IMG/VR virus record: IMGVR_UViG_3300015203_000006
Coordinates: 1 to 44,299 of that record
DNA length: 44,299 nucleotides
Direction: 5' to 3' (one strand)
From: a virus
Part shown: piece by piece, positions 1 through 44,299 of the stretch
Position numbering within the stretch: position 1 is the first letter of the stretch
How the letters are laid out: each line of letters begins with the position of its first letter
Made by a program: the position numbers and the translations under genes
Notes under the pieces: model-generated
The model's database searches: none
What the model was told of the DNA's origin: nothing
What the model saw: the letters and a program-made list of their open reading frames with translations, nothing else

Positions 1-291
1 TCCCTGGCAGCGTCCCTGGCAGCGGCCCCGGCAGCGGCCCAGGTAGCGTCCCAGGCAGCGTCCCTGGCAGCGTCCCTGGCAGCGTCCCTGGCAGCGGCCC
101 AGGTAGCGTCCCAGGCAGCGTCCCTGGCAGCGTCCCTGGCAGCGTCCCTGGCAGCGTCCCCGGCAGCGGCCCAGGTAGCGGCCCAGGTAGCGTCCCAGGC
201 AGCGTCCCTGGCAGCGGCCCCGGCAGCGGCCCAGGTAGCGTCCCAGGCAGCGTCCCTGGCAGCGTCCCTGGCAGCGTCCCTGGCAGCGGCC
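1..291. repeat. Tandem 12-nt repeat array, 24 units (window-start copy)
   Basis: Read directly. Units are A=tccctggcagcg, B=gccccggcagcg, C=gcccaggtagcg, D=tcccaggcagcg, E=tccccggcagcg, in the order AABCDAAACDAAAECCDABCDAAA, followed by gcc. There are no spacers. The array lies in frame inside a minus-strand ORF. Confidence 0.97.
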
Positions 292-728
292 GCCTTCGTT
301 CTGGCGTTCCTCACCACTGGACCCGCTGCCGTCGCTGCGACCATGTCGGCGATCCGGCGGAGCCCCCGCAGCTCGGCTGCCTCCACCGTCAACCCAGCGA
401 GATCGAGCCATGCTGGGGTGTAGGTGCGGATCAGCCAGTCCAACGCAAGGTAGGACCGTGCCTCGTCCTGCCCGTCACCGGCGGTGCCCACGATCCTGGC
501 GGCGTAAGGCAGCAGGGTTTGTCGTTGCTTATCGTTCCACTGGTCGTTGAGGTTCATCGTGTATGAGCGCAGGACCGGGGATACGCATGGCGGGTTGTCC
601 GTGTGGAGGCGGCCGGCGAGCCAGGCTGCGACTTCGTTGATGCAGTGCCCCTGCTCGAACGTGGAATGTGCTCCGTTGTCGAGGTGGAGGGTGGGGAGCT
701 GTGCGAGACGCTCGGGTTGGATGGTCAT
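1..728 (-). CDS. Tetrapeptide-repeat protein: N-terminal domain plus repeat tract (open at window start; C-terminus at 44299..43921 if the molecule is circular)
   Basis: Absent from the ORF track because it is open-ended. The ATG at 728 overlaps the TGA of the upstream gene (ATGA). Manual translation: [148 protein letters not shown], then [20 protein letters not shown] units with no stop down to position 1. Confidence 0.75.
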
Positions 729-1198
729 CGGGTTCCGCTTTCTGTGCGTCCGGCGAGGGCGGCGTCGTGGGCGCGGATACTCGCCCACTCGATGCCGGCG
801 GCGACGTGGTGCAGGATGCTGAGCGAGCTGGCCTGGTCGTGGGCCCGGGCATGGGCATGGCAGAGCTCGTCACCTTCGACGGTGACCACCGAGAATGATT
901 CGCAGTAGTGGCATTGCTCGGGCAGGGTCGTGGCCTCATACAGGTCTCCGCCGAAGGCCTCAGCCTGGGACGGGGTCAGGGTGACGGTGAATGTGTCAGC
1001 CCAGGCCCGTTCGAGGGCCGCGGTGTACAGGTCGGTTTCCGGTGCGCCGGGTTCGAGGTGGTGGAGTGCGACGAGGTTCCCGATCTGCGCCGGGGTGAGC
1101 TGGGCAGCGAGGGCCTCGATGATCGGGCCCGGGTCCAGGGTGATTTCGATCGACCACGTATCAACATCAACAATCTGTTGAACCGTGACGGGGTTCAT
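725..1198 (-). CDS. Hypothetical protein, 157 aa
   Basis: ORF track gives 725..1252. The preferred ATG at 1198 overlaps the stop of the HNH gene (ATGA). Contains a CxxC...CxH-like motif (QCHYCESF...ELCHAH). No family recognised. Confidence 0.65.
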   Translation of the reverse strand: MNPVTVQQIVDVDTWSIEITLDPGPIIEALAAQLTPAQIGNLVALHHLEPGAPETDLYTAALERAWADTFTVTLTPSQAEAFGGDLYEATTLPEQCHYCESFSVVTVEGDELCHAHARAHDQASSLSILHHVAAGIEWASIRAHDAALAGRTESGTR

Positions 1199-1755
1199 GA
1201 CGCACGCTCCGCACGCCAGCGGGCAACATTTATCCTGTTGCACTCCCGGCAATACCGTGAACCCCTGTAGATACGAGTGTTGGCCTCGGTGTATTCGTGT
1301 CCCTGTGGGCAGTGGGTGACTGCTGATTCGGCGCTGACATTCCGTCCTTTGCTGTACATGTCTTTGTTGTTATCGGCTTGTGTCCCAAGGAAGAGATGCT
1401 CGATGTCGTTGCACGGCGGGTTATCACAGTGGTGAAGGACGTGGAGCCCGTCAGGGATCGGGCCGTTGGCGAGCTCCCACGCGAGGCGTGTTGTCTTGAC
1501 CGTCTTGTGGTCGACTCTGATCTGCCCGTAACCGTCTCTGGTGGTGCTGCGGGTCCATTCGAGACAGCCATTCGGTTGACGGACCAGTCCAGCGGCGAGG
1601 CGCTCGGCGGGCGAGAGCGCAGGTAGCGGTTCAATCTCTCCATGTCTTCGCATGTATGTGTAATGAGCTGAGCACATTCCGCGCGACGCGACGCTCTTGG
1701 CGCAGTCCTCCACGGAACAGACGGCGGCTTGGGCGGGTGCGCTGGTGCTGGTCAT
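1195..1755 (-). CDS. HNH homing-type endonuclease (paralog 1 of 4)
   Basis: 186 aa. N-terminal CSVEDC...GMCSAHY zinc knuckle, then GYGQ. HNH core is HVLHHCDNPPCNDIEHLFLGTQADNNKDM. C-terminal ribbon is HCPQGHEY..N..CRECN. Same architecture as 31348..31905 and 38453..39046. Confidence 0.9.
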   Translation of the reverse strand: MTSTSAPAQAAVCSVEDCAKSVASRGMCSAHYTYMRRHGEIEPLPALSPAERLAAGLVRQPNGCLEWTRSTTRDGYGQIRVDHKTVKTTRLAWELANGPIPDGLHVLHHCDNPPCNDIEHLFLGTQADNNKDMYSKGRNVSAESAVTHCPQGHEYTEANTRIYRGSRYCRECNRINVARWRAERAS

Positions 1756-1829
1756 TGCTATGCTCGATTCCGTAGATGTTGAGCAGCGGTTCTCTTTGCG
1801 GGGGCTGGCGTTTCGCTGTGTGTGGTGGG

Positions 1830-2336
1830 TTAGGGCTTGAATGCGCCCGATTCGACTGCGGCGCCGAATGATCCGAACAAGGTCACCGCGGGCAAAGCCC
1901 GGTCGTAGTCCTCACGCCATGCGGTGTAGGCGATGTTGACGACGCTGACGTTGCGGTACCGCAGCCGGTCCATCTCCATGAGGTCGACAAGGAGGATGAA
2001 CCGCAGTGGTTTCCGTTTGCCCTCGCCGAGAGCGACGACGACGTCCATGCCCGGGTCGTTATCGAGGTCCAGGGCATCCTCATCGCGCATCGACCTGGCC
2101 ATGACCTTGTCCGCGCTGCCACTATCAGCCGCGTCGGCCTTGTCTATGGCTGCGTTGATCGCGGTGTCGATCGGGACCTTGAGGTCACCGGCGTCGATGT
2201 GGGCGCGGATGCGTTGTGCGGCAACGAGTTTCGCGTCGGCTTTCGTGGTCCCGTCTGTGGGGTCGCATGCCGCGATGACCTCGCGGTAGACCTCGCGGAC
2301 CTTGATGTCCCAGTCGTAGAAGAAGTCTTCAGACAT
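1830..2336 (-). CDS. Hypothetical protein, 168 aa
   Basis: ORF-track ORF. The ATG at 2336 overlaps the upstream stop by 8 nt. Acidic protein; no family recognised. Confidence 0.7.
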   Translation of the reverse strand: MSEDFFYDWDIKVREVYREVIAACDPTDGTTKADAKLVAAQRIRAHIDAGDLKVPIDTAINAAIDKADAADSGSADKVMARSMRDEDALDLDNDPGMDVVVALGEGKRKPLRFILLVDLMEMDRLRYRNVSVVNIAYTAWREDYDRALPAVTLFGSFGAAVESGAFKP

Positions 2337-3066
2337 TGGCCAGCTCCATCTCCGCGGCGTAGGTGATCAGCGCGTCCGCGAGATGGCGGATGGTGGCCGG
2401 GGTGTGCAACTCCCTGTTGTGTGGGGTTGCGCCAAGAGCGCCGGTCTTCCACGCCTGCAGTACGCGGGCGCGGTGCTCGGGGACCATCAGCCCTTCGAGG
2501 GAGCCCAGTGCGAACCCGAAGTTCTCACAAGCCTTCTCGGCGTCGTACTTGGCCAGGGCGTCGCCTTCGAGGACCGGCTGCTGTGTGCGTCGCGCCTTGA
2601 CTGGGGGAGGATCGGCGGCAGGCGTCGGCTCGGGTATCGGCTCAGCCTTGGCTGGCTCCGGCTTCGGTGCGACTTCCTCGCGGGCCTCGCTGATCGTCTT
2701 GGCTGTGACTTTGCCGCCGGACTCATGGGCTTTGACCATGACCTCAGCCGCGACCTCGGGTGTGAGGCCGGTCAGAGCGCGGGCTTGACCCTCGTTGGCG
2801 GGTAGCGGAGTGTCGCCAATTGGCGACATCGCGTCGACGGTCTGCGCCGCGTCCATCAGTCGGTACGCGCGGCTCGGGCTAAAACTCCAACGGTCCTGGC
2901 AGTAGTCCTCGAAGGTCGAGTAGTCCTGGTAGTAGAGCCGCTGGGCACCGATCGCGGTCAGTTCACGGCCGACGTCGAGGAAGGTCCGCAGCCCGCGTTC
3001 GATGACCTCTTCGCGACGGGCTAGGTCGGCGTCGACGGCGGCGTCGCGGACCGTGACGACTGTCAT
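2329..3066 (-). CDS. Putative DNA-binding protein (ParB/KorB-like HTH motif), 245 aa
   Basis: ORF track gives 2329..3444, but the first 126 aa are Arg/Pro-rich shadow sequence. The ATG at 3066 overlaps the stop of the upstream gene (ATGA). The motif YSTFEDYCQDRWSFSPSRAYRLMDAA resembles the HTH of phage ParB/KorB-like proteins. A Pro/Ala/Glu-rich linker follows. Confidence 0.6.
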   Translation of the reverse strand: MTVVTVRDAAVDADLARREEVIERGLRTFLDVGRELTAIGAQRLYYQDYSTFEDYCQDRWSFSPSRAYRLMDAAQTVDAMSPIGDTPLPANEGQARALTGLTPEVAAEVMVKAHESGGKVTAKTISEAREEVAPKPEPAKAEPIPEPTPAADPPPVKARRTQQPVLEGDALAKYDAEKACENFGFALGSLEGLMVPEHRARVLQAWKTGALGATPHNRELHTPATIRHLADALITYAAEMELANV

Positions 3067-3266
3067 GACGCGACTGGCGTGGCGAGTTCTGGGAACCAGT
3101 TGCGAAGGGTCTGACCTCGGATCGGGACGCCGGTGGTGTTGTCGAGGACTCGGGCGATGGCCTCCCACGACGCGCCACTGTTGCGGCTTGCTGTGACGTA
3201 CTGTGCGAGGGGTTCGGAGAGCCGGGCCTCGATGAGTTGGTAGCTGCGGGTCTGATCCGGGTTCAT
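3063..3266 (-). CDS. Cro-like early HTH DNA-binding protein, 67 aa (start uncertain)
   Basis: ORF track gives 3063..3344 from a TTG. The first 25 codons have poor third-position GC, so the ATG at 3266 (MNPDQTRSYQLIE...) is preferred. HTH-like segment: ASWEAIARVLDNTTGVPIRGQTLRNWF. Transcribed divergently from the repressor. Confidence 0.55.
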   Translation of the reverse strand: MNPDQTRSYQLIEARLSEPLAQYVTASRNSGASWEAIARVLDNTTGVPIRGQTLRNWFPELATPVAS

Positions 3267-3357
3267 GCCTCGTAGATTGGCATATCCAATCTGATTGTGC
3301 AACCCGTTTACCCACTCGTTCGCAAACGGCTTGCCAAATGACAATGGTTAGCCCATC
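3267..3357. promoter_or_regulatory. Divergent switch region between Cro-like gene and repressor, with a 19-bp palindromic operator candidate
   Basis: 91-bp locally AT-richer intergenic region. Perfect palindrome agattgg-catat-ccaatct at 3274..3292, abutting the Cro-like gene start. TTGCCA at 3331..3336 is a possible -35 for the plus strand. The promoter hexamers are not convincing by eye. Confidence 0.5.
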
Positions 3358-3705
3358 ATGGGCGACATGAGTACACAGAGGCACGAGCACCGGGACGTAC
3401 CCGCAGACACGTTCGAGATGCGCCTGGCCATGGCGCGCTTCCATGCTGGGAACATCTCAGCCAACGAGGCCGCGCTGCGCGTCGGAGTGAACGGTCAGAC
3501 ATGGCGGAACTGGGAGGCGGGCACCAGCCCGGGTGCTCACCAGCCTGCGATGCTCGCGTTCATCGCGCAGCAGCTCGGAGTGGACCAGGATTGGCTACGC
3601 AACGGCGGCCCACTCAGCAACCCGGACTCGCCCAATTCTCGCCCTGATGCCGATACCGTTGAGTATTCGCACCGGCGCAGGCTCATGCTCGCGCCTGCGG
3701 CCTAG
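3358..3705 (+). CDS. Immunity repressor, XRE-type HTH, 115 aa, with Ala-Ala C-terminus
   Basis: HTH_3-like segment FEMRLAMARFHAGNISANEAALRVGVNGQTWRNWEAG...IAQQLGVDQDWL. Low-complexity tail PLSNPDSPNSRPDADTVEYSHRRRLMLAPAA. Its TAG overlaps the integrase start (TAGTG). Confidence 0.8.
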   Translation: MGDMSTQRHEHRDVPADTFEMRLAMARFHAGNISANEAALRVGVNGQTWRNWEAGTSPGAHQPAMLAFIAQQLGVDQDWLRNGGPLSNPDSPNSRPDADTVEYSHRRRLMLAPAA

Positions 3706-4565
3706 TGATGTCCGCCACAGTCCTACCTTTCAACGCGGCGTGTCGCTTGCCAGCGGTCCACGATGCCGCTATGAGCAGATTCACAGGTTTCGAGCCGTGG
3801 CTACGAGCGAACAACTGTGGTGACAGCACCGTCCACTACCGTCTCGCGCACCTAAGAGACTTCGCAGCCCACCATCCGCGGTTCCCGAACGTCACCCCGG
3901 GTGAGATCACGAACTGGCTCGGACGGATCGGCTACATGCCGTGGAGCCGAGCGACGTTCTACGGGCATTTGAGGTCCTACTTCACGTTCGCCATCGACGC
4001 CGGGATCGTCACCGTCGACCCGATGGCCAGGATGCGACGGCCCAGGCAGGGCAAGAGTGTCCCCCGCCCGTTGAACCCGGCCCAGGTCCGGACGGTGATG
4101 GCTGCGAGGAACGCGAACGTCCGGGCATGGCTGACGTTGGCGCTGTACGCGGGGTTGCGTGCGCACGAGATCGCGAAGATCCGGGGGGAGGACGTTGAGG
4201 AACGCCAACTGTACGTGGTGGGCAAGGGCGGCTCTGAGGCGTACCTGCCGACGCACCCGCTGGTCTGGGCGCTGGCGTTGGAGCGGCCCGCTGCGGGTTG
4301 GTGGTTCCCGACGATCGCCGACACAGGGCATGTGTCTGCGCGGTCGGTGTCGGCGATCACTGGTCGGGTGTTCGCTGCTAACGGGATCGAGGGGAGTATT
4401 CACCGCGGTAGGCATACCTACGCCACCGAGCTTCTGCGGGCCGGAGCCAACGTCAGGGTTGTGCAGACGCTTATGCGTCATGCGTCTTTGCAGTCGACGA
4501 TGGTCTACACGGCCGTCGACGAGGACGAGCGGCGGGACGCGATCGCCCTGCTCCTGGCGGCGTGA
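3705..4565 (+). CDS. int: Tyrosine integrase
   Basis: Box I: LTLALYAGLRAHEI. Box II: HRGRHTYATELLRAGANVRVVQTLMRHASLQSTMVYTAV (H-x-x-R ... Y). Start is GTG 3705 or ATG 3708. C-terminus is ...RRDAIALLLAA. Confidence 0.95.
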   Translation: MMSATVLPFNAACRLPAVHDAAMSRFTGFEPWLRANNCGDSTVHYRLAHLRDFAAHHPRFPNVTPGEITNWLGRIGYMPWSRATFYGHLRSYFTFAIDAGIVTVDPMARMRRPRQGKSVPRPLNPAQVRTVMAARNANVRAWLTLALYAGLRAHEIAKIRGEDVEERQLYVVGKGGSEAYLPTHPLVWALALERPAAGWWFPTIADTGHVSARSVSAITGRVFAANGIEGSIHRGRHTYATELLRAGANVRVVQTLMRHASLQSTMVYTAVDEDERRDAIALLLAA

Positions 4566-4639
4566 TGTTCGACACGATCCGGGGCCGCGACCCGCGTAAC
4601 CGGTTAGGTTCCGTCCACTACCACCATCGAGGGATCACC

Positions 4640-5041
4640 ATGAACCGCAGGTTCGCAGTCGCTGTAACCGTCCTACTCGCCGCTGGCAGCCTGACCGGGT
4701 GCGGTGGTGGCGGGACGAAGGTTGACACCTCGTCTGCGTCGGCCATAGCCGCGGCGATGGACAAGGGCGGGTTCACCTGTACGGGGTGGAAGGCGAACCC
4801 GGCAGCAGTCGGTCCGAAGGAGTCGGGTAGCTGCGACCACGGCGGGACTGCTATCACGGTGTCGACGTTTGAGAGCGCGGATCAGATGAAGCGGGTCGTT
4901 GACTCGATTTCTAAGGCGTTTGGTCAGGACCCGGCGGCCAGTGGTACGGGGGCTGTGATTGGGGATGCGTGGATGGTTACGCCGGGCGACGCGTCGCAGG
5001 GTGCCGCGATCCAGAAGATCATCGGCGGGACCGTCAAGTAA
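4640..5041 (+). CDS. Secreted lipoprotein, 133 aa, in the lysogeny module
   Basis: The ORF-track ORF 4562..5041 is trimmed to the ATG at 4640, which follows a gaggga SD. Signal peptide plus lipobox: MNRRFAVAVTVLLAAGSLTGCGGGG. Same strand as the repressor and integrase. Confidence 0.8.
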   Translation: MNRRFAVAVTVLLAAGSLTGCGGGGTKVDTSSASAIAAAMDKGGFTCTGWKANPAAVGPKESGSCDHGGTAITVSTFESADQMKRVVDSISKAFGQDPAASGTGAVIGDAWMVTPGDASQGAAIQKIIGGTVK

Positions 5042-5057
5042 CCGGGACGTAGTGAAG

Positions 5058-5100
5058 CGCCCCACCCTTGAGGCCGGAGGGGCGGCTCAAGGGTGGGGCG
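5058..5100. terminator. Bidirectional hairpin terminator between convergent genes
   Basis: Perfect 15-bp stem: cgccccacccttgag (5058..5072) pairs with ctcaagggtggggcg (5086..5100), with a 13-nt loop. It starts 17 nt after the lipoprotein stop. Confidence 0.7.
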
Positions 5101-5254
5101 GGTCAGCGCCTGCTGGTCCGGACCGGCCGGGCTGTCAGCAGGCAGGTATCACGGCGCCGGTCGTCACGTAAAGGTGCATGGCACATCCCTGTAACGTGCG
5201 AAGATTCGGCCCTGTTCTTGGCACGTGCCTTTGAATCTTCGGGTCGGGCGGCAC

Positions 5255-5545
5255 TTACGGCGCCGGCGGCGGGGTGGGTGGAGCGTCAGCGACAGCCTCA
5301 CCCTGCACGGACGCGAGGAACTTGTCCGCTGCGGTGAAGTCCAGGGGTGCACCAGCAGCATGCTGGGCTTTGAGCTCGGCGATGACGGTCGCGAACGCGT
5401 CCGTCTCGGCTTTCACGTCGGCGTCGAGGTGGGCCTGGTCTGCGTTGATCTCGGTCATGATGTCTCCAATTTCTTCGAGTCGTGCATCGATGCGGCTGGC
5501 CCAGGTGGACCAGTCACGGTAGGTGAGGTAGCGGAAGCCCGTCAT
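5255..5545 (-). CDS. Hypothetical coiled-coil protein, 96 aa, last gene of the lysis region
   Basis: ORF track gives 5255..5653. The ATG at 5545 overlaps the holin stop (ATGA). Sequence MTGFRYLTYRDWSTW...; Pro-rich C-terminus PPTPPPAP. Confidence 0.65.
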   Translation of the reverse strand: MTGFRYLTYRDWSTWASRIDARLEEIGDIMTEINADQAHLDADVKAETDAFATVIAELKAQHAAGAPLDFTAADKFLASVQGEAVADAPPTPPPAP

Positions 5546-5826
5546 GGGATGACCGGGGTGACGGCCACTGGTTTGCCTTCGCTGATGCCGGCGGCTGGGC
5601 CGGACACGAACCCGCCGTCGACCTTCGCCACGGCCACGTTCGCTGGCGCCCAAACCTTGGTGTGGGTGATGAGCCCGGCGACCAGTGGGCCGACCCCGGC
5701 GATGATGCCGAGCACTGCGATCTGCTGGTCTTTCGTCAGGTCGATGCCGAAGGCGACCAGGGCTGCCATGAGTGCGGCGACGGCCGTGGTGATGGCGCCG
5801 ATCGTGATGGCGGGTTGGGTATTCAT
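5542..5826 (-). CDS. Holin-like membrane protein, 94 aa, two TM segments
   Basis: TM1 is AITIGAITTAVAALMAALVAFGI and TM2 is IAVLGIIAGVGPLVAGLITH. Strong SD (agaaggagcacc ATG). Located in the lysis cassette. Confidence 0.7.
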   Translation of the reverse strand: MNTQPAITIGAITTAVAALMAALVAFGIDLTKDQQIAVLGIIAGVGPLVAGLITHTKVWAPANVAVAKVDGGFVSGPAAGISEGKPVAVTPVIP

Positions 5827-5972
5827 GGTGCTCCTTCTGTCGCTTCTCCCACGTCGCGGTCGGGTGGGGGTGTCACTTCGGCGCCGACGAACACGGAGGT
5901 GTCGATCGTGTCGAAGGGGTGTGGGGTTGCGTGGAGGTCGTCGGGGTGGATCTGCCGGTCAGCCCACGTCAC
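5823..5972 (-). CDS. Small acidic ORF, 49 aa, bridging the LuxR gene and the holin
   Basis: Not in the ORF track (<60 aa). The GTG at 5972 overlaps the LuxR TGA (GTGA). Its TGA overlaps the holin ATG (ATGA). Third-position GC is high over the first two thirds. Peptide: VTWADRQIHPDDLHATPHPFDTIDTSVFVGAEVTPPPDRDVGEATEGAP. Confidence 0.4.
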   Translation of the reverse strand: MTWADRQIHPDDLHATPHPFDTIDTSVFVGAEVTPPPDRDVGEATEGAP

Positions 5973-6361
5973 AGTTCATCGCCGCCTTCCTGGTCTGCAT
6001 GGTCTTCTGGTGGTGTTTCCAGGCCAAGGTGGACACCCGCCATCGCCGCAGCGCCCCGGTTATGCACCCCGGTCTTCTGGTAGATGGCGCCGATATGGCT
6101 CTTCACGGTGCTCAGGCTGAGGTAGAACCGTTTCGCTATGTCGTCGCTGGAGTCTCCCGCCATGATCCGGATCAGGATCTCCTGCTCACGTTTGGACAGG
6201 GCTTTTTCGAGCCTGGAGACGATGACTTCGGGCGGGACCAACACGGCGGCGAGGATGTTGGCGGCGGTCAGTGCGTGCTCGAGGCGTGCGACTTCGACGT
6301 TGAGGCGGATGATCTCTGCCCGTGCGTCAGCGAGTGACCGCAGCGTCGCTTGGATGGGCAT
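5969..6361 (-). CDS. LuxR/GerE-type HTH transcriptional regulator, 130 aa
   Basis: C-terminal GerE signature SKREQEILIRIMAGDSSDDIAKRFYLSLSTVKSHIGAIYQKTGVHNRGAAAMAG. N-terminal coiled coil of about 55 aa. No receiver or autoinducer domain. Confidence 0.85.
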   Translation of the reverse strand: MPIQATLRSLADARAEIIRLNVEVARLEHALTAANILAAVLVPPEVIVSRLEKALSKREQEILIRIMAGDSSDDIAKRFYLSLSTVKSHIGAIYQKTGVHNRGAAAMAGVHLGLETPPEDHADQEGGDEL

Positions 6362-6377
6362 AGGGGGTCAGCCCTCC

Positions 6378-7175
6378 TTAGTGGGCGTTGAGGTAACGCT
6401 GCAAAGCGGCGTAGGTCTGCGGGCCGGGGATGCCGTCCTGCGCGGAGCCGACGAGGCGTTGGATTGCTTTCCATGTCAGCGGCCCAGGGTTGCCGTCAGC
6501 TGTGACCCCGACCTTGCGTTGGATCGCGGCCCAGGACACCGGCCCGAGGACCGAGTCCGCAACAACGCCGGCCCACTGTTGCAGCCGCATCCGGGTCTGC
6601 GTGCCGAATGCTCCGTCGACTGTGAGGACGACCCGCCCTGTTGGTGTTGGGGGGTGTGGGACGGGTGGCAACGGTTTCCCGCCGCGTAGGGTTTGGGCTC
6701 GGGCGATGATCGCGGGGCGTTGCGCTTGCCGCACTGGCCCGCAACACGAGTGCCCGCCATAGGCCTGCCCACCCATGCTGTGGACCCCGACGCCGCGCTC
6801 GCCGGGGGCGTTGGCCAGGAGGTCTGGGGTGCTGAGGAAGTTGTGCCAGGTCGCGAGGGTGTTGATTTGTGCGGGGGTGTAGGGCTCGTTTGGGTACCCT
6901 TCGCATTCGAACGCGTGGTAGGACGCGTTGCCTGCGCCTTGCGCCCAGGGTTCACGGTTGAGTTCGGTGTACTGCTCGCTGTGGCCGTCTTTGGTGACCC
7001 ATGCGGTGGAGAATTTCCGGTTGGGGCTGACCGCGTGCTCGAAGTAGGCCCAGAGGGAGCCGTTGCCGACTTGGACGTGGCCGATCCATCCGATGGGTTG
7101 GCCGGGGGTGAAGGTGCCGGCTTCGGCGCGGTAGGTGATGGGGCGCCAGGCGGCGCCGGGTAGGTAGAGGTTCAT
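6378..7175 (-). CDS. Endolysin: N-acetylmuramoyl-L-alanine amidase-like domain plus C-terminal peptidoglycan-binding repeats
   Basis: N-terminal region has His/His/Cys candidates (GWIGHVQVG ... GVHSMGG..GGHSCCG). C-terminal PG_binding_1-like repeats: DGAFGTQTRMRLQQW, LGPVSWAAIQRKVG, DGNPGPLTWKAIQRLVG, DGIPGPQTYAALQRYL. Confidence 0.8.
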   Translation of the reverse strand: MNLYLPGAAWRPITYRAEAGTFTPGQPIGWIGHVQVGNGSLWAYFEHAVSPNRKFSTAWVTKDGHSEQYTELNREPWAQGAGNASYHAFECEGYPNEPYTPAQINTLATWHNFLSTPDLLANAPGERGVGVHSMGGQAYGGHSCCGPVRQAQRPAIIARAQTLRGGKPLPPVPHPPTPTGRVVLTVDGAFGTQTRMRLQQWAGVVADSVLGPVSWAAIQRKVGVTADGNPGPLTWKAIQRLVGSAQDGIPGPQTYAALQRYLNAH

Positions 7176-7214
7176 GACGGGTCGCCTATTCCTTCGTTGG
7201 GTGTGGGGTATGGA

Positions 7215-7247
7215 GCCGCCACCTGGCAGGGTGGTCCAGGTGGCGGC
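7215..7247 (-). terminator. Hairpin between the tail-distal genes and the endolysin
   Basis: Perfect 12-bp stem: gccgccacctgg (7215..7226) pairs with ccaggtggcggc (7236..7247), with a 9-nt loop. It starts 3 nt downstream of the 36-aa ORF stop. There is no U-tract, so its role as attenuator or terminator is uncertain. Confidence 0.45.
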
Positions 7248-7250
7248 GGT

Positions 7251-7361
7251 TCAGGCGAGTTGGCGGAGGATGACCGCGAGAGCGAACACCCCACCGGCGA
7301 AAACGCCCAACGCGAAGTAGGCGTGTAGTGCCCGCCGGGACGGGGTGGGAGGCAGGGTCAT
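7251..7361 (-). CDS. Small membrane peptide, 36 aa
   Basis: Not in the ORF track. The ATG at 7361 overlaps the stop of the upstream gene (ATGA). Peptide MTLPPTPSRRALHAYFALGVFAGGVFALAVILRQLA has one TM segment. Confidence 0.45.
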   Translation of the reverse strand: MTLPPTPSRRALHAYFALGVFAGGVFALAVILRQLA

Positions 7362-8119
7362 TTGTGGATGAACAGCGCGGCGAGGCTGATGCCGACAGCG
7401 AGGGCCAGGAGGAACGTCCCGACCATCATGTTGATATCCGTACGTTTCTCAGCGCCCCCCACCCCCCGACCTTGAGAGTTCGCCTGAGCAAGCGCCAACG
7501 TGGCGATGGCATCAACCAACGGTTTCATGTCCGCAGCGCTGTCCCGGGCCACAACCACCTGCTCACGGCCTCCGCGTTTCTCGGCACGCAACTCGGACAG
7601 CTGCAGCTTGATGTCGTTGAACCCCACCGCGAGCCCGGCGATGCCGGTGGTGAACGTCTCACCCTGCTGATCCTGACGCTCCTTGGACGCCTCCTCAGCT
7701 TTCGTGGTCGCCAACTGGGACGCGATGGTCTGCTGGTCCCTGGCCTTCTCCGCGGCGGCCAGGGCTGCCTGCACGGCTTTCTCCGCGGCGATCGTGGCGG
7801 TCGTCAGGGTCTTCTCGCCGTCGGACTTCAGCTCAAGGCGGTGCGTCTCACTGTCAGATTTCAACTCACGGCGGTAGCTCTCACGGATGTCGATCTCCCG
7901 GCGGATAGACGCGACCCGTTCCGCGCTCATCTCTTTGTCGCCGGCAAGGCGGGTCTCGATCAATTCTTGGAGGCTTGCGTGTTCGCGCTGCCGGATCTCA
8001 GCGCGGGTGACTAGTTCGCGATCGCGGGCGGACTCAGATTGTGTGAGGGCTTCCATGGTCCGGTCTGTCGGATCTGGGTCAGGTCTAACTGTTTTCGGTC
8101 CTATGGGGTCGACCATCAC
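7358..8119 (-). CDS. Tail-anchored coiled-coil membrane protein, 253 aa
   Basis: Long Glu/Arg/Ala-rich coiled coil. C-terminal TM is MMVGTFLLALAVGISLAALFIHK. Strong SD (gagaggaggaccgtg ATG). Confidence 0.75.
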   Translation of the reverse strand: MMVDPIGPKTVRPDPDPTDRTMEALTQSESARDRELVTRAEIRQREHASLQELIETRLAGDKEMSAERVASIRREIDIRESYRRELKSDSETHRLELKSDGEKTLTTATIAAEKAVQAALAAAEKARDQQTIASQLATTKAEEASKERQDQQGETFTTGIAGLAVGFNDIKLQLSELRAEKRGGREQVVVARDSAADMKPLVDAIATLALAQANSQGRGVGGAEKRTDINMMVGTFLLALAVGISLAALFIHK

Positions 8120-8200
8120 GGTCCTCCTCTCTGGGCGTCGCGGGGGTAAGACGAGGGCGGGGTTTGCGGGGGTTTCTGCTACGGCAGCGAACGCGTCGGG

Positions 8201-9577
8201 TCAGACCTTGGAGACGGAGATTCCTGAGACTGTGACCGTGCCACCAGAGAGGTTCGTGGAGCGGAAACCCAGTTGTGCGTAAAGCATGTCGATGGCGCTG
8301 GCGTCGGCAGCCGTTGCCGGGAGGGTGAACTTCGTACTGGTGAGTGTCACGTCACCGGAGGCCGCCACGTCCGGCCCAGTCAGGCTCGACTCGAAGGACG
8401 AGGGCTCGGTCCCTGTTTGACCAAACGTGTTGTTGGTCGCGTTGAAACTGCCGCTGGCTGCTGCGCGGAAACTGAACAGCATGTAGGGCGAGAAGTTACG
8501 CATCGCCGCAGACCAGGTGAGCCCCGACCAGCGGAACCGTGCCCGCATCTGCAGCCGGTCGCCGATGTGGATACGTGGGCCGAAGGTCTCCGCGTAGGAC
8601 CACTGGACCCCGCCAGCCGCCACGGTCGCAGTGGCGAGGTTGCCGATCCCGTCAGGGTCACGGGTGTACGTTCCCGCGGTGCCTATCTGCAACGCCCAAC
8701 CGGCACCGTTGGTCAGCATCGACTGGTTACCAATACCGACCAGAGCATCGGTGTCCGCGTAGCGCAGCAGCGGAGCCGGTGATGCGTAGGGGCGCATAGC
8801 GTTGGCCACTTGCACACCGACCCGGTAGGCGCCACCGCTGCCGGGGTGGATGATGTTGTCAAAGGTCATCGGCGTGTTAGCCATCCCGGTTGCTGGGTCT
8901 ACTAGCACCGAGTACGCGTCAGCGACCACCAGCCCCTTGCGGGTCAGCGGCAACGCGGCGATCCACTGGGAGACCTGGGCGGCGATCTGCTTGCGGCTGG
9001 TCGTGGAGTAGGAGTTCGACGGCCAGGTGGTCACGATGCAGCACTTGCGACCTGCGGCGTCGATGGCGTTCAGGATCGTGGTCAGGTCCGTGGTGATCGC
9101 GGCGAAGGTCCGGTCAGCGGCCACGTCATTGCCGGACTCCTCGACCACAACCCATTCGCTCGGGTAGTTGGTCAACTCGGTGCTGATGCGAGCAGCGAGA
9201 GCGCTGGTCTGCTCGCCACCCACACCACGCACTGCTACGACGGAGTAGCGCTCTCCCATGAGCCAGTTCGCCCAGTTGAAGAAGCCCCGCGCCGAGTAGG
9301 CATCTGCGACGTCAAGGAGGTTGGACATTCCGCACTGCGCGGTGATCGAGTCACCCACCAGCAGAACCGTTGGGCGCATCCCAGCCCGCGTCAGATAGGT
9401 CGCATTAGCTGACGCCGTGTCGATCAGGTAAGGCAACACGTTCCACGCGGTCACACCGTCGCCGCGTTTCGTCTTCCCGGTGTCGGTCTCGAATCCGAGC
9501 TCACCCACAGCCAGGACCGGGTTAGACGCGGCCGCGGCGGCGGCGGTGTTGCGGCGCGGCTGAATGGTGATGCTCAC
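8201..9577 (-). CDS. Tail fibre/minor tail protein with an SGNH (GDSL) hydrolase domain, 458 aa
   Basis: N-terminal fibre motif LAVGELGFETDTGKTKRGDGVTAWNVLPY. SGNH blocks: LLVGDSIT (I), VRGVGGEQT (II), ESGNDV (III), DNIIHPG (V). The GTG at 9577 overlaps the upstream stop. Confidence 0.8.
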   Translation of the reverse strand: MSITIQPRRNTAAAAAASNPVLAVGELGFETDTGKTKRGDGVTAWNVLPYLIDTASANATYLTRAGMRPTVLLVGDSITAQCGMSNLLDVADAYSARGFFNWANWLMGERYSVVAVRGVGGEQTSALAARISTELTNYPSEWVVVEESGNDVAADRTFAAITTDLTTILNAIDAAGRKCCIVTTWPSNSYSTTSRKQIAAQVSQWIAALPLTRKGLVVADAYSVLVDPATGMANTPMTFDNIIHPGSGGAYRVGVQVANAMRPYASPAPLLRYADTDALVGIGNQSMLTNGAGWALQIGTAGTYTRDPDGIGNLATATVAAGGVQWSYAETFGPRIHIGDRLQMRARFRWSGLTWSAAMRNFSPYMLFSFRAAASGSFNATNNTFGQTGTEPSSFESSLTGPDVAASGDVTLTSTKFTLPATAADASAIDMLYAQLGFRSTNLSGGTVTVSGISVSKV

Positions 9578-9915
9578 AACAAGCCTCCATCAATCGTGGT
9601 GGTAGCAGGAACCCATGGCGGGCCCGGGACGTCGAGCTGCTCGGTGACCCGGATCGGGGCGTTGGTGAACGTCTGCACTCGCCCGGCTGAGAACGTCACT
9701 TCCAGCTCAGACTCGTAGACGCCCACGTCTGCGAGCTCGCCCACCAGCCAGGGCAGGGACCATGCCCCCGTCGCCGCATTGGTCAGTGCCGGGGCGCGGG
9801 CGATGACCCCACCACCGGGACGCCGGACATGCACGACATAGGTGGTGGCGGTGGCCAGGTTGACCCCTGCCAAGCCCGTCAGTGGGGGCTCAGTGTCACC
9901 CGCATGCCAGGTCAT
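9574..9915 (-). CDS. Minor tail protein, 113 aa (BppU-N/Ig-like small tail component)
   Basis: Starts MTWHAGDTEPPLTGLAGVNLATATTYVVHVRRPGGG. Ends ...TIDGGLL. ATGA overlap with the upstream gene. Confidence 0.65.
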   Translation of the reverse strand: MTWHAGDTEPPLTGLAGVNLATATTYVVHVRRPGGGVIARAPALTNAATGAWSLPWLVGELADVGVYESELEVTFSAGRVQTFTNAPIRVTEQLDVPGPPWVPATTTIDGGLL

Positions 9916-11537
9916 AAGAGACCTCCGTCGATCGAGGATGTCGTCCCCAGCGTGAAGTAGAACTGCAGATCCTCATGGCTCCACAGGTACAAGTCGGCCC
10001 ACGTTGTGCCGTCCGTGGTGGACTGGCCAGTGCCGTCAGGGAACACCCAACTAAGCAGACCCTTGTCTGTGCCGGTGCGGATCGGGAACGTGGTGTACGT
10101 CGTGTCGGACGCGCAAGACAGTCGCAGGCTGTACGAATACCCGTTGGCCAACACGCGGGGGACCGAGAACGTGGCTGTGGCCCAAACGGCTCCTCCGCCC
10201 CCGGAATAGTCCGGCGCCGATACCGCGATGCTGGCGGCGGGGATGGTGACCGCCTCAATGAGCGCGCCAGCAGCAGTCTCCAGGGTCAAGATGAGTGGGC
10301 TGGTGCCACTGGTGCGCCTCGCCCGCACCGAGATACTGAGGACGGTGCGGTCGCCACCACTGACAGTGAACAACTCACGGGCCATCGCGAGCGTGCCGCT
10401 GATGGTGGCGTAGTTACCCGCGTTGACCATCGCCTCGAAGTAGGCCTGCCCGTCATGTACCCCGTTGGTGTAGGCGAGGTCGATGACAGGCAGATACCTC
10501 TGGTCTAGGGCGCCCCACGCACCCGTCGTGTAGGAAACCGAGTACTCAGAGTCCAACACCAGGGCCTGGCGTGGGGTAGTCGGGGACGCCGAGTAGACGC
10601 TGTTGACGCTGATGTAGTTACCAACGTCGGGGTTGGTGAAAACGATGTAGTAGATGATGTTTGCCATCAGGGTCGGCGGGCTGGCGAATGTGACCGGTGA
10701 GTAGTTCTCCCAGTTCCCAGCGGGGTTGCCCGGGGTGATCGTCCCGGTAGCCAGGATGGTCCCGCTCGGGTGGCCCGCGCCATCACCAGTCTGCACAGTG
10801 ACGGTCGTCGTGCCACCCGTGCCGAGGCTGTACCCAGTTCCTCCACGCTGAACAAATTTCACTGAGTTCAGGGCTGAGTTGGTCGAGCACTTGAACTGGA
10901 CAGCCACCTTCTGCCCGTTGGGTCCGACCTGGAGATTGGCCTTGCTGTCAAACCCAACCCCGGGGCCGTAGATCCCAGGGTTAATCATCCCAGGGTTAAT
11001 CGTTGCGACAGGAGAGCCTGAGACAAGTGCGAGGAACTTTGAGTTATCGAACCCCCCGGCAGAGGTGTGCGCTGTCGTACACCTGTAGGCCGTGCCCCCG
11101 CTCACCGCGAGCTCCCCCACGACGTAGGAGCGGCCGGTGACCCAGTCCATGACCCGCGAGGCCGAAGAGATCTTCGCGGGGTTGATCAGCAGCGACCCGG
11201 GGACCCCGGTCGTGATCTCGTTGACCCCGGCCTGCGCCGTCGCAGCAGCAGCCAGAGCAGGGGCCGCGTCCGACGTCGCGGTGAGGCGCTCGTCGGAGTA
11301 CAGGAGTTGCGGGCCGGCGCCGAAGTCCGCGCGGACCGTGTCCACCGTCGCAGTGAACGTCACCCGCCCCAACGAGTCCGCAGTGATGTAACCCACGCTC
11401 ACGCCGCCCTGGGTCAGCGTCGGAACCAGCCCGGTCAGAGGGTCCACCAGGGTCTTGGATCGAACCTTCGCGGCGACCCGGACAGCGCCCGAGAGGTTGT
11501 TCCACACGATGAGCTGGGTGAAGTGGTAAACGGCCAC
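9912..11537 (-). CDS. Minor tail/receptor-binding protein, 541 aa, with a CBM5/12-like motif
   Basis: ORF track gives 9912..11666. The GTG at 11537 follows a ggagg SD, just after the stop of the 72-aa gene. Motif WVTGRSYVVGELAVSGGTAYRCTTAHTS resembles a carbohydrate-binding module 5/12. Ends ...SSIDGGLL. Confidence 0.7.
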   Translation of the reverse strand: MAVYHFTQLIVWNNLSGAVRVAAKVRSKTLVDPLTGLVPTLTQGGVSVGYITADSLGRVTFTATVDTVRADFGAGPQLLYSDERLTATSDAAPALAAAATAQAGVNEITTGVPGSLLINPAKISSASRVMDWVTGRSYVVGELAVSGGTAYRCTTAHTSAGGFDNSKFLALVSGSPVATINPGMINPGIYGPGVGFDSKANLQVGPNGQKVAVQFKCSTNSALNSVKFVQRGGTGYSLGTGGTTTVTVQTGDGAGHPSGTILATGTITPGNPAGNWENYSPVTFASPPTLMANIIYYIVFTNPDVGNYISVNSVYSASPTTPRQALVLDSEYSVSYTTGAWGALDQRYLPVIDLAYTNGVHDGQAYFEAMVNAGNYATISGTLAMARELFTVSGGDRTVLSISVRARRTSGTSPLILTLETAAGALIEAVTIPAASIAVSAPDYSGGGGAVWATATFSVPRVLANGYSYSLRLSCASDTTYTTFPIRTGTDKGLLSWVFPDGTGQSTTDGTTWADLYLWSHEDLQFYFTLGTTSSIDGGLL

Positions 11538-11553
11538 GCGTGGTGCCTCCGGT

Positions 11554-11772
11554 CTAGGTGATCGTTGAGTACACGGCGAGGAACCCGATGCTGTTGCCGT
11601 CCGCGTCGAACACCTCAATGGATCCCACGACCGGCCCGGGGGTTGTGGCAGGGACCACTGCGGCACCGGTCACCACACCCGGCGGCGACGTGTCCGCCTG
11701 GCGTTGCGCCGCGCGGGCCTGCTCACGCAGATACCTTTGCAACGACGGACCCGTACTGGGTTGTTTGGCCAT
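11554..11772 (-). CDS. Small tail-module protein, 72 aa
   Basis: ORF-track ORF. The ATG at 11772 shares one nt with the upstream TGA. No family recognised. Confidence 0.6.
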   Translation of the reverse strand: MAKQPSTGPSLQRYLREQARAAQRQADTSPPGVVTGAAVVPATTPGPVVGSIEVFDADGNSIGFLAVYSTIT

Positions 11773-12935
11773 CAGCTATCCCTCACATCTGCGGTGACGT
11801 ACGTGACCTCCGTCGGACCCACGTCGGGGACCTTCACCGCGATATCCAGGACCCGGGTGCTGAAGATCAACGGCCGTTCAGTGGCATAGCAATCCGTGTC
11901 CAGTTCAACTCGCACGGTGCTTCCGCGGGCGATGGCGGTCCAGTCCGGGTCCGTCCCGAACGTCGCGAAGGCGTAGCTCGTCGTCATCCCCGCAGCGGCG
12001 GCAAGATCAGCGTTCGCGTGGCGCTGCAACGTCGCAGGGATACGCACGTCGGTGTACTGGCCGGTCCGGGTCCGGTTCGGGTAACCCGCCCTCAGGAGCG
12101 AGGCCGACTGGGCCACAGCCCGCAACTGCTGGGTCTGGTCCCCAGCACCGACCGCGATGGCCGTGGTGACCCCCGCGGCCTGCTGCCGGGCCGGGTGCGC
12201 GATGACGTTCCCGCCCCGGCGCTGCCCACCAACGATGGGCCGGGAATCCCCAGGGAACAGAGTGCTCAACGGGGTGACCAGAGGCGGCAGGTCCGGCGGA
12301 ACATAGTCCTGCGTGGACTCCACATGCTCCAACACCGCGACCGGGGTTTTGGACCCGAGATGGTCACCCTGAACCAGGACCCGGGTCGGGTTCTCCAACG
12401 TCCCCGCAGTATTGAAATACCACTCAGGGCCGCCCTCATGCTCACCGGCCCTACGGAACTCCTCCTCAACCGTGGTCGTGTCCCACCTGTTGATCGTCAG
12501 ATCCGAGGTGGCCGCGCCGGTCGTCGAGCCGAGGATCACCCCGATGTTCTGCCCGTTGACGGACTGCGCGTCGGAGATGAGGCGGCGTTGCAGGACGTGG
12601 TCATTCATCCCCTTCACAGTCAACGGCACAGAAGGGCACGTCTCGAAGAACGCGCCCCACTCCACCGCCGAGAAGTCGAACGTCCGCGGCCCGGACTGCC
12701 GCTCGGGGAGCATCATCCCCGACCACACCGGGACCCCATCCGAACAGACCAGGATCCCCGACATCGCAACCGACAACGCCGCCCGCCACCAGCACCGGCC
12801 CGGGCCGGCAGTCGCCGAGAACGAGCACTGCCCATGACCCGACAGCGGAAGGTTGAACGCGAGCCCCCGAGCGGAGGTGACTTCCTCCACGACGTGGGGG
12901 CTGTCCCAACGGGTGGCGTAGACCTCGAACCCCAC
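11772..12935 (-). CDS. Minor tail protein, 387 aa
   Basis: ORF-track ORF in the tail module. The GTG at 12935 overlaps the upstream TAG. No catalytic motif recognised. Confidence 0.7.
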   Translation of the reverse strand: MGFEVYATRWDSPHVVEEVTSARGLAFNLPLSGHGQCSFSATAGPGRCWWRAALSVAMSGILVCSDGVPVWSGMMLPERQSGPRTFDFSAVEWGAFFETCPSVPLTVKGMNDHVLQRRLISDAQSVNGQNIGVILGSTTGAATSDLTINRWDTTTVEEEFRRAGEHEGGPEWYFNTAGTLENPTRVLVQGDHLGSKTPVAVLEHVESTQDYVPPDLPPLVTPLSTLFPGDSRPIVGGQRRGGNVIAHPARQQAAGVTTAIAVGAGDQTQQLRAVAQSASLLRAGYPNRTRTGQYTDVRIPATLQRHANADLAAAAGMTTSYAFATFGTDPDWTAIARGSTVRVELDTDCYATERPLIFSTRVLDIAVKVPDVGPTEVTYVTADVRDS

Positions 12936-13915
12936 TAGGCGATCTGCCAGACGTCGATCTCACCAGCAGTGATGGACAACGCAACGCCGGAATCTTGGTA
13001 GTTACTGATACTGATCACGTCGCCGGCGTTGCAGGACACCAACCCGGCGGGGGTGTTGGTGCGGATCGCGGTGGCCACAGACGCTGGGATCGTGGACCCG
13101 AGGTAGGTGTCGGTGACCGCGTTGACGGTCACGCTCGTCCCGCGCCTTCCGGTGGCGTTCCCGGACCAGGACACCATCCCGCTGACCGCGTACAAGCCGG
13201 TGACAGGGACGGTGACACCGTTCGAGCCGCCCGCCATCCCACCTGTCGCGAAAGGTGTGGTGAGCCAGTTGGTCAGGTTCGTCCAGGCCCCGCTCGGGAT
13301 GGCCAGGGTTTGCAGCTGCACCTTCGCGGCAGGGGCAGCGGTTATCCCGCGCCACGAGGTCCCGTTGTAGATCTCCGTCCTGTGGGTGTCGAGGCGGTAC
13401 ACCTGCAAACCGTCGACCGGCGTCCGAGCGTCCCGCCCAGCCTGGTTCGCGACCGGTACCGGTGCCCCCCGCAGAGCGGTCGGGACCTGCAGCTGGTCGA
13501 TCTTCGCCGTGGGGATGTTTGGCGCTGACGCGGCGTGCCGCAACCGGGCCAACGCCAGGGACGTGTTCGGGACGGTCGGATCAGTGGGTGTCGCGTTCGG
13601 GGTTCCTACGATCACGGTGATCGCGGTCACGAGGCTGTCGAAGACGACGATGTCGTTGCGGGCCAGCCCACCGACCGGGTTCGCCGTGAAAATGTTCAGG
13701 GTCTTGGTGGTGTCGTTGACGAGCAGCGACGCACCGGCAGTCATCGTCGGTTGCAAGACGCAACTCCCAGCCGCGATCAGGACGTTCCCGTCAGCAGTGA
13801 GGTTCTGGGACACGACCAGCCCGCCGAGGACCCCGGGCGCAGCGAGGAGCCCATTCTGGGCGAAGAGCCGCGACAGGGACTCTTGGTCCTGCGCCTCGGA
13901 GTTGCCAGCATGCAA
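12935..13915 (-). CDS. Minor tail protein, 326 aa
   Basis: ORF-track ORF in the tail module. Rich in Thr/Ala/Gly and beta-rich in composition. Confidence 0.7.
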   Translation of the reverse strand: MHAGNSEAQDQESLSRLFAQNGLLAAPGVLGGLVVSQNLTADGNVLIAAGSCVLQPTMTAGASLLVNDTTKTLNIFTANPVGGLARNDIVVFDSLVTAITVIVGTPNATPTDPTVPNTSLALARLRHAASAPNIPTAKIDQLQVPTALRGAPVPVANQAGRDARTPVDGLQVYRLDTHRTEIYNGTSWRGITAAPAAKVQLQTLAIPSGAWTNLTNWLTTPFATGGMAGGSNGVTVPVTGLYAVSGMVSWSGNATGRRGTSVTVNAVTDTYLGSTIPASVATAIRTNTPAGLVSCNAGDVISISNYQDSGVALSITAGEIDVWQIA

Positions 13916-13957
13916 AAACTCGAATTCAGAGATGGTGTGCCTCCTGGTCGTTGATGG

Positions 13958-14806
13958 TCAGCTCCAGGCCCCGGAGTAGCCCCACACGGATAGCAGCGCC
14001 GCAGGATCAGATGTGTCCGCGGTCCAGACAACAGACCCGCCACCGGGTGGCACCGACAACCAGTCACCACCCCAAGACACCGCGTTCCGCACCGACACCT
14101 GCCCCTGCAACAGGACACTCCGGGCGGCCATGTCCAGGTCGAGCCACTGCCCGGCGACCAGCGACCCGTTGTACCGCACCCACGCACCCGTCTCCACCAC
14201 CGTTACGACAGGGTTCAGAACCGGGCCGTCGATCCGCAACCTCGGCCAGTACGACGCGGTCCCGGTGTTCGCGACCGACACCGCGCCCGGGGTCGTACCC
14301 GGGGCGATGCCGTAACTCAACGGGTACGCGAGCGGGTACACCCTGCCCGCGCCCGGCGTCGCAGTCGACAGGGTCGCAGTGCCGAACGTCGGCGCCCCGT
14401 ACTTCAACGGGTCAGGGGCGACGACCTGCAACGTCCACTCGAACGCCGTCTCACCGAACCAGGTAACCTTCGCGCCGATCGTGACGCGGGTCCACGCCGA
14501 CAACGTCCCGATCGAGGTGCTGTCAACGACGAGCTCCTGGAGCTGGTTCGGGCGGAGCGCGGCGAGCTGCTGACGGGTCTGGTGTGCGACCGCTGGTGTT
14601 GCTTCCTCGACGAACCCGGCAAGGTCGATGACCCGCTCAGCGTTCAGCCCCGTGCCGTCCCAGGAACCGTCCTGCTGTGATTTCGGGATCGACCCGGGGC
14701 GGATACCGGCGGCGTTGTCCCACCCGGTCATGTCTGTGACAGCCCGGTGGGATATGCCGTCTTCGATGTCGAGGAGTAGCCCGCCCAGGGTGCAGGTGTT
14801 CGTCAT
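13958..14806 (-). CDS. Distal tail protein (Dit-like), 282 aa
   Basis: Lies immediately downstream of the tape measure gene (ATGA overlap). Its N-terminus TLGGLLLDIEDGISHRAVTDMTGWDNAAGIRP...ERVIDLAGFV is typical of siphovirus distal tail proteins. Confidence 0.7.
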   Translation of the reverse strand: MTNTCTLGGLLLDIEDGISHRAVTDMTGWDNAAGIRPGSIPKSQQDGSWDGTGLNAERVIDLAGFVEEATPAVAHQTRQQLAALRPNQLQELVVDSTSIGTLSAWTRVTIGAKVTWFGETAFEWTLQVVAPDPLKYGAPTFGTATLSTATPGAGRVYPLAYPLSYGIAPGTTPGAVSVANTGTASYWPRLRIDGPVLNPVVTVVETGAWVRYNGSLVAGQWLDLDMAARSVLLQGQVSVRNAVSWGGDWLSVPPGGGSVVWTADTSDPAALLSVWGYSGAWS

Positions 14807-17800
14807 CGGATTCCCGCCCCGAGCCTGTGGTCGACCGATGCTGCGACGCCGCGGCCGTCGAGGCCGATCTGCACCCGGGTCATGGCCTGCGCGAGTTTGT
14901 CGTAGTCGAACCCGCCGCCGAGTTTGTCGATTGGGGTGACTGTCTCACCGCCCCTGAAGTTCACGAGTTCCTTGCCGCGGTCACCGACCCATGCGTACCC
15001 GGGCGCGGCGTAGTCGGTGCCGTTGGCGTACCAGTTCACCCGGTTGGAGTGCTCGTACGCCGCAGCCGGTGACCCGTACCGGGACCGGATGTAATTCAGG
15101 CCCCACGCGATTTGCCCGGCTGCCCCACCGTGCATGTTTCCGGTGATGTCTTGGGGGATACCTGCCGCGCCCGATGAGCTGTTCCGGGCGTTGGAGTTCC
15201 AACCGCTTTCCCGGTTCCACAACGCTTTCAGCGGTCCCCACTGGTTCGCGCCCCAACCTGCGGCGAGCATCATCCTCAACCCGAGTGCCTGGTTCGCCCC
15301 AGATGTCCCACCACCCGAGAACCCCGCTAGCAGCCCACCCAGACCACCACCCCCGCCGCCGGGGCCCGTATCAAAGTGGGCGTGGTTGAAGTGCCCTGCG
15401 ACCCTCCACAGGTGGTGCAATCCCCAGTTGCTGGACATCGCCACGGCCCTGTCGAGGTACGCAGGTTCGGAGCCTTGGTCGTGGTTCACGTCGATGGCAC
15501 GTCCGACGTAGTGCAGCGAGTTCCGCGCGTGAGCGCCCGGGGTCACCCCACCAAACGCGGGGTGCTCAGAGACCTGGTATTGGAGACCCTGCAGCATCCG
15601 GCCGAACGCGATCAGGTTCGCGATACTCCCCCCACCAACCCCGCCGCCGCCAGCAGCGCCGGCCGCGGCCATGGATGATTTCATGATGGTGCCGAGGTTC
15701 GCGATGTACGCGGCGACGATCCTCGCGTCGTAGGACTGTTTCAGGACTGCGGGGTTCGCCAGGGATGTTGAGATGATGGGTCCGCCGGCGGCGTAGCCCC
15801 GCAGTTGTTTGCGGTAGGCGAAGATCGCGGCGTGGCCGCCTGCGGCTGCGACTTCTTGGGCTGTGAGGACGTGTTCGCCGTTGGAGCCCATGAATGGGAC
15901 GTCGTCGCTGGTCCCGGTCCCCATGCCGATGATGGGGCCACCATTGAACAGCCCCTTGGGTCGGGGTCCGATGCTCACGCCGGGCGCCCAGTAGTTCTGC
16001 CCGTTCGGCAGTTGGCCGAGGACTGAGGTCGCGAGCTTCGCGGTCACTGTGATCTTCGGGTTTTTCGTGATCCCTGCGATGGCAGCGTTGACTCCGGCGG
16101 CAAAGCTGTCGAACTTCACAGCGGCGGCGTGAAGTTGTGGTCCGATGCCCGGGATCCACCCGAATGCGCGGTCGGCGGCGTGGAGGATACCGCCGGCCAT
16201 GACCAGGAAGGATCCGACCACGGCCTTCAGCACTGTGCCAGTGACCGTCTTCCACCAGTTGAACGCGTCGACCAGTTTGCCGACGAGAGTGATCACCGAT
16301 GAGATGCTTTGGCCGATCCCGGTGAAGGCAGCCTTGAGGACGGGGCCGATGATCGGCATGACTTTGGTGACCAGGAAGTCCACGTAGACCTTGAACCCAT
16401 CACCCAGTTGCTTCAGTTCGCCTTTGTTGTCCTTGAACGCCTGTGTGACGTTCTTCACTGCGGTTTGGATCCCTTCCCATGCCTGCTTCAGGACCCCTTG
16501 CAGGATCGGGACCAGGGTGTCCTGGATCCACTGCCACAGACCTTTGAGCGCAGGTAGGAGCTTGTTCTGGACCCAGTCATGCAGGGTCTTGGAGTGGTTG
16601 TACCAGTCCGTGAAGCCAGTCACGACCCCGCCGATAGCGATGATGGCCAACGCAATCCACTGCCCTGACAGCGCCGCCGCGATCGCGCCGATGGCGATCG
16701 CGACAGCCGTGATCTGCGTCGGGCTCATCTTCGCCAGCTGCGCGGCGAGCCTCCCAAGAACGTCAAGGATCACCGAGCCCAGCGGCGCCAGCCCAATGAT
16801 GAGGTCCGCCGAGACCTTCAGCAGGTCCTTCAGCAGCCCCCACACCTTCGGGCCGTTCTCCGCGAGATACGCCATGAACGCCTTGAACCCCGACGACCCG
16901 GACAGGTTTTTCGCCCAGTCAGCGAAAGACTTCGCCAACCCCGCGATGACCCCCATGACCGTGTCGCCCACCGGCGCGAACGCCATCAGCAGCCCCGCGA
17001 ACCCCGTGGCCAGGTCACCAAGGATCTGACCGAAAATCCTGATGTTCGGGCCGACCGTGGAAGCCAAGAAGTTGAAGAAGTCGCGCCAGAACGGGGCCTG
17101 CAACGCCTTCCCCGCGGCGGCAAACAGGTCCCCGAGGGCACCTGCGGCCGCACCGATGATCCGGTTGAACACCGGCATCAGAGGCGTCAACTCTTTGAAG
17201 AAAGTCGTCACCCCCGGCAGCAACGCGCCCTGCGACGTCGCTTTCAACCGGTCGAGCTCGGGCTTCAACGAGTAGATGAACTTCGCGAAGTCCCGCCCAG
17301 CCGGGGACAGCTTGTCCATCGCCTGCTGCAACGCGGTCCCCGCCGCGGTCCCCGCAGTCGAGGTCTTCGCCATGGCCTGCTGAACCTGCCGCTGAGCCGA
17401 CGCGACCGACGCCGCTGAAGACGCTGCAGAGTTCGCCTGCGCCCGCAACGCCTTGGTAACCGACTCCTGCGCGATGGCCACTCTCTCAGCGCCGCTACGG
17501 CGGGCCTCAACCTCAACGGCGACAGCCCGTGCGACGCTCTCAGCCCCGGCACGGCGGGCCTCAACAACAGCAGCCTCCGCACGAGACACCTTCTCAGCCC
17601 CGGCACGGCGGGCCTCAACAACAGCAGCCTCCGCACGGCCAAGCGCGGTCTGCGCGTTCGCCACACCCGTCACCGACTTGGCCACACCCGCCTGCGCGGC
17701 AACAACGTTCGCCGCACCAGCCACGCCAGCCTTATCGGCCACAGCCTTCTGCGCAGCCAACCGGCCCTGCCGGGTCGCCAGATCGGTGACCTGCTGCAAC

Positions 17801-19041
17801 GCCTGGTCGTAGGCAAGCTGTGCCTGCTCACGCTGCAAAATCGTGCCGCCGGACTGCGCGGCAAGGACCTGCTGTTTCTGCTCGGCAGCCGTCAACGCCT
17901 GCTGCGCCGAAAGCCTCGCCACAAGAGCGGACTTACTGTTTCTCATCACCGCGTCCAAGCGGGCGTGAGCCACCGCCGTCGCAGACACCGACGCCGCGTA
18001 CTGGGCGCTAGAAGGACCCAGGTTACCCAGGGCCGACCTGGTCTGTTCGACGTTGAGGTTCGCCTGGCGTTGCGCCAAGACCCCGTCCGCGACGCTATTA
18101 GTCAAGTCCTCAATGGACTGCTTGGCTGCGACCCTGGCCTGGGTCAATGCCAACTGTGCCGTGCGCGCCGAGTCCTGCGCGGTGACCAGCGCCTGCTCGG
18201 CGCCCATCTGAGACTGGACCGCCGTAGCGACGCCTTGGGCTGCAGAGCGGTGAGCATCCGACGCTGCCAGGACCGCAGCAGCAACACCGCGGTCAGCGGA
18301 GCGTTGAGCATCCGCTTCCGACAGGATCGCAGCGGCGATCCCCGCCGCTGCGGACCGCTTCGCATCGGCCACACCCCGCTCAGCATCGATGACCGCCTGA
18401 GCCGACGAGATAGCCGACGCCGCCGCGGTGCGCTCAGCGTTAGCCAGGGACGACTGCGCGTTGGCGATGGCGTTGGCCTGAGCGACCCGCGCCGCCGCCG
18501 CGGCGGCCCCTGATGCCGCCGACGTCGAATCAGCTTTACCCAAGGCGCTCACGGCATCGCTGACACCGGAGAACCCGAGGAACAGGGCACCCAACGCAGG
18601 GCCAGCAGACAACGCCGCCGAACCGATACCCAGGATCGCTGCGCCGGCCGCGGCCGCAACAGGGATGATCGCCGGGCCCAAAGCCAGACCGGCAGTGAGC
18701 AACCCGGACATCCCACCGCCGGCACTGTTGGCGCTGGCACCCACAGCGGCGAGCTTCGCCTCAGCGCCACCGGTGTCCACGTCGACGTTGACCTTCGCGT
18801 CACGGCGACGCGTCAGCTCGTCAATGTGGGCTGCGGCGCCCGCCGTGTCCGCATCCACATTGACCGTCAAGATCCGGCCGCGGGTCAGCTCGTCGATGCG
18901 CGCCGCAGCCGCAGCAACATCCGCGTCGACCTTGATAACCGCCGAAGGCAACCGCGACAAGTCCGCTTTCAACCGCTCATTGAACCGTGAAGCGTCCGGG
19001 ACGACATCGACACGAACAGACCCGACATTGATCGAAGACAT
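14803..19041 (-). CDS. Tape measure protein, 1412 aa, with two embedded cell-wall hydrolase motifs
   Basis: Largest ORF, Ala-rich coiled coil with central hydrophobic segments. Transglycosylase-like motif WNRESGWNSNARNSSSGAAGIPQ near 15200. LAS-type metallopeptidase motifs SLHYVGRAIDV (H-x6-D) and HFNHAH, near 15370..15520. Confidence 0.95.
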   Translation of the reverse strand: MSSINVGSVRVDVVPDASRFNERLKADLSRLPSAVIKVDADVAAAAARIDELTRGRILTVNVDADTAGAAAHIDELTRRRDAKVNVDVDTGGAEAKLAAVGASANSAGGGMSGLLTAGLALGPAIIPVAAAAGAAILGIGSAALSAGPALGALFLGFSGVSDAVSALGKADSTSAASGAAAAAARVAQANAIANAQSSLANAERTAAASAISSAQAVIDAERGVADAKRSAAAGIAAAILSEADAQRSADRGVAAAVLAASDAHRSAAQGVATAVQSQMGAEQALVTAQDSARTAQLALTQARVAAKQSIEDLTNSVADGVLAQRQANLNVEQTRSALGNLGPSSAQYAASVSATAVAHARLDAVMRNSKSALVARLSAQQALTAAEQKQQVLAAQSGGTILQREQAQLAYDQALQQVTDLATRQGRLAAQKAVADKAGVAGAANVVAAQAGVAKSVTGVANAQTALGRAEAAVVEARRAGAEKVSRAEAAVVEARRAGAESVARAVAVEVEARRSGAERVAIAQESVTKALRAQANSAASSAASVASAQRQVQQAMAKTSTAGTAAGTALQQAMDKLSPAGRDFAKFIYSLKPELDRLKATSQGALLPGVTTFFKELTPLMPVFNRIIGAAAGALGDLFAAAGKALQAPFWRDFFNFLASTVGPNIRIFGQILGDLATGFAGLLMAFAPVGDTVMGVIAGLAKSFADWAKNLSGSSGFKAFMAYLAENGPKVWGLLKDLLKVSADLIIGLAPLGSVILDVLGRLAAQLAKMSPTQITAVAIAIGAIAAALSGQWIALAIIAIGGVVTGFTDWYNHSKTLHDWVQNKLLPALKGLWQWIQDTLVPILQGVLKQAWEGIQTAVKNVTQAFKDNKGELKQLGDGFKVYVDFLVTKVMPIIGPVLKAAFTGIGQSISSVITLVGKLVDAFNWWKTVTGTVLKAVVGSFLVMAGGILHAADRAFGWIPGIGPQLHAAAVKFDSFAAGVNAAIAGITKNPKITVTAKLATSVLGQLPNGQNYWAPGVSIGPRPKGLFNGGPIIGMGTGTSDDVPFMGSNGEHVLTAQEVAAAGGHAAIFAYRKQLRGYAAGGPIISTSLANPAVLKQSYDARIVAAYIANLGTIMKSSMAAAGAAGGGGVGGGSIANLIAFGRMLQGLQYQVSEHPAFGGVTPGAHARNSLHYVGRAIDVNHDQGSEPAYLDRAVAMSSNWGLHHLWRVAGHFNHAHFDTGPGGGGGGLGGLLAGFSGGGTSGANQALGLRMMLAAGWGANQWGPLKALWNRESGWNSNARNSSSGAAGIPQDITGNMHGGAAGQIAWGLNYIRSRYGSPAAAYEHSNRVNWYANGTDYAAPGYAWVGDRGKELVNFRGGETVTPIDKLGGGFDYDKLAQAMTRVQIGLDGRGVAASVDHRLGAGIR
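17485..17637. repeat. 54-nt in-frame tandem repeat (about 3 copies) inside the tape measure gene
   Basis: The 45-nt block ctcagccccggcacggcgggcctcaacaacagcagcctccgcacg is identical at 17539..17583 and 17593..17637. A diverged copy starts about 17485. It encodes 18-aa units (AEAAVVEARRAGAExVxR). Confidence 0.85.
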
Positions 19042-19771
19042 CAGGCCCCCTCACGGTGTTGTCGTCGCAGGTTTTCCAGATACGCGCGGGCGGCCGGGTT
19101 GATCGCAGACACCGTCGCCGACTTCGTCCCCGGACGCGGCCAAGGCCTCGGCTTCTCACCCTTACCGTCCGACTTCGCGTAAATCAGCCAGTCAATGCCG
19201 TCACCAACCCTGGCCAGGAGGTGATCAGTCAGCGACCACGGCCCGTCACCATCACCAGCCGGCTGCGCCGCGAGCTCCTCGCTGGTCATCGAATCCCGGA
19301 CCGCGGTACGCAACGCCGACTCCGCAGGCAGATGATCGAGCAGGACCGCTAACCGCCGCCACGTCAACGCACCGGTGAATACCCCGCCAAGCTCGACGTG
19401 GTACCAGCGGGTGAGGTCGGCCTCTACCTCGGCGCAGTGCTCTTCGAGAACCGCGTACGTGCCGCAGATCCTTTTGGGCTCTGACCGGTGACCTCATTCC
19501 AGGACTCGAAGAACACCTCAACCTCATCCAGGTCAGGATCGAGACGCACCCACTGCTTGTACGACTCCGCAGACAGTGCCTTCTCAGCCCAGGTGTCGAA
19601 GTCGCCCTGACGCATACCCCGGACCCCGCTGGCCTTCCACTTCTGAACCGCCTTGACGTGCATGTCCGCCTGCCCCGCCTCGGTCGTCAACGTGACCACG
19701 ACCGACCCATCCTCGAGCGTGTCGCCATCGTCGACGACCTCGCCCTCTAGCGCTTTCAGTGCTTCGCTCAC
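19041..19771 (-). CDS. Tail assembly chaperone, G-T type fusion made by a -1 programmed frameshift
   Basis: The downstream ORF (19041..19367 in the track) is in the -1 frame relative to 19424..19771. That -1 frame is open from the slip site at 19472..19478 through to 19041 (checked codon by codon). Confidence 0.75.
19424..19771 (-). CDS. Tail assembly chaperone (G-like, zero-frame product), 115 aa
   Basis: Lies between the major tail protein and the tape measure. Acidic N-terminus. GTG start at 19771 after an aaggag SD. Confidence 0.8.
   Translation of the reverse strand: MSEALKALEGEVVDDGDTLEDGSVVVTLTTEAGQADMHVKAVQKWKASGVRGMRQGDFDTWAEKALSAESYKQWVRLDPDLDEVEVFFESWNEVTGQSPKGSAARTRFSKSTAPR
19472..19478 (-). 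promoter_or_regulatory. -1 ribosomal slippery heptamer C CCA AAA
   Basis: Minus strand reads ag C CCA AAA gga in the zero frame (X XXY YYZ). It lies 16 codons before the chaperone stop. Confidence 0.75.
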
Positions 19772-19804
19772 AGTGATGCTCCTTCACGGTCCGAAAGGTC
19801 TGAA

Positions 19805-19841
19805 GGTGGGCGCGGCGCTCGGACCAACCACCGCGCCCACC
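19805..19841 (-). terminator. Hairpin after the major tail protein gene
   Basis: 11-bp perfect stem: ggtgggcgcgg (19805..19815) pairs with ccgcgcccacc (19831..19841), with a 15-nt loop. On the minus strand it is followed by ttcagacctttcgg. Likely a partial terminator, as is common downstream of major tail genes. Confidence 0.55.
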
Positions 19842-19854
19842 GCATGGGTGGGGA

Positions 19855-20742
19855 TCAGTGCTTCAACGCGTCGACCAGAACCGACCAGTACACCGCGTTG
19901 CCGTTGGTGTCCGGGTACGCGGTGAACGACACCGGGTACTCGATCGCCGCGCCCGGCGCCGCAGTCCAGCCCTGGACCGTCGTGGCCGCAATGGATGGGC
20001 AGTACCCGCGGACATGGTTGAATCCGTCGACGATGTCGAAGATCCCCGCATACCTGGGCAGGTTCGCGGGGCCCTCAGTGAACGTCATCAGCCCCGAGGT
20101 GTCCGCGACGACACCGCCCAGCGGCAACCGGTTACTGATCGCCAAAGAAACCTCGTTGGACTCCAGGAATGTCAGGTCGAACGTGGTGGCCTTCTGCGAG
20201 ATCAGGGTCCGCAAAGGAGCCGACGTGCCGTACCCGAACAGCTCCTTGGACGACTCGTTGATCTTCTTCGTCAGGCCGTTGTCCCCGCACCAACCCGAGT
20301 CACGGAACGGGGCCGCGACAACCGCCGTCGCAGCGTTCGAGGTCTGCACGCCCGCGGTTGTCACGGCGACAGCGACGGACGGGGAGGCGCCACCGGTGAG
20401 CCCTGCGCCGCTGGCTGTCAGCGGGACCTGGGTGATGGACGGGTCAATGGTGACCGTCCACGGGCTCGTCGCGCCCGTCGTCGTCGCCTTGCCGGCACCA
20501 ACAGTGGACAGGGCCACCAGCGCGGCCGTCACCGCGGCAGCGGCGGCGTTGTACGCGATGCCAGCCGTGGTCGCCCCGTTGTACGTCAACGTGAACGTCC
20601 CACCGGTAGGGACACCGGAAATCGTCACAGTCTGCACACCAGCCGTGCCAGCGGCGCCGACCGGCGCGGCCGTCAACTCTGGGGCGAACCAGGCCAAAGA
20701 CTTGCCCCCGACACCAGCGAGAATGTTTCTGTTATCAGTCAT
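19855..20742 (-). CDS. Major tail protein, 295 aa
   Basis: Positioned between the tail terminator and the chaperones. Ala/Thr/Gly-rich with an Ig-like insert (VQTVTISGVPTGGTFTLTYNGATT). Confidence 0.8.
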   Translation of the reverse strand: MTDNRNILAGVGGKSLAWFAPELTAAPVGAAGTAGVQTVTISGVPTGGTFTLTYNGATTAGIAYNAAAAAVTAALVALSTVGAGKATTTGATSPWTVTIDPSITQVPLTASGAGLTGGASPSVAVAVTTAGVQTSNAATAVVAAPFRDSGWCGDNGLTKKINESSKELFGYGTSAPLRTLISQKATTFDLTFLESNEVSLAISNRLPLGGVVADTSGLMTFTEGPANLPRYAGIFDIVDGFNHVRGYCPSIAATTVQGWTAAPGAAIEYPVSFTAYPDTNGNAVYWSVLVDALKH

Positions 20743-20821
20743 GGCGGATCAAAACCTTTCTGGGGTACAGCAGGGAACCCGCGCCAATGACGAGGGCTGA
20801 AGGGCAGGTCCGAGGGTGGTG

Positions 20822-21220
20822 CTAAGGGTGGTTCGAGATGACGACCTGGTACGTCGCGGTGAACCGCCGCAAGTTCGTGTCGTCGTACGGCGTCCAGTGC
20901 GGCGCCACGATCGTCGCCGTACGCAGGACAACGCCCCCACCCATGGGCTGGCCGGGGAGTAGGTAGCGGATCCAGGCCTGAGCTGTCAGTGCGAGGTTCC
21001 GTGTGAGGATCCGTCCGGAGTGGTAGCAGTCCACGTCCACGGTGGCCTCGTCGATGGACAAGGTCGGATCAGCACCACCAATACGGTCCACACCCACCAC
21101 GGGCAGGGTCGTGGCCAAGTTGGCGGGAGTCTCAGTGACAGACCGCACAGCCAAGACACTGCCGAGCCATACTGCGAGACCCTGCTCAACGTCCGGGTAC
21201 GTGACCGGCGGCGCGACCAT
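20822..21220 (-). CDS. Tail terminator protein, 132 aa
   Basis: Position and size fit, immediately upstream of the major tail gene. Starts MVAPPVTYPDVEQGLAVWL, which is typical of this family. Confidence 0.65.
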   Translation of the reverse strand: MVAPPVTYPDVEQGLAVWLGSVLAVRSVTETPANLATTLPVVGVDRIGGADPTLSIDEATVDVDCYHSGRILTRNLALTAQAWIRYLLPGQPMGGGVVLRTATIVAPHWTPYDDTNLRRFTATYQVVISNHP

Positions 21221-21540
21221 CAGTCCCTCGCCGCGTCGATCGCATGCCCCAGAGTGCGGTGCTTCGGTGTTGAACCGGTCCCGTACTCGATGTACACCGC
21301 CGCGTCGTCATCGTTGACGACACTCGCCTCCGCCCGGTCATTATGGATACCACCATGCTTGCGGTGTTCCACCCTGAACGCGTCCCGGTAATGCGTCCCG
21401 CCCTTACTCGCCGGATCAAACGGGGCCGACGCCTCCGCCGCAGCCATCACCGCGGCCGCCCGGCGCACCATCTCCGCCTCAACCCCGTCAGAGTTCAACA
21501 ACTCCCCGAGACCTGCATGGTTCGGTTTGAAATCGGCCAT
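21220..21540 (-). CDS. HK97 gp10-like head-tail connector/neck protein, 106 aa
   Basis: MADFKPNHAGLGELLNSDGVEAEMVRRAAAV... resembles the HK97 gp10 family N-terminus. Position in the connector block supports the call. Confidence 0.65.
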   Translation of the reverse strand: MADFKPNHAGLGELLNSDGVEAEMVRRAAAVMAAAEASAPFDPASKGGTHYRDAFRVEHRKHGGIHNDRAEASVVNDDDAAVYIEYGTGSTPKHRTLGHAIDAARD

Positions 21541-21878
21541 CAGCCAGTCACCGCCTTTAGGTGAACCTCGACACCAGCGGTCGTCGCAGTGAACGGCGAA
21601 GCGAACCGGCCGGGGTCACCCACAACGTCATACAGGCCGCCATACACACGGACCTGATCAGTCGCTGCAACGGATGCGCCAGCGGGAATGAGTGTCGTGA
21701 TCCCAGTGGTGACCACGTCCTGCCCCTGGACCGCCTCCGTGGAGCCCGTAGGCCAGACCGGCACATTGACGTACGTCGTCTCAGTGTTGGTGTAGACGTC
21801 GTTACCGTCCGCATCCTTCGCCCCCGTCAGGGTGCGACCAATATGGATGACGGTCTCGCCGTAGTTGAAGACGGGCAT
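21540..21878 (-). CDS. Head-tail adaptor (head closure) protein, 112 aa
   Basis: Position and size fit the connector block. Beta-rich sequence MPVFNYGETVIHIGRT... Confidence 0.6.
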   Translation of the reverse strand: MPVFNYGETVIHIGRTLTGAKDADGNDVYTNTETTYVNVPVWPTGSTEAVQGQDVVTTGITTLIPAGASVAATDQVRVYGGLYDVVGDPGRFASPFTATTAGVEVHLKAVTG

Positions 21879-22429
21879 CAGGAGTCAGCCGGATGTGAGA
21901 TGCCGAAGATGGGGAACTCCGCCGACGGGCCGTCCGTGCCCATCTCAGCAAGCCACGAATCACCGACGGAAGCTGACCCATTGGCAACACCGAGACGACC
22001 GAACGGCCACGGCGCAAGACTCGGGCGAGTTTTGATCGACCCAACCCGGGACTTCTTGGAGCGGTACGGCTTCAGCGCATCAAGATCAACCTGGGTAACC
22101 TGCAGCTCGCCGCGAACATCTTTCTCTCCACGGATTGCGTAGGTCACGTTGTAGGGGCCGACACCCTCACTAGCGACACCTTGAACATTGGACAGGAAGC
22201 GCTTGGTCATCGTGGCTACCACTGTGGCGACCGTCACAGGGTCGAGCCCTCCCAAGTCACTCGGATCAGCTTGGAAACGCGCGATCCGAACGTCCAACGC
22301 TGGCAATGCCTGCCGCAGCAAAGCCGAAGATTTCTCCAGAAGTGCCGCGGCCCGCACAGTTTCAGCAGGAGAGAGGGGACGCCACATGTCCTCAAGATCT
22401 GATGGAAACGCAAGCGGCGGTACGCTCAT
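21878..22429 (-). CDS. Head-to-tail connector (gp6-like) protein, 183 aa
   Basis: First gene of the connector block after the capsid genes. No catalytic motif. Confidence 0.55.
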   Translation of the reverse strand: MSVPPLAFPSDLEDMWRPLSPAETVRAAALLEKSSALLRQALPALDVRIARFQADPSDLGGLDPVTVATVVATMTKRFLSNVQGVASEGVGPYNVTYAIRGEKDVRGELQVTQVDLDALKPYRSKKSRVGSIKTRPSLAPWPFGRLGVANGSASVGDSWLAEMGTDGPSAEFPIFGISHPADS

Positions 22430-22452
22430 GTGACACCCACCCTCTCTTCCGG

Positions 22453-22761
22453 TCAGACCTGGTCGACTGGCTTGCCGGCGTCCTGCACCGTCTGGATGAT
22501 CTGGTCGCGAGTCGCGTCAGCCTCAACGTCGACCCCCTGCTCCGTCGCGTAGGCACGCCACGCATCCTTGGACGACCCAGCGCCAGCTTTCGGCGGGATG
22601 CTGCCAGCCTCCCGCTCGGACTGGCCGCTGTCGCCGTCGACGAAGCAGTGGTCACCCATCTGCTTGGCCGCCCAGTCGGGGATCTCGTCGCCGGGGCCGA
22701 AAACGTGGGACTCGGACCGGTCGTCGTAGACGTGGACGTGGGAAACCAGTTGGCGGCCCAT
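22453..22761 (-). CDS. Hypothetical head-module protein, 102 aa
   Basis: ORF-track ORF directly after the major capsid gene. Its C-terminus (KDAWRAYATEQGVDVEADATRDQIIQTV) resembles a SAP/HeH-type motif. Confidence 0.6.
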   Translation of the reverse strand: MGRQLVSHVHVYDDRSESHVFGPGDEIPDWAAKQMGDHCFVDGDSGQSEREAGSIPPKAGAGSSKDAWRAYATEQGVDVEADATRDQIIQTVQDAGKPVDQV

Positions 22762-23813
22762 CAGAGCACCGTCGCCGCGAAGGAGAGGTTGGGGTTGGCC
22801 ATGAACGGCAGGTTCAGGCTGGAGACCTTCGTCCAGATGGAAATCGGGTCGTCCTCGCTGTACTCGCCGGCCACGATGCCGGGCTCGTCGCCTTCCATCC
22901 CATACCGCGGGTCCATCGACTCGGCCGTGGTGCCCCAGAACACCCCACCAAGCTGGGTGTCCTCGTCCACACCGGCATCGGCGCCCGCGGATGCAGGCGG
23001 GAGCAGGAGCACGACATTGGATGGCAGCACGCGGGTCGCGACCTTGTTGACGTTGACCTGCGACTGGTAGAGCTCAATCTGTGGGAGGCCCTGCGACAGC
23101 AGGACCGCGTTGAGCGCTTGCTGGTTGACGATGCTGGACTGGTTCCCACCGACGTACTGGGTTTGGCCGCCGAACACTTGGTTACGGATCGCCTGGTTAC
23201 GCAGCATCACGTTCCAGACCTGGCGTGAGACCACGATGGAGCCAGGATCTACTCCATTGGTGGCCAGGTACGTGTCTCGCCATGACATGAGGTCTTGCAG
23301 CGGGTCTGCGCCACCGACGGACCACAGCGTTGCGGCGGTGACCGTGTGGGCACCGACTCGACCCCAGTTGATGGTCTGCCCCAACTCGGGGATAGGCGTG
23401 GTCCCCGTAGCCAGGGTCTGCCCACGGGCAAGTTCGACCCGGGCGCAGACGTCCTTGCAAAGCTTCTTCGAGTCGTTGAACAGCGCCTGGCGGATCCGGT
23501 CGTCAGAGAGTTTGCGCATCTTGAGCCGGTCGTACTCCGAGCACCGCGTCTTCAGGGACAGCGGTGCCAGAGAGCCTGTGATTGAGCTCAGGGTCTGGCG
23601 CCGGCCGATGGGGGATTCCCCGTCGAACGTGCGGTAGACCGCAGCATCGGCCAGGCCCGTGCCGCCAGCGGCGACCCGGTAGTCGATGTCGTCGATCGGC
23701 TCGTCGGGCAGCCAACGCGAGAGCGTGAACTGGTTGAGGTTGAAATCGGCGAGGGCTTCGCGGACGTATCCGCTGACCTCGCTGGGGTAGATGTAGTTCG
23801 TGGTGAGTGCCAT
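22761..23813 (-). CDS. Major capsid protein, 350 aa (lambda gpE-like family suspected)
   Basis: Position follows the scaffold and decoration genes. Strong SD (ggaagggg). The N-terminus MALTTNYIYPSEVSGYVREALADFNLNQFTL is typical of capsid-E family proteins. Confidence 0.8.
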   Translation of the reverse strand: MALTTNYIYPSEVSGYVREALADFNLNQFTLSRWLPDEPIDDIDYRVAAGGTGLADAAVYRTFDGESPIGRRQTLSSITGSLAPLSLKTRCSEYDRLKMRKLSDDRIRQALFNDSKKLCKDVCARVELARGQTLATGTTPIPELGQTINWGRVGAHTVTAATLWSVGGADPLQDLMSWRDTYLATNGVDPGSIVVSRQVWNVMLRNQAIRNQVFGGQTQYVGGNQSSIVNQQALNAVLLSQGLPQIELYQSQVNVNKVATRVLPSNVVLLLPPASAGADAGVDEDTQLGGVFWGTTAESMDPRYGMEGDEPGIVAGEYSEDDPISIWTKVSSLNLPFMANPNLSFAATVL

Positions 23814-23832
23814 GTTCTAGACCCCTTCCGGA

Positions 23833-24231
23833 TCAGACGTGCACGAAGCGAGGGTTTGTCGCCTGCGCTGCTGCGGAGACGGTGATCGGGAGCTTGGAGA
23901 CGATGACGCGGCCGGAGTCCAGGAGCGGGCCGTTGATGATGGTGGTGGCCGGGTTGCGGGGGGCTGCCTGGGCGACCAGGAGGTACCCGGCGAGATTCTG
24001 CAGCCCGGTGACGTCGGCGTCGGTCTGCGGACCGTAGTTGCCTGTGTTGGGCCCTGAGGTGTACTTGCCCAGGGGCAACCCGGAGGGGAAGTACCCGTTG
24101 GGGTAGTGGGTGCCGGCGGTGAACGACGCGACGACCAGAGCGACGCTCTGGGCCTGCGAGGTGCCACGCGCTGAGCCGAGCCAGGACGGGTCGTCCCGAC
24201 CGAGCGCGCCGAATGTGGGGTTGAGATCCAC
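23833..24231 (-). CDS. Head decoration protein (gpD-like), 132 aa
   Basis: Small gene immediately upstream of the capsid gene. GTG start after an agaaggag SD. Gly/Pro/Thr-rich. Confidence 0.5.
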   Translation of the reverse strand: MDLNPTFGALGRDDPSWLGSARGTSQAQSVALVVASFTAGTHYPNGYFPSGLPLGKYTSGPNTGNYGPQTDADVTGLQNLAGYLLVAQAAPRNPATTIINGPLLDSGRVIVSKLPITVSAAAQATNPRFVHV

Positions 24232-24294
24232 GGCTTTCTCCTTCTAGTGTGCGAGGTGGGGCCGCGCGGCCGTGAATCGGTAACGCGGTTTGTG

Positions 24295-25029
24295 TTACGA
24301 CTTGCGTTGGGCGCGGTACATCTCGCGGCCTGAGGCCACAGAGGGTCGCGCGCTACTGTCGCGGCGACCCTGCCCAGATGAGGACGGCCCACGCGAGGAC
24401 TGCTGATGCCCATCACCCGTAGCGGGTGCCACACCGTCCACGAACGCGGCCACCTTGGCGGTGTCAACCACGCCCGAATCGGTAACGAACTTGCTCAGGT
24501 CGAGCGGCTCCAGGATCGTTGCCATACGGTCCGCTTCAATCCGGTCGCCCGCCGCTGCACGGAACTCCGCTGACACCAGAGAGGGGATCAGTTCGGCTCG
24601 AGCCTCAGCCTTGGCGGTGTCGCGCGCTTCAGCAACAGCCTTGTCCTTGTCGGACATTAGCTCCCGCTCCAAGGCATCATGCCTGGTGGCCTTGTCCCTC
24701 AGCTCCTTGACTTGCTCCGGAGTCAGGCCGATGGCCTTCACCCGGTCCTCATGCTTACGCGAGGTCGTCTTGTAGTAGGCGACCTGTTGCTCGAGGGTCA
24801 TCTCCGCAACGGGAGTATTTTCCGGGTAGCCCTTGTCGGTGCTACCCGCTGACCCTTTGTCGCCGGAGTCTGCACCAGATCCCTTGTCGCCGGAATCTGA
24901 AGAACCGCCGGCACCGCCACCGCCTGAACCGTCGCCTCCGTCCGCCCCGTCAGGAGCGTTGAACAGGATGCCTGGAGAAAAGAAGGGGCTGAACTTGCGC
25001 ATGGTGCGTGGCATGTCAATATCTCCCAT
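24295..25029 (-). CDS. Scaffolding protein, 244 aa (ATG at 25014 has the better SD)
   Basis: Gly/Ser/Asp-rich N-terminal region, then a charged coiled coil (KELRDKATRHDALERELMSDKDKAVAEARDTAKAEARAEL). Lies between the MuF-like gene and the capsid genes. Confidence 0.7.
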   Translation of the reverse strand: MGDIDMPRTMRKFSPFFSPGILFNAPDGADGGDGSGGGGAGGSSDSGDKGSGADSGDKGSAGSTDKGYPENTPVAEMTLEQQVAYYKTTSRKHEDRVKAIGLTPEQVKELRDKATRHDALERELMSDKDKAVAEARDTAKAEARAELIPSLVSAEFRAAAGDRIEADRMATILEPLDLSKFVTDSGVVDTAKVAAFVDGVAPATGDGHQQSSRGPSSSGQGRRDSSARPSVASGREMYRAQRKS

Positions 25030-25089
25030 GTCGGGGGTGGTTGGTTGTCAGCCCATGACGGGCTTGCCCGCGATGATGCGGGACGTTTC

Positions 25090-25893
25090 TCAGGCGGCCT
25101 TGGGGATCCGCTTCTTCGGGACCAGGATCGGGCCGAGCTCGCCATGCTGGTCGACCTTGTAACGGGTCCGTTTGAGGTCTGCCATCGACGTGGACCCGGC
25201 GTCGGTGTACAGCGACCCGAGGTCAAGGTTGTTCAGGGAGTCACCCACGTCGAACCCGCCAATAATCGGTAGCACTCCGCAGTGGCACCTGCCATGAAGT
25301 GGCAAGAGCCGGTCAGTCCGGTAGATCCGGGTCGAGGCTGCGATACACAGCCCGCAGGCGCCGCCCTTGGACATCTCGGGGTGAACGATCCGCCGATACC
25401 CAGTGACCTTGTGCGCGGTGAAGAACTTCTCCGCCTCCGAACGAGCTGCCAGCGCAACATCCATCTGATTCATGACATCCGCACGATCCAAAACGTGCTT
25501 CAACGCCTCGACCTCAGGGGTACCCGTAGATCGTTCGTAGCGGAACTGCACCGCGAGTCGCTCGTAGACCTTCTCCGGAGCGACACCCGCACGAAGATCC
25601 CGGACCACGACCGGCCCGACAGGTTTCATTGTGCGGCCTGAGATCATCGACGACACCCGCGAAAGGTACGCATCCTCCTGTGATGCGGTGACACGCTGGG
25701 TGGCCTGCACCGTCTCGCTGATCCGTCTCGACAGACGCTGCACAGCCAGGTCGTCATACCACGCAGTGAAGTTGTGGATGAGCGCCTGAACCCGGGCCAC
25801 GAGCTGGTCAGTCATGGTCTGCCGTGCCTGCGCCTGCGCCTCCACGACCTGCTGCACCGCGACCACTTGACCGGTCGTCTGAGCGGTGCTCAC
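25090..25893 (-). CDS. MuF-like minor capsid/head morphogenesis protein, 267 aa
   Basis: Directly downstream of the portal gene (GTGA overlap). C-terminal motif HPEMSKGGACGLCIAAS...LPLHGRCHCGVLPI is typical of the SPP1 gp7/Mu F family. Confidence 0.7.
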   Translation of the reverse strand: MSTAQTTGQVVAVQQVVEAQAQARQTMTDQLVARVQALIHNFTAWYDDLAVQRLSRRISETVQATQRVTASQEDAYLSRVSSMISGRTMKPVGPVVVRDLRAGVAPEKVYERLAVQFRYERSTGTPEVEALKHVLDRADVMNQMDVALAARSEAEKFFTAHKVTGYRRIVHPEMSKGGACGLCIAASTRIYRTDRLLPLHGRCHCGVLPIIGGFDVGDSLNNLDLGSLYTDAGSTSMADLKRTRYKVDQHGELGPILVPKKRIPKAA

Positions 25894-27413
25894 GCAGCCG
25901 CGCCACGCGGGTTCGGCGGTGCCGGGACCGCAGCAATCCCAGCCGGCGCCGCGGCCTTGATAGCCGCAAGCTGCTGAGCCAACACCAAATCATCCATCCG
26001 CTGCGCCTTCGCCTCAGCGATCTGCTGCGGGGTCTGCTGCCAGACCTCCCGCTGCACCTGCTCCCACGTCAAAGTCGAACCCGCCTGAGCCGCAGCCGAC
26101 CCCTTCTCAGCCAACGAATACCGCTCAGCCGGGATCCAGTCGATAGCCAGCTGCGACACATCAGACCGTGCGTCATCGCCCATGAACTTGAACGCCAACG
26201 ACATGATCCGCGCCAAAGACCGGCCGCCGCTACGCTCCCAATCCTCAACCTTGAACGTGAGACCCTCACGCTGCATCGACGCACCCTCAGCGGTCTGCGT
26301 CGCCGCATCCGGAGTGAACATCGCCATCGACGTCCGGGTAACAGCCGCGAGGTGCAACACGTCATCCTTCACTGAACTCAAAATCCCCTGAAGGTCGACC
26401 TGCCCCGACTCCCAGATCTTCGCGCCCTTAGGCAGCTTCCACAGCGCACCAGGATCCGCAGCGAATATGTCGTTGTAGTCGATGATGTTCCCGTCATCGT
26501 CCCGCTCCGGAAGGTCCTCCTCGAGCTCGATGGCCCGCTGACGGAAAGCCTGCAAGGTAGCGATGACGATCCGCTGCAAAATCATGTGGTTAATCCGGTC
26601 CAACAGATCCGTGTGAAGCTCAAACTCCCCGATGCCCTCCCTGTTCAGGAAAGGCTCAACCGGGATGTCCCGCACCTCATACGTCTCAGAAAAAAAGGCA
26701 TCGTCCGCGTCCGGGACCTCAGCATCGACCGGGCCAATCTCACCAACCATGGGTCGCATCTCAAAGGTTGCCGGCGAAAACGACACCGGTGTCGGCTCAA
26801 CCGGCGACAAAGGCCCGCGGTTCCGCCGCAAGTTCGTGACCGGCACCTTACGCTCCCGGGTCGCGACCCACTTCTCACCAGGCAACCACAGAATCGCGAT
26901 ATCCAAACCATCGACGTCATCGTGGTACAGCTTGAACGCCGCAACTGTCCTACGTGGCCGCATCGGATCCGCAGCCGTGATGACCTGGCGAGGATCCTCA
27001 GCAGTGATAACCGAGATCCCACTCTCATCAGGCATCCCCACAGCCATGTAAGAGCGACCGAACTTGAAAGACAGCCGCGCCACCTCCGCAAGCACAATGT
27101 CAAGGTCGTTTCCGTTAGCGACCCGCCACGCCTCCTGGTCACCACTCTCATCATGATCCACAGCGGTACTGATGGCCCGCAGCCCTATCCGCTCACAAGG
27201 TGCCTGCACGATCAGTGCGGCGAAGTTAGTCCTGGACGTCTGCTGAAACTTGTAGAAACGAGCCTTCGCGTCCTCGCTGCCCCAAGGCAGCGGCGGCCGG
27301 CCGGTGTAGTAGTCCTCAAGGATCTTGAACCGCCTCTGCTCAGCCTGCAACTGACCCCACAGCCGGTTCATCCACCACCCTGGACTCCCAGGGGCCTCGA
27401 TGTCGATCGCCAT
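25890..27413 (-). CDS. Portal protein, 507 aa
   Basis: ORF track gives 25890..27455. The ATG at 27413 (MAIDIEAPGSPGWWMNRLW...) follows a gagagggg SD, 13 nt after the TerL stop. Size and position fit a portal. Confidence 0.85.
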   Translation of the reverse strand: MAIDIEAPGSPGWWMNRLWGQLQAEQRRFKILEDYYTGRPPLPWGSEDAKARFYKFQQTSRTNFAALIVQAPCERIGLRAISTAVDHDESGDQEAWRVANGNDLDIVLAEVARLSFKFGRSYMAVGMPDESGISVITAEDPRQVITAADPMRPRRTVAAFKLYHDDVDGLDIAILWLPGEKWVATRERKVPVTNLRRNRGPLSPVEPTPVSFSPATFEMRPMVGEIGPVDAEVPDADDAFFSETYEVRDIPVEPFLNREGIGEFELHTDLLDRINHMILQRIVIATLQAFRQRAIELEEDLPERDDDGNIIDYNDIFAADPGALWKLPKGAKIWESGQVDLQGILSSVKDDVLHLAAVTRTSMAMFTPDAATQTAEGASMQREGLTFKVEDWERSGGRSLARIMSLAFKFMGDDARSDVSQLAIDWIPAERYSLAEKGSAAAQAGSTLTWEQVQREVWQQTPQQIAEAKAQRMDDLVLAQQLAAIKAAAPAGIAAVPAPPNPRGAAA

Positions 27414-27426
27414 GAAACCCCTCTCG

Positions 27427-29127
27427 TCAACGTATTCGGGATGGGACAACAGCACGTCTTTGACCGGTGATCCCAGCCCCTACCGCGTCCATGCGGGCCG
27501 TGAACGCCAAGACCGCCGCCACCGCAGCATCAATTTTCAGGGGCGAGTCAGGGGACCGTTTCGCGATCTGGATCCCCGCCCGAGAGTCACGCCGTTGCGC
27601 GTTACGCAGATGACGGGTCAGCGTCGACGACCCGTCGAAAGTGATCTCCTTGTCCAGCACAGCCGAGTGGAACCGCCTGAGCGCTTTCACTGTCAAGGTT
27701 GCGCGGCCACCGGTCATCCACCACTGGATCGGATGGTCACGAGTCGCTCTGACCTTCAGCCGGCCGCCATACGTGGCTTCCCATGTGCCGATCGTCTGCT
27801 CCCACTTCGCAGGGTCCGCATAGAACCCGACGACGGTGAAACGCCGGAACGTTGCCTTGACTTCGGCCTCAACCTCAACCAGCGGGACGAACCAGTCCGG
27901 TTCATCCTCCGGTTGCTCCCAGACACGGATATCGAACAAGTGCCCGTCCTCAACACGGCACCCAACCAGCGCCGTCGCATCGGTCACCCCACGGGAACGA
28001 TGCCGCGAACCATCAAAACCAACAGTGATCACTGCACGATCAGCGACAATCTTGGTCGAGTCCGAGAACCCAGCCAGTTCATGCTCAGCGAACCAAGCCG
28101 TCGCCGTCTCAGTGACCGCGTTCAGGAAGTACCGGCGAGAATCAGCAACCTGCGCGTTCAGATCATAAAACTCATCAACAATCGCATCGACGTCGTTCCA
28201 CTCGATCGCCTCACCGAACGCCTCAAGGATCGCAGCCCGCAAATCAGCCTCAGCCGAAACGTTCTCGCACTCACCCCACCGATGATCGAACAGCAACCGT
28301 TCACGCAGATTCTTACGGGTCTTCCGGTGCTGGTTCTCCGCGATGAACCCGGCCTTTTTGTATGTCCCCTCCGCGATGGATTCCTGCCCCGGAGAGAACA
28401 TCGTGGTCGTCTCCAGGAACCACGTCTGCGCGATCTTCTTCCGCTTACGCAGGTTCCTGGTAACGGTGCGGTACATGCTCCGCAGTTCAGGCATGTTGTA
28501 CAGGTGGCTTTCGTCGAAGACGACGAAGGTCTCTTTGCCGCCGTCCTTCGACGCACCCGACGCCGTCGACGGCGTGATCTCCCCACCACCCGGAAGGAAC
28601 ACCCGGGTCAGGCCCGCATCAACCCCGGGGATCCGCGACAAGGGCGAAGAGTCGTCGGTCAGGTTGAAGTAGATCGTGTCGTACACATGGCCTGTTTGGC
28701 CTTCTTCTGTGGCCATGATCCGAATGAATGGGACCCGTACCCGGCGCCCCTTCGCCTCGCCCGGCTCATACTCGTAAACCCAACCGCAGGGACACCCATG
28801 ATCAGCGCAGGAATAGACCTCACCCAGCTCAGCCCACCCATCAAATCGTGCCGGACCCAACGCCTCCAACAACCCGACCCGCGCAGCCAAACCCGACTTG
28901 TCGCAACCCTTCGGCCGCGAATAGAACGCCGAGTCATACAACCGCCGCCCATCAGCGTGGAGTGCATAACAGTCGACGATGAAACCCGCGGTCTCGTCAC
29001 CATGCCGCACAGGCATCCCCTGGACGTCACCAGGGCCATGCACGCAGTGCTGCTCAATCCAGAACAACGCCACATGCAAAGCACGCGTCCTCGTGTGCTC
29101 CGATGCCCGCACCAGAGTGCGCGGCAC
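27427..29127 (-). CDS. terL: Terminase large subunit, 566 aa (start could be as far upstream as 29199)
   Basis: N-terminus HVALFWIEQHCVHGPGDVQGMPV. Walker B-like FVVFDESHLY. Nuclease-domain motif VGFDGSRHRSRGVTDATALVGC. The GTG at 29127 lies 4 nt after the TerS stop; ATGs at 29187 and 29199 are alternatives. Confidence 0.9.
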   Translation of the reverse strand: MPRTLVRASEHTRTRALHVALFWIEQHCVHGPGDVQGMPVRHGDETAGFIVDCYALHADGRRLYDSAFYSRPKGCDKSGLAARVGLLEALGPARFDGWAELGEVYSCADHGCPCGWVYEYEPGEAKGRRVRVPFIRIMATEEGQTGHVYDTIYFNLTDDSSPLSRIPGVDAGLTRVFLPGGGEITPSTASGASKDGGKETFVVFDESHLYNMPELRSMYRTVTRNLRKRKKIAQTWFLETTTMFSPGQESIAEGTYKKAGFIAENQHRKTRKNLRERLLFDHRWGECENVSAEADLRAAILEAFGEAIEWNDVDAIVDEFYDLNAQVADSRRYFLNAVTETATAWFAEHELAGFSDSTKIVADRAVITVGFDGSRHRSRGVTDATALVGCRVEDGHLFDIRVWEQPEDEPDWFVPLVEVEAEVKATFRRFTVVGFYADPAKWEQTIGTWEATYGGRLKVRATRDHPIQWWMTGGRATLTVKALRRFHSAVLDKEITFDGSSTLTRHLRNAQRRDSRAGIQIAKRSPDSPLKIDAAVAAVLAFTARMDAVGAGITGQRRAVVPSRIR

Positions 29128-29131
29128 GAGA

Positions 29132-29572
29132 TCACCCCTCAGCCAGGCGGGCACGACGAGAAGAAAGGTCAGTGACCCTGCCATCGGTACCCGTAGCACG
29201 AACGGGCGAAGGCTGGTCGATCTGGATCTTCAACCGCATCCTGTCCTCAGGAGTCGCTCCGAACTTGGCCGCACGCAGCCGGAGCTCCGCCGCGAACTCC
29301 CACCGCGACTTACTCCACATCGTGTGATGCATCAAAGCAGTGTCGAGTAGGAAGTCCCAGTCGGTCTCGGTAAACGCCTTGGCCTGAGCGGCACGCCGCC
29401 AGGTCTGCCACCAAGCCTGCGTGCGAGGATGCCACGGCACATCCAGCACATCCTCAGGCAGCGGGAACCCCCGCAGTTCGCCATCCCCCTGAATCAGAAC
29501 CGTCGGAGCCTCAGGCTTATTGCGCCGCCGCCGAGTCGCGGCGGGCTTCGCAGCTGGACCTCGCCCACCCAT
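29132..29572 (-). CDS. terS: Terminase small subunit (P27-like), 146 aa (start uncertain, up to 29668)
   Basis: Immediately upstream of TerL. Basic N-terminus AATRRRRNK. Motif WDFLLDTALMHHTMW...ELRLRAAKFGATPEDRMRLKI. Codons upstream of 29572 have poor third-position GC. Confidence 0.7.
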   Translation of the reverse strand: MGGRGPAAKPAATRRRRNKPEAPTVLIQGDGELRGFPLPEDVLDVPWHPRTQAWWQTWRRAAQAKAFTETDWDFLLDTALMHHTMWSKSRWEFAAELRLRAAKFGATPEDRMRLKIQIDQPSPVRATGTDGRVTDLSSRRARLAEG

Positions 29573-29751
29573 CAGACAACTCGAGCATCGTGAGCGATCT
29601 TCATTACAGTTGCCTCCCATGTCGGGATCGGGGATGCCCATGACGGGCGTTGAACTACCACTTGCCAATCCCGTACAGACTGCGAACCACAGAACGTAAC
29701 GGCAGGACGGGTGGACCGGGGGGAAGGTCTCCCCCTACCCTTCGCCGCCGT
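29573..29751. other. Candidate cos/packaging-initiation region
   Basis: About 180 bp of locally AT-richer, apparently non-coding sequence between the terminase-associated HNH gene and TerS. Contains a small hairpin ggggga-aggtc-tcccc near 29720. No end sequence can be defined from sequence alone. Confidence 0.3.
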
Positions 29752-30051
29752 TCAGCTTTCGGCCAGGCCAGGGTGTGGCACCGCAGCGCGGCGTTCGCTG
29801 CGTTTGTGGGGCCGCTGGGCGATGTTTTTGCGCTGGTTGCAGTGGTGGCAGGCGGCTTGCAGGTTGGCGTCGCCTGCGATCCATGCTGTGTTGGTTGTGG
29901 GGATGATGTCGTCGATCTCTGTGGCGGTCCGGGTGCAGCCGTCGTCCCATTGGATCTGGCAGGTGTGGTGGTCTCGGCGGAGGATGCGGGTGCGGGTGGT
30001 TGTCCATCCGGGGGGGTTTCGTTTGTTGCGGGTGCTGTTGGCCCAGGCCAT
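29752..30051 (-). CDS. Terminase-associated HNH endonuclease, 99 aa
   Basis: HNH_5-type core: HHTCQIQWDDGCTRTATEIDDIIP...GDANLQAACHHCNQRK. Lies just upstream of TerS. Confidence 0.9.
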   Translation of the reverse strand: MAWANSTRNKRNPPGWTTTRTRILRRDHHTCQIQWDDGCTRTATEIDDIIPTTNTAWIAGDANLQAACHHCNQRKNIAQRPHKRSERRAAVPHPGLAES

Positions 30052-30096
30052 CGGGTCACCTCAGGGTTCAGCGGGCAGGATGGGCCGGGTCGGCGG

Positions 30097-30336
30097 ATGA
30101 TGTTGGGCATGAGTATGAATGGTGCGCCGAGAGCGGGATGGTATCCGGTGCTGCGGTACTGGGATGGTGAGCAGTGGACGAATGATCAGCAGGATCTGCC
30201 GCCGCAGCCGCAGTTCCAGCCGCAGTTTCAGCAGCCGATGGCTGCGCGTCCGATGACTGCGATTACTCGTCCGACGTTCTGGTCTGGTGGGGTCAAGGGG
30301 ATGATGTTCAACCGGAGTAAGACGACGATCAAGTAG
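30097..30336 (+). CDS. DUF2510-like small protein on the opposite strand (moron candidate); start 30097..30115
   Basis: C-terminal part of track ORF 29650..30336. Motif AGWYPVLRYWDGEQWTN matches the GWYPD...RYWDG..WT signature. A Gln/Pro-rich tract follows. By my count about a quarter of codons end in T and few end in C, unlike neighbouring genes. Confidence 0.6.
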   Translation: MMLGMSMNGAPRAGWYPVLRYWDGEQWTNDQQDLPPQPQFQPQFQQPMAARPMTAITRPTFWSGGVKGMMFNRSKTTIK

Positions 30337-30350
30337 GGACGTCGACTTGA

Positions 30351-30539
30351 TCAGTTGTGGTGTTCGCCTGGTGCGTGGCCAGGTCGTGCACCGGTAGCCC
30401 GCTGATGCAGGTTCGAGCAGAGGCCTTTGATCATGGCCGGGCCGACGTATTTGCCGAGTTCGGCTTCGCACCTGGCGAAGTCGCCGGCTACGCCCCAGTT
30501 GATCTTGGCCGCGCCGGGTCCTTCGGCCCAGTAGCGCAT
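30351..30539 (-). CDS. Conserved small phage protein, 62 aa (GxGAAKIxWGxxGDFxRC motif)
   Basis: The track ORF 30351..30779 is trimmed to the ATG at 30539. MRYWAEGPGAAKINWGVAGDFARCEAELGKYVGPAMIKGLCSNLHQRATGARPG is a motif I recognise from actinophage and prophage head-region proteins. Function unknown. Confidence 0.5.
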   Translation of the reverse strand: MRYWAEGPGAAKINWGVAGDFARCEAELGKYVGPAMIKGLCSNLHQRATGARPGHAPGEHHN

Positions 30540-30606
30540 TAAGCGGATAATCGCTCGGTATCTGCAGGGTGCCGTTGGGCACCTCCTGTATCCACCATGA
30601 GCCTCA

Positions 30607-31134
30607 TCACCTCCTGACGCGCGGCGCCCGCTTTGCTTCCGCTCTGCGATCGTTCGCACGCTTACATTCGAGGCAGGTCCGTGACCCGCTTGTGCCGACG
30701 TACCAGGATTCTGGTCCGGTGATGTCGTGAAGTCCGTTCTTGCAGAGCGTCCGCAATGGGGTGAACCCGAGTAGCCCACGCTCGATATTCAGTCCTTGGG
30801 GGACAGCTTCGAGGTGGTTGGGGTTCACACATGCCGTCACGCGACAGAGGTGGTCGAGCACTAGACCATCGGGGATGGCGCCCTTGAACGCCTCATAGAC
30901 GAGCCTGTGTGCCATCTGGTTGGGGTGGCCGTATCGGCCGTAGCCGTAGGTGTTGAATGAGCCGCGCCAGATCCAGCACTCGTCCGGTGAGCCGATGTCG
31001 TAGAAGTCTGTTACCGCGCCTGAGATTCGCGTCTGGTTGAGGTGGCCGTGTCGCTTGAATCGCATGTAGTGCTTGTTGCACAGACCATGCGCCTTGATGG
31101 TGCCGTCACATTCGCTCTCTGAGCACGTTGCCAC
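30607..31134 (-). CDS. HNH homing-type endonuclease (paralog 2, most divergent), 175 aa
   Basis: CSESEC...GLCNKHY knuckle and YGYGRYG. Core is VLDHLCRVTACVNPNHLEAVPQGLNIERG. C-terminal ribbon is CKNGLH...CLECKR. GTG start. Confidence 0.85.
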   Translation of the reverse strand: MATCSESECDGTIKAHGLCNKHYMRFKRHGHLNQTRISGAVTDFYDIGSPDECWIWRGSFNTYGYGRYGHPNQMAHRLVYEAFKGAIPDGLVLDHLCRVTACVNPNHLEAVPQGLNIERGLLGFTPLRTLCKNGLHDITGPESWYVGTSGSRTCLECKRANDRRAEAKRAPRVRR

Positions 31135-31207
31135 AGCCCAATACTAGCAGCCTCTCGGTGTCTGCGGGGTGGCGCTGCGCGCCCCCAGTGTCGACCATGT
31201 CGCCTCC

Positions 31208-31348
31208 TCAGTAGTACCGCCGGCCACCTGGCCTGACGAGCAGGAGTACGCAGCCCGCGATGGCCAGGATCACGCCAATGGTGAAGAGCACGGACAGGCC
31301 GGGCACGAGGAGCCCGAGGACGATCAGGATGACTCCGAGAATTACCAT
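31208..31348 (-). CDS. Small two-TM membrane peptide, 46 aa
   Basis: Not in the ORF track. The ATG at 31348 shares one nt with the upstream HNH TGA. Peptide: MVILGVILIVLGLLVPGLSVLFTIGVILAIAGCVLLLVRPGGRRYY. Confidence 0.55.
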   Translation of the reverse strand: MVILGVILIVLGLLVPGLSVLFTIGVILAIAGCVLLLVRPGGRRYY

Positions 31349-31905
31349 CAGCGAAAGACCCTCTCCTTCTGTCCTTGCTTACGTCTGTAGCGTTGATTAG
31401 CGGCATATCGGCATGTCCGACATGACCGACAACCCTGGGGGCCGACGAAGGTGTTTGCCTCGGTGAACTCATGTCCTTGCGGACAGTGAGTCTTGAACGT
31501 CGGAGCACGGCCCCGATGTTTGGCTGCCATGTCCGCCAAATTGTCAGACTGAGTGCCCAGGAACATGTGCTCGGGGTTGCAGCACGGAGGGTTGTCGCAC
31601 TTGTGGCAGATGACCATGCCTTCAGGAATCGGCCCATTCACGAGTTCCCAGGCAAGACGGTGGGTACTGACCCTCTTGCCGTCGAAGTAGATCACTCCGT
31701 ACCCGTTACGAGAGGTTCCTCCGGGCCAGTCAAGACATCCGTTGGGTTGCTCTATGAGTCGGCTCCAGAGTCGCCACTCAATCGAAGGTCTTGGCAGCAA
31801 CTCCAGGGCGCCCGATGCACGCATCTGGTTGTAGTGCACGATGCACATCCCTCGTGCGATCCTGCCCACACGCTCGCATCCATCAACACTGCAAGTACCG
31901 TTCAT
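31348..31905 (-). CDS. HNH homing-type endonuclease (paralog 3), 185 aa
   Basis: CSVDGC...GMCIVHY and NGYGVIY. Core is VICHKCDNPPCCNPEHMFLGTQSDNLADM. C-terminal ribbon is HCPQGHEF..N..CRSCRTC. Confidence 0.9.
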   Translation of the reverse strand: MNGTCSVDGCERVGRIARGMCIVHYNQMRASGALELLPRPSIEWRLWSRLIEQPNGCLDWPGGTSRNGYGVIYFDGKRVSTHRLAWELVNGPIPEGMVICHKCDNPPCCNPEHMFLGTQSDNLADMAAKHRGRAPTFKTHCPQGHEFTEANTFVGPQGCRSCRTCRYAANQRYRRKQGQKERVFR

Positions 31906-32010
31906 GTCATCCTGCTCTCTGCTGAAGTCAGATGAGTGGGTCAGGGGCCGTTCAGAGTTCCACCTCTGGGCGGTCCCGCTGTGCTCAATTCTATCGCTTT
32001 CCCAGGGTGA

Positions 32011-32226
32011 TCATGGTGTGCTCCGGTCTGTGATCCGGTCGCTCAGGTATGCGACGCGCTCGAGCGAGATCCTGATGAGGACGTCGAGCTCTTCGCCGCG
32101 GTCGGCATCGTTACAGCGTTCGCACGCGCAGATGGTGGCTCGGGCTTGGGTGAGCATGGCGAGCCGGTCGAGGTGGGCCCTGCGGGTGGACCAGAGCGCG
32201 TGCCGGCGGTCGAGGACTGTGGGCAT
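32011..32226 (-). CDS. Hypothetical protein, 71 aa
   Basis: ORF-track ORF with a good SD (gggaggtcgg ATG) and high third-position GC. Contains a CACERC motif. Confidence 0.65.
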   Translation of the reverse strand: MPTVLDRRHALWSTRRAHLDRLAMLTQARATICACERCNDADRGEELDVLIRISLERVAYLSDRITDRSTP

Positions 32227-32249
32227 CCGACCTCCCGCGGGGGTGAGTG

Positions 32250-32282
32250 AAGCCCTGGAGAGCGGTGCTCGATCCAGGGCTT
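32250..32282 (-). terminator. Intergenic hairpin
   Basis: 10-bp perfect stem: aagccctgga (32250..32259) pairs with tccagggctt (32273..32282), with a 13-nt loop. It sits in the 92-nt gap after the HTH gene. Its function, whether terminator or RNA structure, is not established. Confidence 0.35.
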
Positions 32283-32318
32283 GTCATGGTTCTTCCCGAC
32301 ACTCGGGAGTGTACGCGC

Positions 32319-32513
32319 TCAATGCTCACGACGTGTACGAGATGGGCGTTTCAGCGTGTCACGGACATGCTCTACCTGGTACAGGTCGACCCTGTAGGGC
32401 TTGTGCGCACCGTACCGCTCGAGTCTGTATTCGCTGATCCAGCGGCGGATCGTGGACTGCGGCACCCCGCTGAAGTAGGAAGCATCCGGGATGAGAACAA
32501 GCGGGCCGATCAT
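32319..32513 (-). CDS. Excisionase/MerR-like HTH DNA-binding protein, 64 aa
   Basis: The track ORF 32319..32732 is trimmed to the ATG at 32513, which overlaps the upstream stop (ATGA). MIGPLVLIPDASYFSGVPQSTIRRWISEYRLERYG matches the Xis-type HTH_17 pattern. Confidence 0.6.
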   Translation of the reverse strand: MIGPLVLIPDASYFSGVPQSTIRRWISEYRLERYGAHKPYRVDLYQVEHVRDTLKRPSRTRREH

Positions 32514-33061
32514 GTCCTGGCCTTCGCACGGATCCGGCGGCCGAGGAACGTCCACTCCCACGGCGTCCACTTGTGGTCCCGGTTGGCGCTGCAACGTACC
32601 TCTGAGGGCAGTAGGGCGTCGCTGGGGCGCATGAACGCGACAAGCTGGCCGTTGCAGTCGGGGCAGCCTCCGATGACGGTACGGCGTGCTTTGGTCTGCC
32701 GGACGAGCTCGACGATCTGGCCGGCGAACCATCCGATCTCTTCGACGGCATCGCGGCCGGCGGGGTGGTGAGCGAGGAAGTTCGCGTGCGTGCTGAGGAA
32801 CCCGCAGACCAGGACGGTGTCCATCAGGTTGAGCCGGGTCCTGAGGCGCTGCTCATCCCATACGAGATGGGCCCACGCAGCGACCTGTTGCGCGCAGTCG
32901 AACTGCAGCGACAGGACGCCGATGGCCAGCGGTGTGGGGCTGGCGAGGGTGGTGTCGACTTTGTCGCCGCCGGGTGTGTGGGGTAGTTCGGTGAGGTCGG
33001 GCCAGTAGTGGGCGATGGTGTTGAGGTCTCGTCGGAGGATGGGTTCGAGGTCGGTCATCAC
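32510..33061 (-). CDS. Hypothetical protein, 183 aa
   Basis: ORF-track ORF. The start (GTG 33061 or ATG 33058) overlaps the upstream stop. C-terminal Cys cluster GGCPDCNG...RCSANRDH. Confidence 0.7.
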   Translation of the reverse strand: MMTDLEPILRRDLNTIAHYWPDLTELPHTPGGDKVDTTLASPTPLAIGVLSLQFDCAQQVAAWAHLVWDEQRLRTRLNLMDTVLVCGFLSTHANFLAHHPAGRDAVEEIGWFAGQIVELVRQTKARRTVIGGCPDCNGQLVAFMRPSDALLPSEVRCSANRDHKWTPWEWTFLGRRIRAKART

Positions 33062-33303
33062 GCTCCTCCTCGGAAGGACTGTGCTAGGACCGCCCCGAGC
33101 GTGGACAGATCGGCGAGGTCGGGGCGGATGATGGGCGGCCAGTGGTACATGCCGATGCCGTGGGCTCTGCGGCGCAGGTCGCGGACGTATCTGGCTTGAG
33201 CGTCACGACAGTCGTCGCACATGGGGATGCCTCGACTCCCGTGTGCCTGCCACCCGGGGTATGTGCCGTGGTCGATGGCCAGCTTCGATAGGACGCTGCT
33301 CAC
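33058..33303 (-). CDS. Hypothetical protein, 81 aa, with HGT..C..CRDA..Y module
   Basis: The track ORF 33058..33402 is trimmed to the GTG at 33303, which overlaps the upstream stop (GTGA). Sequence: VSSVLSKLAIDHGTYPGWQAHGSRGIPMCDDCRDAQARYVRDLRRRA... Confidence 0.55.
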   Translation of the reverse strand: MSSVLSKLAIDHGTYPGWQAHGSRGIPMCDDCRDAQARYVRDLRRRAHGIGMYHWPPIIRPDLADLSTLGAVLAQSFRGGA

Positions 33304-33482
33304 AGTTCTGCGTCCCTTGCGGTGGCCTCGAACAGGCCGGCGACGTCGGCGGGGTCGTCGCGGTGGAGCCACTCGTCGAGCTCGTCGGCGATTTGTTCCC
33401 AAAGTTCCCTGTCGAGGGGTGGTGTGTGGGGGTCGCCGGCTTTCGTGCGGGCGAACTGGGCGAGGGCTTCGAGGTCGGTCAT
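33300..33482 (-). CDS. Hypothetical acidic protein, 60 aa
   Basis: The track ORF 33300..33707 is trimmed to the ATG at 33482 (ATGA overlap). Sequence: MTDLEALAQFARTKAGDPHTPPLDRELWEQIADELDEWL... Confidence 0.6.
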   Translation of the reverse strand: MTDLEALAQFARTKAGDPHTPPLDRELWEQIADELDEWLHRDDPADVAGLFEATARDAEL

Positions 33483-33637
33483 GACTGCCCCTGGATCCCG
33501 GCAGCGAGGATCTTCCCGATGATGGCGACGGCCTCGTCCCTGGTGAATCCCTCGGCGATGAGCGCGACGTATATCTCTCGGAGTTGGTGTGCGCTTTGGC
33601 GTACTTCGGCGCTTGGCTCTACTCGGTCGTTGGTCAT
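33479..33637 (-). CDS. Small ORF, 52 aa
   Basis: Not in the ORF track. ATGA overlaps at both ends. Peptide: MTNDRVEPSAEVRQSAHQLREIYVALIAEGFTRDEAVAIIGKILAAGIQGQS. Confidence 0.55.
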   Translation of the reverse strand: MTNDRVEPSAEVRQSAHQLREIYVALIAEGFTRDEAVAIIGKILAAGIQGQS

Positions 33638-34242
33638 GGTTCGACTTCTCCAGGTTTCGTTGGGGTGGGCCTACCTGTTTGAGGCGGTTCTGAGGCCGGG
33701 TGGTCACTCAGTACCGGATCAGGGGTTTTCTCAGCCCCAGGGCGGATGGTGGCGGCTTCCTGCCCTGTTCCAGCGCCCGTCGTCTCCCCGAGCGCGGCAC
33801 GGATCTCACTCAGTCGCATCAAGCCCATGCCGTCGGACTGGTACTCGTCACACAGCGCCCGGACGCGTTCGACCGTGGCGCGTAGCTGGTCGCGTTCCTG
33901 CGCGATGACTGCCGTGATCGCAACGCCGTAGGTGCTGATCCCACAGATCGGGTTCTCACCCTTGGTGACCTGGTCCTCTCCGTGACGACGGATGACCTCT
34001 CGGTGGAGCGCCACAAGCCGGTCATGGTCGCTCTGCATCGGTGCGTAACGGCGTTGACACTCATCCACAGCCTCATGGATCCGCAGCCGCAGTCTCTGCA
34101 CCTCGGCGCGTAGCTGGTCGCGTTCTTTCTCGGCGCGGGCCTTGGCTTTGAGCGCGGCGGTCAGAGTCCTGCGGGCGTCCACGACCCGCGACGGCGCGGA
34201 TGGGCCGGCGAGTGCGTAGGCGTCCTGGCCCTGGTTGGTCAT
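33634..34242 (-). CDS. Coiled-coil hypothetical protein, 202 aa
   Basis: The track ORF 33634..34269 is trimmed to the ATG at 34242 (ATGA overlap with the upstream gene). Repeated ERDQLRA(E/T)V(Q/E)R(L/V)R segments. Confidence 0.7.
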   Translation of the reverse strand: MTNQGQDAYALAGPSAPSRVVDARRTLTAALKAKARAEKERDQLRAEVQRLRLRIHEAVDECQRRYAPMQSDHDRLVALHREVIRRHGEDQVTKGENPICGISTYGVAITAVIAQERDQLRATVERVRALCDEYQSDGMGLMRLSEIRAALGETTGAGTGQEAATIRPGAEKTPDPVLSDHPASEPPQTGRPTPTKPGEVEP

Positions 34243-35045
34243 GACGCGGACTCGACGAAACAACCGCAACCACCGAAGTCAAGGGCATCGAACATCGCGG
34301 GCTGGGATTCGATACGTTCCCGGAACCGGTGCAGAGTCAAGGGGGTGACAGTGCCGCCGGCGCGGTCCCGGAGGATCGCCACATCGGCATCGAGGTAGTC
34401 GCGTAGCTCTTGCTCATGGGCTTCCCAGTAGGCGTACCGGGCTGGGTGCTCACGTAGCAGCAGCTCGAACTGCGCCTGGCCTGCGCGGACGCACCCGCCA
34501 CCGCAATTCGCGTGGGGGAAGCCCGCCTTGTAGAGCCGCGGGATTTCCATGCCAGCCGCTACGCACATGGCTTGCACGTCGGCCTTGTCGAGGTAGGGCG
34601 GTTCGGTCAGCGGTGCTTGCGCCTTGAATGGCAGGTAGGCGCGTTCGATGGCGGACATCCGGTTCGTCTCAGTCCAGTCGATGCCGAGATACACAATCGT
34701 GTCGCCTGGGTCACAGTTCGCGTCGAGCCACTCCCTGCAGGGTTGCTGTTTCAGGAACTTGGAGCAGTTCGCCAACCGGCTGTTGCCGAGGAACCGGTTG
34801 TCGTGGAACACCTGCCAGATGTCGCGGCCTTCGTTGAGCCAGACAAGGGTGCCGCCGACATCAGCGGCGGCTTCTTTGAGGAACCGGTAATTGTCCTCAT
34901 CCTCGCCCGCGTGAGGGCTCGGGTTGGTGCCTTTGACGTCGGCGAAGATGAGCCATAGGTCGTCGGTGCCGTGGCGTTCTGCGACGCGTTTGGCGGCTGC
35001 CCATGAGCCGAGGCCGCTGCTGAATGGGACGACGTGTTTCATCAC
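34239..35045 (-). CDS. PAPS reductase/PP-loop ATPase-like protein (DndC-like fold family), 268 aa
   Basis: PP-loop-like VPFSSGLGSWAAA at the N-terminus. Cys clusters HANCGGGCVRAG and FGGCGCF. This pattern is typical of phage phosphoadenosine-phosphosulfate-reductase-like proteins. Confidence 0.7.
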   Translation of the reverse strand: MMKHVVPFSSGLGSWAAAKRVAERHGTDDLWLIFADVKGTNPSPHAGEDEDNYRFLKEAAADVGGTLVWLNEGRDIWQVFHDNRFLGNSRLANCSKFLKQQPCREWLDANCDPGDTIVYLGIDWTETNRMSAIERAYLPFKAQAPLTEPPYLDKADVQAMCVAAGMEIPRLYKAGFPHANCGGGCVRAGQAQFELLLREHPARYAYWEAHEQELRDYLDADVAILRDRAGGTVTPLTLHRFRERIESQPAMFDALDFGGCGCFVESAS

Positions 35046-35539
35046 AGCGCCTCTTCCGTGGCGGCCTGGACATCGGGGAGCACCGTACGGGTATGCGACG
35101 CCGACAGGTGCTCGGCGGGTTCGGGCCCGGCCCAGATGTCGATGGCCGCGCCGGGCTGACGGTCATCGGCGTAGAGCTTCAGGGCGGTGATGGTCACAAC
35201 CTGCGCGTCATCACGCCACACCCCAGCTTCTCCGAGACCATCCAATGTTGAGCGCAGCAACTTATCGAGGTCTGGGCGGCCGGCGGGATATTCCGGTGCA
35301 GAGTCACGGAACAGCGCAGCATTGGCCCCGGTCCGGTAATGGCTTCGTGGTCGTACTAGGTAGAACGCGATGCGAATGTGGACCGGGTCGACTATCGCCT
35401 CATCGATCATTTCGAGCGCGGCGTATTTCACGTCTTGCCGCCAAGGTTTGACTTTCTTGGATGACTCGACCATGACGCCGTTCCCGACGTGGCGTTTGCT
35501 GCCCTGTGGTGCTGGGGTGCCGATGACGGTGATTCGCAT
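35042..35539 (-). CDS. rusA: RusA-like Holliday junction resolvase, 165 aa
   Basis: The track ORF 35042..35671 is trimmed to the ATG at 35539, after a gaaggaagga SD. Motifs: MRITVIGTPAPQGSKR...KPWRQDV...FYLVRPRSH...RPDLDKLLRSTLDGLGEAGVWRDDAQVV. Confidence 0.85.
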   Translation of the reverse strand: MRITVIGTPAPQGSKRHVGNGVMVESSKKVKPWRQDVKYAALEMIDEAIVDPVHIRIAFYLVRPRSHYRTGANAALFRDSAPEYPAGRPDLDKLLRSTLDGLGEAGVWRDDAQVVTITALKLYADDRQPGAAIDIWAGPEPAEHLSASHTRTVLPDVQAATEEAL

Positions 35540-35724
35540 TACTGTCCTTCCTTCGGTCGTGAGCTGTGGTGGCGGGCGAGCCAGTACGGGCACGTGTCGT
35601 CGTGGTGGATGTTGATGACGTAGAGCCCGGCCTGCTTGGTCATGTCCTGGTAGGCGTCGCAGTCGTCGCATCCGCCGGGGAAGTGGTGGCCGGCGATCTG
35701 GGTGTAGATCTCTTCGAGGCTCAT
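35539..35724 (-). CDS. Small Cys/His-rich protein, 61 aa
   Basis: The ATG at 35724 overlaps the upstream stop (ATGA). Sequence: MSLEEIYTQIAGHHFPGGCDDCDAYQD...HHDDTCPYW. Confidence 0.6.
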   Translation of the reverse strand: MSLEEIYTQIAGHHFPGGCDDCDAYQDMTKQAGLYVINIHHDDTCPYWLARHHSSRPKEGQ

Positions 35725-37079
35725 GGCTGGCACAGGAGGTGGTAGTTGATGTGATCGTCGATCAGGGCTTGGGCCAGCGGTTCGCCGCAGGAGAGGCAGT
35801 CGAGCGACTGAGTGCGCCGTGGCTCACTCGTGTTCTCTGGGGGCCGTGAGTGTGCGCCAGACCCTAAAGGGTCTGGCGCACTCACTCCCACCAGTGCGCC
35901 GCGCACTCCCGGCGCACTCGGCGCACTGGGGTCATTTGGGGGTTCGCAGGGGTAGTGGAGGATGGCATTTCGGGGTCCGGGGGCGGTCTTGATCCACCCT
36001 GTTGACTCGCCACGACGGAGGGCTTTCCGGATCAGCTCGCGCTTGTGGACGGCCCCGAGCGCGGTCTCGACCTGGCGTTGTGAGGCCCCGTTGACGAGGA
36101 GCCTGAGGTAGCCCAGGACGTCGGGGAGGACCTCGTCGATCGCGGTGTCCTTGCGGCTTCCGCCGACCACGGCGAGGGACCTGGTGTCGTGGTCGTAGGT
36201 GAGTAGGGCTTCGGGTTGGTCGACGTCGCGGCCATATGCCTTGAAATAGCGGCGGGCATTGGCGTCAGGTTCTTCGCCTTCTTCAGGCTTTTCTCTGACG
36301 AGGGTCCATTCGACGTCTGGCCAGTCCCTGATGCGGGTGTCTCCGCGTGATCTTTCACCGCTGTGGCCCATGTGGTGGGTGACCAAAGATTCGGATGCGC
36401 CCGATTCTTCGAGGAGCGCGTCAAAGGCTACGAGGAATCGGCCGGCTTCTTTATCTTCGGACAGGTTCAATGCGTCCAGGATGGGTCGTAAACAGTCGAG
36501 GATGATGACTGACGCGAATACTCCGCGGAGCTTCTCGGCCCACCTGGTGCGGCATTCGTCGTCGAGGAGGTCGAAGGTCCCGACGAGTCCGCGTAGGGAC
36601 ACGACGACGACCCGGTCCTCGTTGACGATGCCCTGGTCGCGGAGCCAGCGGCGCATCATGCGTTGGTCGAGCTCGTTGTCGAACAGGACGATGGTGCCGG
36701 CGGGTTGGCGGACGTTGAACTGACCGAGGAACTTCTCGCCGTCTGCGAGGGCTCGGATGACGTTGGCGACCATGGTGGTTTTCCCGGCCTTGTATTGGGC
36801 GGCGTTGACGACCCTGCCTCCGACTGGCCAGAGTCCGTCGATGCGGTAGACGGCTGGGTCGTCTTCGATGGCGAGGAACTGGTCGAGGCGTTGAAGGGGA
36901 GGCTCTGTGATCTCGCCGGCGTTCTCGTCGCGGATGACCTTGGTCGCGGATTGTCGGACGCGGAGACGGTGGGCTTCGATGGTGACTTCGCGGTGGAAGT
37001 TGATGGCGGCTTCGTAGGCGTCGTCGGCGTCGTAGTCGGGCATGGGTGGGAGGCCGTTGCCTCTGGCGTACTCGCTCAC
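35721..37079 (-). CDS. RepA-like AAA/RecA-fold ATPase (putative replicative helicase/initiator), 452 aa
   Basis: The track ORF 35721..37223 is trimmed to the GTG at 37079 (GTGA overlap); ATG 37043 is an alternative. Walker A is AAQYKAGKTT and Walker B is VIILD. The HHMGHSGERSRGDTRIRDWPD motif is typical of the AAA_25/RepA family. C-terminal CLSCGEP...HLLC. Confidence 0.8.
   Translation of the reverse strand: MSEYARGNGLPPMPDYDADDAYEAAINFHREVTIEAHRLRVRQSATKVIRDENAGEITEPPLQRLDQFLAIEDDPAVYRIDGLWPVGGRVVNAAQYKAGKTTMVANVIRALADGEKFLGQFNVRQPAGTIVLFDNELDQRMMRRWLRDQGIVNEDRVVVVSLRGLVGTFDLLDDECRTRWAEKLRGVFASVIILDCLRPILDALNLSEDKEAGRFLVAFDALLEESGASESLVTHHMGHSGERSRGDTRIRDWPDVEWTLVREKPEEGEEPDANARRYFKAYGRDVDQPEALLTYDHDTRSLAVVGGSRKDTAIDEVLPDVLGYLRLLVNGASQRQVETALGAVHKRELIRKALRRGESTGWIKTAPGPRNAILHYPCEPPNDPSAPSAPGVRGALVGVSAPDPLGSGAHSRPPENTSEPRRTQSLDCLSCGEPLAQALIDDHINYHLLCQP
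35811..35929. repeat. Iteron-like cluster of GGCGCACT/AGTGCGCC 8-mers plus a 30-bp palindrome inside the RepA-like gene
   Basis: (G/C)GCGCACT occurs at 35875, 35900, 35911 and 35920, with 11- and 9-nt spacing for the last three. Inverted AGTGCGCC occurs at 35811 and 35893. Perfect palindrome gtgcgccagaccct-aa-agggtctggcgcac at 35852..35881. Second palindrome agtgcgc-c-gcgcact at 35893..35907. Confidence 0.85.
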
Positions 37080-37354
37080 GGATCCACCTCGTCTGGCCAC
37101 GGCCTCGCTGCGGCATGGTTGGCTTCGCACGCGGCTTCTTGACGGGCCTTCCTGGCCTGCTCGTGTGTCGTCCACGGTTCGAGCTTCGCCATGGCGTGGA
37201 CGATGTGGGCGACGTGTGCCCAATAGGTGGCCATGTCGTCGACGGCTTGCTGGTAGCCGGACTGGTTGCCCCAGATGACCCCGGACAGGTAGTACGCCAT
37301 CTCATTGACGGTGAGCCTGCTCGGTTGGTCGCTATCGCCTTGGGTGCTCTCCAT
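37076..37354 (-). CDS. Hypothetical protein, 92 aa
   Basis: ORF-track ORF with a gagagggg SD upstream of the ATG at 37354. Confidence 0.7.
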   Translation of the reverse strand: MESTQGDSDQPSRLTVNEMAYYLSGVIWGNQSGYQQAVDDMATYWAHVAHIVHAMAKLEPWTTHEQARKARQEAACEANHAAARPWPDEVDP

Positions 37355-37396
37355 GAGTAGCCCCTCTCTGCTGAGTTCAGACCAGCGGGTCGGTGC

Positions 37397-37441
37397 TCAC
37401 GCGGTGAGGACCTCGCCGGTGGCGTGGTTGAAGTGACTCAT
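37397..37441 (-). pseudogene. Vestigial 3' gene fragment (14 codons, MSHFNHATGEVLTA) duplicating the C-terminus of gene 38023..38343
   Basis: Contains the 26-nt repeat copy at 37409..37434, which encodes FNHATGEV as in ...LDFNHATGEVMDGTR. The upstream sequence in the same frame does not look coding. Confidence 0.4.
37409..37434. repeat. 26-nt direct repeat, copy A
   Basis: gacctcgccggtggcgtggttgaagt matches 38041..38066 at 25 of 26 positions. Confidence 0.9.
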
Positions 37442-37761
37442 GTCCCCACCTTCGAAGTCCCGCCTTCGGCCTTGGAGTACTCCACCCAGACGAACTCGCC
37501 GTCCGGTCCGACCGGGAAATGGTCGCGGCAGATGGCGCAGTAGGTCCCCCCGTAGAAATGCGGGTCTCTCGCATACGTTTCCGCCAAAGCGATGCCCATC
37601 GTTGTCCGGCCACCACAGGGCAGGTGTACGTACGCCCTGCGCACTGGTCGGACGAAGCCCTTGGCCCGTTCCTCGTCACTGAGGACGAGGTAGGTCTCCT
37701 GCATCCCGTCCGAACCGACGTTGCTCAGGCCCGGGTCGTTCCGGTCACTTGTGACTCCCAT
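37438..37761 (-). CDS. Conserved hypothetical protein, 107 aa (Cys4 motif)
   Basis: ORF-track ORF. Sequence: YLVLSDEERAKGFVRPVRRAYVHLPCGGRTTM...THFYGGTYCAICRDHFPV. It overlaps the upstream gene by 17 nt. Confidence 0.65.
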   Translation of the reverse strand: MGVTSDRNDPGLSNVGSDGMQETYLVLSDEERAKGFVRPVRRAYVHLPCGGRTTMGIALAETYARDPHFYGGTYCAICRDHFPVGPDGEFVWVEYSKAEGGTSKVGT

Positions 37762-38026
37762 CGGGCTCGCCCCACTTCGCTGCCAGTCCGCGAACCGCGG
37801 TGTAGATCAGCGCCCACGTCGTCTCAACGATCACCTGCGAACCGTCGTCGAGGGTGGCGAGGAGTTGGAAGGCTGGCAGGCCCTTGCTGGTGCCGTTGGG
37901 CAGATTTCCGACACGCTCGATGCGCCCGTGTTTCAGGGTGGCGGAGTCAGTGATGTGCTGGCCCCACGCGCCGTCCTGGATGTCGAGGTCTATGGCGAGT
38001 CCGGTGAAGCCTGGGAGGACGCTCAT
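37745..38026 (-). CDS. Hypothetical protein, 93 aa
   Basis: ORF-track ORF. The ATG at 38026 overlaps the upstream stop (ATGA). Confidence 0.65.
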   Translation of the reverse strand: MSVLPGFTGLAIDLDIQDGAWGQHITDSATLKHGRIERVGNLPNGTSKGLPAFQLLATLDDGSQVIVETTWALIYTAVRGLAAKWGEPDGSHK

Positions 38027-38343
38027 CGGGTGCCGTCCATGACTTCGCCGGTGGCGTGGTTGAAGTCGAGGCCGTCCAACGCTGTGCGGCCGGTGCGCTT
38101 TTCAAGGGCGCGTTTGAGCATCTTCCGGGCGTCGGTGTCGTCGTCGGCGTTGACTGCTTCGACCCGGAGGACCCGGATGGTGGGTTCGGTTTCGTCGGTG
38201 TCGACGTTGGTGGTCACGACTGAGCAGTCCACGATCGCGACGATGACGTGTCGGCGTTCGGGGTCCTCGATGAGCTTGGACGCGAGGGCGTTGAGCCCGT
38301 TCTGTTCGTTGTCCTGAGGGAGCTTTCCGAGCAGTTTCGTCAT
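38023..38343 (-). CDS. Hypothetical acidic protein, 106 aa
   Basis: The track ORF 38023..38496 is trimmed to the ATG at 38343, after an acaggagaacagc SD. Sequence: MTKLLGKLPQDNEQNGLNALASKLIEDPERRHVIVAIVDC... Confidence 0.7.
   Translation of the reverse strand: MTKLLGKLPQDNEQNGLNALASKLIEDPERRHVIVAIVDCSVVTTNVDTDETEPTIRVLRVEAVNADDDTDARKMLKRALEKRTGRTALDGLDFNHATGEVMDGTR
38041..38066. repeat. 26-nt direct repeat, copy B
   Basis: gacttcgccggtggcgtggttgaagt lies 632 bp from copy A, inside the 3' end of gene 38023..38343. Confidence 0.9.
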
Positions 38344-38452
38344 GCTGTTCTCCTGTCGTGAAGGCGTGGTGGTTGGGGTTCTGGGTGGGGTGTCTCTGGT
38401 GGGGTGCCGGATCCTGGGCAGTGCCCGTCGCGGCCCTGGGTGAAGCGGGTGT

Positions 38453-39046
38453 TCACGACGTCCCCTTAGTGCGGGTGTGCCAACGGTCACGAGCACAGGC
38501 GCGGCACCTTCGGTAGCCCTTGGGGGTCACATGAGTGTTGGCCTCGTCGTAAGCGTGACCTTGTGGGCAGTGGGTTATGGCTCGCTGGGCTTCACCTTGT
38601 CTGCCTCGCTTTTTGGCGAGCATGTCAGCGTTGTTGTCCGCCTTGGTTCCGAGGAAAAGATGTCCGTCGGGGTATGCCTCGGATGGTGAGGTTTCACAGC
38701 AGGGCGGGTTATCGCAGTGGTGAAGGACGCAGAGCCCGTCAGGGATGGGACCGTACGCGAGTTCCCAGGCGAAACGATGAGCAAGAACCCCCTTGCCCAT
38801 CTGCCCGTAACCCTGGGGCGTCCGGTGTCTGGTCCATTCGAGGCAGCCGTTCGGTGTGCGGATCAAGGAGGCAGTGAATCGTTCGGCTGGTGTGGCTGGT
38901 GTGGGGAGTGGTTCAAGGCGGCCTTGTTTCCGTAGCTGCTCGTAGTGCGTCCCGCACATGCCACGCCGTATTTTGCCGCCGCGGTCGCAGCCCTCTACGG
39001 AACAAACCTTGGTGGTCACAGGCAGGCCGCGCGGTGGCGGGGTCAT
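38453..39046 (-). CDS. HNH homing-type endonuclease (paralog 4), 197 aa
   Basis: CSVEGC...GMCGTHY and QGYGQMG. Core is VLHHCDNPPCCETSPSEAYPDGHLFLGTKADNNADM. C-terminal ribbon is HCPQGHAY..N..CRACAR. A 44-nt core stretch (38703..38746) is 41/44 identical to 1415..1458. Confidence 0.9.
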   Translation of the reverse strand: MTPPPRGLPVTTKVCSVEGCDRGGKIRRGMCGTHYEQLRKQGRLEPLPTPATPAERFTASLIRTPNGCLEWTRHRTPQGYGQMGKGVLAHRFAWELAYGPIPDGLCVLHHCDNPPCCETSPSEAYPDGHLFLGTKADNNADMLAKKRGRQGEAQRAITHCPQGHAYDEANTHVTPKGYRRCRACARDRWHTRTKGTS

Positions 39047-40113
39047 GCGGCGTGCTCCTGCACGGTCTTGTTGCGGAGCATCCGGTCGAGCAGGTCACGG
39101 CGGTCATTGCGGGCCAGACGGTGCTCAATGGTGTCCCTGCCAACATGGAGACGCTCGGCCAGCTGGTCGAGCGTCAGTGGGTCGTTGTCGAGGATGAAGT
39201 CGATGTCCTCGATGCTGAACCTCTCAGGTCGACCGTTGACCTTGGTTTGCTCGCCTAGGTCGGGTGCTGCGTTCGGGTCGTCGATGGTGTCTTCGTCCCA
39301 GGCCAGCGGCACTACCCAGCCGGCGTTGGCGGCGTAGCGGACGCTCCTGGAGTAGGCGATTCGCTCTCGCTGGTTGGTGTGCGGCGGGGCCTGGTCCCAC
39401 AGCTGGTCGTAGAGCTCGGCGACCGCTTTTGCGTGAGCGACGCTGACCTGGGTGCGGCCTTGGGCGAGGTCGGTGAAGTTGGACCGCAGGATGCCCAGGC
39501 GGGCGGCGATCTTGGACTGTGACCACCCGCAGGCGACAAGGGCCTGGATGCGCCTAGCGGTGCCGGTGGAGTCGATGCGGGCGCCGCCGGCCAGGTCGGG
39601 TCTGATCGCCAGGATCGTCTGCTCGGTGGTGTTGCGGATCCGTTTGGAAGGGACGCGGGTGCCGTCGGGGCGGCGTTTGCCGTAGATGAGTTTCCAGAGC
39701 AGGCCTTGGGAGATGGTGGAGACGGCGACGATCCGTTTCAGGCCCATCCCTGCGGCCATGAGGGTTTCGATGTGGGTTCGGGCTGGTTCGGCGTCGACGT
39801 AGGACGTTTTGCCGTAGGCACGTTGGCGGGTTCGGTTCTGTTCGTAGACCCGGTTGGCGTCGCGGCAGGGGCGGCACCGGCACTGGTCGATGACGTAGCA
39901 GACGTAGGTGCCGTGGACGTGTTGGGCGCTGTGGGTGCAGGGCTGTTCGGGGCCGGAGAGGGCGAGTCGGTCGAGGCGGCGTTGGGCTCGTGCTGCACGT
40001 TCGGTGACGGTGGCGCAGGAGTGTTTTCGCATCCCGTACTCGGCCTTGGCGCGCGAGCCTGGCGGTGTGGTGTGCCCGCAGTTCTCGCAGGTAATAGTGA
40101 CCTTGATGCTCAT
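39043..40113 (-). CDS. Multi-HTH DNA-binding protein with N-terminal zinc ribbon, 356 aa
   Basis: N-terminus CENCGH...HSC. HGTYVCYVIDQCRCRPCRDANRVYEQNR module. HTH-like segments GWSQSKIAARLGILRSNFTDL and LTLDQLAERLHVGRDTIEHRL. Confidence 0.7.
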   Translation of the reverse strand: MSIKVTITCENCGHTTPPGSRAKAEYGMRKHSCATVTERAARAQRRLDRLALSGPEQPCTHSAQHVHGTYVCYVIDQCRCRPCRDANRVYEQNRTRQRAYGKTSYVDAEPARTHIETLMAAGMGLKRIVAVSTISQGLLWKLIYGKRRPDGTRVPSKRIRNTTEQTILAIRPDLAGGARIDSTGTARRIQALVACGWSQSKIAARLGILRSNFTDLAQGRTQVSVAHAKAVAELYDQLWDQAPPHTNQRERIAYSRSVRYAANAGWVVPLAWDEDTIDDPNAAPDLGEQTKVNGRPERFSIEDIDFILDNDPLTLDQLAERLHVGRDTIEHRLARNDRRDLLDRMLRNKTVQEHAA

Positions 40114-40388
40114 AGCCGGTCACCTACCGGTGCGTCTTCGAGGCCGCGCCAGCCGTCGTCGGGTTCGTCGGCGCCGTCGTACCATCCGCCGTCGGAGAAC
40201 CGCTGCTCCACCTGGCCGAGGGTGTCGAGCAGGACGTCGAGGTCGACCGGCAGAGCCCCTCCGAGTGCGACGCGGGCGGCGTCAGCCAGTGCCTCGACGT
40301 CGACGATCAAATCGGTGGGATCTAGCTGCTGACTGCCGTCGAGGTGACGGAGGAGGTCAAGGACCGAGTTCGCCTCACGCGAGGTCAT
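40110..40388 (-). CDS. Hypothetical acidic protein, 92 aa
   Basis: ORF-track ORF with ATGA-type overlaps at both ends. Confidence 0.65.
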   Translation of the reverse strand: MTSREANSVLDLLRHLDGSQQLDPTDLIVDVEALADAARVALGGALPVDLDVLLDTLGQVEQRFSDGGWYDGADEPDDGWRGLEDAPVGDRL

Positions 40389-40543
40389 GACGCACCACCG
40401 GGGATGGTGCGGCCATACACAACCGTCGCGTAAACAGTGTTCTCTAAGGTCGGCGTCAGCAACGGCGAGTCTGGGTAGTCGAACATGTCTTGGACGAGCC
40501 GTTCAGCCTCGGTGTCGTCCTCGATCCGGAGCAGCACGAACAT
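40385..40543 (-). CDS. Small hypothetical protein, 52 aa
   Basis: The track ORF 40385..40588 is trimmed to the ATG at 40543, 2 nt after the upstream stop. Sequence: MFVLLRIEDDTEAERLVQDMFDYPDSPLL... Confidence 0.5.
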   Translation of the reverse strand: MFVLLRIEDDTEAERLVQDMFDYPDSPLLTPTLENTVYATVVYGRTIPGGAS

Positions 40544-40545
40544 GG

Positions 40546-40782
40546 TCACAACGCACCACCCACCCGCGCCGGCCCCTGAACCCGGCAACAGCTGCTACAG
40601 ACCCAGACGGGCTCAGGGACCGCGGCCGTACCCACGTCAACCCGGTCCCACCCGTGGTCGACACAGGGGCAACCCTCGTGGGTTTCCCGCCAGTCCGCTT
40701 CCCTGATGCAGCGACCGCAGTCGAGCCAGTCATGGGGCTGGTTGTGGCTGGGCCAGTGGGCGGGGAATTGGTACTCGCTCAT
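40546..40782 (-). CDS. Cys-rich small protein, 78 aa (7 Cys)
   Basis: The track ORF 40546..40866 is trimmed to the ATG at 40782 (ATGA overlap). Sequence: MSEYQFPAHW...DCGRC...GCPC...VCSSCC. Confidence 0.6.
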   Translation of the reverse strand: MSEYQFPAHWPSHNQPHDWLDCGRCIREADWRETHEGCPCVDHGWDRVDVGTAAVPEPVWVCSSCCRVQGPARVGGAL

Positions 40783-41156
40783 GACGACGCCACAGCCTTG
40801 TGTTCGCGTGCCGCGCAGGGGCAGGGAACCTCGATGTCGTCGTCGGCCAGCACTGTCTCGGTGCACCCGGCGTGCTTGTTTTGCTCACAGTCAGGGCAGT
40901 CGCGGGCGGTCATGGCTTTGGCCTCTTGCGCCTTGACGATGACTGCGCACGAGGGGCAGAAGTAGCACAACCACAACGGGACACTCACCGTGCCCTTGGT
41001 GTCCTCCGTGGCTGGGGTGACATACCAGCCGTTCCGCTTCGTGCCTACGACGGACCAGTTGGTTCGGCCTGCCTCGATCGAGTTCGGGCATCCACGCTGA
41101 GTCGGGTATCCCTCGCAGACGATCTCGGCGTCGTTGCGTTGGTCGGTGGCGCTCAT
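40779..41156 (-). CDS. Cys-rich protein, 125 aa (10 Cys)
   Basis: ORF-track ORF. Cys pairs: CEGYPTQRGC, CYFCPSC, CPDC...GC, CPC. Confidence 0.65.
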   Translation of the reverse strand: MSATDQRNDAEIVCEGYPTQRGCPNSIEAGRTNWSVVGTKRNGWYVTPATEDTKGTVSVPLWLCYFCPSCAVIVKAQEAKAMTARDCPDCEQNKHAGCTETVLADDDIEVPCPCAAREHKAVASS

Positions 41157-41383
41157 GACCGGTCCCTGTTCCAGGGGTGGCCCAGTTCCTCCACGCCACG
41201 GCCGATCCTGTCCACCAGTTCCAGGTCTGCGGGGTTGGTCGCAGCGCTGCCCACCTGGGAGCCGTAGCGCACGAACACGTACCGGTCATTGACGCTGGTA
41301 ATCACGCCCTGGTCGAGTGGCTGGCCTGGTCTGCGGTAGACCACGAGCAGGCCGATGGAAGCGCGCGCCTCGTCCAGTTTCAT
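41153..41383 (-). CDS. Small beta-rich (SH3/Tudor-like) protein, 76 aa
   Basis: The track ORF 41153..41413 is trimmed to the ATG at 41383, which overlaps the stop of the 37-aa ORF (ATGA). Sequence: MKLDEARASIGLLVVYRRPGQPLDQGVITSVNDRYVFVRYG. Confidence 0.6.
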   Translation of the reverse strand: MKLDEARASIGLLVVYRRPGQPLDQGVITSVNDRYVFVRYGSQVGSAATNPADLELVDRIGRGVEELGHPWNRDRS

Positions 41384-41493
41384 TGGAGGTTCACCCAGCC
41401 TTCCGCCGAGCACCCGACGCAGTGAGCCAAGTCATGCGTCAGACCGCGCGTGACCCGGACCGGGCCGCCAGTGCATCCGAGGAAATGCGTCAT
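41380..41493 (-). CDS. Small ORF, 37 aa
   Basis: Not in the ORF track. ATGA overlaps at both ends. Peptide: MTHFLGCTGGPVRVTRGLTHDLAHCVGCSAEGWVNLQ. Confidence 0.5.
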   Translation of the reverse strand: MTHFLGCTGGPVRVTRGLTHDLAHCVGCSAEGWVNLQ

Positions 41494-42269
41494 GACCCCT
41501 CCTCCATCGGAGGCTCGGGAGGGAAAGGGTTCTCGATGAGGTTCTTCAGCTCGTTCAGGACCTTCGACGCATCCGCGACGGTGAGGTCCTTCGTGGACGC
41601 CACGGGCCGGTCGAGGACTTCGGCGATGAACGCGAGCCCTGCGACCCGCTCTCCGAGCCCGGCCTCGTTCAAGCTCGCGTGCAAAGCCTTCATCTGGTTC
41701 CCGACCGGGTCGATCAGGTCGAGCGGAGACGGGTCCTCGGGAGCTACCTTGGGAGCAGCGGGATCTACCCGTTTGCGGCTCATGGTCCGGGTCGCCACCG
41801 GCGCCGGTTTCTCCTTGACGGGCTGCTCAGGCTCCGTGCCGCGCTCGGTGTCCATCGCGTGCAGGTCTTCCTTCGCCCAGAGATCCAGGGCCACACCGAA
41901 GCGCATGGCAGCGTTACGGATCGCGTCGCCGATGCACTCCTTGAGACTCATGCCGTCACCAACACCGATGCGGGTAACCCCGGCCACGGTGAGACGGATC
42001 CACAGGTTGCGATTCTGGTCGAGCAGCGGCAACCCGTTCGTGTCCAGCGCGAAGGGTTCCCATGACCAGTCCGGGTCTACCTGGAGCAGCCGGTCACTTG
42101 CCGCCGCATGCCCGACGTAATCGAGGTGAACAGCGGGCATCCCGTGATAGCCCTTGCACTCCTTGCATTGGCTCTTGGGTGAGTCCTTCTTGTAGGGCTT
42201 CGGGAGTTTCCCAATAGCACTAGGCGGGAAGGGTTTACGAAGCGCCGCTGCTTGCTCGGGTGTCATCAC
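41490..42269 (-). CDS. Rad52/Sak-like single-strand annealing protein, 259 aa
   Basis: LRKPFPPSAIGKLPK...HLDYVGHAAASDRLLQVDPDWSWEP...IRLTVAGVTRIGVGDG...ECIGDAIRNAAMRFGVALDLW matches the Rad52-family pattern. It lies next to the exonuclease. Confidence 0.7.
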   Translation of the reverse strand: MMTPEQAAALRKPFPPSAIGKLPKPYKKDSPKSQCKECKGYHGMPAVHLDYVGHAAASDRLLQVDPDWSWEPFALDTNGLPLLDQNRNLWIRLTVAGVTRIGVGDGMSLKECIGDAIRNAAMRFGVALDLWAKEDLHAMDTERGTEPEQPVKEKPAPVATRTMSRKRVDPAAPKVAPEDPSPLDLIDPVGNQMKALHASLNEAGLGERVAGLAFIAEVLDRPVASTKDLTVADASKVLNELKNLIENPFPPEPPMEEGS

Positions 42270-42433
42270 TGGCCTGCCAGGTTCTCGAGGTCGGCTTGTC
42301 CGGCTTGGAGGTCAGACAGGAGCGTGATCAGGTCGGACTCGTCTAGCTCAATGCCGGGATAGCCGCGACCCTCGTGGGGGTGGTACACCGTGACGGTCCC
42401 GTCCTCGCGGTCAATGGCGTAGCTCAGGGTCAT
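42266..42433 (-). CDS. Small ORF, 55 aa
   Basis: Not in the ORF track. It overlaps the exonuclease stop and the annealing-protein start by 1-4 nt. Peptide: MTLSYAIDREDGTVTVYHPHEGRGYPGIELDESDLITLLSDLQAGQADLENLAGQ. Confidence 0.55.
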   Translation of the reverse strand: MTLSYAIDREDGTVTVYHPHEGRGYPGIELDESDLITLLSDLQAGQADLENLAGQ

Positions 42434-43281
42434 CACGTCACGTCCTTGACATGGGCTGCGCCGACATACCCGGAGCCAGGTACTTTCCAGTTGCCCTCAG
42501 CGCGCTTGTTGATGTCGAACGCCCTACGGATCACAAGGAACTCGTCGTAGATGTCCGGGCCGAACGGCAACGGGTGAACTGAGTAGCCGTCGTCACGAAT
42601 GTGGACCCCGTAGGCGGCCTCGATACCAACATCGGCCATCGGGGACTCCTGGCCGTTCTCGCCCGTGAACTCGGCGTGGGCGTAGGCGTTGAGCTGGAAC
42701 ACGGCACTGGTGTAGATGGACTTGCCCGATTTCCAGTCGAAGATGGCTCGGCCCTTGAACGGTGCCCCGAACTGTGTGGCCCACGCCGGTGCGGTGCAGT
42801 CCGCGACGAGGTCGAGCTTGCCCGCCCACTTGTGCTCGCGGGACCCCACAACAGCCTCGACAAGAACGGGGTGGATGTCCCAGTCCTCCATGAATGCCAG
42901 TGCGGACTCGACCATGCCGACCTGCTCGGGTGGCACCTCGACTTTTTCGCCGTTGACGATGCGTTCGGCGAAGTCGTGGAACGTGGTGCCGCGCGCCCCT
43001 GCGTCGTCCCTGTGCTGCCATGGCATGGCTTTGAGGAACTGAATGACTGGCTCACGGCCGCCGAGCTCGTTCATCATGTCGACCAAGCTCGGGTTGTCGG
43101 CGACGAACTCGGCGACCATGCCGGCGGCCCACTTCGGGATGGCTGGTTTGTCGAGGACGCCGAGGATCGTGGTCACTCCTGGCACCCAGTCGGTAGCTGG
43201 CTCACCGGGAGCAGACGACAGCTTGTAACGATGTGACTTCTCAAAAAAGACCAGCCCGGTGGCCTTCGCTTTGGCAGCCAT
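42433..43281 (-). CDS. PD-(D/E)XK (Cas4/RecB-like) exonuclease, 282 aa
   Basis: The track ORF 42433..43293 is trimmed to the ATG at 43281 (TAATG overlap). Starts FEKSHRYKL. Motifs GTTFHDFAE and GKLDLVAD...AIFDWKSGK (D...D-x-K). QLNAYAH is typical of phage Cas4-family exonucleases. Confidence 0.8.
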   Translation of the reverse strand: MAAKAKATGLVFFEKSHRYKLSSAPGEPATDWVPGVTTILGVLDKPAIPKWAAGMVAEFVADNPSLVDMMNELGGREPVIQFLKAMPWQHRDDAGARGTTFHDFAERIVNGEKVEVPPEQVGMVESALAFMEDWDIHPVLVEAVVGSREHKWAGKLDLVADCTAPAWATQFGAPFKGRAIFDWKSGKSIYTSAVFQLNAYAHAEFTGENGQESPMADVGIEAAYGVHIRDDGYSVHPLPFGPDIYDEFLVIRRAFDINKRAEGNWKVPGSGYVGAAHVKDVT

Positions 43282-43562
43282 TATGCGACCCACCGCTGGG
43301 CTTGCTGCTGGATCCGCGCTGAGTGGTCCGCGCAGACGTAGAGGACCCGGTCGGGTCGGGCCGCGGCGTACACCGATGTGACGGGTTGGTGGCAGCTGGT
43401 GATGTCGCAGGTCTGCCCGGCCGGTTGGGTGTTGTGCCGGGTGGTGTCGGCGCGGTTGCCGCGGACCCGTTGGACGACCCAGATGGCGGCGGCGGTGAGG
43501 GTGGCGATGACGGCGGGGGTCCAGCCGATCCAGTCGGTGACCATGCCGGGCGCGGGACTCAT
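43281..43562 (-). CDS. Membrane protein, 93 aa (one TM)
   Basis: ORF-track ORF. TM segment is WTPAVIATLTAAAIWVV. ATGA overlap upstream. Confidence 0.65.
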   Translation of the reverse strand: MSPAPGMVTDWIGWTPAVIATLTAAAIWVVQRVRGNRADTTRHNTQPAGQTCDITSCHQPVTSVYAAARPDRVLYVCADHSARIQQQAQRWVA

Positions 43563-43924
43563 GACGGGTCCTCGTCGTCGTTCATGGTGCTACTGAGTGC
43601 GTACATCCAGACCCAAGAACTCCCGTCGACATAGAGCCGAGGGAAGTCCCAGATGTTCTGCTCGGGCCGGTCCACAAACCGAACCTGTTCGATCGGCAGC
43701 CCGGGCATCTCGATCTCGTGAGTCTCGCCATCTGCTGCGATCTGGTAGATCCATCGGCCGTCGCGCTCGGGAACCTGTGAGGAGTTGATGCCGTCGAGCA
43801 TCCGAACGGTCTTCGCGCGACCTGTCGCCATGAGATCGAGGGCGAACCGCGCGATATTGGCGTCGGCGTTCTCGCGAGTGGCGCCACGCACCGGACCACT
43901 GCCGGGGTTGATGAAGATGGTCAT
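43559..43924 (-). CDS. Hypothetical protein, 121 aa
   Basis: ORF-track ORF. The ATG at 43924 overlaps the TGA of the repeat-protein gene (ATGA). Confidence 0.7.
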   Translation of the reverse strand: MTIFINPGSGPVRGATRENADANIARFALDLMATGRAKTVRMLDGINSSQVPERDGRWIYQIAADGETHEIEMPGLPIEQVRFVDRPEQNIWDFPRLYVDGSSWVWMYALSSTMNDDEDPS

Positions 43925-44299
43925 GGGGTCACCGCTGACGGGTTGATCATCTTGTCGAGCAGGGTCAGCGCTGATTCTTGGAGGGTGGTGACGGTCGGCG
44001 CCAGAGCGTCCCTGGCAGCGTCCCTGGCAGCGGCCCCGGCAGCGGCCCAGGTAGCGTCCCAGGCAGCGTCCCTGGCAGCGTCCCTGGCAGCGTCCCCGGC
44101 AGCGGCCCAGGTAGCGTCCCAGGCAGCGTCCCTGGCAGCGTCCCTGGCAGCGTCCCTGGCAGCGTCCCCGGCAGCGGCCCAGGTAGCGGCCCAGGCAGCG
44201 TCCCTGGCAGCGTCCCTGGCAGCGGCCCCGGCAGCGGCCCAGGTAGCGTCCCAGGCAGCGTCCCTGGCAGCGTCCCTGGCAGCGTCCCTGGCAGCGGCC
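43921..44299 (-). CDS. Tetrapeptide-repeat protein: repeat tract plus C-terminal tail (open at window end)
   Basis: Manual translation in the same unit register as 1..291: ...([24 protein letters not shown])n ALAPTVTTLQESALTLLDKMINPSAVTP, with stop TGA at 43923..43921. Not in the ORF track because it is open-ended. Confidence 0.75.
   Translation of the reverse strand, partial: AAARDAARDAARDAAWDATWAAAGAAARDAARDAAWAATWAAAGDAARDAARDAARDAAWDATWAAAGDAARDAARDAAWDATWAAAGAAARDAARDALAPTVTTLQESALTLLDKMINPSAVTP
44009..44299. repeat. Tandem 12-nt repeat array, 24 units (window-end copy)
   Basis: Unit order is AABCDAAECDAAAECFAABCDAAA + gcc, with F=gcccaggcagcg. It differs from 1..291 at only three single nucleotides (units 8, 16 and 17). 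The last 27 nt are identical to the first 27 nt of the window. Confidence 0.97.

Follow-up and report, generated by a model that had tools for sequence, protein, structure and literature searches.

The repeat gene and its surroundings

The window, that is the whole stretch of 44,299 nucleotides analysed here, has a G+C content of 64.6% and carries at its two ends the parts of one minus-strand gene built around a tandem array of 12-nt units (Table 1). The gene starts with an ATG at 728-726, which forms an ATGA overlap with the stop codon of the ORF at 725-1252(-), in agreement with the translational coupling proposed in the initial annotation; it then crosses the window ends, and its remainder (43921-44299) lies past the coordinates first given. 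The product consists of a unique N-terminal domain (N-domain, MTIQPERL...) of 147 aa, where about 145 aa had been estimated, followed by AAxx tetrapeptides encoded by the 12-nt units, among them AAGD and a single AAWA, and by a unique tail of 28 aa (ALAPTVTTLQESALTLLDKMINPSAVTP) that continues the frame of the array at the opposite end of the window. As had also been noted, the TGA of the repeat gene (43923-43921) overlaps the ATG (43924-43922) of the ORF at 43559-43924(-). TRF reported one 12-nt array at 1-288/291 (24.0 copies, 90% matches, score 408) and a second at 44005-44296 (24.3 copies, score 423), and the list of units in the gene's frame confirmed that the repeats are in-frame. In line with a single translated gene with two unique ends, the frame is kept into the conserved tail in 49 of 80 related IMG/VR loci (L001-L080) and in 84 of 120 database homologues. 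At one of the 80 loci (L031, 6001-6435), the array is read in a Pro/Gly frame (PGPPPGPPP...) and meets an early stop, which points to a pseudogene with a frameshift or else to faulty assembly. The assignment to an early operon near recombination genes was borne out as well, an exonuclease and a RecT-like annealase being located two small ORFs downstream.

Table 1. Repeat gene and neighbouring features in window coordinates
Feature	Position	Strand	Evidence
Upstream ORF, 175 aa, without family match; TGA overlaps the repeat-gene ATG	725..1252	-	
Unique N-terminal domain, aa 1-147	288..728	-	translation, AF2, homologues, gp54 N-domain homology
Array, N-domain-proximal, 24 AAxx units	1..287	-	TRF, unit list, codon table, overlap analysis
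Array, tail-proximal, 24 units and a partial one	44008..44299	-	TRF; 99% identical to 1-291, offset 4 nt
Conserved 28-aa C-terminal helix ALAPTVTTLQESALTLLDKMINPSAVTP and TGA (43923-43921)	43921..44007	-	family consensus, AF2
Downstream ORF, 121 aa, without family match; ATG overlaps the repeat-gene TGA	43559..43924	-	
Exonuclease, phrog_298, same operon, further down	42433-43293	-	context only
RecT-like annealase, phrog_3290, same operon, further down	41490-42269	-	context only

Contig ends and array length

The first and the last 99 nt of the window are exactly identical (1-99 and 44201-44299), and positions 1-291 and 44009-44299 are 99% identical, with three mismatches. Given the identical ends, the window appears to be an entire circular contig, with 44,200 unique bases, that was cut inside the tandem array and written out with its k-mer overlap. 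The array had initially been read across the window ends as one gene, and the common frame upholds this; the end overlap had been missed, so the array length differs from that of a simple join. Owing to the 99-nt duplication, a naive join counts 33 codons twice and makes a spurious 15-nt unit (REAAARD), and the resulting linker of 202 aa (2 mod 4) goes against the family rule, by which 82% of the linker lengths in 84 complete homologues (17-97 aa) are 1 mod 4. When the 99-nt overlap is removed, the array has 40 units and the protein 335 aa, with a linker of 169 aa (1 mod 4). When both ends are taken as one array seen twice, there are 24 units in a protein of 271 aa, with a linker of 105 aa (1 mod 4).

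Because of the near-identity of 1-291 and 44009-44299, the copy number is uncertain: it may be 40, 24, or larger if the assembly collapsed copies. We prefer the 40-unit reading, since a clean cycle produces an exact terminal overlap. The merged array contains 14 repeated 91-mers and no repeated 99-mer, and its longest internal exact repeat, determined by hand from the mismatch positions, is 98 nt, one nucleotide under the terminal overlap of 99 nt, so the array is only just resolved. Sequence from outside the record came from Logan contig ERR4837134_30930 (L085; run ERR4837134), which was reached via the HNH protein, is 100% identical to window positions 262-4755 and breaks off after 30 nt of array sequence. 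Megablast of window positions 289-4000 had no match among cultured phages, nor was the same phage recovered from IMG/VR or the JGI metagenomes by exact-pattern scans, and three of four exact-protein look-ups of neighbouring proteins were likewise without a match.

It is less probable, but a serious alternative, that the long array is mostly a product of the assembly, the true array having either about 24 units that were walked twice via strain variants or a larger number that was collapsed. Consistent with this are the mere three differences between 1-291 and 44009-44299, the barely resolved array, the break of the otherwise identical Logan contig, the termination of 30 of the 80 IMG/VR relatives within the array, and the linker of 105 aa that 24 units would give, which is near the family maximum of 97 aa. 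Against it, the exact 99-nt terminal overlap is expected of a clean circular path, 40 units amount to a plain tandem duplication of a 16-unit (192-nt) block, and the array of mycobacteriophage Tweety, with 48 units, is longer still; nor does the 1 mod 4 rule favour it, since both 24 and 40 units obey it. The alternative touches only the length of the array, the existence of which is not in doubt.

The GenBank gut scaffold MT835534 (L086, 1-433) also ends inside its array. The array is thus a systematic breakpoint of short-read assembly and could, as such, create false circularity; this affects completeness calls of short-read viral assemblies as well as any count of repeat number.

Composition and evolution of the array

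On the coding strand the unit reads GCT GCC AGG GAC, and the window units vary at nt 4, 7 and 11 only. Each amino acid is encoded by a single codon throughout the window array (GCT at position 1, GCC/ACC at position 2, AGG/TGG/GGG at position 3 and GAC/GCC at position 4), every difference between units is non-synonymous and the third codon positions are invariant. In the 40-unit reading, position 1 is Ala in 40 of 40 units and position 2 is Ala in 32 and Thr in eight. The array is thereby written in a closed set of about six 12-nt unit types, in which the changes fall on codon positions 1 or 2 of residues 2-4. The near-identity of the units and their higher-order pattern, both described initially, were recovered, the latter as additional TRF periods of 60 and 72 nt.

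A survey of 49 related arrays with 10 or more units each (together 901 units, from L001-L080) revealed the same two variable sites: nt 7 (R/W/G) varies in 48 of the 49 arrays and nt 11 (D/A) in all 49, while each of the other positions varies in 0-15 arrays and 25 arrays vary nowhere else. Between arrays, the hexamer encoding Ala-Ala occurs in 13 versions, and the Arg codon is CGG throughout in 24 arrays and AGG throughout in 21, the two never being mixed within one array; the Asp and Ala codons of position 4 are also mostly uniform within each array. Synonymous sites are therefore homogenised inside an array and different between arrays, a sign that a closed alphabet of about six units has undergone concerted evolution. 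This speaks for units being shuffled, gained and lost, and against ongoing point mutagenesis. Homogenisation within arrays is as expected from slippage or unequal recombination. The proposal of a VNTR-like locus agrees with this homogenisation in each array and with a copy number that differs widely among relatives.

Diversification of the array by targeted mutagenesis of the DGR type, instead of by unit shuffling, appears extremely improbable. The master unit GCTGCCAGGGAC has just two adenines, which coincide with the hypervariable nt 7 and nt 11, as such a mechanism would predict. However, the adenines of GCA Ala codons are invariant where these codons are used (e.g. L001, L032, L035, L037 and L041, and the GCC GCA of Tweety), CGG and AGG never occur in one array, and the scan of ORFs yielded no reverse transcriptase. 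On the strength of the GCA adenines that never vary and the missing reverse transcriptase, in addition to the unmixed Arg codons, we exclude adenine mutagenesis of this kind and retain shuffling, gain and loss of units as the likely source of variation.

A further in-frame tandem repeat with a copy number that varies between isolates is variable region 2 of bbp36 in Bordetella phages BPP-1/BMP-1 (cited in PMC2884959); its element is 24 bp long (a 19-bp repeat and a spacer) and lies in a different protein, and it is likened to the window array by description.

Predicted structure

AlphaFold2 (AF2) models of the 271-aa and 335-aa readings were built from an alignment of 87 sequences and reached whole-model pLDDT values of 86.6 and 86.4. 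The N-domain, with a pLDDT of 96-98 over residues 1-100, is predicted to be a well-folded, alpha-helical domain of about 130-147 aa, and the tail helix has a pLDDT of about 95. The array forms two long helices in each model (residues 129-187 and 195-264 in the 271-aa reading, 129-227 and 236-328 in the 335-aa control), and the turn between them is in both cases the Gly-containing unit nearest to the array midpoint. We infer from the models that the array may fold back on itself as a single long antiparallel hairpin of helices, a stalk that brings the tail back toward the N-domain; unit number would then set the length and the surface pattern of the stalk, not the distance between the protein ends. 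The hairpin could also be an AlphaFold compaction artefact in which the turn merely tracks the midpoint. Structure prediction, which had been proposed as a check on the N-domain and the repeat, yielded a confident N-domain fold and a helical array, but Foldseek provided no match in the PDB (best E 3.8), and its matches in BFVD were uncharacterised phage proteins only.

Several protein families with short-period or Ala-rich segments were compared with the window protein. Short in-frame tandem peptides are also present in pentapeptide-repeat and collagen-like phage proteins, and both were rejected: the window period is 4 residues (12 nt) as against 5 or 3, the models consist entirely of helices and display neither a beta-helix nor a triple helix, and there is no Pfam match. 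The AxxxG-GxxxG glycine repeats of FliH/YscL proteins are reported to form a long helix with small residues recurring every four positions. The repeat of Tweety gp54 gave sub-threshold matches to FliH models of NCBIfam (48 bits against a cut-off of 180), and neither the window protein nor its N-domain gave any FliH match; with scores so far under the cut-off, this is a likeness of composition, not homology. Another lead was Imm5 and Imm5_like (PF14423, PF21805), which we take to be putative immunity proteins having an Ala-rich helical region with W/R. It was rejected, as the window protein has no Pfam match and one of 87 family members matches Imm5_like with an E-value of 0.9.

Relatives of the window protein

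The homologue search and repeat tabulation suggested in the initial annotation brought up a very large family. The N-domain has 490 close database homologues and matches 4,816 representatives of 50%-identity clusters (E <= 1e-3). Nearly all of 60 close homologues examined have the same three-part build of N-domain, AA[RWG][DA] units and tail, the last with the family consensus L.PTVE.LQASALDLLDRMIDP, and the complete genes in 49 of the 80 IMG/VR loci carry 5-34 in-register units. Three homologues depart from this build: P0205 is extended by about 260 residues at its N-terminus, P0136 lacks an AAxx array while keeping the N-domain, and P0130 has a degenerate array rich in Ala, Ser and Val. In two relatives examined in detail, the gene follows the integrase/repressor region and lies among small early genes.

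Cultured phages hardly carry this subfamily, a tblastn search giving Ralstonia phage RS-CA1 and the gut scaffold MT835534 only. Neither the window protein nor its N-domain has a match in Pfam, NCBIfam or PADLOC-independent family searches, and the same is true of 87 homologues and of gp54. Since there is no Pfam model and the homologues in cultured phages are labelled 'hypothetical', annotation of these genes could be improved.

Homology to mycobacteriophage Tweety gp54

The repeat had initially been set apart from known pentapeptide-repeat and collagen-like phage proteins, but the architecture of the window protein has a precedent: it matches the published description of gp54 of mycobacteriophage Tweety, a protein with 40-48 AAxx repeats between unique termini, and the N-domain is homologous to that of gp54. 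Gp54 has unique N- and C-termini around tetrapeptide repeats with an invariant Ala-Ala, the 12-bp units of which vary at non-third codon positions only, and the repeat number is 48 in Tweety, 26 in Che8 and 15 in PMC (Pham et al. 2007, PMC2884959). Tweety mutants that escape defence map to gene 54 and have more or fewer repeats, and such repeat changes tune gp54 against the defences of Phrann gp29/gp30 or of the MichelleMyBell prophage (reviews of the same laboratory: PMC9262239, PMC8549241). The statement that the function is simply unknown was thus likewise superseded, since gp54 has a genetically demonstrated counter-defence role tuned by repeat number; its mode of action was termed obscure by its discoverers (PMC8549241).

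In a BLASTP comparison, the window protein and the gp54 N-domain share 27% identity over 148 aa (E 1e-4; aligned full length). A profile of the family aligned to gp54 by hhalign with 96.3% probability (E 1.8e-9, 119 non-repeat columns) and to a four-sequence profile of gp54-type proteins with 96.1% (E 2.9e-9). Both proteins match phrog_13065; gp54 itself belongs to phrog_3416 (E 1e-142), for which the window protein has a borderline E-value of 0.0073 over residues 1-214. Residues kept in gp54 include His21, Cys29, Asp44, Pro46, Cys48, Asn61-Asp62 and a VGTAG motif.

Like the window protein, Tweety gp54 (phrog_3416), Che8 gp57 and PMC gp51 consist of a unique N-terminus, an AAxx array encoded by 12-bp units and a unique C-terminus, and in both groups the repeat number differs between members. 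Tweety gp54 further shares with the window protein the homologous N-domain, the variation of the array at codon positions 1-2 of residues 3-4 (nt 7, 8, 10 and 11 in Tweety) and the location among the early genes of a temperate actinophage. The two differ in the low identity of their N-domains (27%), in their alphabets (R/W/G and D/A with some Thr at position 2 in the window, G/W/Q and S/Y in Tweety) and in their C-terminal regions, which comprise 28 aa in the window (L.PTV..LQ.SA..L...MI) and 38 aa in gp54 (LIEFTRQAIARWRELAGLD...) and are not similar (local alignment z = -1.2; unaligned by hhalign). Judged by these sequence comparisons, the window protein is a divergent relative of the gp54-like tetrapeptide-repeat proteins and not a new kind of protein. 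The dissimilar tail marks a distinct subfamily rather than an exclusion from the gp54-like proteins, because the literature defines the family by its architecture.

Few phage counter-defence genes have been shown to be tunable by mutation, and Tweety gp54 is one of them, yet it has been treated as an orphan: in dbAPIS, gp54 (YP_001469287.1) is a single seed without homologues (PMC10767833), whereas we found the gp54-type N-domain in 173 cultured phages (155 of Mycobacterium and 18 of Gordonia), all examined matches being annotated as 'hypothetical'. Its link through the N-domain to a very large, unannotated metagenomic family would offer more material on how repeat number sets specificity. This link, the two-site grammar of six units with its concerted evolution, and the array as an assembly breakpoint go beyond the literature covered.

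Proposed function of the repeat protein

Taken as a whole, we consider it fairly probable that the repeat locus is most of an early gene in a circular contig of a temperate phage, lying across the point at which the contig was cut, and that it encodes a divergent relative of gp54. With similar, moderate confidence we propose on the basis of distant homology and shared architecture that the product is an early counter-defence protein whose specificity may be retuned by gain and loss of 12-nt units; for its functional part, this proposal depends on a single domain with 27% identity, and against it stand the differing tails and repeat alphabets of the two proteins and the obscure mode of action of gp54 itself. 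If it acts as gp54 does, the product would be made early and would neutralise a defence encoded by the host or by a prophage, and gain or loss of units would retune which defence is blocked, providing the phage with a rapidly mutable counter-defence. The genomic setting resembles that of gp54: in temperate actinophage-like genomes, the gene follows the integrase/repressor region. The role of the N-domain may be broader or different, as suggested by an array-less homologue, gp91 of Gordonia phage Smoothie, and by the homologue in the lysis cassette of Ralstonia phage RS-CA1.

A rather unlikely alternative is that the protein belongs to the same superfamily and does another job, the N-domain being a general early-phage module linked to the RecE/RecT recombination cassette (e.g. 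a host-nuclease inhibitor or an accessory factor) and the array a stalk of variable length unrelated to the tuning of defence. Such a role would fit the position of the window gene two small ORFs upstream of the exonuclease and RecT, the presence of array-less N-domain homologues between RecE and RecT in Gordonia phages Smoothie (gp91; L088, 1180-1704) and WilliamBoone (gp89; L090, 1171-1707), and a DUF3799 exonuclease located within 1 kb after the gene in L084. However, when the window neighbours were compared by tblastn with the 80 related loci, the exonuclease was matched in one, RecT in two and a DUF3799 protein in 10, and with so few matches linkage to recombination genes is not general at BLAST sensitivity. 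Moreover, Tweety gene 54 has no annotated RecET neighbour, and the net charge of the array is near-neutral, not acidic as in DNA mimics.

A lysis- or envelope-associated role is very unlikely. It is suggested by the RS-CA1 homologue (XDQ96087.1; L081, 3995-4651), a proteobacterial-phage protein of the same architecture whose gene is flanked by endolysin and holin, but the endolysin-like gene of the window (6378-7175) is distant and part of another module, no obvious signal peptide or hydrophobic transmembrane stretch was seen in the sequence, and in the actinophage relatives examined the gene lies in the early region.

Extending the preferred counter-defence reading, the subfamily might constitute a widespread, programmable counter-defence platform, in which a helical hairpin stalk is spelled out in six unit types (R/W/G x D/A), with slippage rewriting the length and stripes of the stalk to match different host defences, across thousands of soil actinophage-like clusters, a Ralstonia phage and a gut scaffold, with gp54 as one branch; in this broad form we regard the idea as unlikely.

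Other features of the window

A tyrosine integrase is encoded at 3705-4565, on the strand opposite to the repeat gene, and two HNH endonucleases are present (1195-1755(-) and 30607-31134(-)), one of them upstream of the repeat gene. The window further contains a tail-fibre N-terminus fused to a lipase/esterase domain (8201-9577(-)) and a PAPS-reductase-like gene (34239-35045(-)). Other tandem repeats were observed within ORFs: 54-nt repeats at 17479-17637 (2.9 copies) and 18239-18354 (2.2 copies) inside a 1,412-aa ORF (14803-19041(-)) that is presumably the tape measure gene, and a 33-nt repeat (2.2 copies) at 7813-7884 inside an ORF without a family match (7358-8119(-)).

Follow-up and report, generated by a model that had tools for sequence, protein, structure and literature searches.

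The locus examined here encodes a putative phage repressor whose gene runs into that of a tyrosine integrase, and it raises the question of where such a phage keeps its attachment site and how integration bears on its immunity. The window, by which we mean the whole stretch of 44,299 nucleotides that was analysed, is in all likelihood the free genome (~44 kb) of a temperate phage, in which 3063..4565 would be a three-gene integration-dependent immunity cassette of the Brujita/BPs type, acting by the mechanism proposed below. A switch between lysis and lysogeny that depends on integration very probably operates in this phage, whose host is probably Nocardioides or a close relative. Systems of this kind are already known; the present one adds an example with a short non-tRNA core, from a group of phages not studied before. 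The features that define integration-dependent immunity were taken from PMC3694055, PMC4557955 and PMC9934374. The first-pass annotation of the locus had proposed integration-dependent immunity, and this reading is supported, mainly through relatives of the window phage: by homology to Brujita, and by a truncated repressor and a 12-bp repeat in the prophage of Nocardioides sp. T2.26MG-1.

The cassette forms a compact unit of about 1.5 kb (Table 1), in which the repressor and integrase genes (rep and int) are adjacent and co-directional, and a small gene is divergent. The repressor stop codon TAG (3703..3705) overlaps the GTG at 3705 of the integrase to give TAGTG, with coordinates and frames as originally annotated. 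A second contig with the same repressor, from Logan run ERR4837134, carries an independent gene call, with a cro of 67 aa, a rep of 115 aa and an int of 285 aa. The call of 67 aa indicates that the divergent gene of the window is 3063..3266, leaving a gap of 91 bp to the repressor ATG. Homologs of the divergent gene are syntenic beside the repressor in three relatives (L001, L002, and L008). Its 67-aa product matches no Pfam or PHROG family, and the name Cro therefore comes from position and orientation only. The earlier description of a Cro-like gene diverging over 91 bp with a 19-bp palindrome is thus correct for the layout, the gap and the palindrome; "Cro-like" holds in the positional sense alone.

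The palindrome is unique in the window when up to three mismatches are allowed (0 expected), and L010 and L001 carry it, identical or nearly so, in the corresponding position. The repressor presumably binds there. One sigma-70-like site, the candidate Prep, was found in 3000..5400, against 0.1 expected in shuffles. Transcription from this candidate promoter would give a leaderless repressor mRNA with a start near the ATG at 3367. Most repressor homologs start MSTQ..., which fits a start of the window repressor at that position.

Table 1. Features of the immunity cassette and its surroundings, in window coordinates.
Feature	Position	Strand	Details
Divergent gene in Cro position	3063..3266	-	67 aa from ATG; ORF list extends to TTG 3344
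Divergent control region between cro-like gene and repressor	3267..3357		91 bp; holds the palindrome and the promoter-like site
Perfect 19-bp palindrome AGATTGGCATATCCAATCT, candidate operator	3274..3292		7-nt arms, 5-nt spacer
Promoter-like TTGCCA-17-CATCAT, candidate Prep	3331..3359	+	sigma-70-like consensus match only
Immunity repressor, viral full-length tagged form	3358..3705	+	115 aa; 112 aa if the start is 3367
Predicted attP common core TACCGTTGAGTA, TAC-N6-GTA	3654..3665		in frame gaT ACC GTT GAG TAt = (D)TVEY
Repressor segment predicted to be split off by integration	3664..3705	+	codons Y103-A115 (YSHRRRLMLAPAA) and stop; ssrA-like ...AA end
Tyrosine integrase, simple arm-less Brujita type	3705/3708..4565	+	PF00589; 285 aa (ATG 3708) / 286 aa (GTG 3705)
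Non-coding stretch after the gene following int	5042..5254		213 bp, inverted-repeat-rich

The repressor has a conserved HTH part, up to ...WLRNGGPL, which gives weak Pfam matches (HTH_19/HTH_31), and then a variable tail that runs to ...LMLAPAA. Translation of the open reading frames confirms the remark that both proteins end in Ala-Ala, the repressor in ...RRRLMLAPAA* and the integrase in ...RRDAIALLLAA*, and Ala-Ala is conserved among the homologs of each. At the level of sequence, the viral repressor thus bears the two C-terminal Ala of an ssrA-like tag, and the integrase a putative C-terminal degradation signal of its own. Position -3 of the repressor end (...APAA) is Pro, a non-hydrophobic residue, which counts against the reading as an ssrA-like tag. 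Conservation of the HTH part and variability of the tail extend to the repressor homologs, and several of their tails contain tRNA-derived peptides, like those of known systems. Ends other than AA are seen in three free-form relatives (L001 ...LAWAS, L010 ...RAVA, and L071 ...PAAS), indicating either that the tag is not universal or that other endings work too. Two repressors with non-AA ends (P0003 and P0013) were suspected of being prophage forms; they are free forms, with int immediately downstream. The stretch 3620..3690 had been described as AT-richer. Its GC content is 62.0%, against 64.6% for the whole window, and 36% of 71-nt windows are equally or more AT-rich, which does not bear the description out.

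The integrase matches PF00589 with an E value of 7.7e-18. Its top PDB match is 5vfz_A (E 4.8e-41), labelled 'Gp33', which is what the product of the Brujita integrase gene is called; XerC/XerD-like proteins rank below it (3.7e-16). Residues 28-279 align to residues 26-281 of Brujita Int, which is nearly the complete length. The columns R151, K173, H232, R235, H258, and Y267 are invariant across 36 integrase homologs, and we take them to be the catalytic R-K-H-R-H-Y residues of the family. Every close homolog in the ...AI..L.AA clade ends in AA, among the best 120 integrase homologs. Relatives were reached by a profile query; a query of IMG/VR with the single integrase sequence gave no match. 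Brujita Int belongs to a subgroup of simple tyrosine recombinases without an arm-binding domain (Smyshlyaev et al., 2021, PMC8138268). From the PDB ranking and the alignment, rather than from the models of that paper, the window integrase appears to fit this IntBrujita subgroup, having core-binding and catalytic domains only. A scan of 30 ORFs, most of them unannotated, in the early region and the gene after int gave no match to the excisionase PHROG families; as most small early ORFs lack annotation, an unrecognised excisionase may be among them.

Among known systems, Brujita (cluster I1; gp33 Int, gp34 Rep, gp35) has the same gene order as the window, a small divergent gene followed by co-directional rep and int. 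Brujita gp33 is 39.5% identical to the window integrase (tblastn), and many other mycobacteriophage integrases match as well; gp34 is 31% identical to the HTH part of the window repressor (E 1e-9). Both Brujita proteins end in AA (Rep ...NEHAA, Int ...PLSAA), as do those of the window. The two phages differ in that the Brujita repressor tail has a tRNA-derived segment, GESNPRPIHYQTT, whereas the window tail has none, and in that rep and int are 133 bp apart in Brujita but overlap in the window. Their divergent genes are unrelated, that of Brujita being annotated as a MerR-like regulator and that of the window having no family, and the host genus of Brujita differs from that of the window phage. 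BPs (cluster G; gp32 Int/gp33 Rep/gp34 Cro) is the experimentally dissected reference, and was set beside the window by description, not by sequence. The nearest repressor homologs among isolated phages are the immunity repressors gp40 of Bowser/Schnabeltier, at about 35% identity; they belong to the Gordonia phages for which Pope et al. (2017) predicted integration-dependent immunity. Bowser resembles the window in its AA ends (gp40 ...GMVAA, Int gp39 ...LDPAA); its rep-int gap is about 490 bp, where the window genes overlap, and TAC-N6-GTA, the form of the core predicted in the window, was not found in its tail region. No attP for the tagged repressor of Bowser was identified by similarity to the host, and the system was suggested to have evolved for another host (Pope et al., 2017).

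The outcome of integration can be read from two lysogens. These were the only ones found when 185,579 species-representative genomes were scanned with the repressor profile, and both are Nocardioides (T2.26MG-1 and PD653). The T2.26MG-1 prophage is ~49.5 kb long, with the repressor (64% identical to that of the window) at one end and the integrase (42%) at the other. Its repressor edge adjoins host DUF2785, PdtaS, and WhiB genes, and its integrase end a host TPP-enzyme gene. The two junction regions have a single string of at least 9 bp in common, the 12-bp TACTCACCCGTA. At the repressor end this repeat is part of the repressor reading frame, and it is located at the stop codon of the host DUF2785 protein gene. 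The prophage repressor has 105 aa and ends ...ATHP*, with TAA at the junction. The opposite end of the prophage keeps the 3' part of the gene, YPPLLTLAA*, 40 bp upstream of int. Joining the two ends in silico gives a repressor of 114 aa that ends ...ATHPYPPLLTLAA*, with int 40 bp downstream. PD653, known from the repressor side only, has its junction at the same host site and a repressor ending ...AVTGP*. The attP core thus lies inside the repressor ORF in T2.26MG-1, as seen from both ends, and in PD653, as seen from the repressor-side junction. The check that had been suggested for this locus was a prophage whose repressor is truncated at its 3' end and joined to host sequence, and T2.26MG-1 provides one. 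It does so for the closest sequenced relatives rather than for the window phage, which counts against the reading, as their integrase shares only 42% identity with that of the window. Prophages of Bifidobacterium (Bb423phi2 and 689b-1) and M. abscessus (MabB/MabN), in which integration-dependent immunity was deduced in the same way, are arranged like T2.26MG-1, with rep by one att and int by the other, and in these too rejoining attL and attR restores the ssrA-like tail. These prophages use tRNA genes, with a reported 39-bp common core for the Bifidobacterium pair, whereas T2.26MG-1 uses a 12-bp core at the DUF2785 stop codon.

No lysogen and no attB, attL, or attR of the window phage was found among the 185,579 species-representative genomes or the JGI metagenome contigs, and the position of its attP is therefore inferred by homology with the relatives. 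This places the predicted core at 3654..3665, within the bracket of 3600..3705 that had been proposed for attP. The core has the form TAC-N6-GTA, of which the window holds two (1.25 expected in 44.3 kb). The motif, which in frame encodes T-x-x-Y, appears once per tail in the window, L001, L005, L007, and L012, and also at the L002 and L008 junctions. The free-form relative L012, for instance, has GTTACTCACCCGTATCC within a tail that ends ...LIGLAA and is followed by int. The motif is present as well in the tails that precede related integrases in L019/L020 and L022, whose repressors look unlike that of the window, as judged by look and not by formal comparison. ARAGORN detected no tRNA in the window, L001, L002, or L008, and a T-arm-like segment is absent by eye from the window tail, unlike the tails of some relatives (P0016, P0019, P0020, P0022, P0023, and P0013). 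That the first reading found no tRNA-like segment is explained by a lineage that uses a 12-bp non-tRNA core, in T2.26MG-1 at the 3' end of a protein-coding gene.

As the core of the window was positioned by analogy, the crossover might occur elsewhere in an otherwise integration-dependent system, in the repressor tail, at the rep/int junction or in the first int codons (about 3600..3770). The tails of L010, L013, L023, and L024 lack an exact TAC-N6-GTA, suggesting that the integrase may tolerate other half-sites. There are also other short symmetric elements nearby, such as a 10-nt inverted match between 3596-3605 and 3656-3665; we regard this match as a coincidence, lying as it does in the conserved WLRNGG codons and not being kept, by eye, in L012 or L005. 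Against a different crossover point, TACCGTTGAGTA is the sole TAC-N6-GTA site in the cassette, and shares its form and reading-frame register with the 12-bp junction repeat of T2.26MG-1. It lies 13 residues from the C-terminus, within the 9-25 of the relatives, and the motif is a conserved island amid their otherwise diverged tails. The number of residues lost on integration would be 13 in the window, compared with 33 in BPs and 9 in the T2.26MG-1 relative. We consider a crossover outside the predicted core to be unlikely.

Megablast and blastn with 3000..5300 revealed no DNA similarity to isolated phages, and the exact 17-mer ATACCGTTGAGTATTCG had no match in IMG/VR. One scan of metagenomes, for the 20-mer GATGCCGATACCGTTGAGTA predicted on the attL side, gave two matches, L017 and L018, which is at chance level. 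As an attB, L017 was rejected because the match falls well inside a gene for an MFS-type transporter and identity stops exactly at the pattern ends. L018 was also rejected, with 54% GC and, by a rough estimate, ~1 chance match expected for the scan. The L017 contig also bears an apparent HD-GYP-type gene. A 12-bp core cannot be detected by similarity search, and the missing hit therefore carries little weight.

The failure to find an attB would also fit a conventional temperate phage, with attP outside rep (e.g., in 5042..5254), a repressor that stays intact in lysogens, and Ala-Ala ends that are coincidental. Ala makes up 13% of the residues of window proteins. The repressor and integrase are two of 5 proteins that end in AA among 51 predicted in the window, and the other 49 include 3, so that two Ala-Ala ends in one genome are only mildly unusual by chance. 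The same ends are, however, conserved across relatives, in 18 of 24 repressors and in 62 of the best 120 integrase homologs (the remainder being mostly VA or AS), and are gone from both prophage-form repressors (T2.26MG-1 and PD653). The stretch 5042..5254 is non-coding and rich in inverted repeats, which speaks for this reading, but those in 5053..5105 resemble a hairpin between convergent genes, and we rejected the stretch as attP since it holds only repeats of this type and the junctions of relatives are on the other side of int. In T2.26MG-1, both junctions are at the repressor tail or just upstream of int and none is beyond int, and the repressor side of PD653 agrees. An arm-less integrase, moreover, has no N-terminal domain with which to bind the arm sites of a complex attP. 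A conventional attachment site is thus very improbable.

For the integration-dependent switch, we propose the following mechanism. The rep and int genes would be transcribed rightwards as one unit from the 91-bp control region, and the cro-like gene and early lytic genes leftwards. In the free phage, the 13-residue Ala-Ala tail of the repressor would be an ssrA-like mark for host proteases, and the tagged repressor would consequently be unable to establish immunity. The integrase would be tagged likewise, and its level would therefore report the state of the host proteases. When enough integrase is present, it would recombine the core with a matching host site, which would leave int and the part of rep that encodes the tail at the opposite end of the prophage, so that the repressor gene would end at the junction. 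In the predicted attL, the phage side ...GATACCGTTGAGTA would be joined to host DNA, and in attR, host DNA would be joined to TACCGTTGAGTATTCGCACC.... With A or G as the next host base, the last TA of the core would make a stop codon in place of Tyr-103 and yield a stable repressor of ~102 aa, which could bind the operator and keep lysogeny. Excision by the same integrase without an excisionase would rebuild the tagged gene and end immunity. Of these steps, we infer the stop-codon outcome, proteolysis, operator binding and excisionase-free excision.

A cassette of integration-dependent origin that has ceased to act as a switch (e.g., for want of an attB in the current host), leaving the phage effectively lytic, has a proposed precedent in the Gordonia phage Bowser (Pope et al., 2017) and would account for the absence of a lysogen or attB in the genomes and contigs searched, yet it is hardly probable given that all parts are intact, with the catalytic-residue columns, repressor HTH, palindrome, and core motif conserved.

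The integration-dependent switch may have a further property in this branch, which we put forward tentatively and with more doubt than confidence. The attachment site could have been reduced to the 12-bp TAC-N6-GTA, in frame as Thr-x-x-Tyr, such that the Tyr codon (TAY) becomes TAA or TAG on recombination. The target could then be changed through the six spacer bases, and the motif may travel with the integrase across seemingly unrelated repressors. If true, this would explain tagged repressors, such as Bowser gp40, whose attP was missed by similarity searches.

The concept of integration-dependent immunity is unchanged by this example, and its general interest is therefore modest. This form of immunity is the simplest known lysis/lysogeny switch in phages and has been proposed as an ancestral design. 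Most described cases are from Mycobacterium and Gordonia phages and a few prophages. With the window and about two dozen relatives, the system now also covers Nocardioides-type phages, for which metagenomes are the main source. Among them are two natural lysogens that show the truncation directly. In these relatives the system is also reduced to a minimum, with a non-tRNA core of 12 bp placed where a host protein gene has its stop codon. The usual attP/attB similarity search misses a core of this kind, and systems of this type may accordingly be under-counted. The ~1.5-kb cassette, with its integrase, 12-bp site, and tagged repressor, could be developed into a tool for integration and switching in Nocardioides, a genus that attracts interest in biodegradation.

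Judged by homology and function, the cassette of the window is very likely an integration-dependent immunity system of the kind described for Brujita and BPs (PMC3694055; PMC4557955), and very likely works in the same way. Its genes, listed in the table below, have the coordinates, frames and ends that the first-pass annotation had given them. The repressor stop codon TAG (3703..3705) overlaps the GTG at 3705, with an ATG next at 3708, and the integrase ORF scores clearly for the Phage_integrase catalytic domain (PF00589, E 7.7e-18). A mechanical ORF list puts the start of the divergent gene further out, at TTG 3344. We place it at ATG 3266 because gene calling done independently on another contig, which carries an identical repressor, gives proteins of 67 (divergent gene), 115 (repressor) and 285 aa (integrase); this leaves a divergent gap of 91 bp. 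The gene had been called Cro-like: its divergent position holds, and the Cro identity is a positional label for a protein that found no match in Pfam and PHROG searches.

Features of the repressor-integrase cassette and its control region
Feature	Coordinates	Strand	Description
Repressor	3358..3705	+	115-aa ORF ending ...RRRLMLAPAA; weak HTH_19/HTH_31 matches
Integrase	3705 (GTG) or 3708 (ATG) to 4565	+	285/286 aa, ending ...RRDAIALLLAA; PF00589
Divergent small gene	ends 3063, start ATG 3266	-	67 aa
Control region	3267..3357		91 bp between divergent gene and repressor

The control region holds a 19-bp perfect palindrome at 3274..3292, AGATTGGCATATCCAATCT, with no second copy in the window even at three mismatches. 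It also holds the sole sigma-70-like site within 3000..5400, TTGCCA-17-CATCAT (3331..3359, plus strand). This site would yield a leaderless repressor mRNA beginning close to 3367, the position of the second ATG; most repressor homologs start MSTQ..., in agreement with translation from that ATG. The repressor tail at 3620..3690, said earlier to be AT-richer, proved ordinary in composition (GC 62.0% against 64.6% overall, with 36% of equal-sized windows at least as AT-rich).

The repressor is about 35% identical to the immunity repressors of the Gordonia phages Schnabeltier and Bowser, and 31% identical over 78 residues to Brujita gp34 in a direct comparison (E 1e-9). A search of 5.8 billion proteins returned 24 homologs in all. 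Their N-terminal parts are highly conserved up to ...WLRDGGPL, and the tails beyond differ in length and sequence. Several tails contain GLEPRTQW, GSNPQPTDYE or IRDSNPEPADL, which we take to be translated 3' halves of tRNA genes; the Brujita repressor tail holds a segment of the same kind. The Ala-Ala ends of repressor and integrase (...LMLAPAA and ...ALLLAA), likened to ssrA tags in the first-pass annotation, are real and recur among homologs (18 of 24 for the repressor; the free forms at loci L001 and L071 are exceptions, ending ...AS). Such ends are not very rare in the window, where 5 of 51 predicted proteins carry them, these two included, so that their weight comes from conservation among homologs rather than from finding two of them here.

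In protein comparisons the integrase hits 544 phage records, most of them from Mycobacterium and Gordonia phages, and it is 39.5% identical to Brujita gp33 and to many other mycobacteriophage integrases. Its best match among solved structures is 5vfz_A, 'Gp33' (E 4.8e-41, query 28-279 against chain 26-281); Brujita's integrase gene has this product name, and XerC/XerD-like structures rank far behind. As cited in PMC8138268, Lunt and Hatfull (2016) treat Brujita Int as the type member of a simple tyrosine recombinase subgroup that is arm-less and directionless. In an alignment of 36 homologs, the columns matching the catalytic R, K, H-x-x-R, H and Y show no variation. Ala-Ala ends occur in 62 of the 120 best homologs, among which all close relatives end ...L[VLMAP]AA; among 115 homologs of another integrase from this family, 58 end in AA and 30 in VA. 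The Brujita cassette has the same gene order and orientation as the window, and both of its proteins likewise end in AA (Rep ...NEHAA, Int ...PLSAA).

Lysogens of relatives show the arrangement after integration. A repressor-profile scan of 185,579 species, each represented by a single genome, gave two loci, and both are from Nocardioides. On a 303-kb contig of Nocardioides sp. T2.26MG-1, a homolog 64% identical to the window's repressor over 90 residues is the terminal phage gene at one prophage end, flanked on one side by a cro-like gene and early genes and on the other by host genes (DUF2785, PdtaS-type histidine kinase, WhiB, sigma factor). The integrase is absent from its side; P0146, 42% identical to the window integrase, is encoded by a co-oriented gene about 49.5 kb along the contig, the first phage gene beside a host TPP-enzyme gene, with lysis and tail genes after it. 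The only string of at least 9 bp common to both junction regions is the 12-bp TACTCACCCGTA. At the repressor end the frame reads ...CCT GCT ACT CAC CCG TAA, and because this TAA is in frame the prophage repressor has 105 aa, ending ...PATHP. When the repressor side is rejoined in silico to the sequence past the repeat at the integrase end, the product is a 114-aa repressor ending ...PATHPYPPLLTLAA, with the integrase start 40 bp further on. In the rejoined host site, the core overlaps the DUF2785 stop codon (...AAYLTLTGE*), and the TPP-enzyme gene starts a few bases further on.

A different prophage occupies the same host position in Nocardioides sp. PD653; on the repressor side, which was read, the junction carries GTTACTGGCCCGTAG and the repressor terminates ...AVTGP*. 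In a free-form relative (L012), GTTACTCACCCGTATCC lies within a repressor tail ending ...TLIGLAA, and the integrase is next. The 3'-truncated repressor fused to host DNA that had been predicted for prophages is thus seen in T2.26MG-1 (105 against 114 aa when rejoined), and the repressor side of PD653 agrees. Three features set out in PMC9934374 are all found in these relatives: a core inside the repressor ORF with a remnant at the other att site, a junction stop codon that shortens the repressor, and a lost piece with an ...AA tag. The T2.26MG-1 prophage also has a second tyrosine recombinase gene (L015 9507..10406, minus strand; 299 aa, PF02899 faint and PF00589), located about 0.7 kb past the integrase nearest the junction, which recalls the two-integrase Gordonia phages.

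The T2.26MG-1 junction repeat fits the pattern TAC-N6-GTA; in the repressor frame it reads xxT ACN NNN NNG TAy, or Thr-x-x-Tyr. The window's repressor tail has gaT ACC GTT GAG TAt (D-T-V-E-Y) in the same register at 3654..3665. Two TAC-N6-GTA sites occur in the 44.3-kb window against 1.25 expected, and by our estimate the chance probability of one inside the 94-nt tail is about 0.003. The motif is found once per tail, in frame, in otherwise diverged tails of close relatives (L001, TACCGTTCAGTA; L005, TACCGTTGGGTA; L007, TACCACTGGGTA), and T-x-x-Y falls within the last 40 residues of 12 of the 24 homologs. Its distance from the repressor C-terminus is 9-25 residues over the loci examined, and 13 in the window. 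Given the same form, register and position, the attP core of the window is predicted at 3654..3665, and probably at exactly these bases. Integration there would detach repressor residues Y103-A115 (YSHRRRLMLAPAA), and a host A or G after the TA of the core would leave a prophage repressor of 102 residues. An exception is L010, whose repressor shares 93% identity with that of the window in its HTH part; it has TACCGTTGAGGA and ends ...RAVA; the exact motif is also absent from the tails of L013, L023 and L024.

Upstream of related integrases in IMG/VR, two loci (L019/L020) have a tail ...TEVTVRYHTYPLELARAA with the motif TACTGTCCGGTA, and another (L022) has a tail ...TTRWYADN... with TACTCGCTGGTA. 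Their repressors look, by appearance, unlike that of the window, which suggests that TAC-N6-GTA goes with the integrase and not with repressor ancestry. At L004 (364..976), the repressor P0005 (HTH part 86% identical, 95 aa, ending ...DRYPVAA) has GGATA-N8-TATCC in its tail in place of the motif and is followed by the start of a different-looking integrase, with an N-terminus unlike that of the window integrase; this suggests that tail and integrase modules are swapped as units. The window's other TAC-N6-GTA site (9236..9247, TACGACGGAGTA), within a 458-aa ORF (8201..9577, minus strand), is probably due to chance. A 10-nt inverted match between the WLRNGG codons and the predicted core (TACGCAACGG at 3596..3605 and CCGTTGAGTA at 3656..3665, 90% complementary) is probably a coincidence, and by eye is not conserved in L005 or L012. 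An IMG/VR record (L027) seems to preserve such a cassette in decayed form: just the final ~55 codons of a related integrase gene (...DERRDAIRLLAA) are present, fused to unrelated sequence (2710..3168, plus strand), and they adjoin an 81-aa ORF with an excisionase-type HTH look (2484..2729, minus strand).

The window phage's own attB, attL and attR were not found in the species-representative genome scan or in the 20-mer scan of metagenome contigs; pattern scans of the collections start at 14 bases, more than a 12-bp core offers. The predicted attL-side 20-mer gave two matches, a chance level, and both were rejected as attB. One (L017 862..881) agrees exactly with 20 bp of the repressor tail. 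It falls well inside the coding sequence of an MFS-type transporter, on a metagenome contig with 62% GC, and is ascribed to chance because about one match is expected and identity stops at the pattern's ends. The search of 5.8 billion proteins and the scan of 185,579 species gave no repressor with the window's own tail type in a sequenced genome, and there was no excisionase family match among the 30 ORFs scanned, most of them without any annotation. By analogy with the reference systems, we infer proteolysis, operator binding and excisionase-free excision.

The window looks like a complete, non-integrated siphovirus-type genome, with no nucleotide similarity found to isolated phages and no tRNA genes. 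Its first and last 99 bp are identical. This overlap sits in a 12-bp tandem array (unit TCCCTGGCAGCG; 1..291 and 44005..44299, ~24 copies per end, ~90% matches), so that the contig probably, rather than certainly, closes into a circle through it; the array could be a coding repeat or iteron-like. To judge from the strand layout, a block of minus-strand genes between ~29 and 5.3 kb appears to hold the structural and lysis functions. Among the early genes, also on this strand, are RecE/RecT-like, RusA, WhiB-like and PAPS-reductase-like genes and four HNH endonuclease genes (1195..1755, 30607..31134, 31348..31905 and 38453..39046). These four, scattered over the early region, all match one family (phrog_826, E 1e-34 to 1e-45) and are unusually many for a 44-kb phage. 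Among the apparent lysis genes, judged by position and sequence, is a LuxR/GerE-family HTH regulator (5969..6361, minus strand; PF00196, E 2.3e-14). The gene directly after that of the integrase (4640..5041, plus strand) specifies 133 aa; its product has a signal peptide and a lipobox-like motif (...LAAGSLTGCGGGG) and matched no family. A strong hairpin with 20-nt arms follows the gene, between convergent genes (5053..5105). Because in a lysogen the gene would lie beside that of the integrase at the prophage end, the protein is a candidate prophage-expressed (exclusion?) lipoprotein.

The system differs from the textbook cases in its core, which where readable in this lineage is non-tRNA and 12 bp long, and in the overlap of repressor and integrase genes with no spacer. 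The lost tail is also very short (9-13 residues against 33 in BPs). Since non-tRNA attB sites and predicted systems have already been described in Gordonia (PMC5559632), Bifidobacterium (PMC6109161) and M. abscessus (PMC9934374), what is new, as far as the literature consulted goes, is the phage group and the host genus and not the kind of system. A 12-bp core would escape similarity-based searches for attP, and may explain tagged repressors for which attP was not found, such as Bowser gp40 (PMC5559632).
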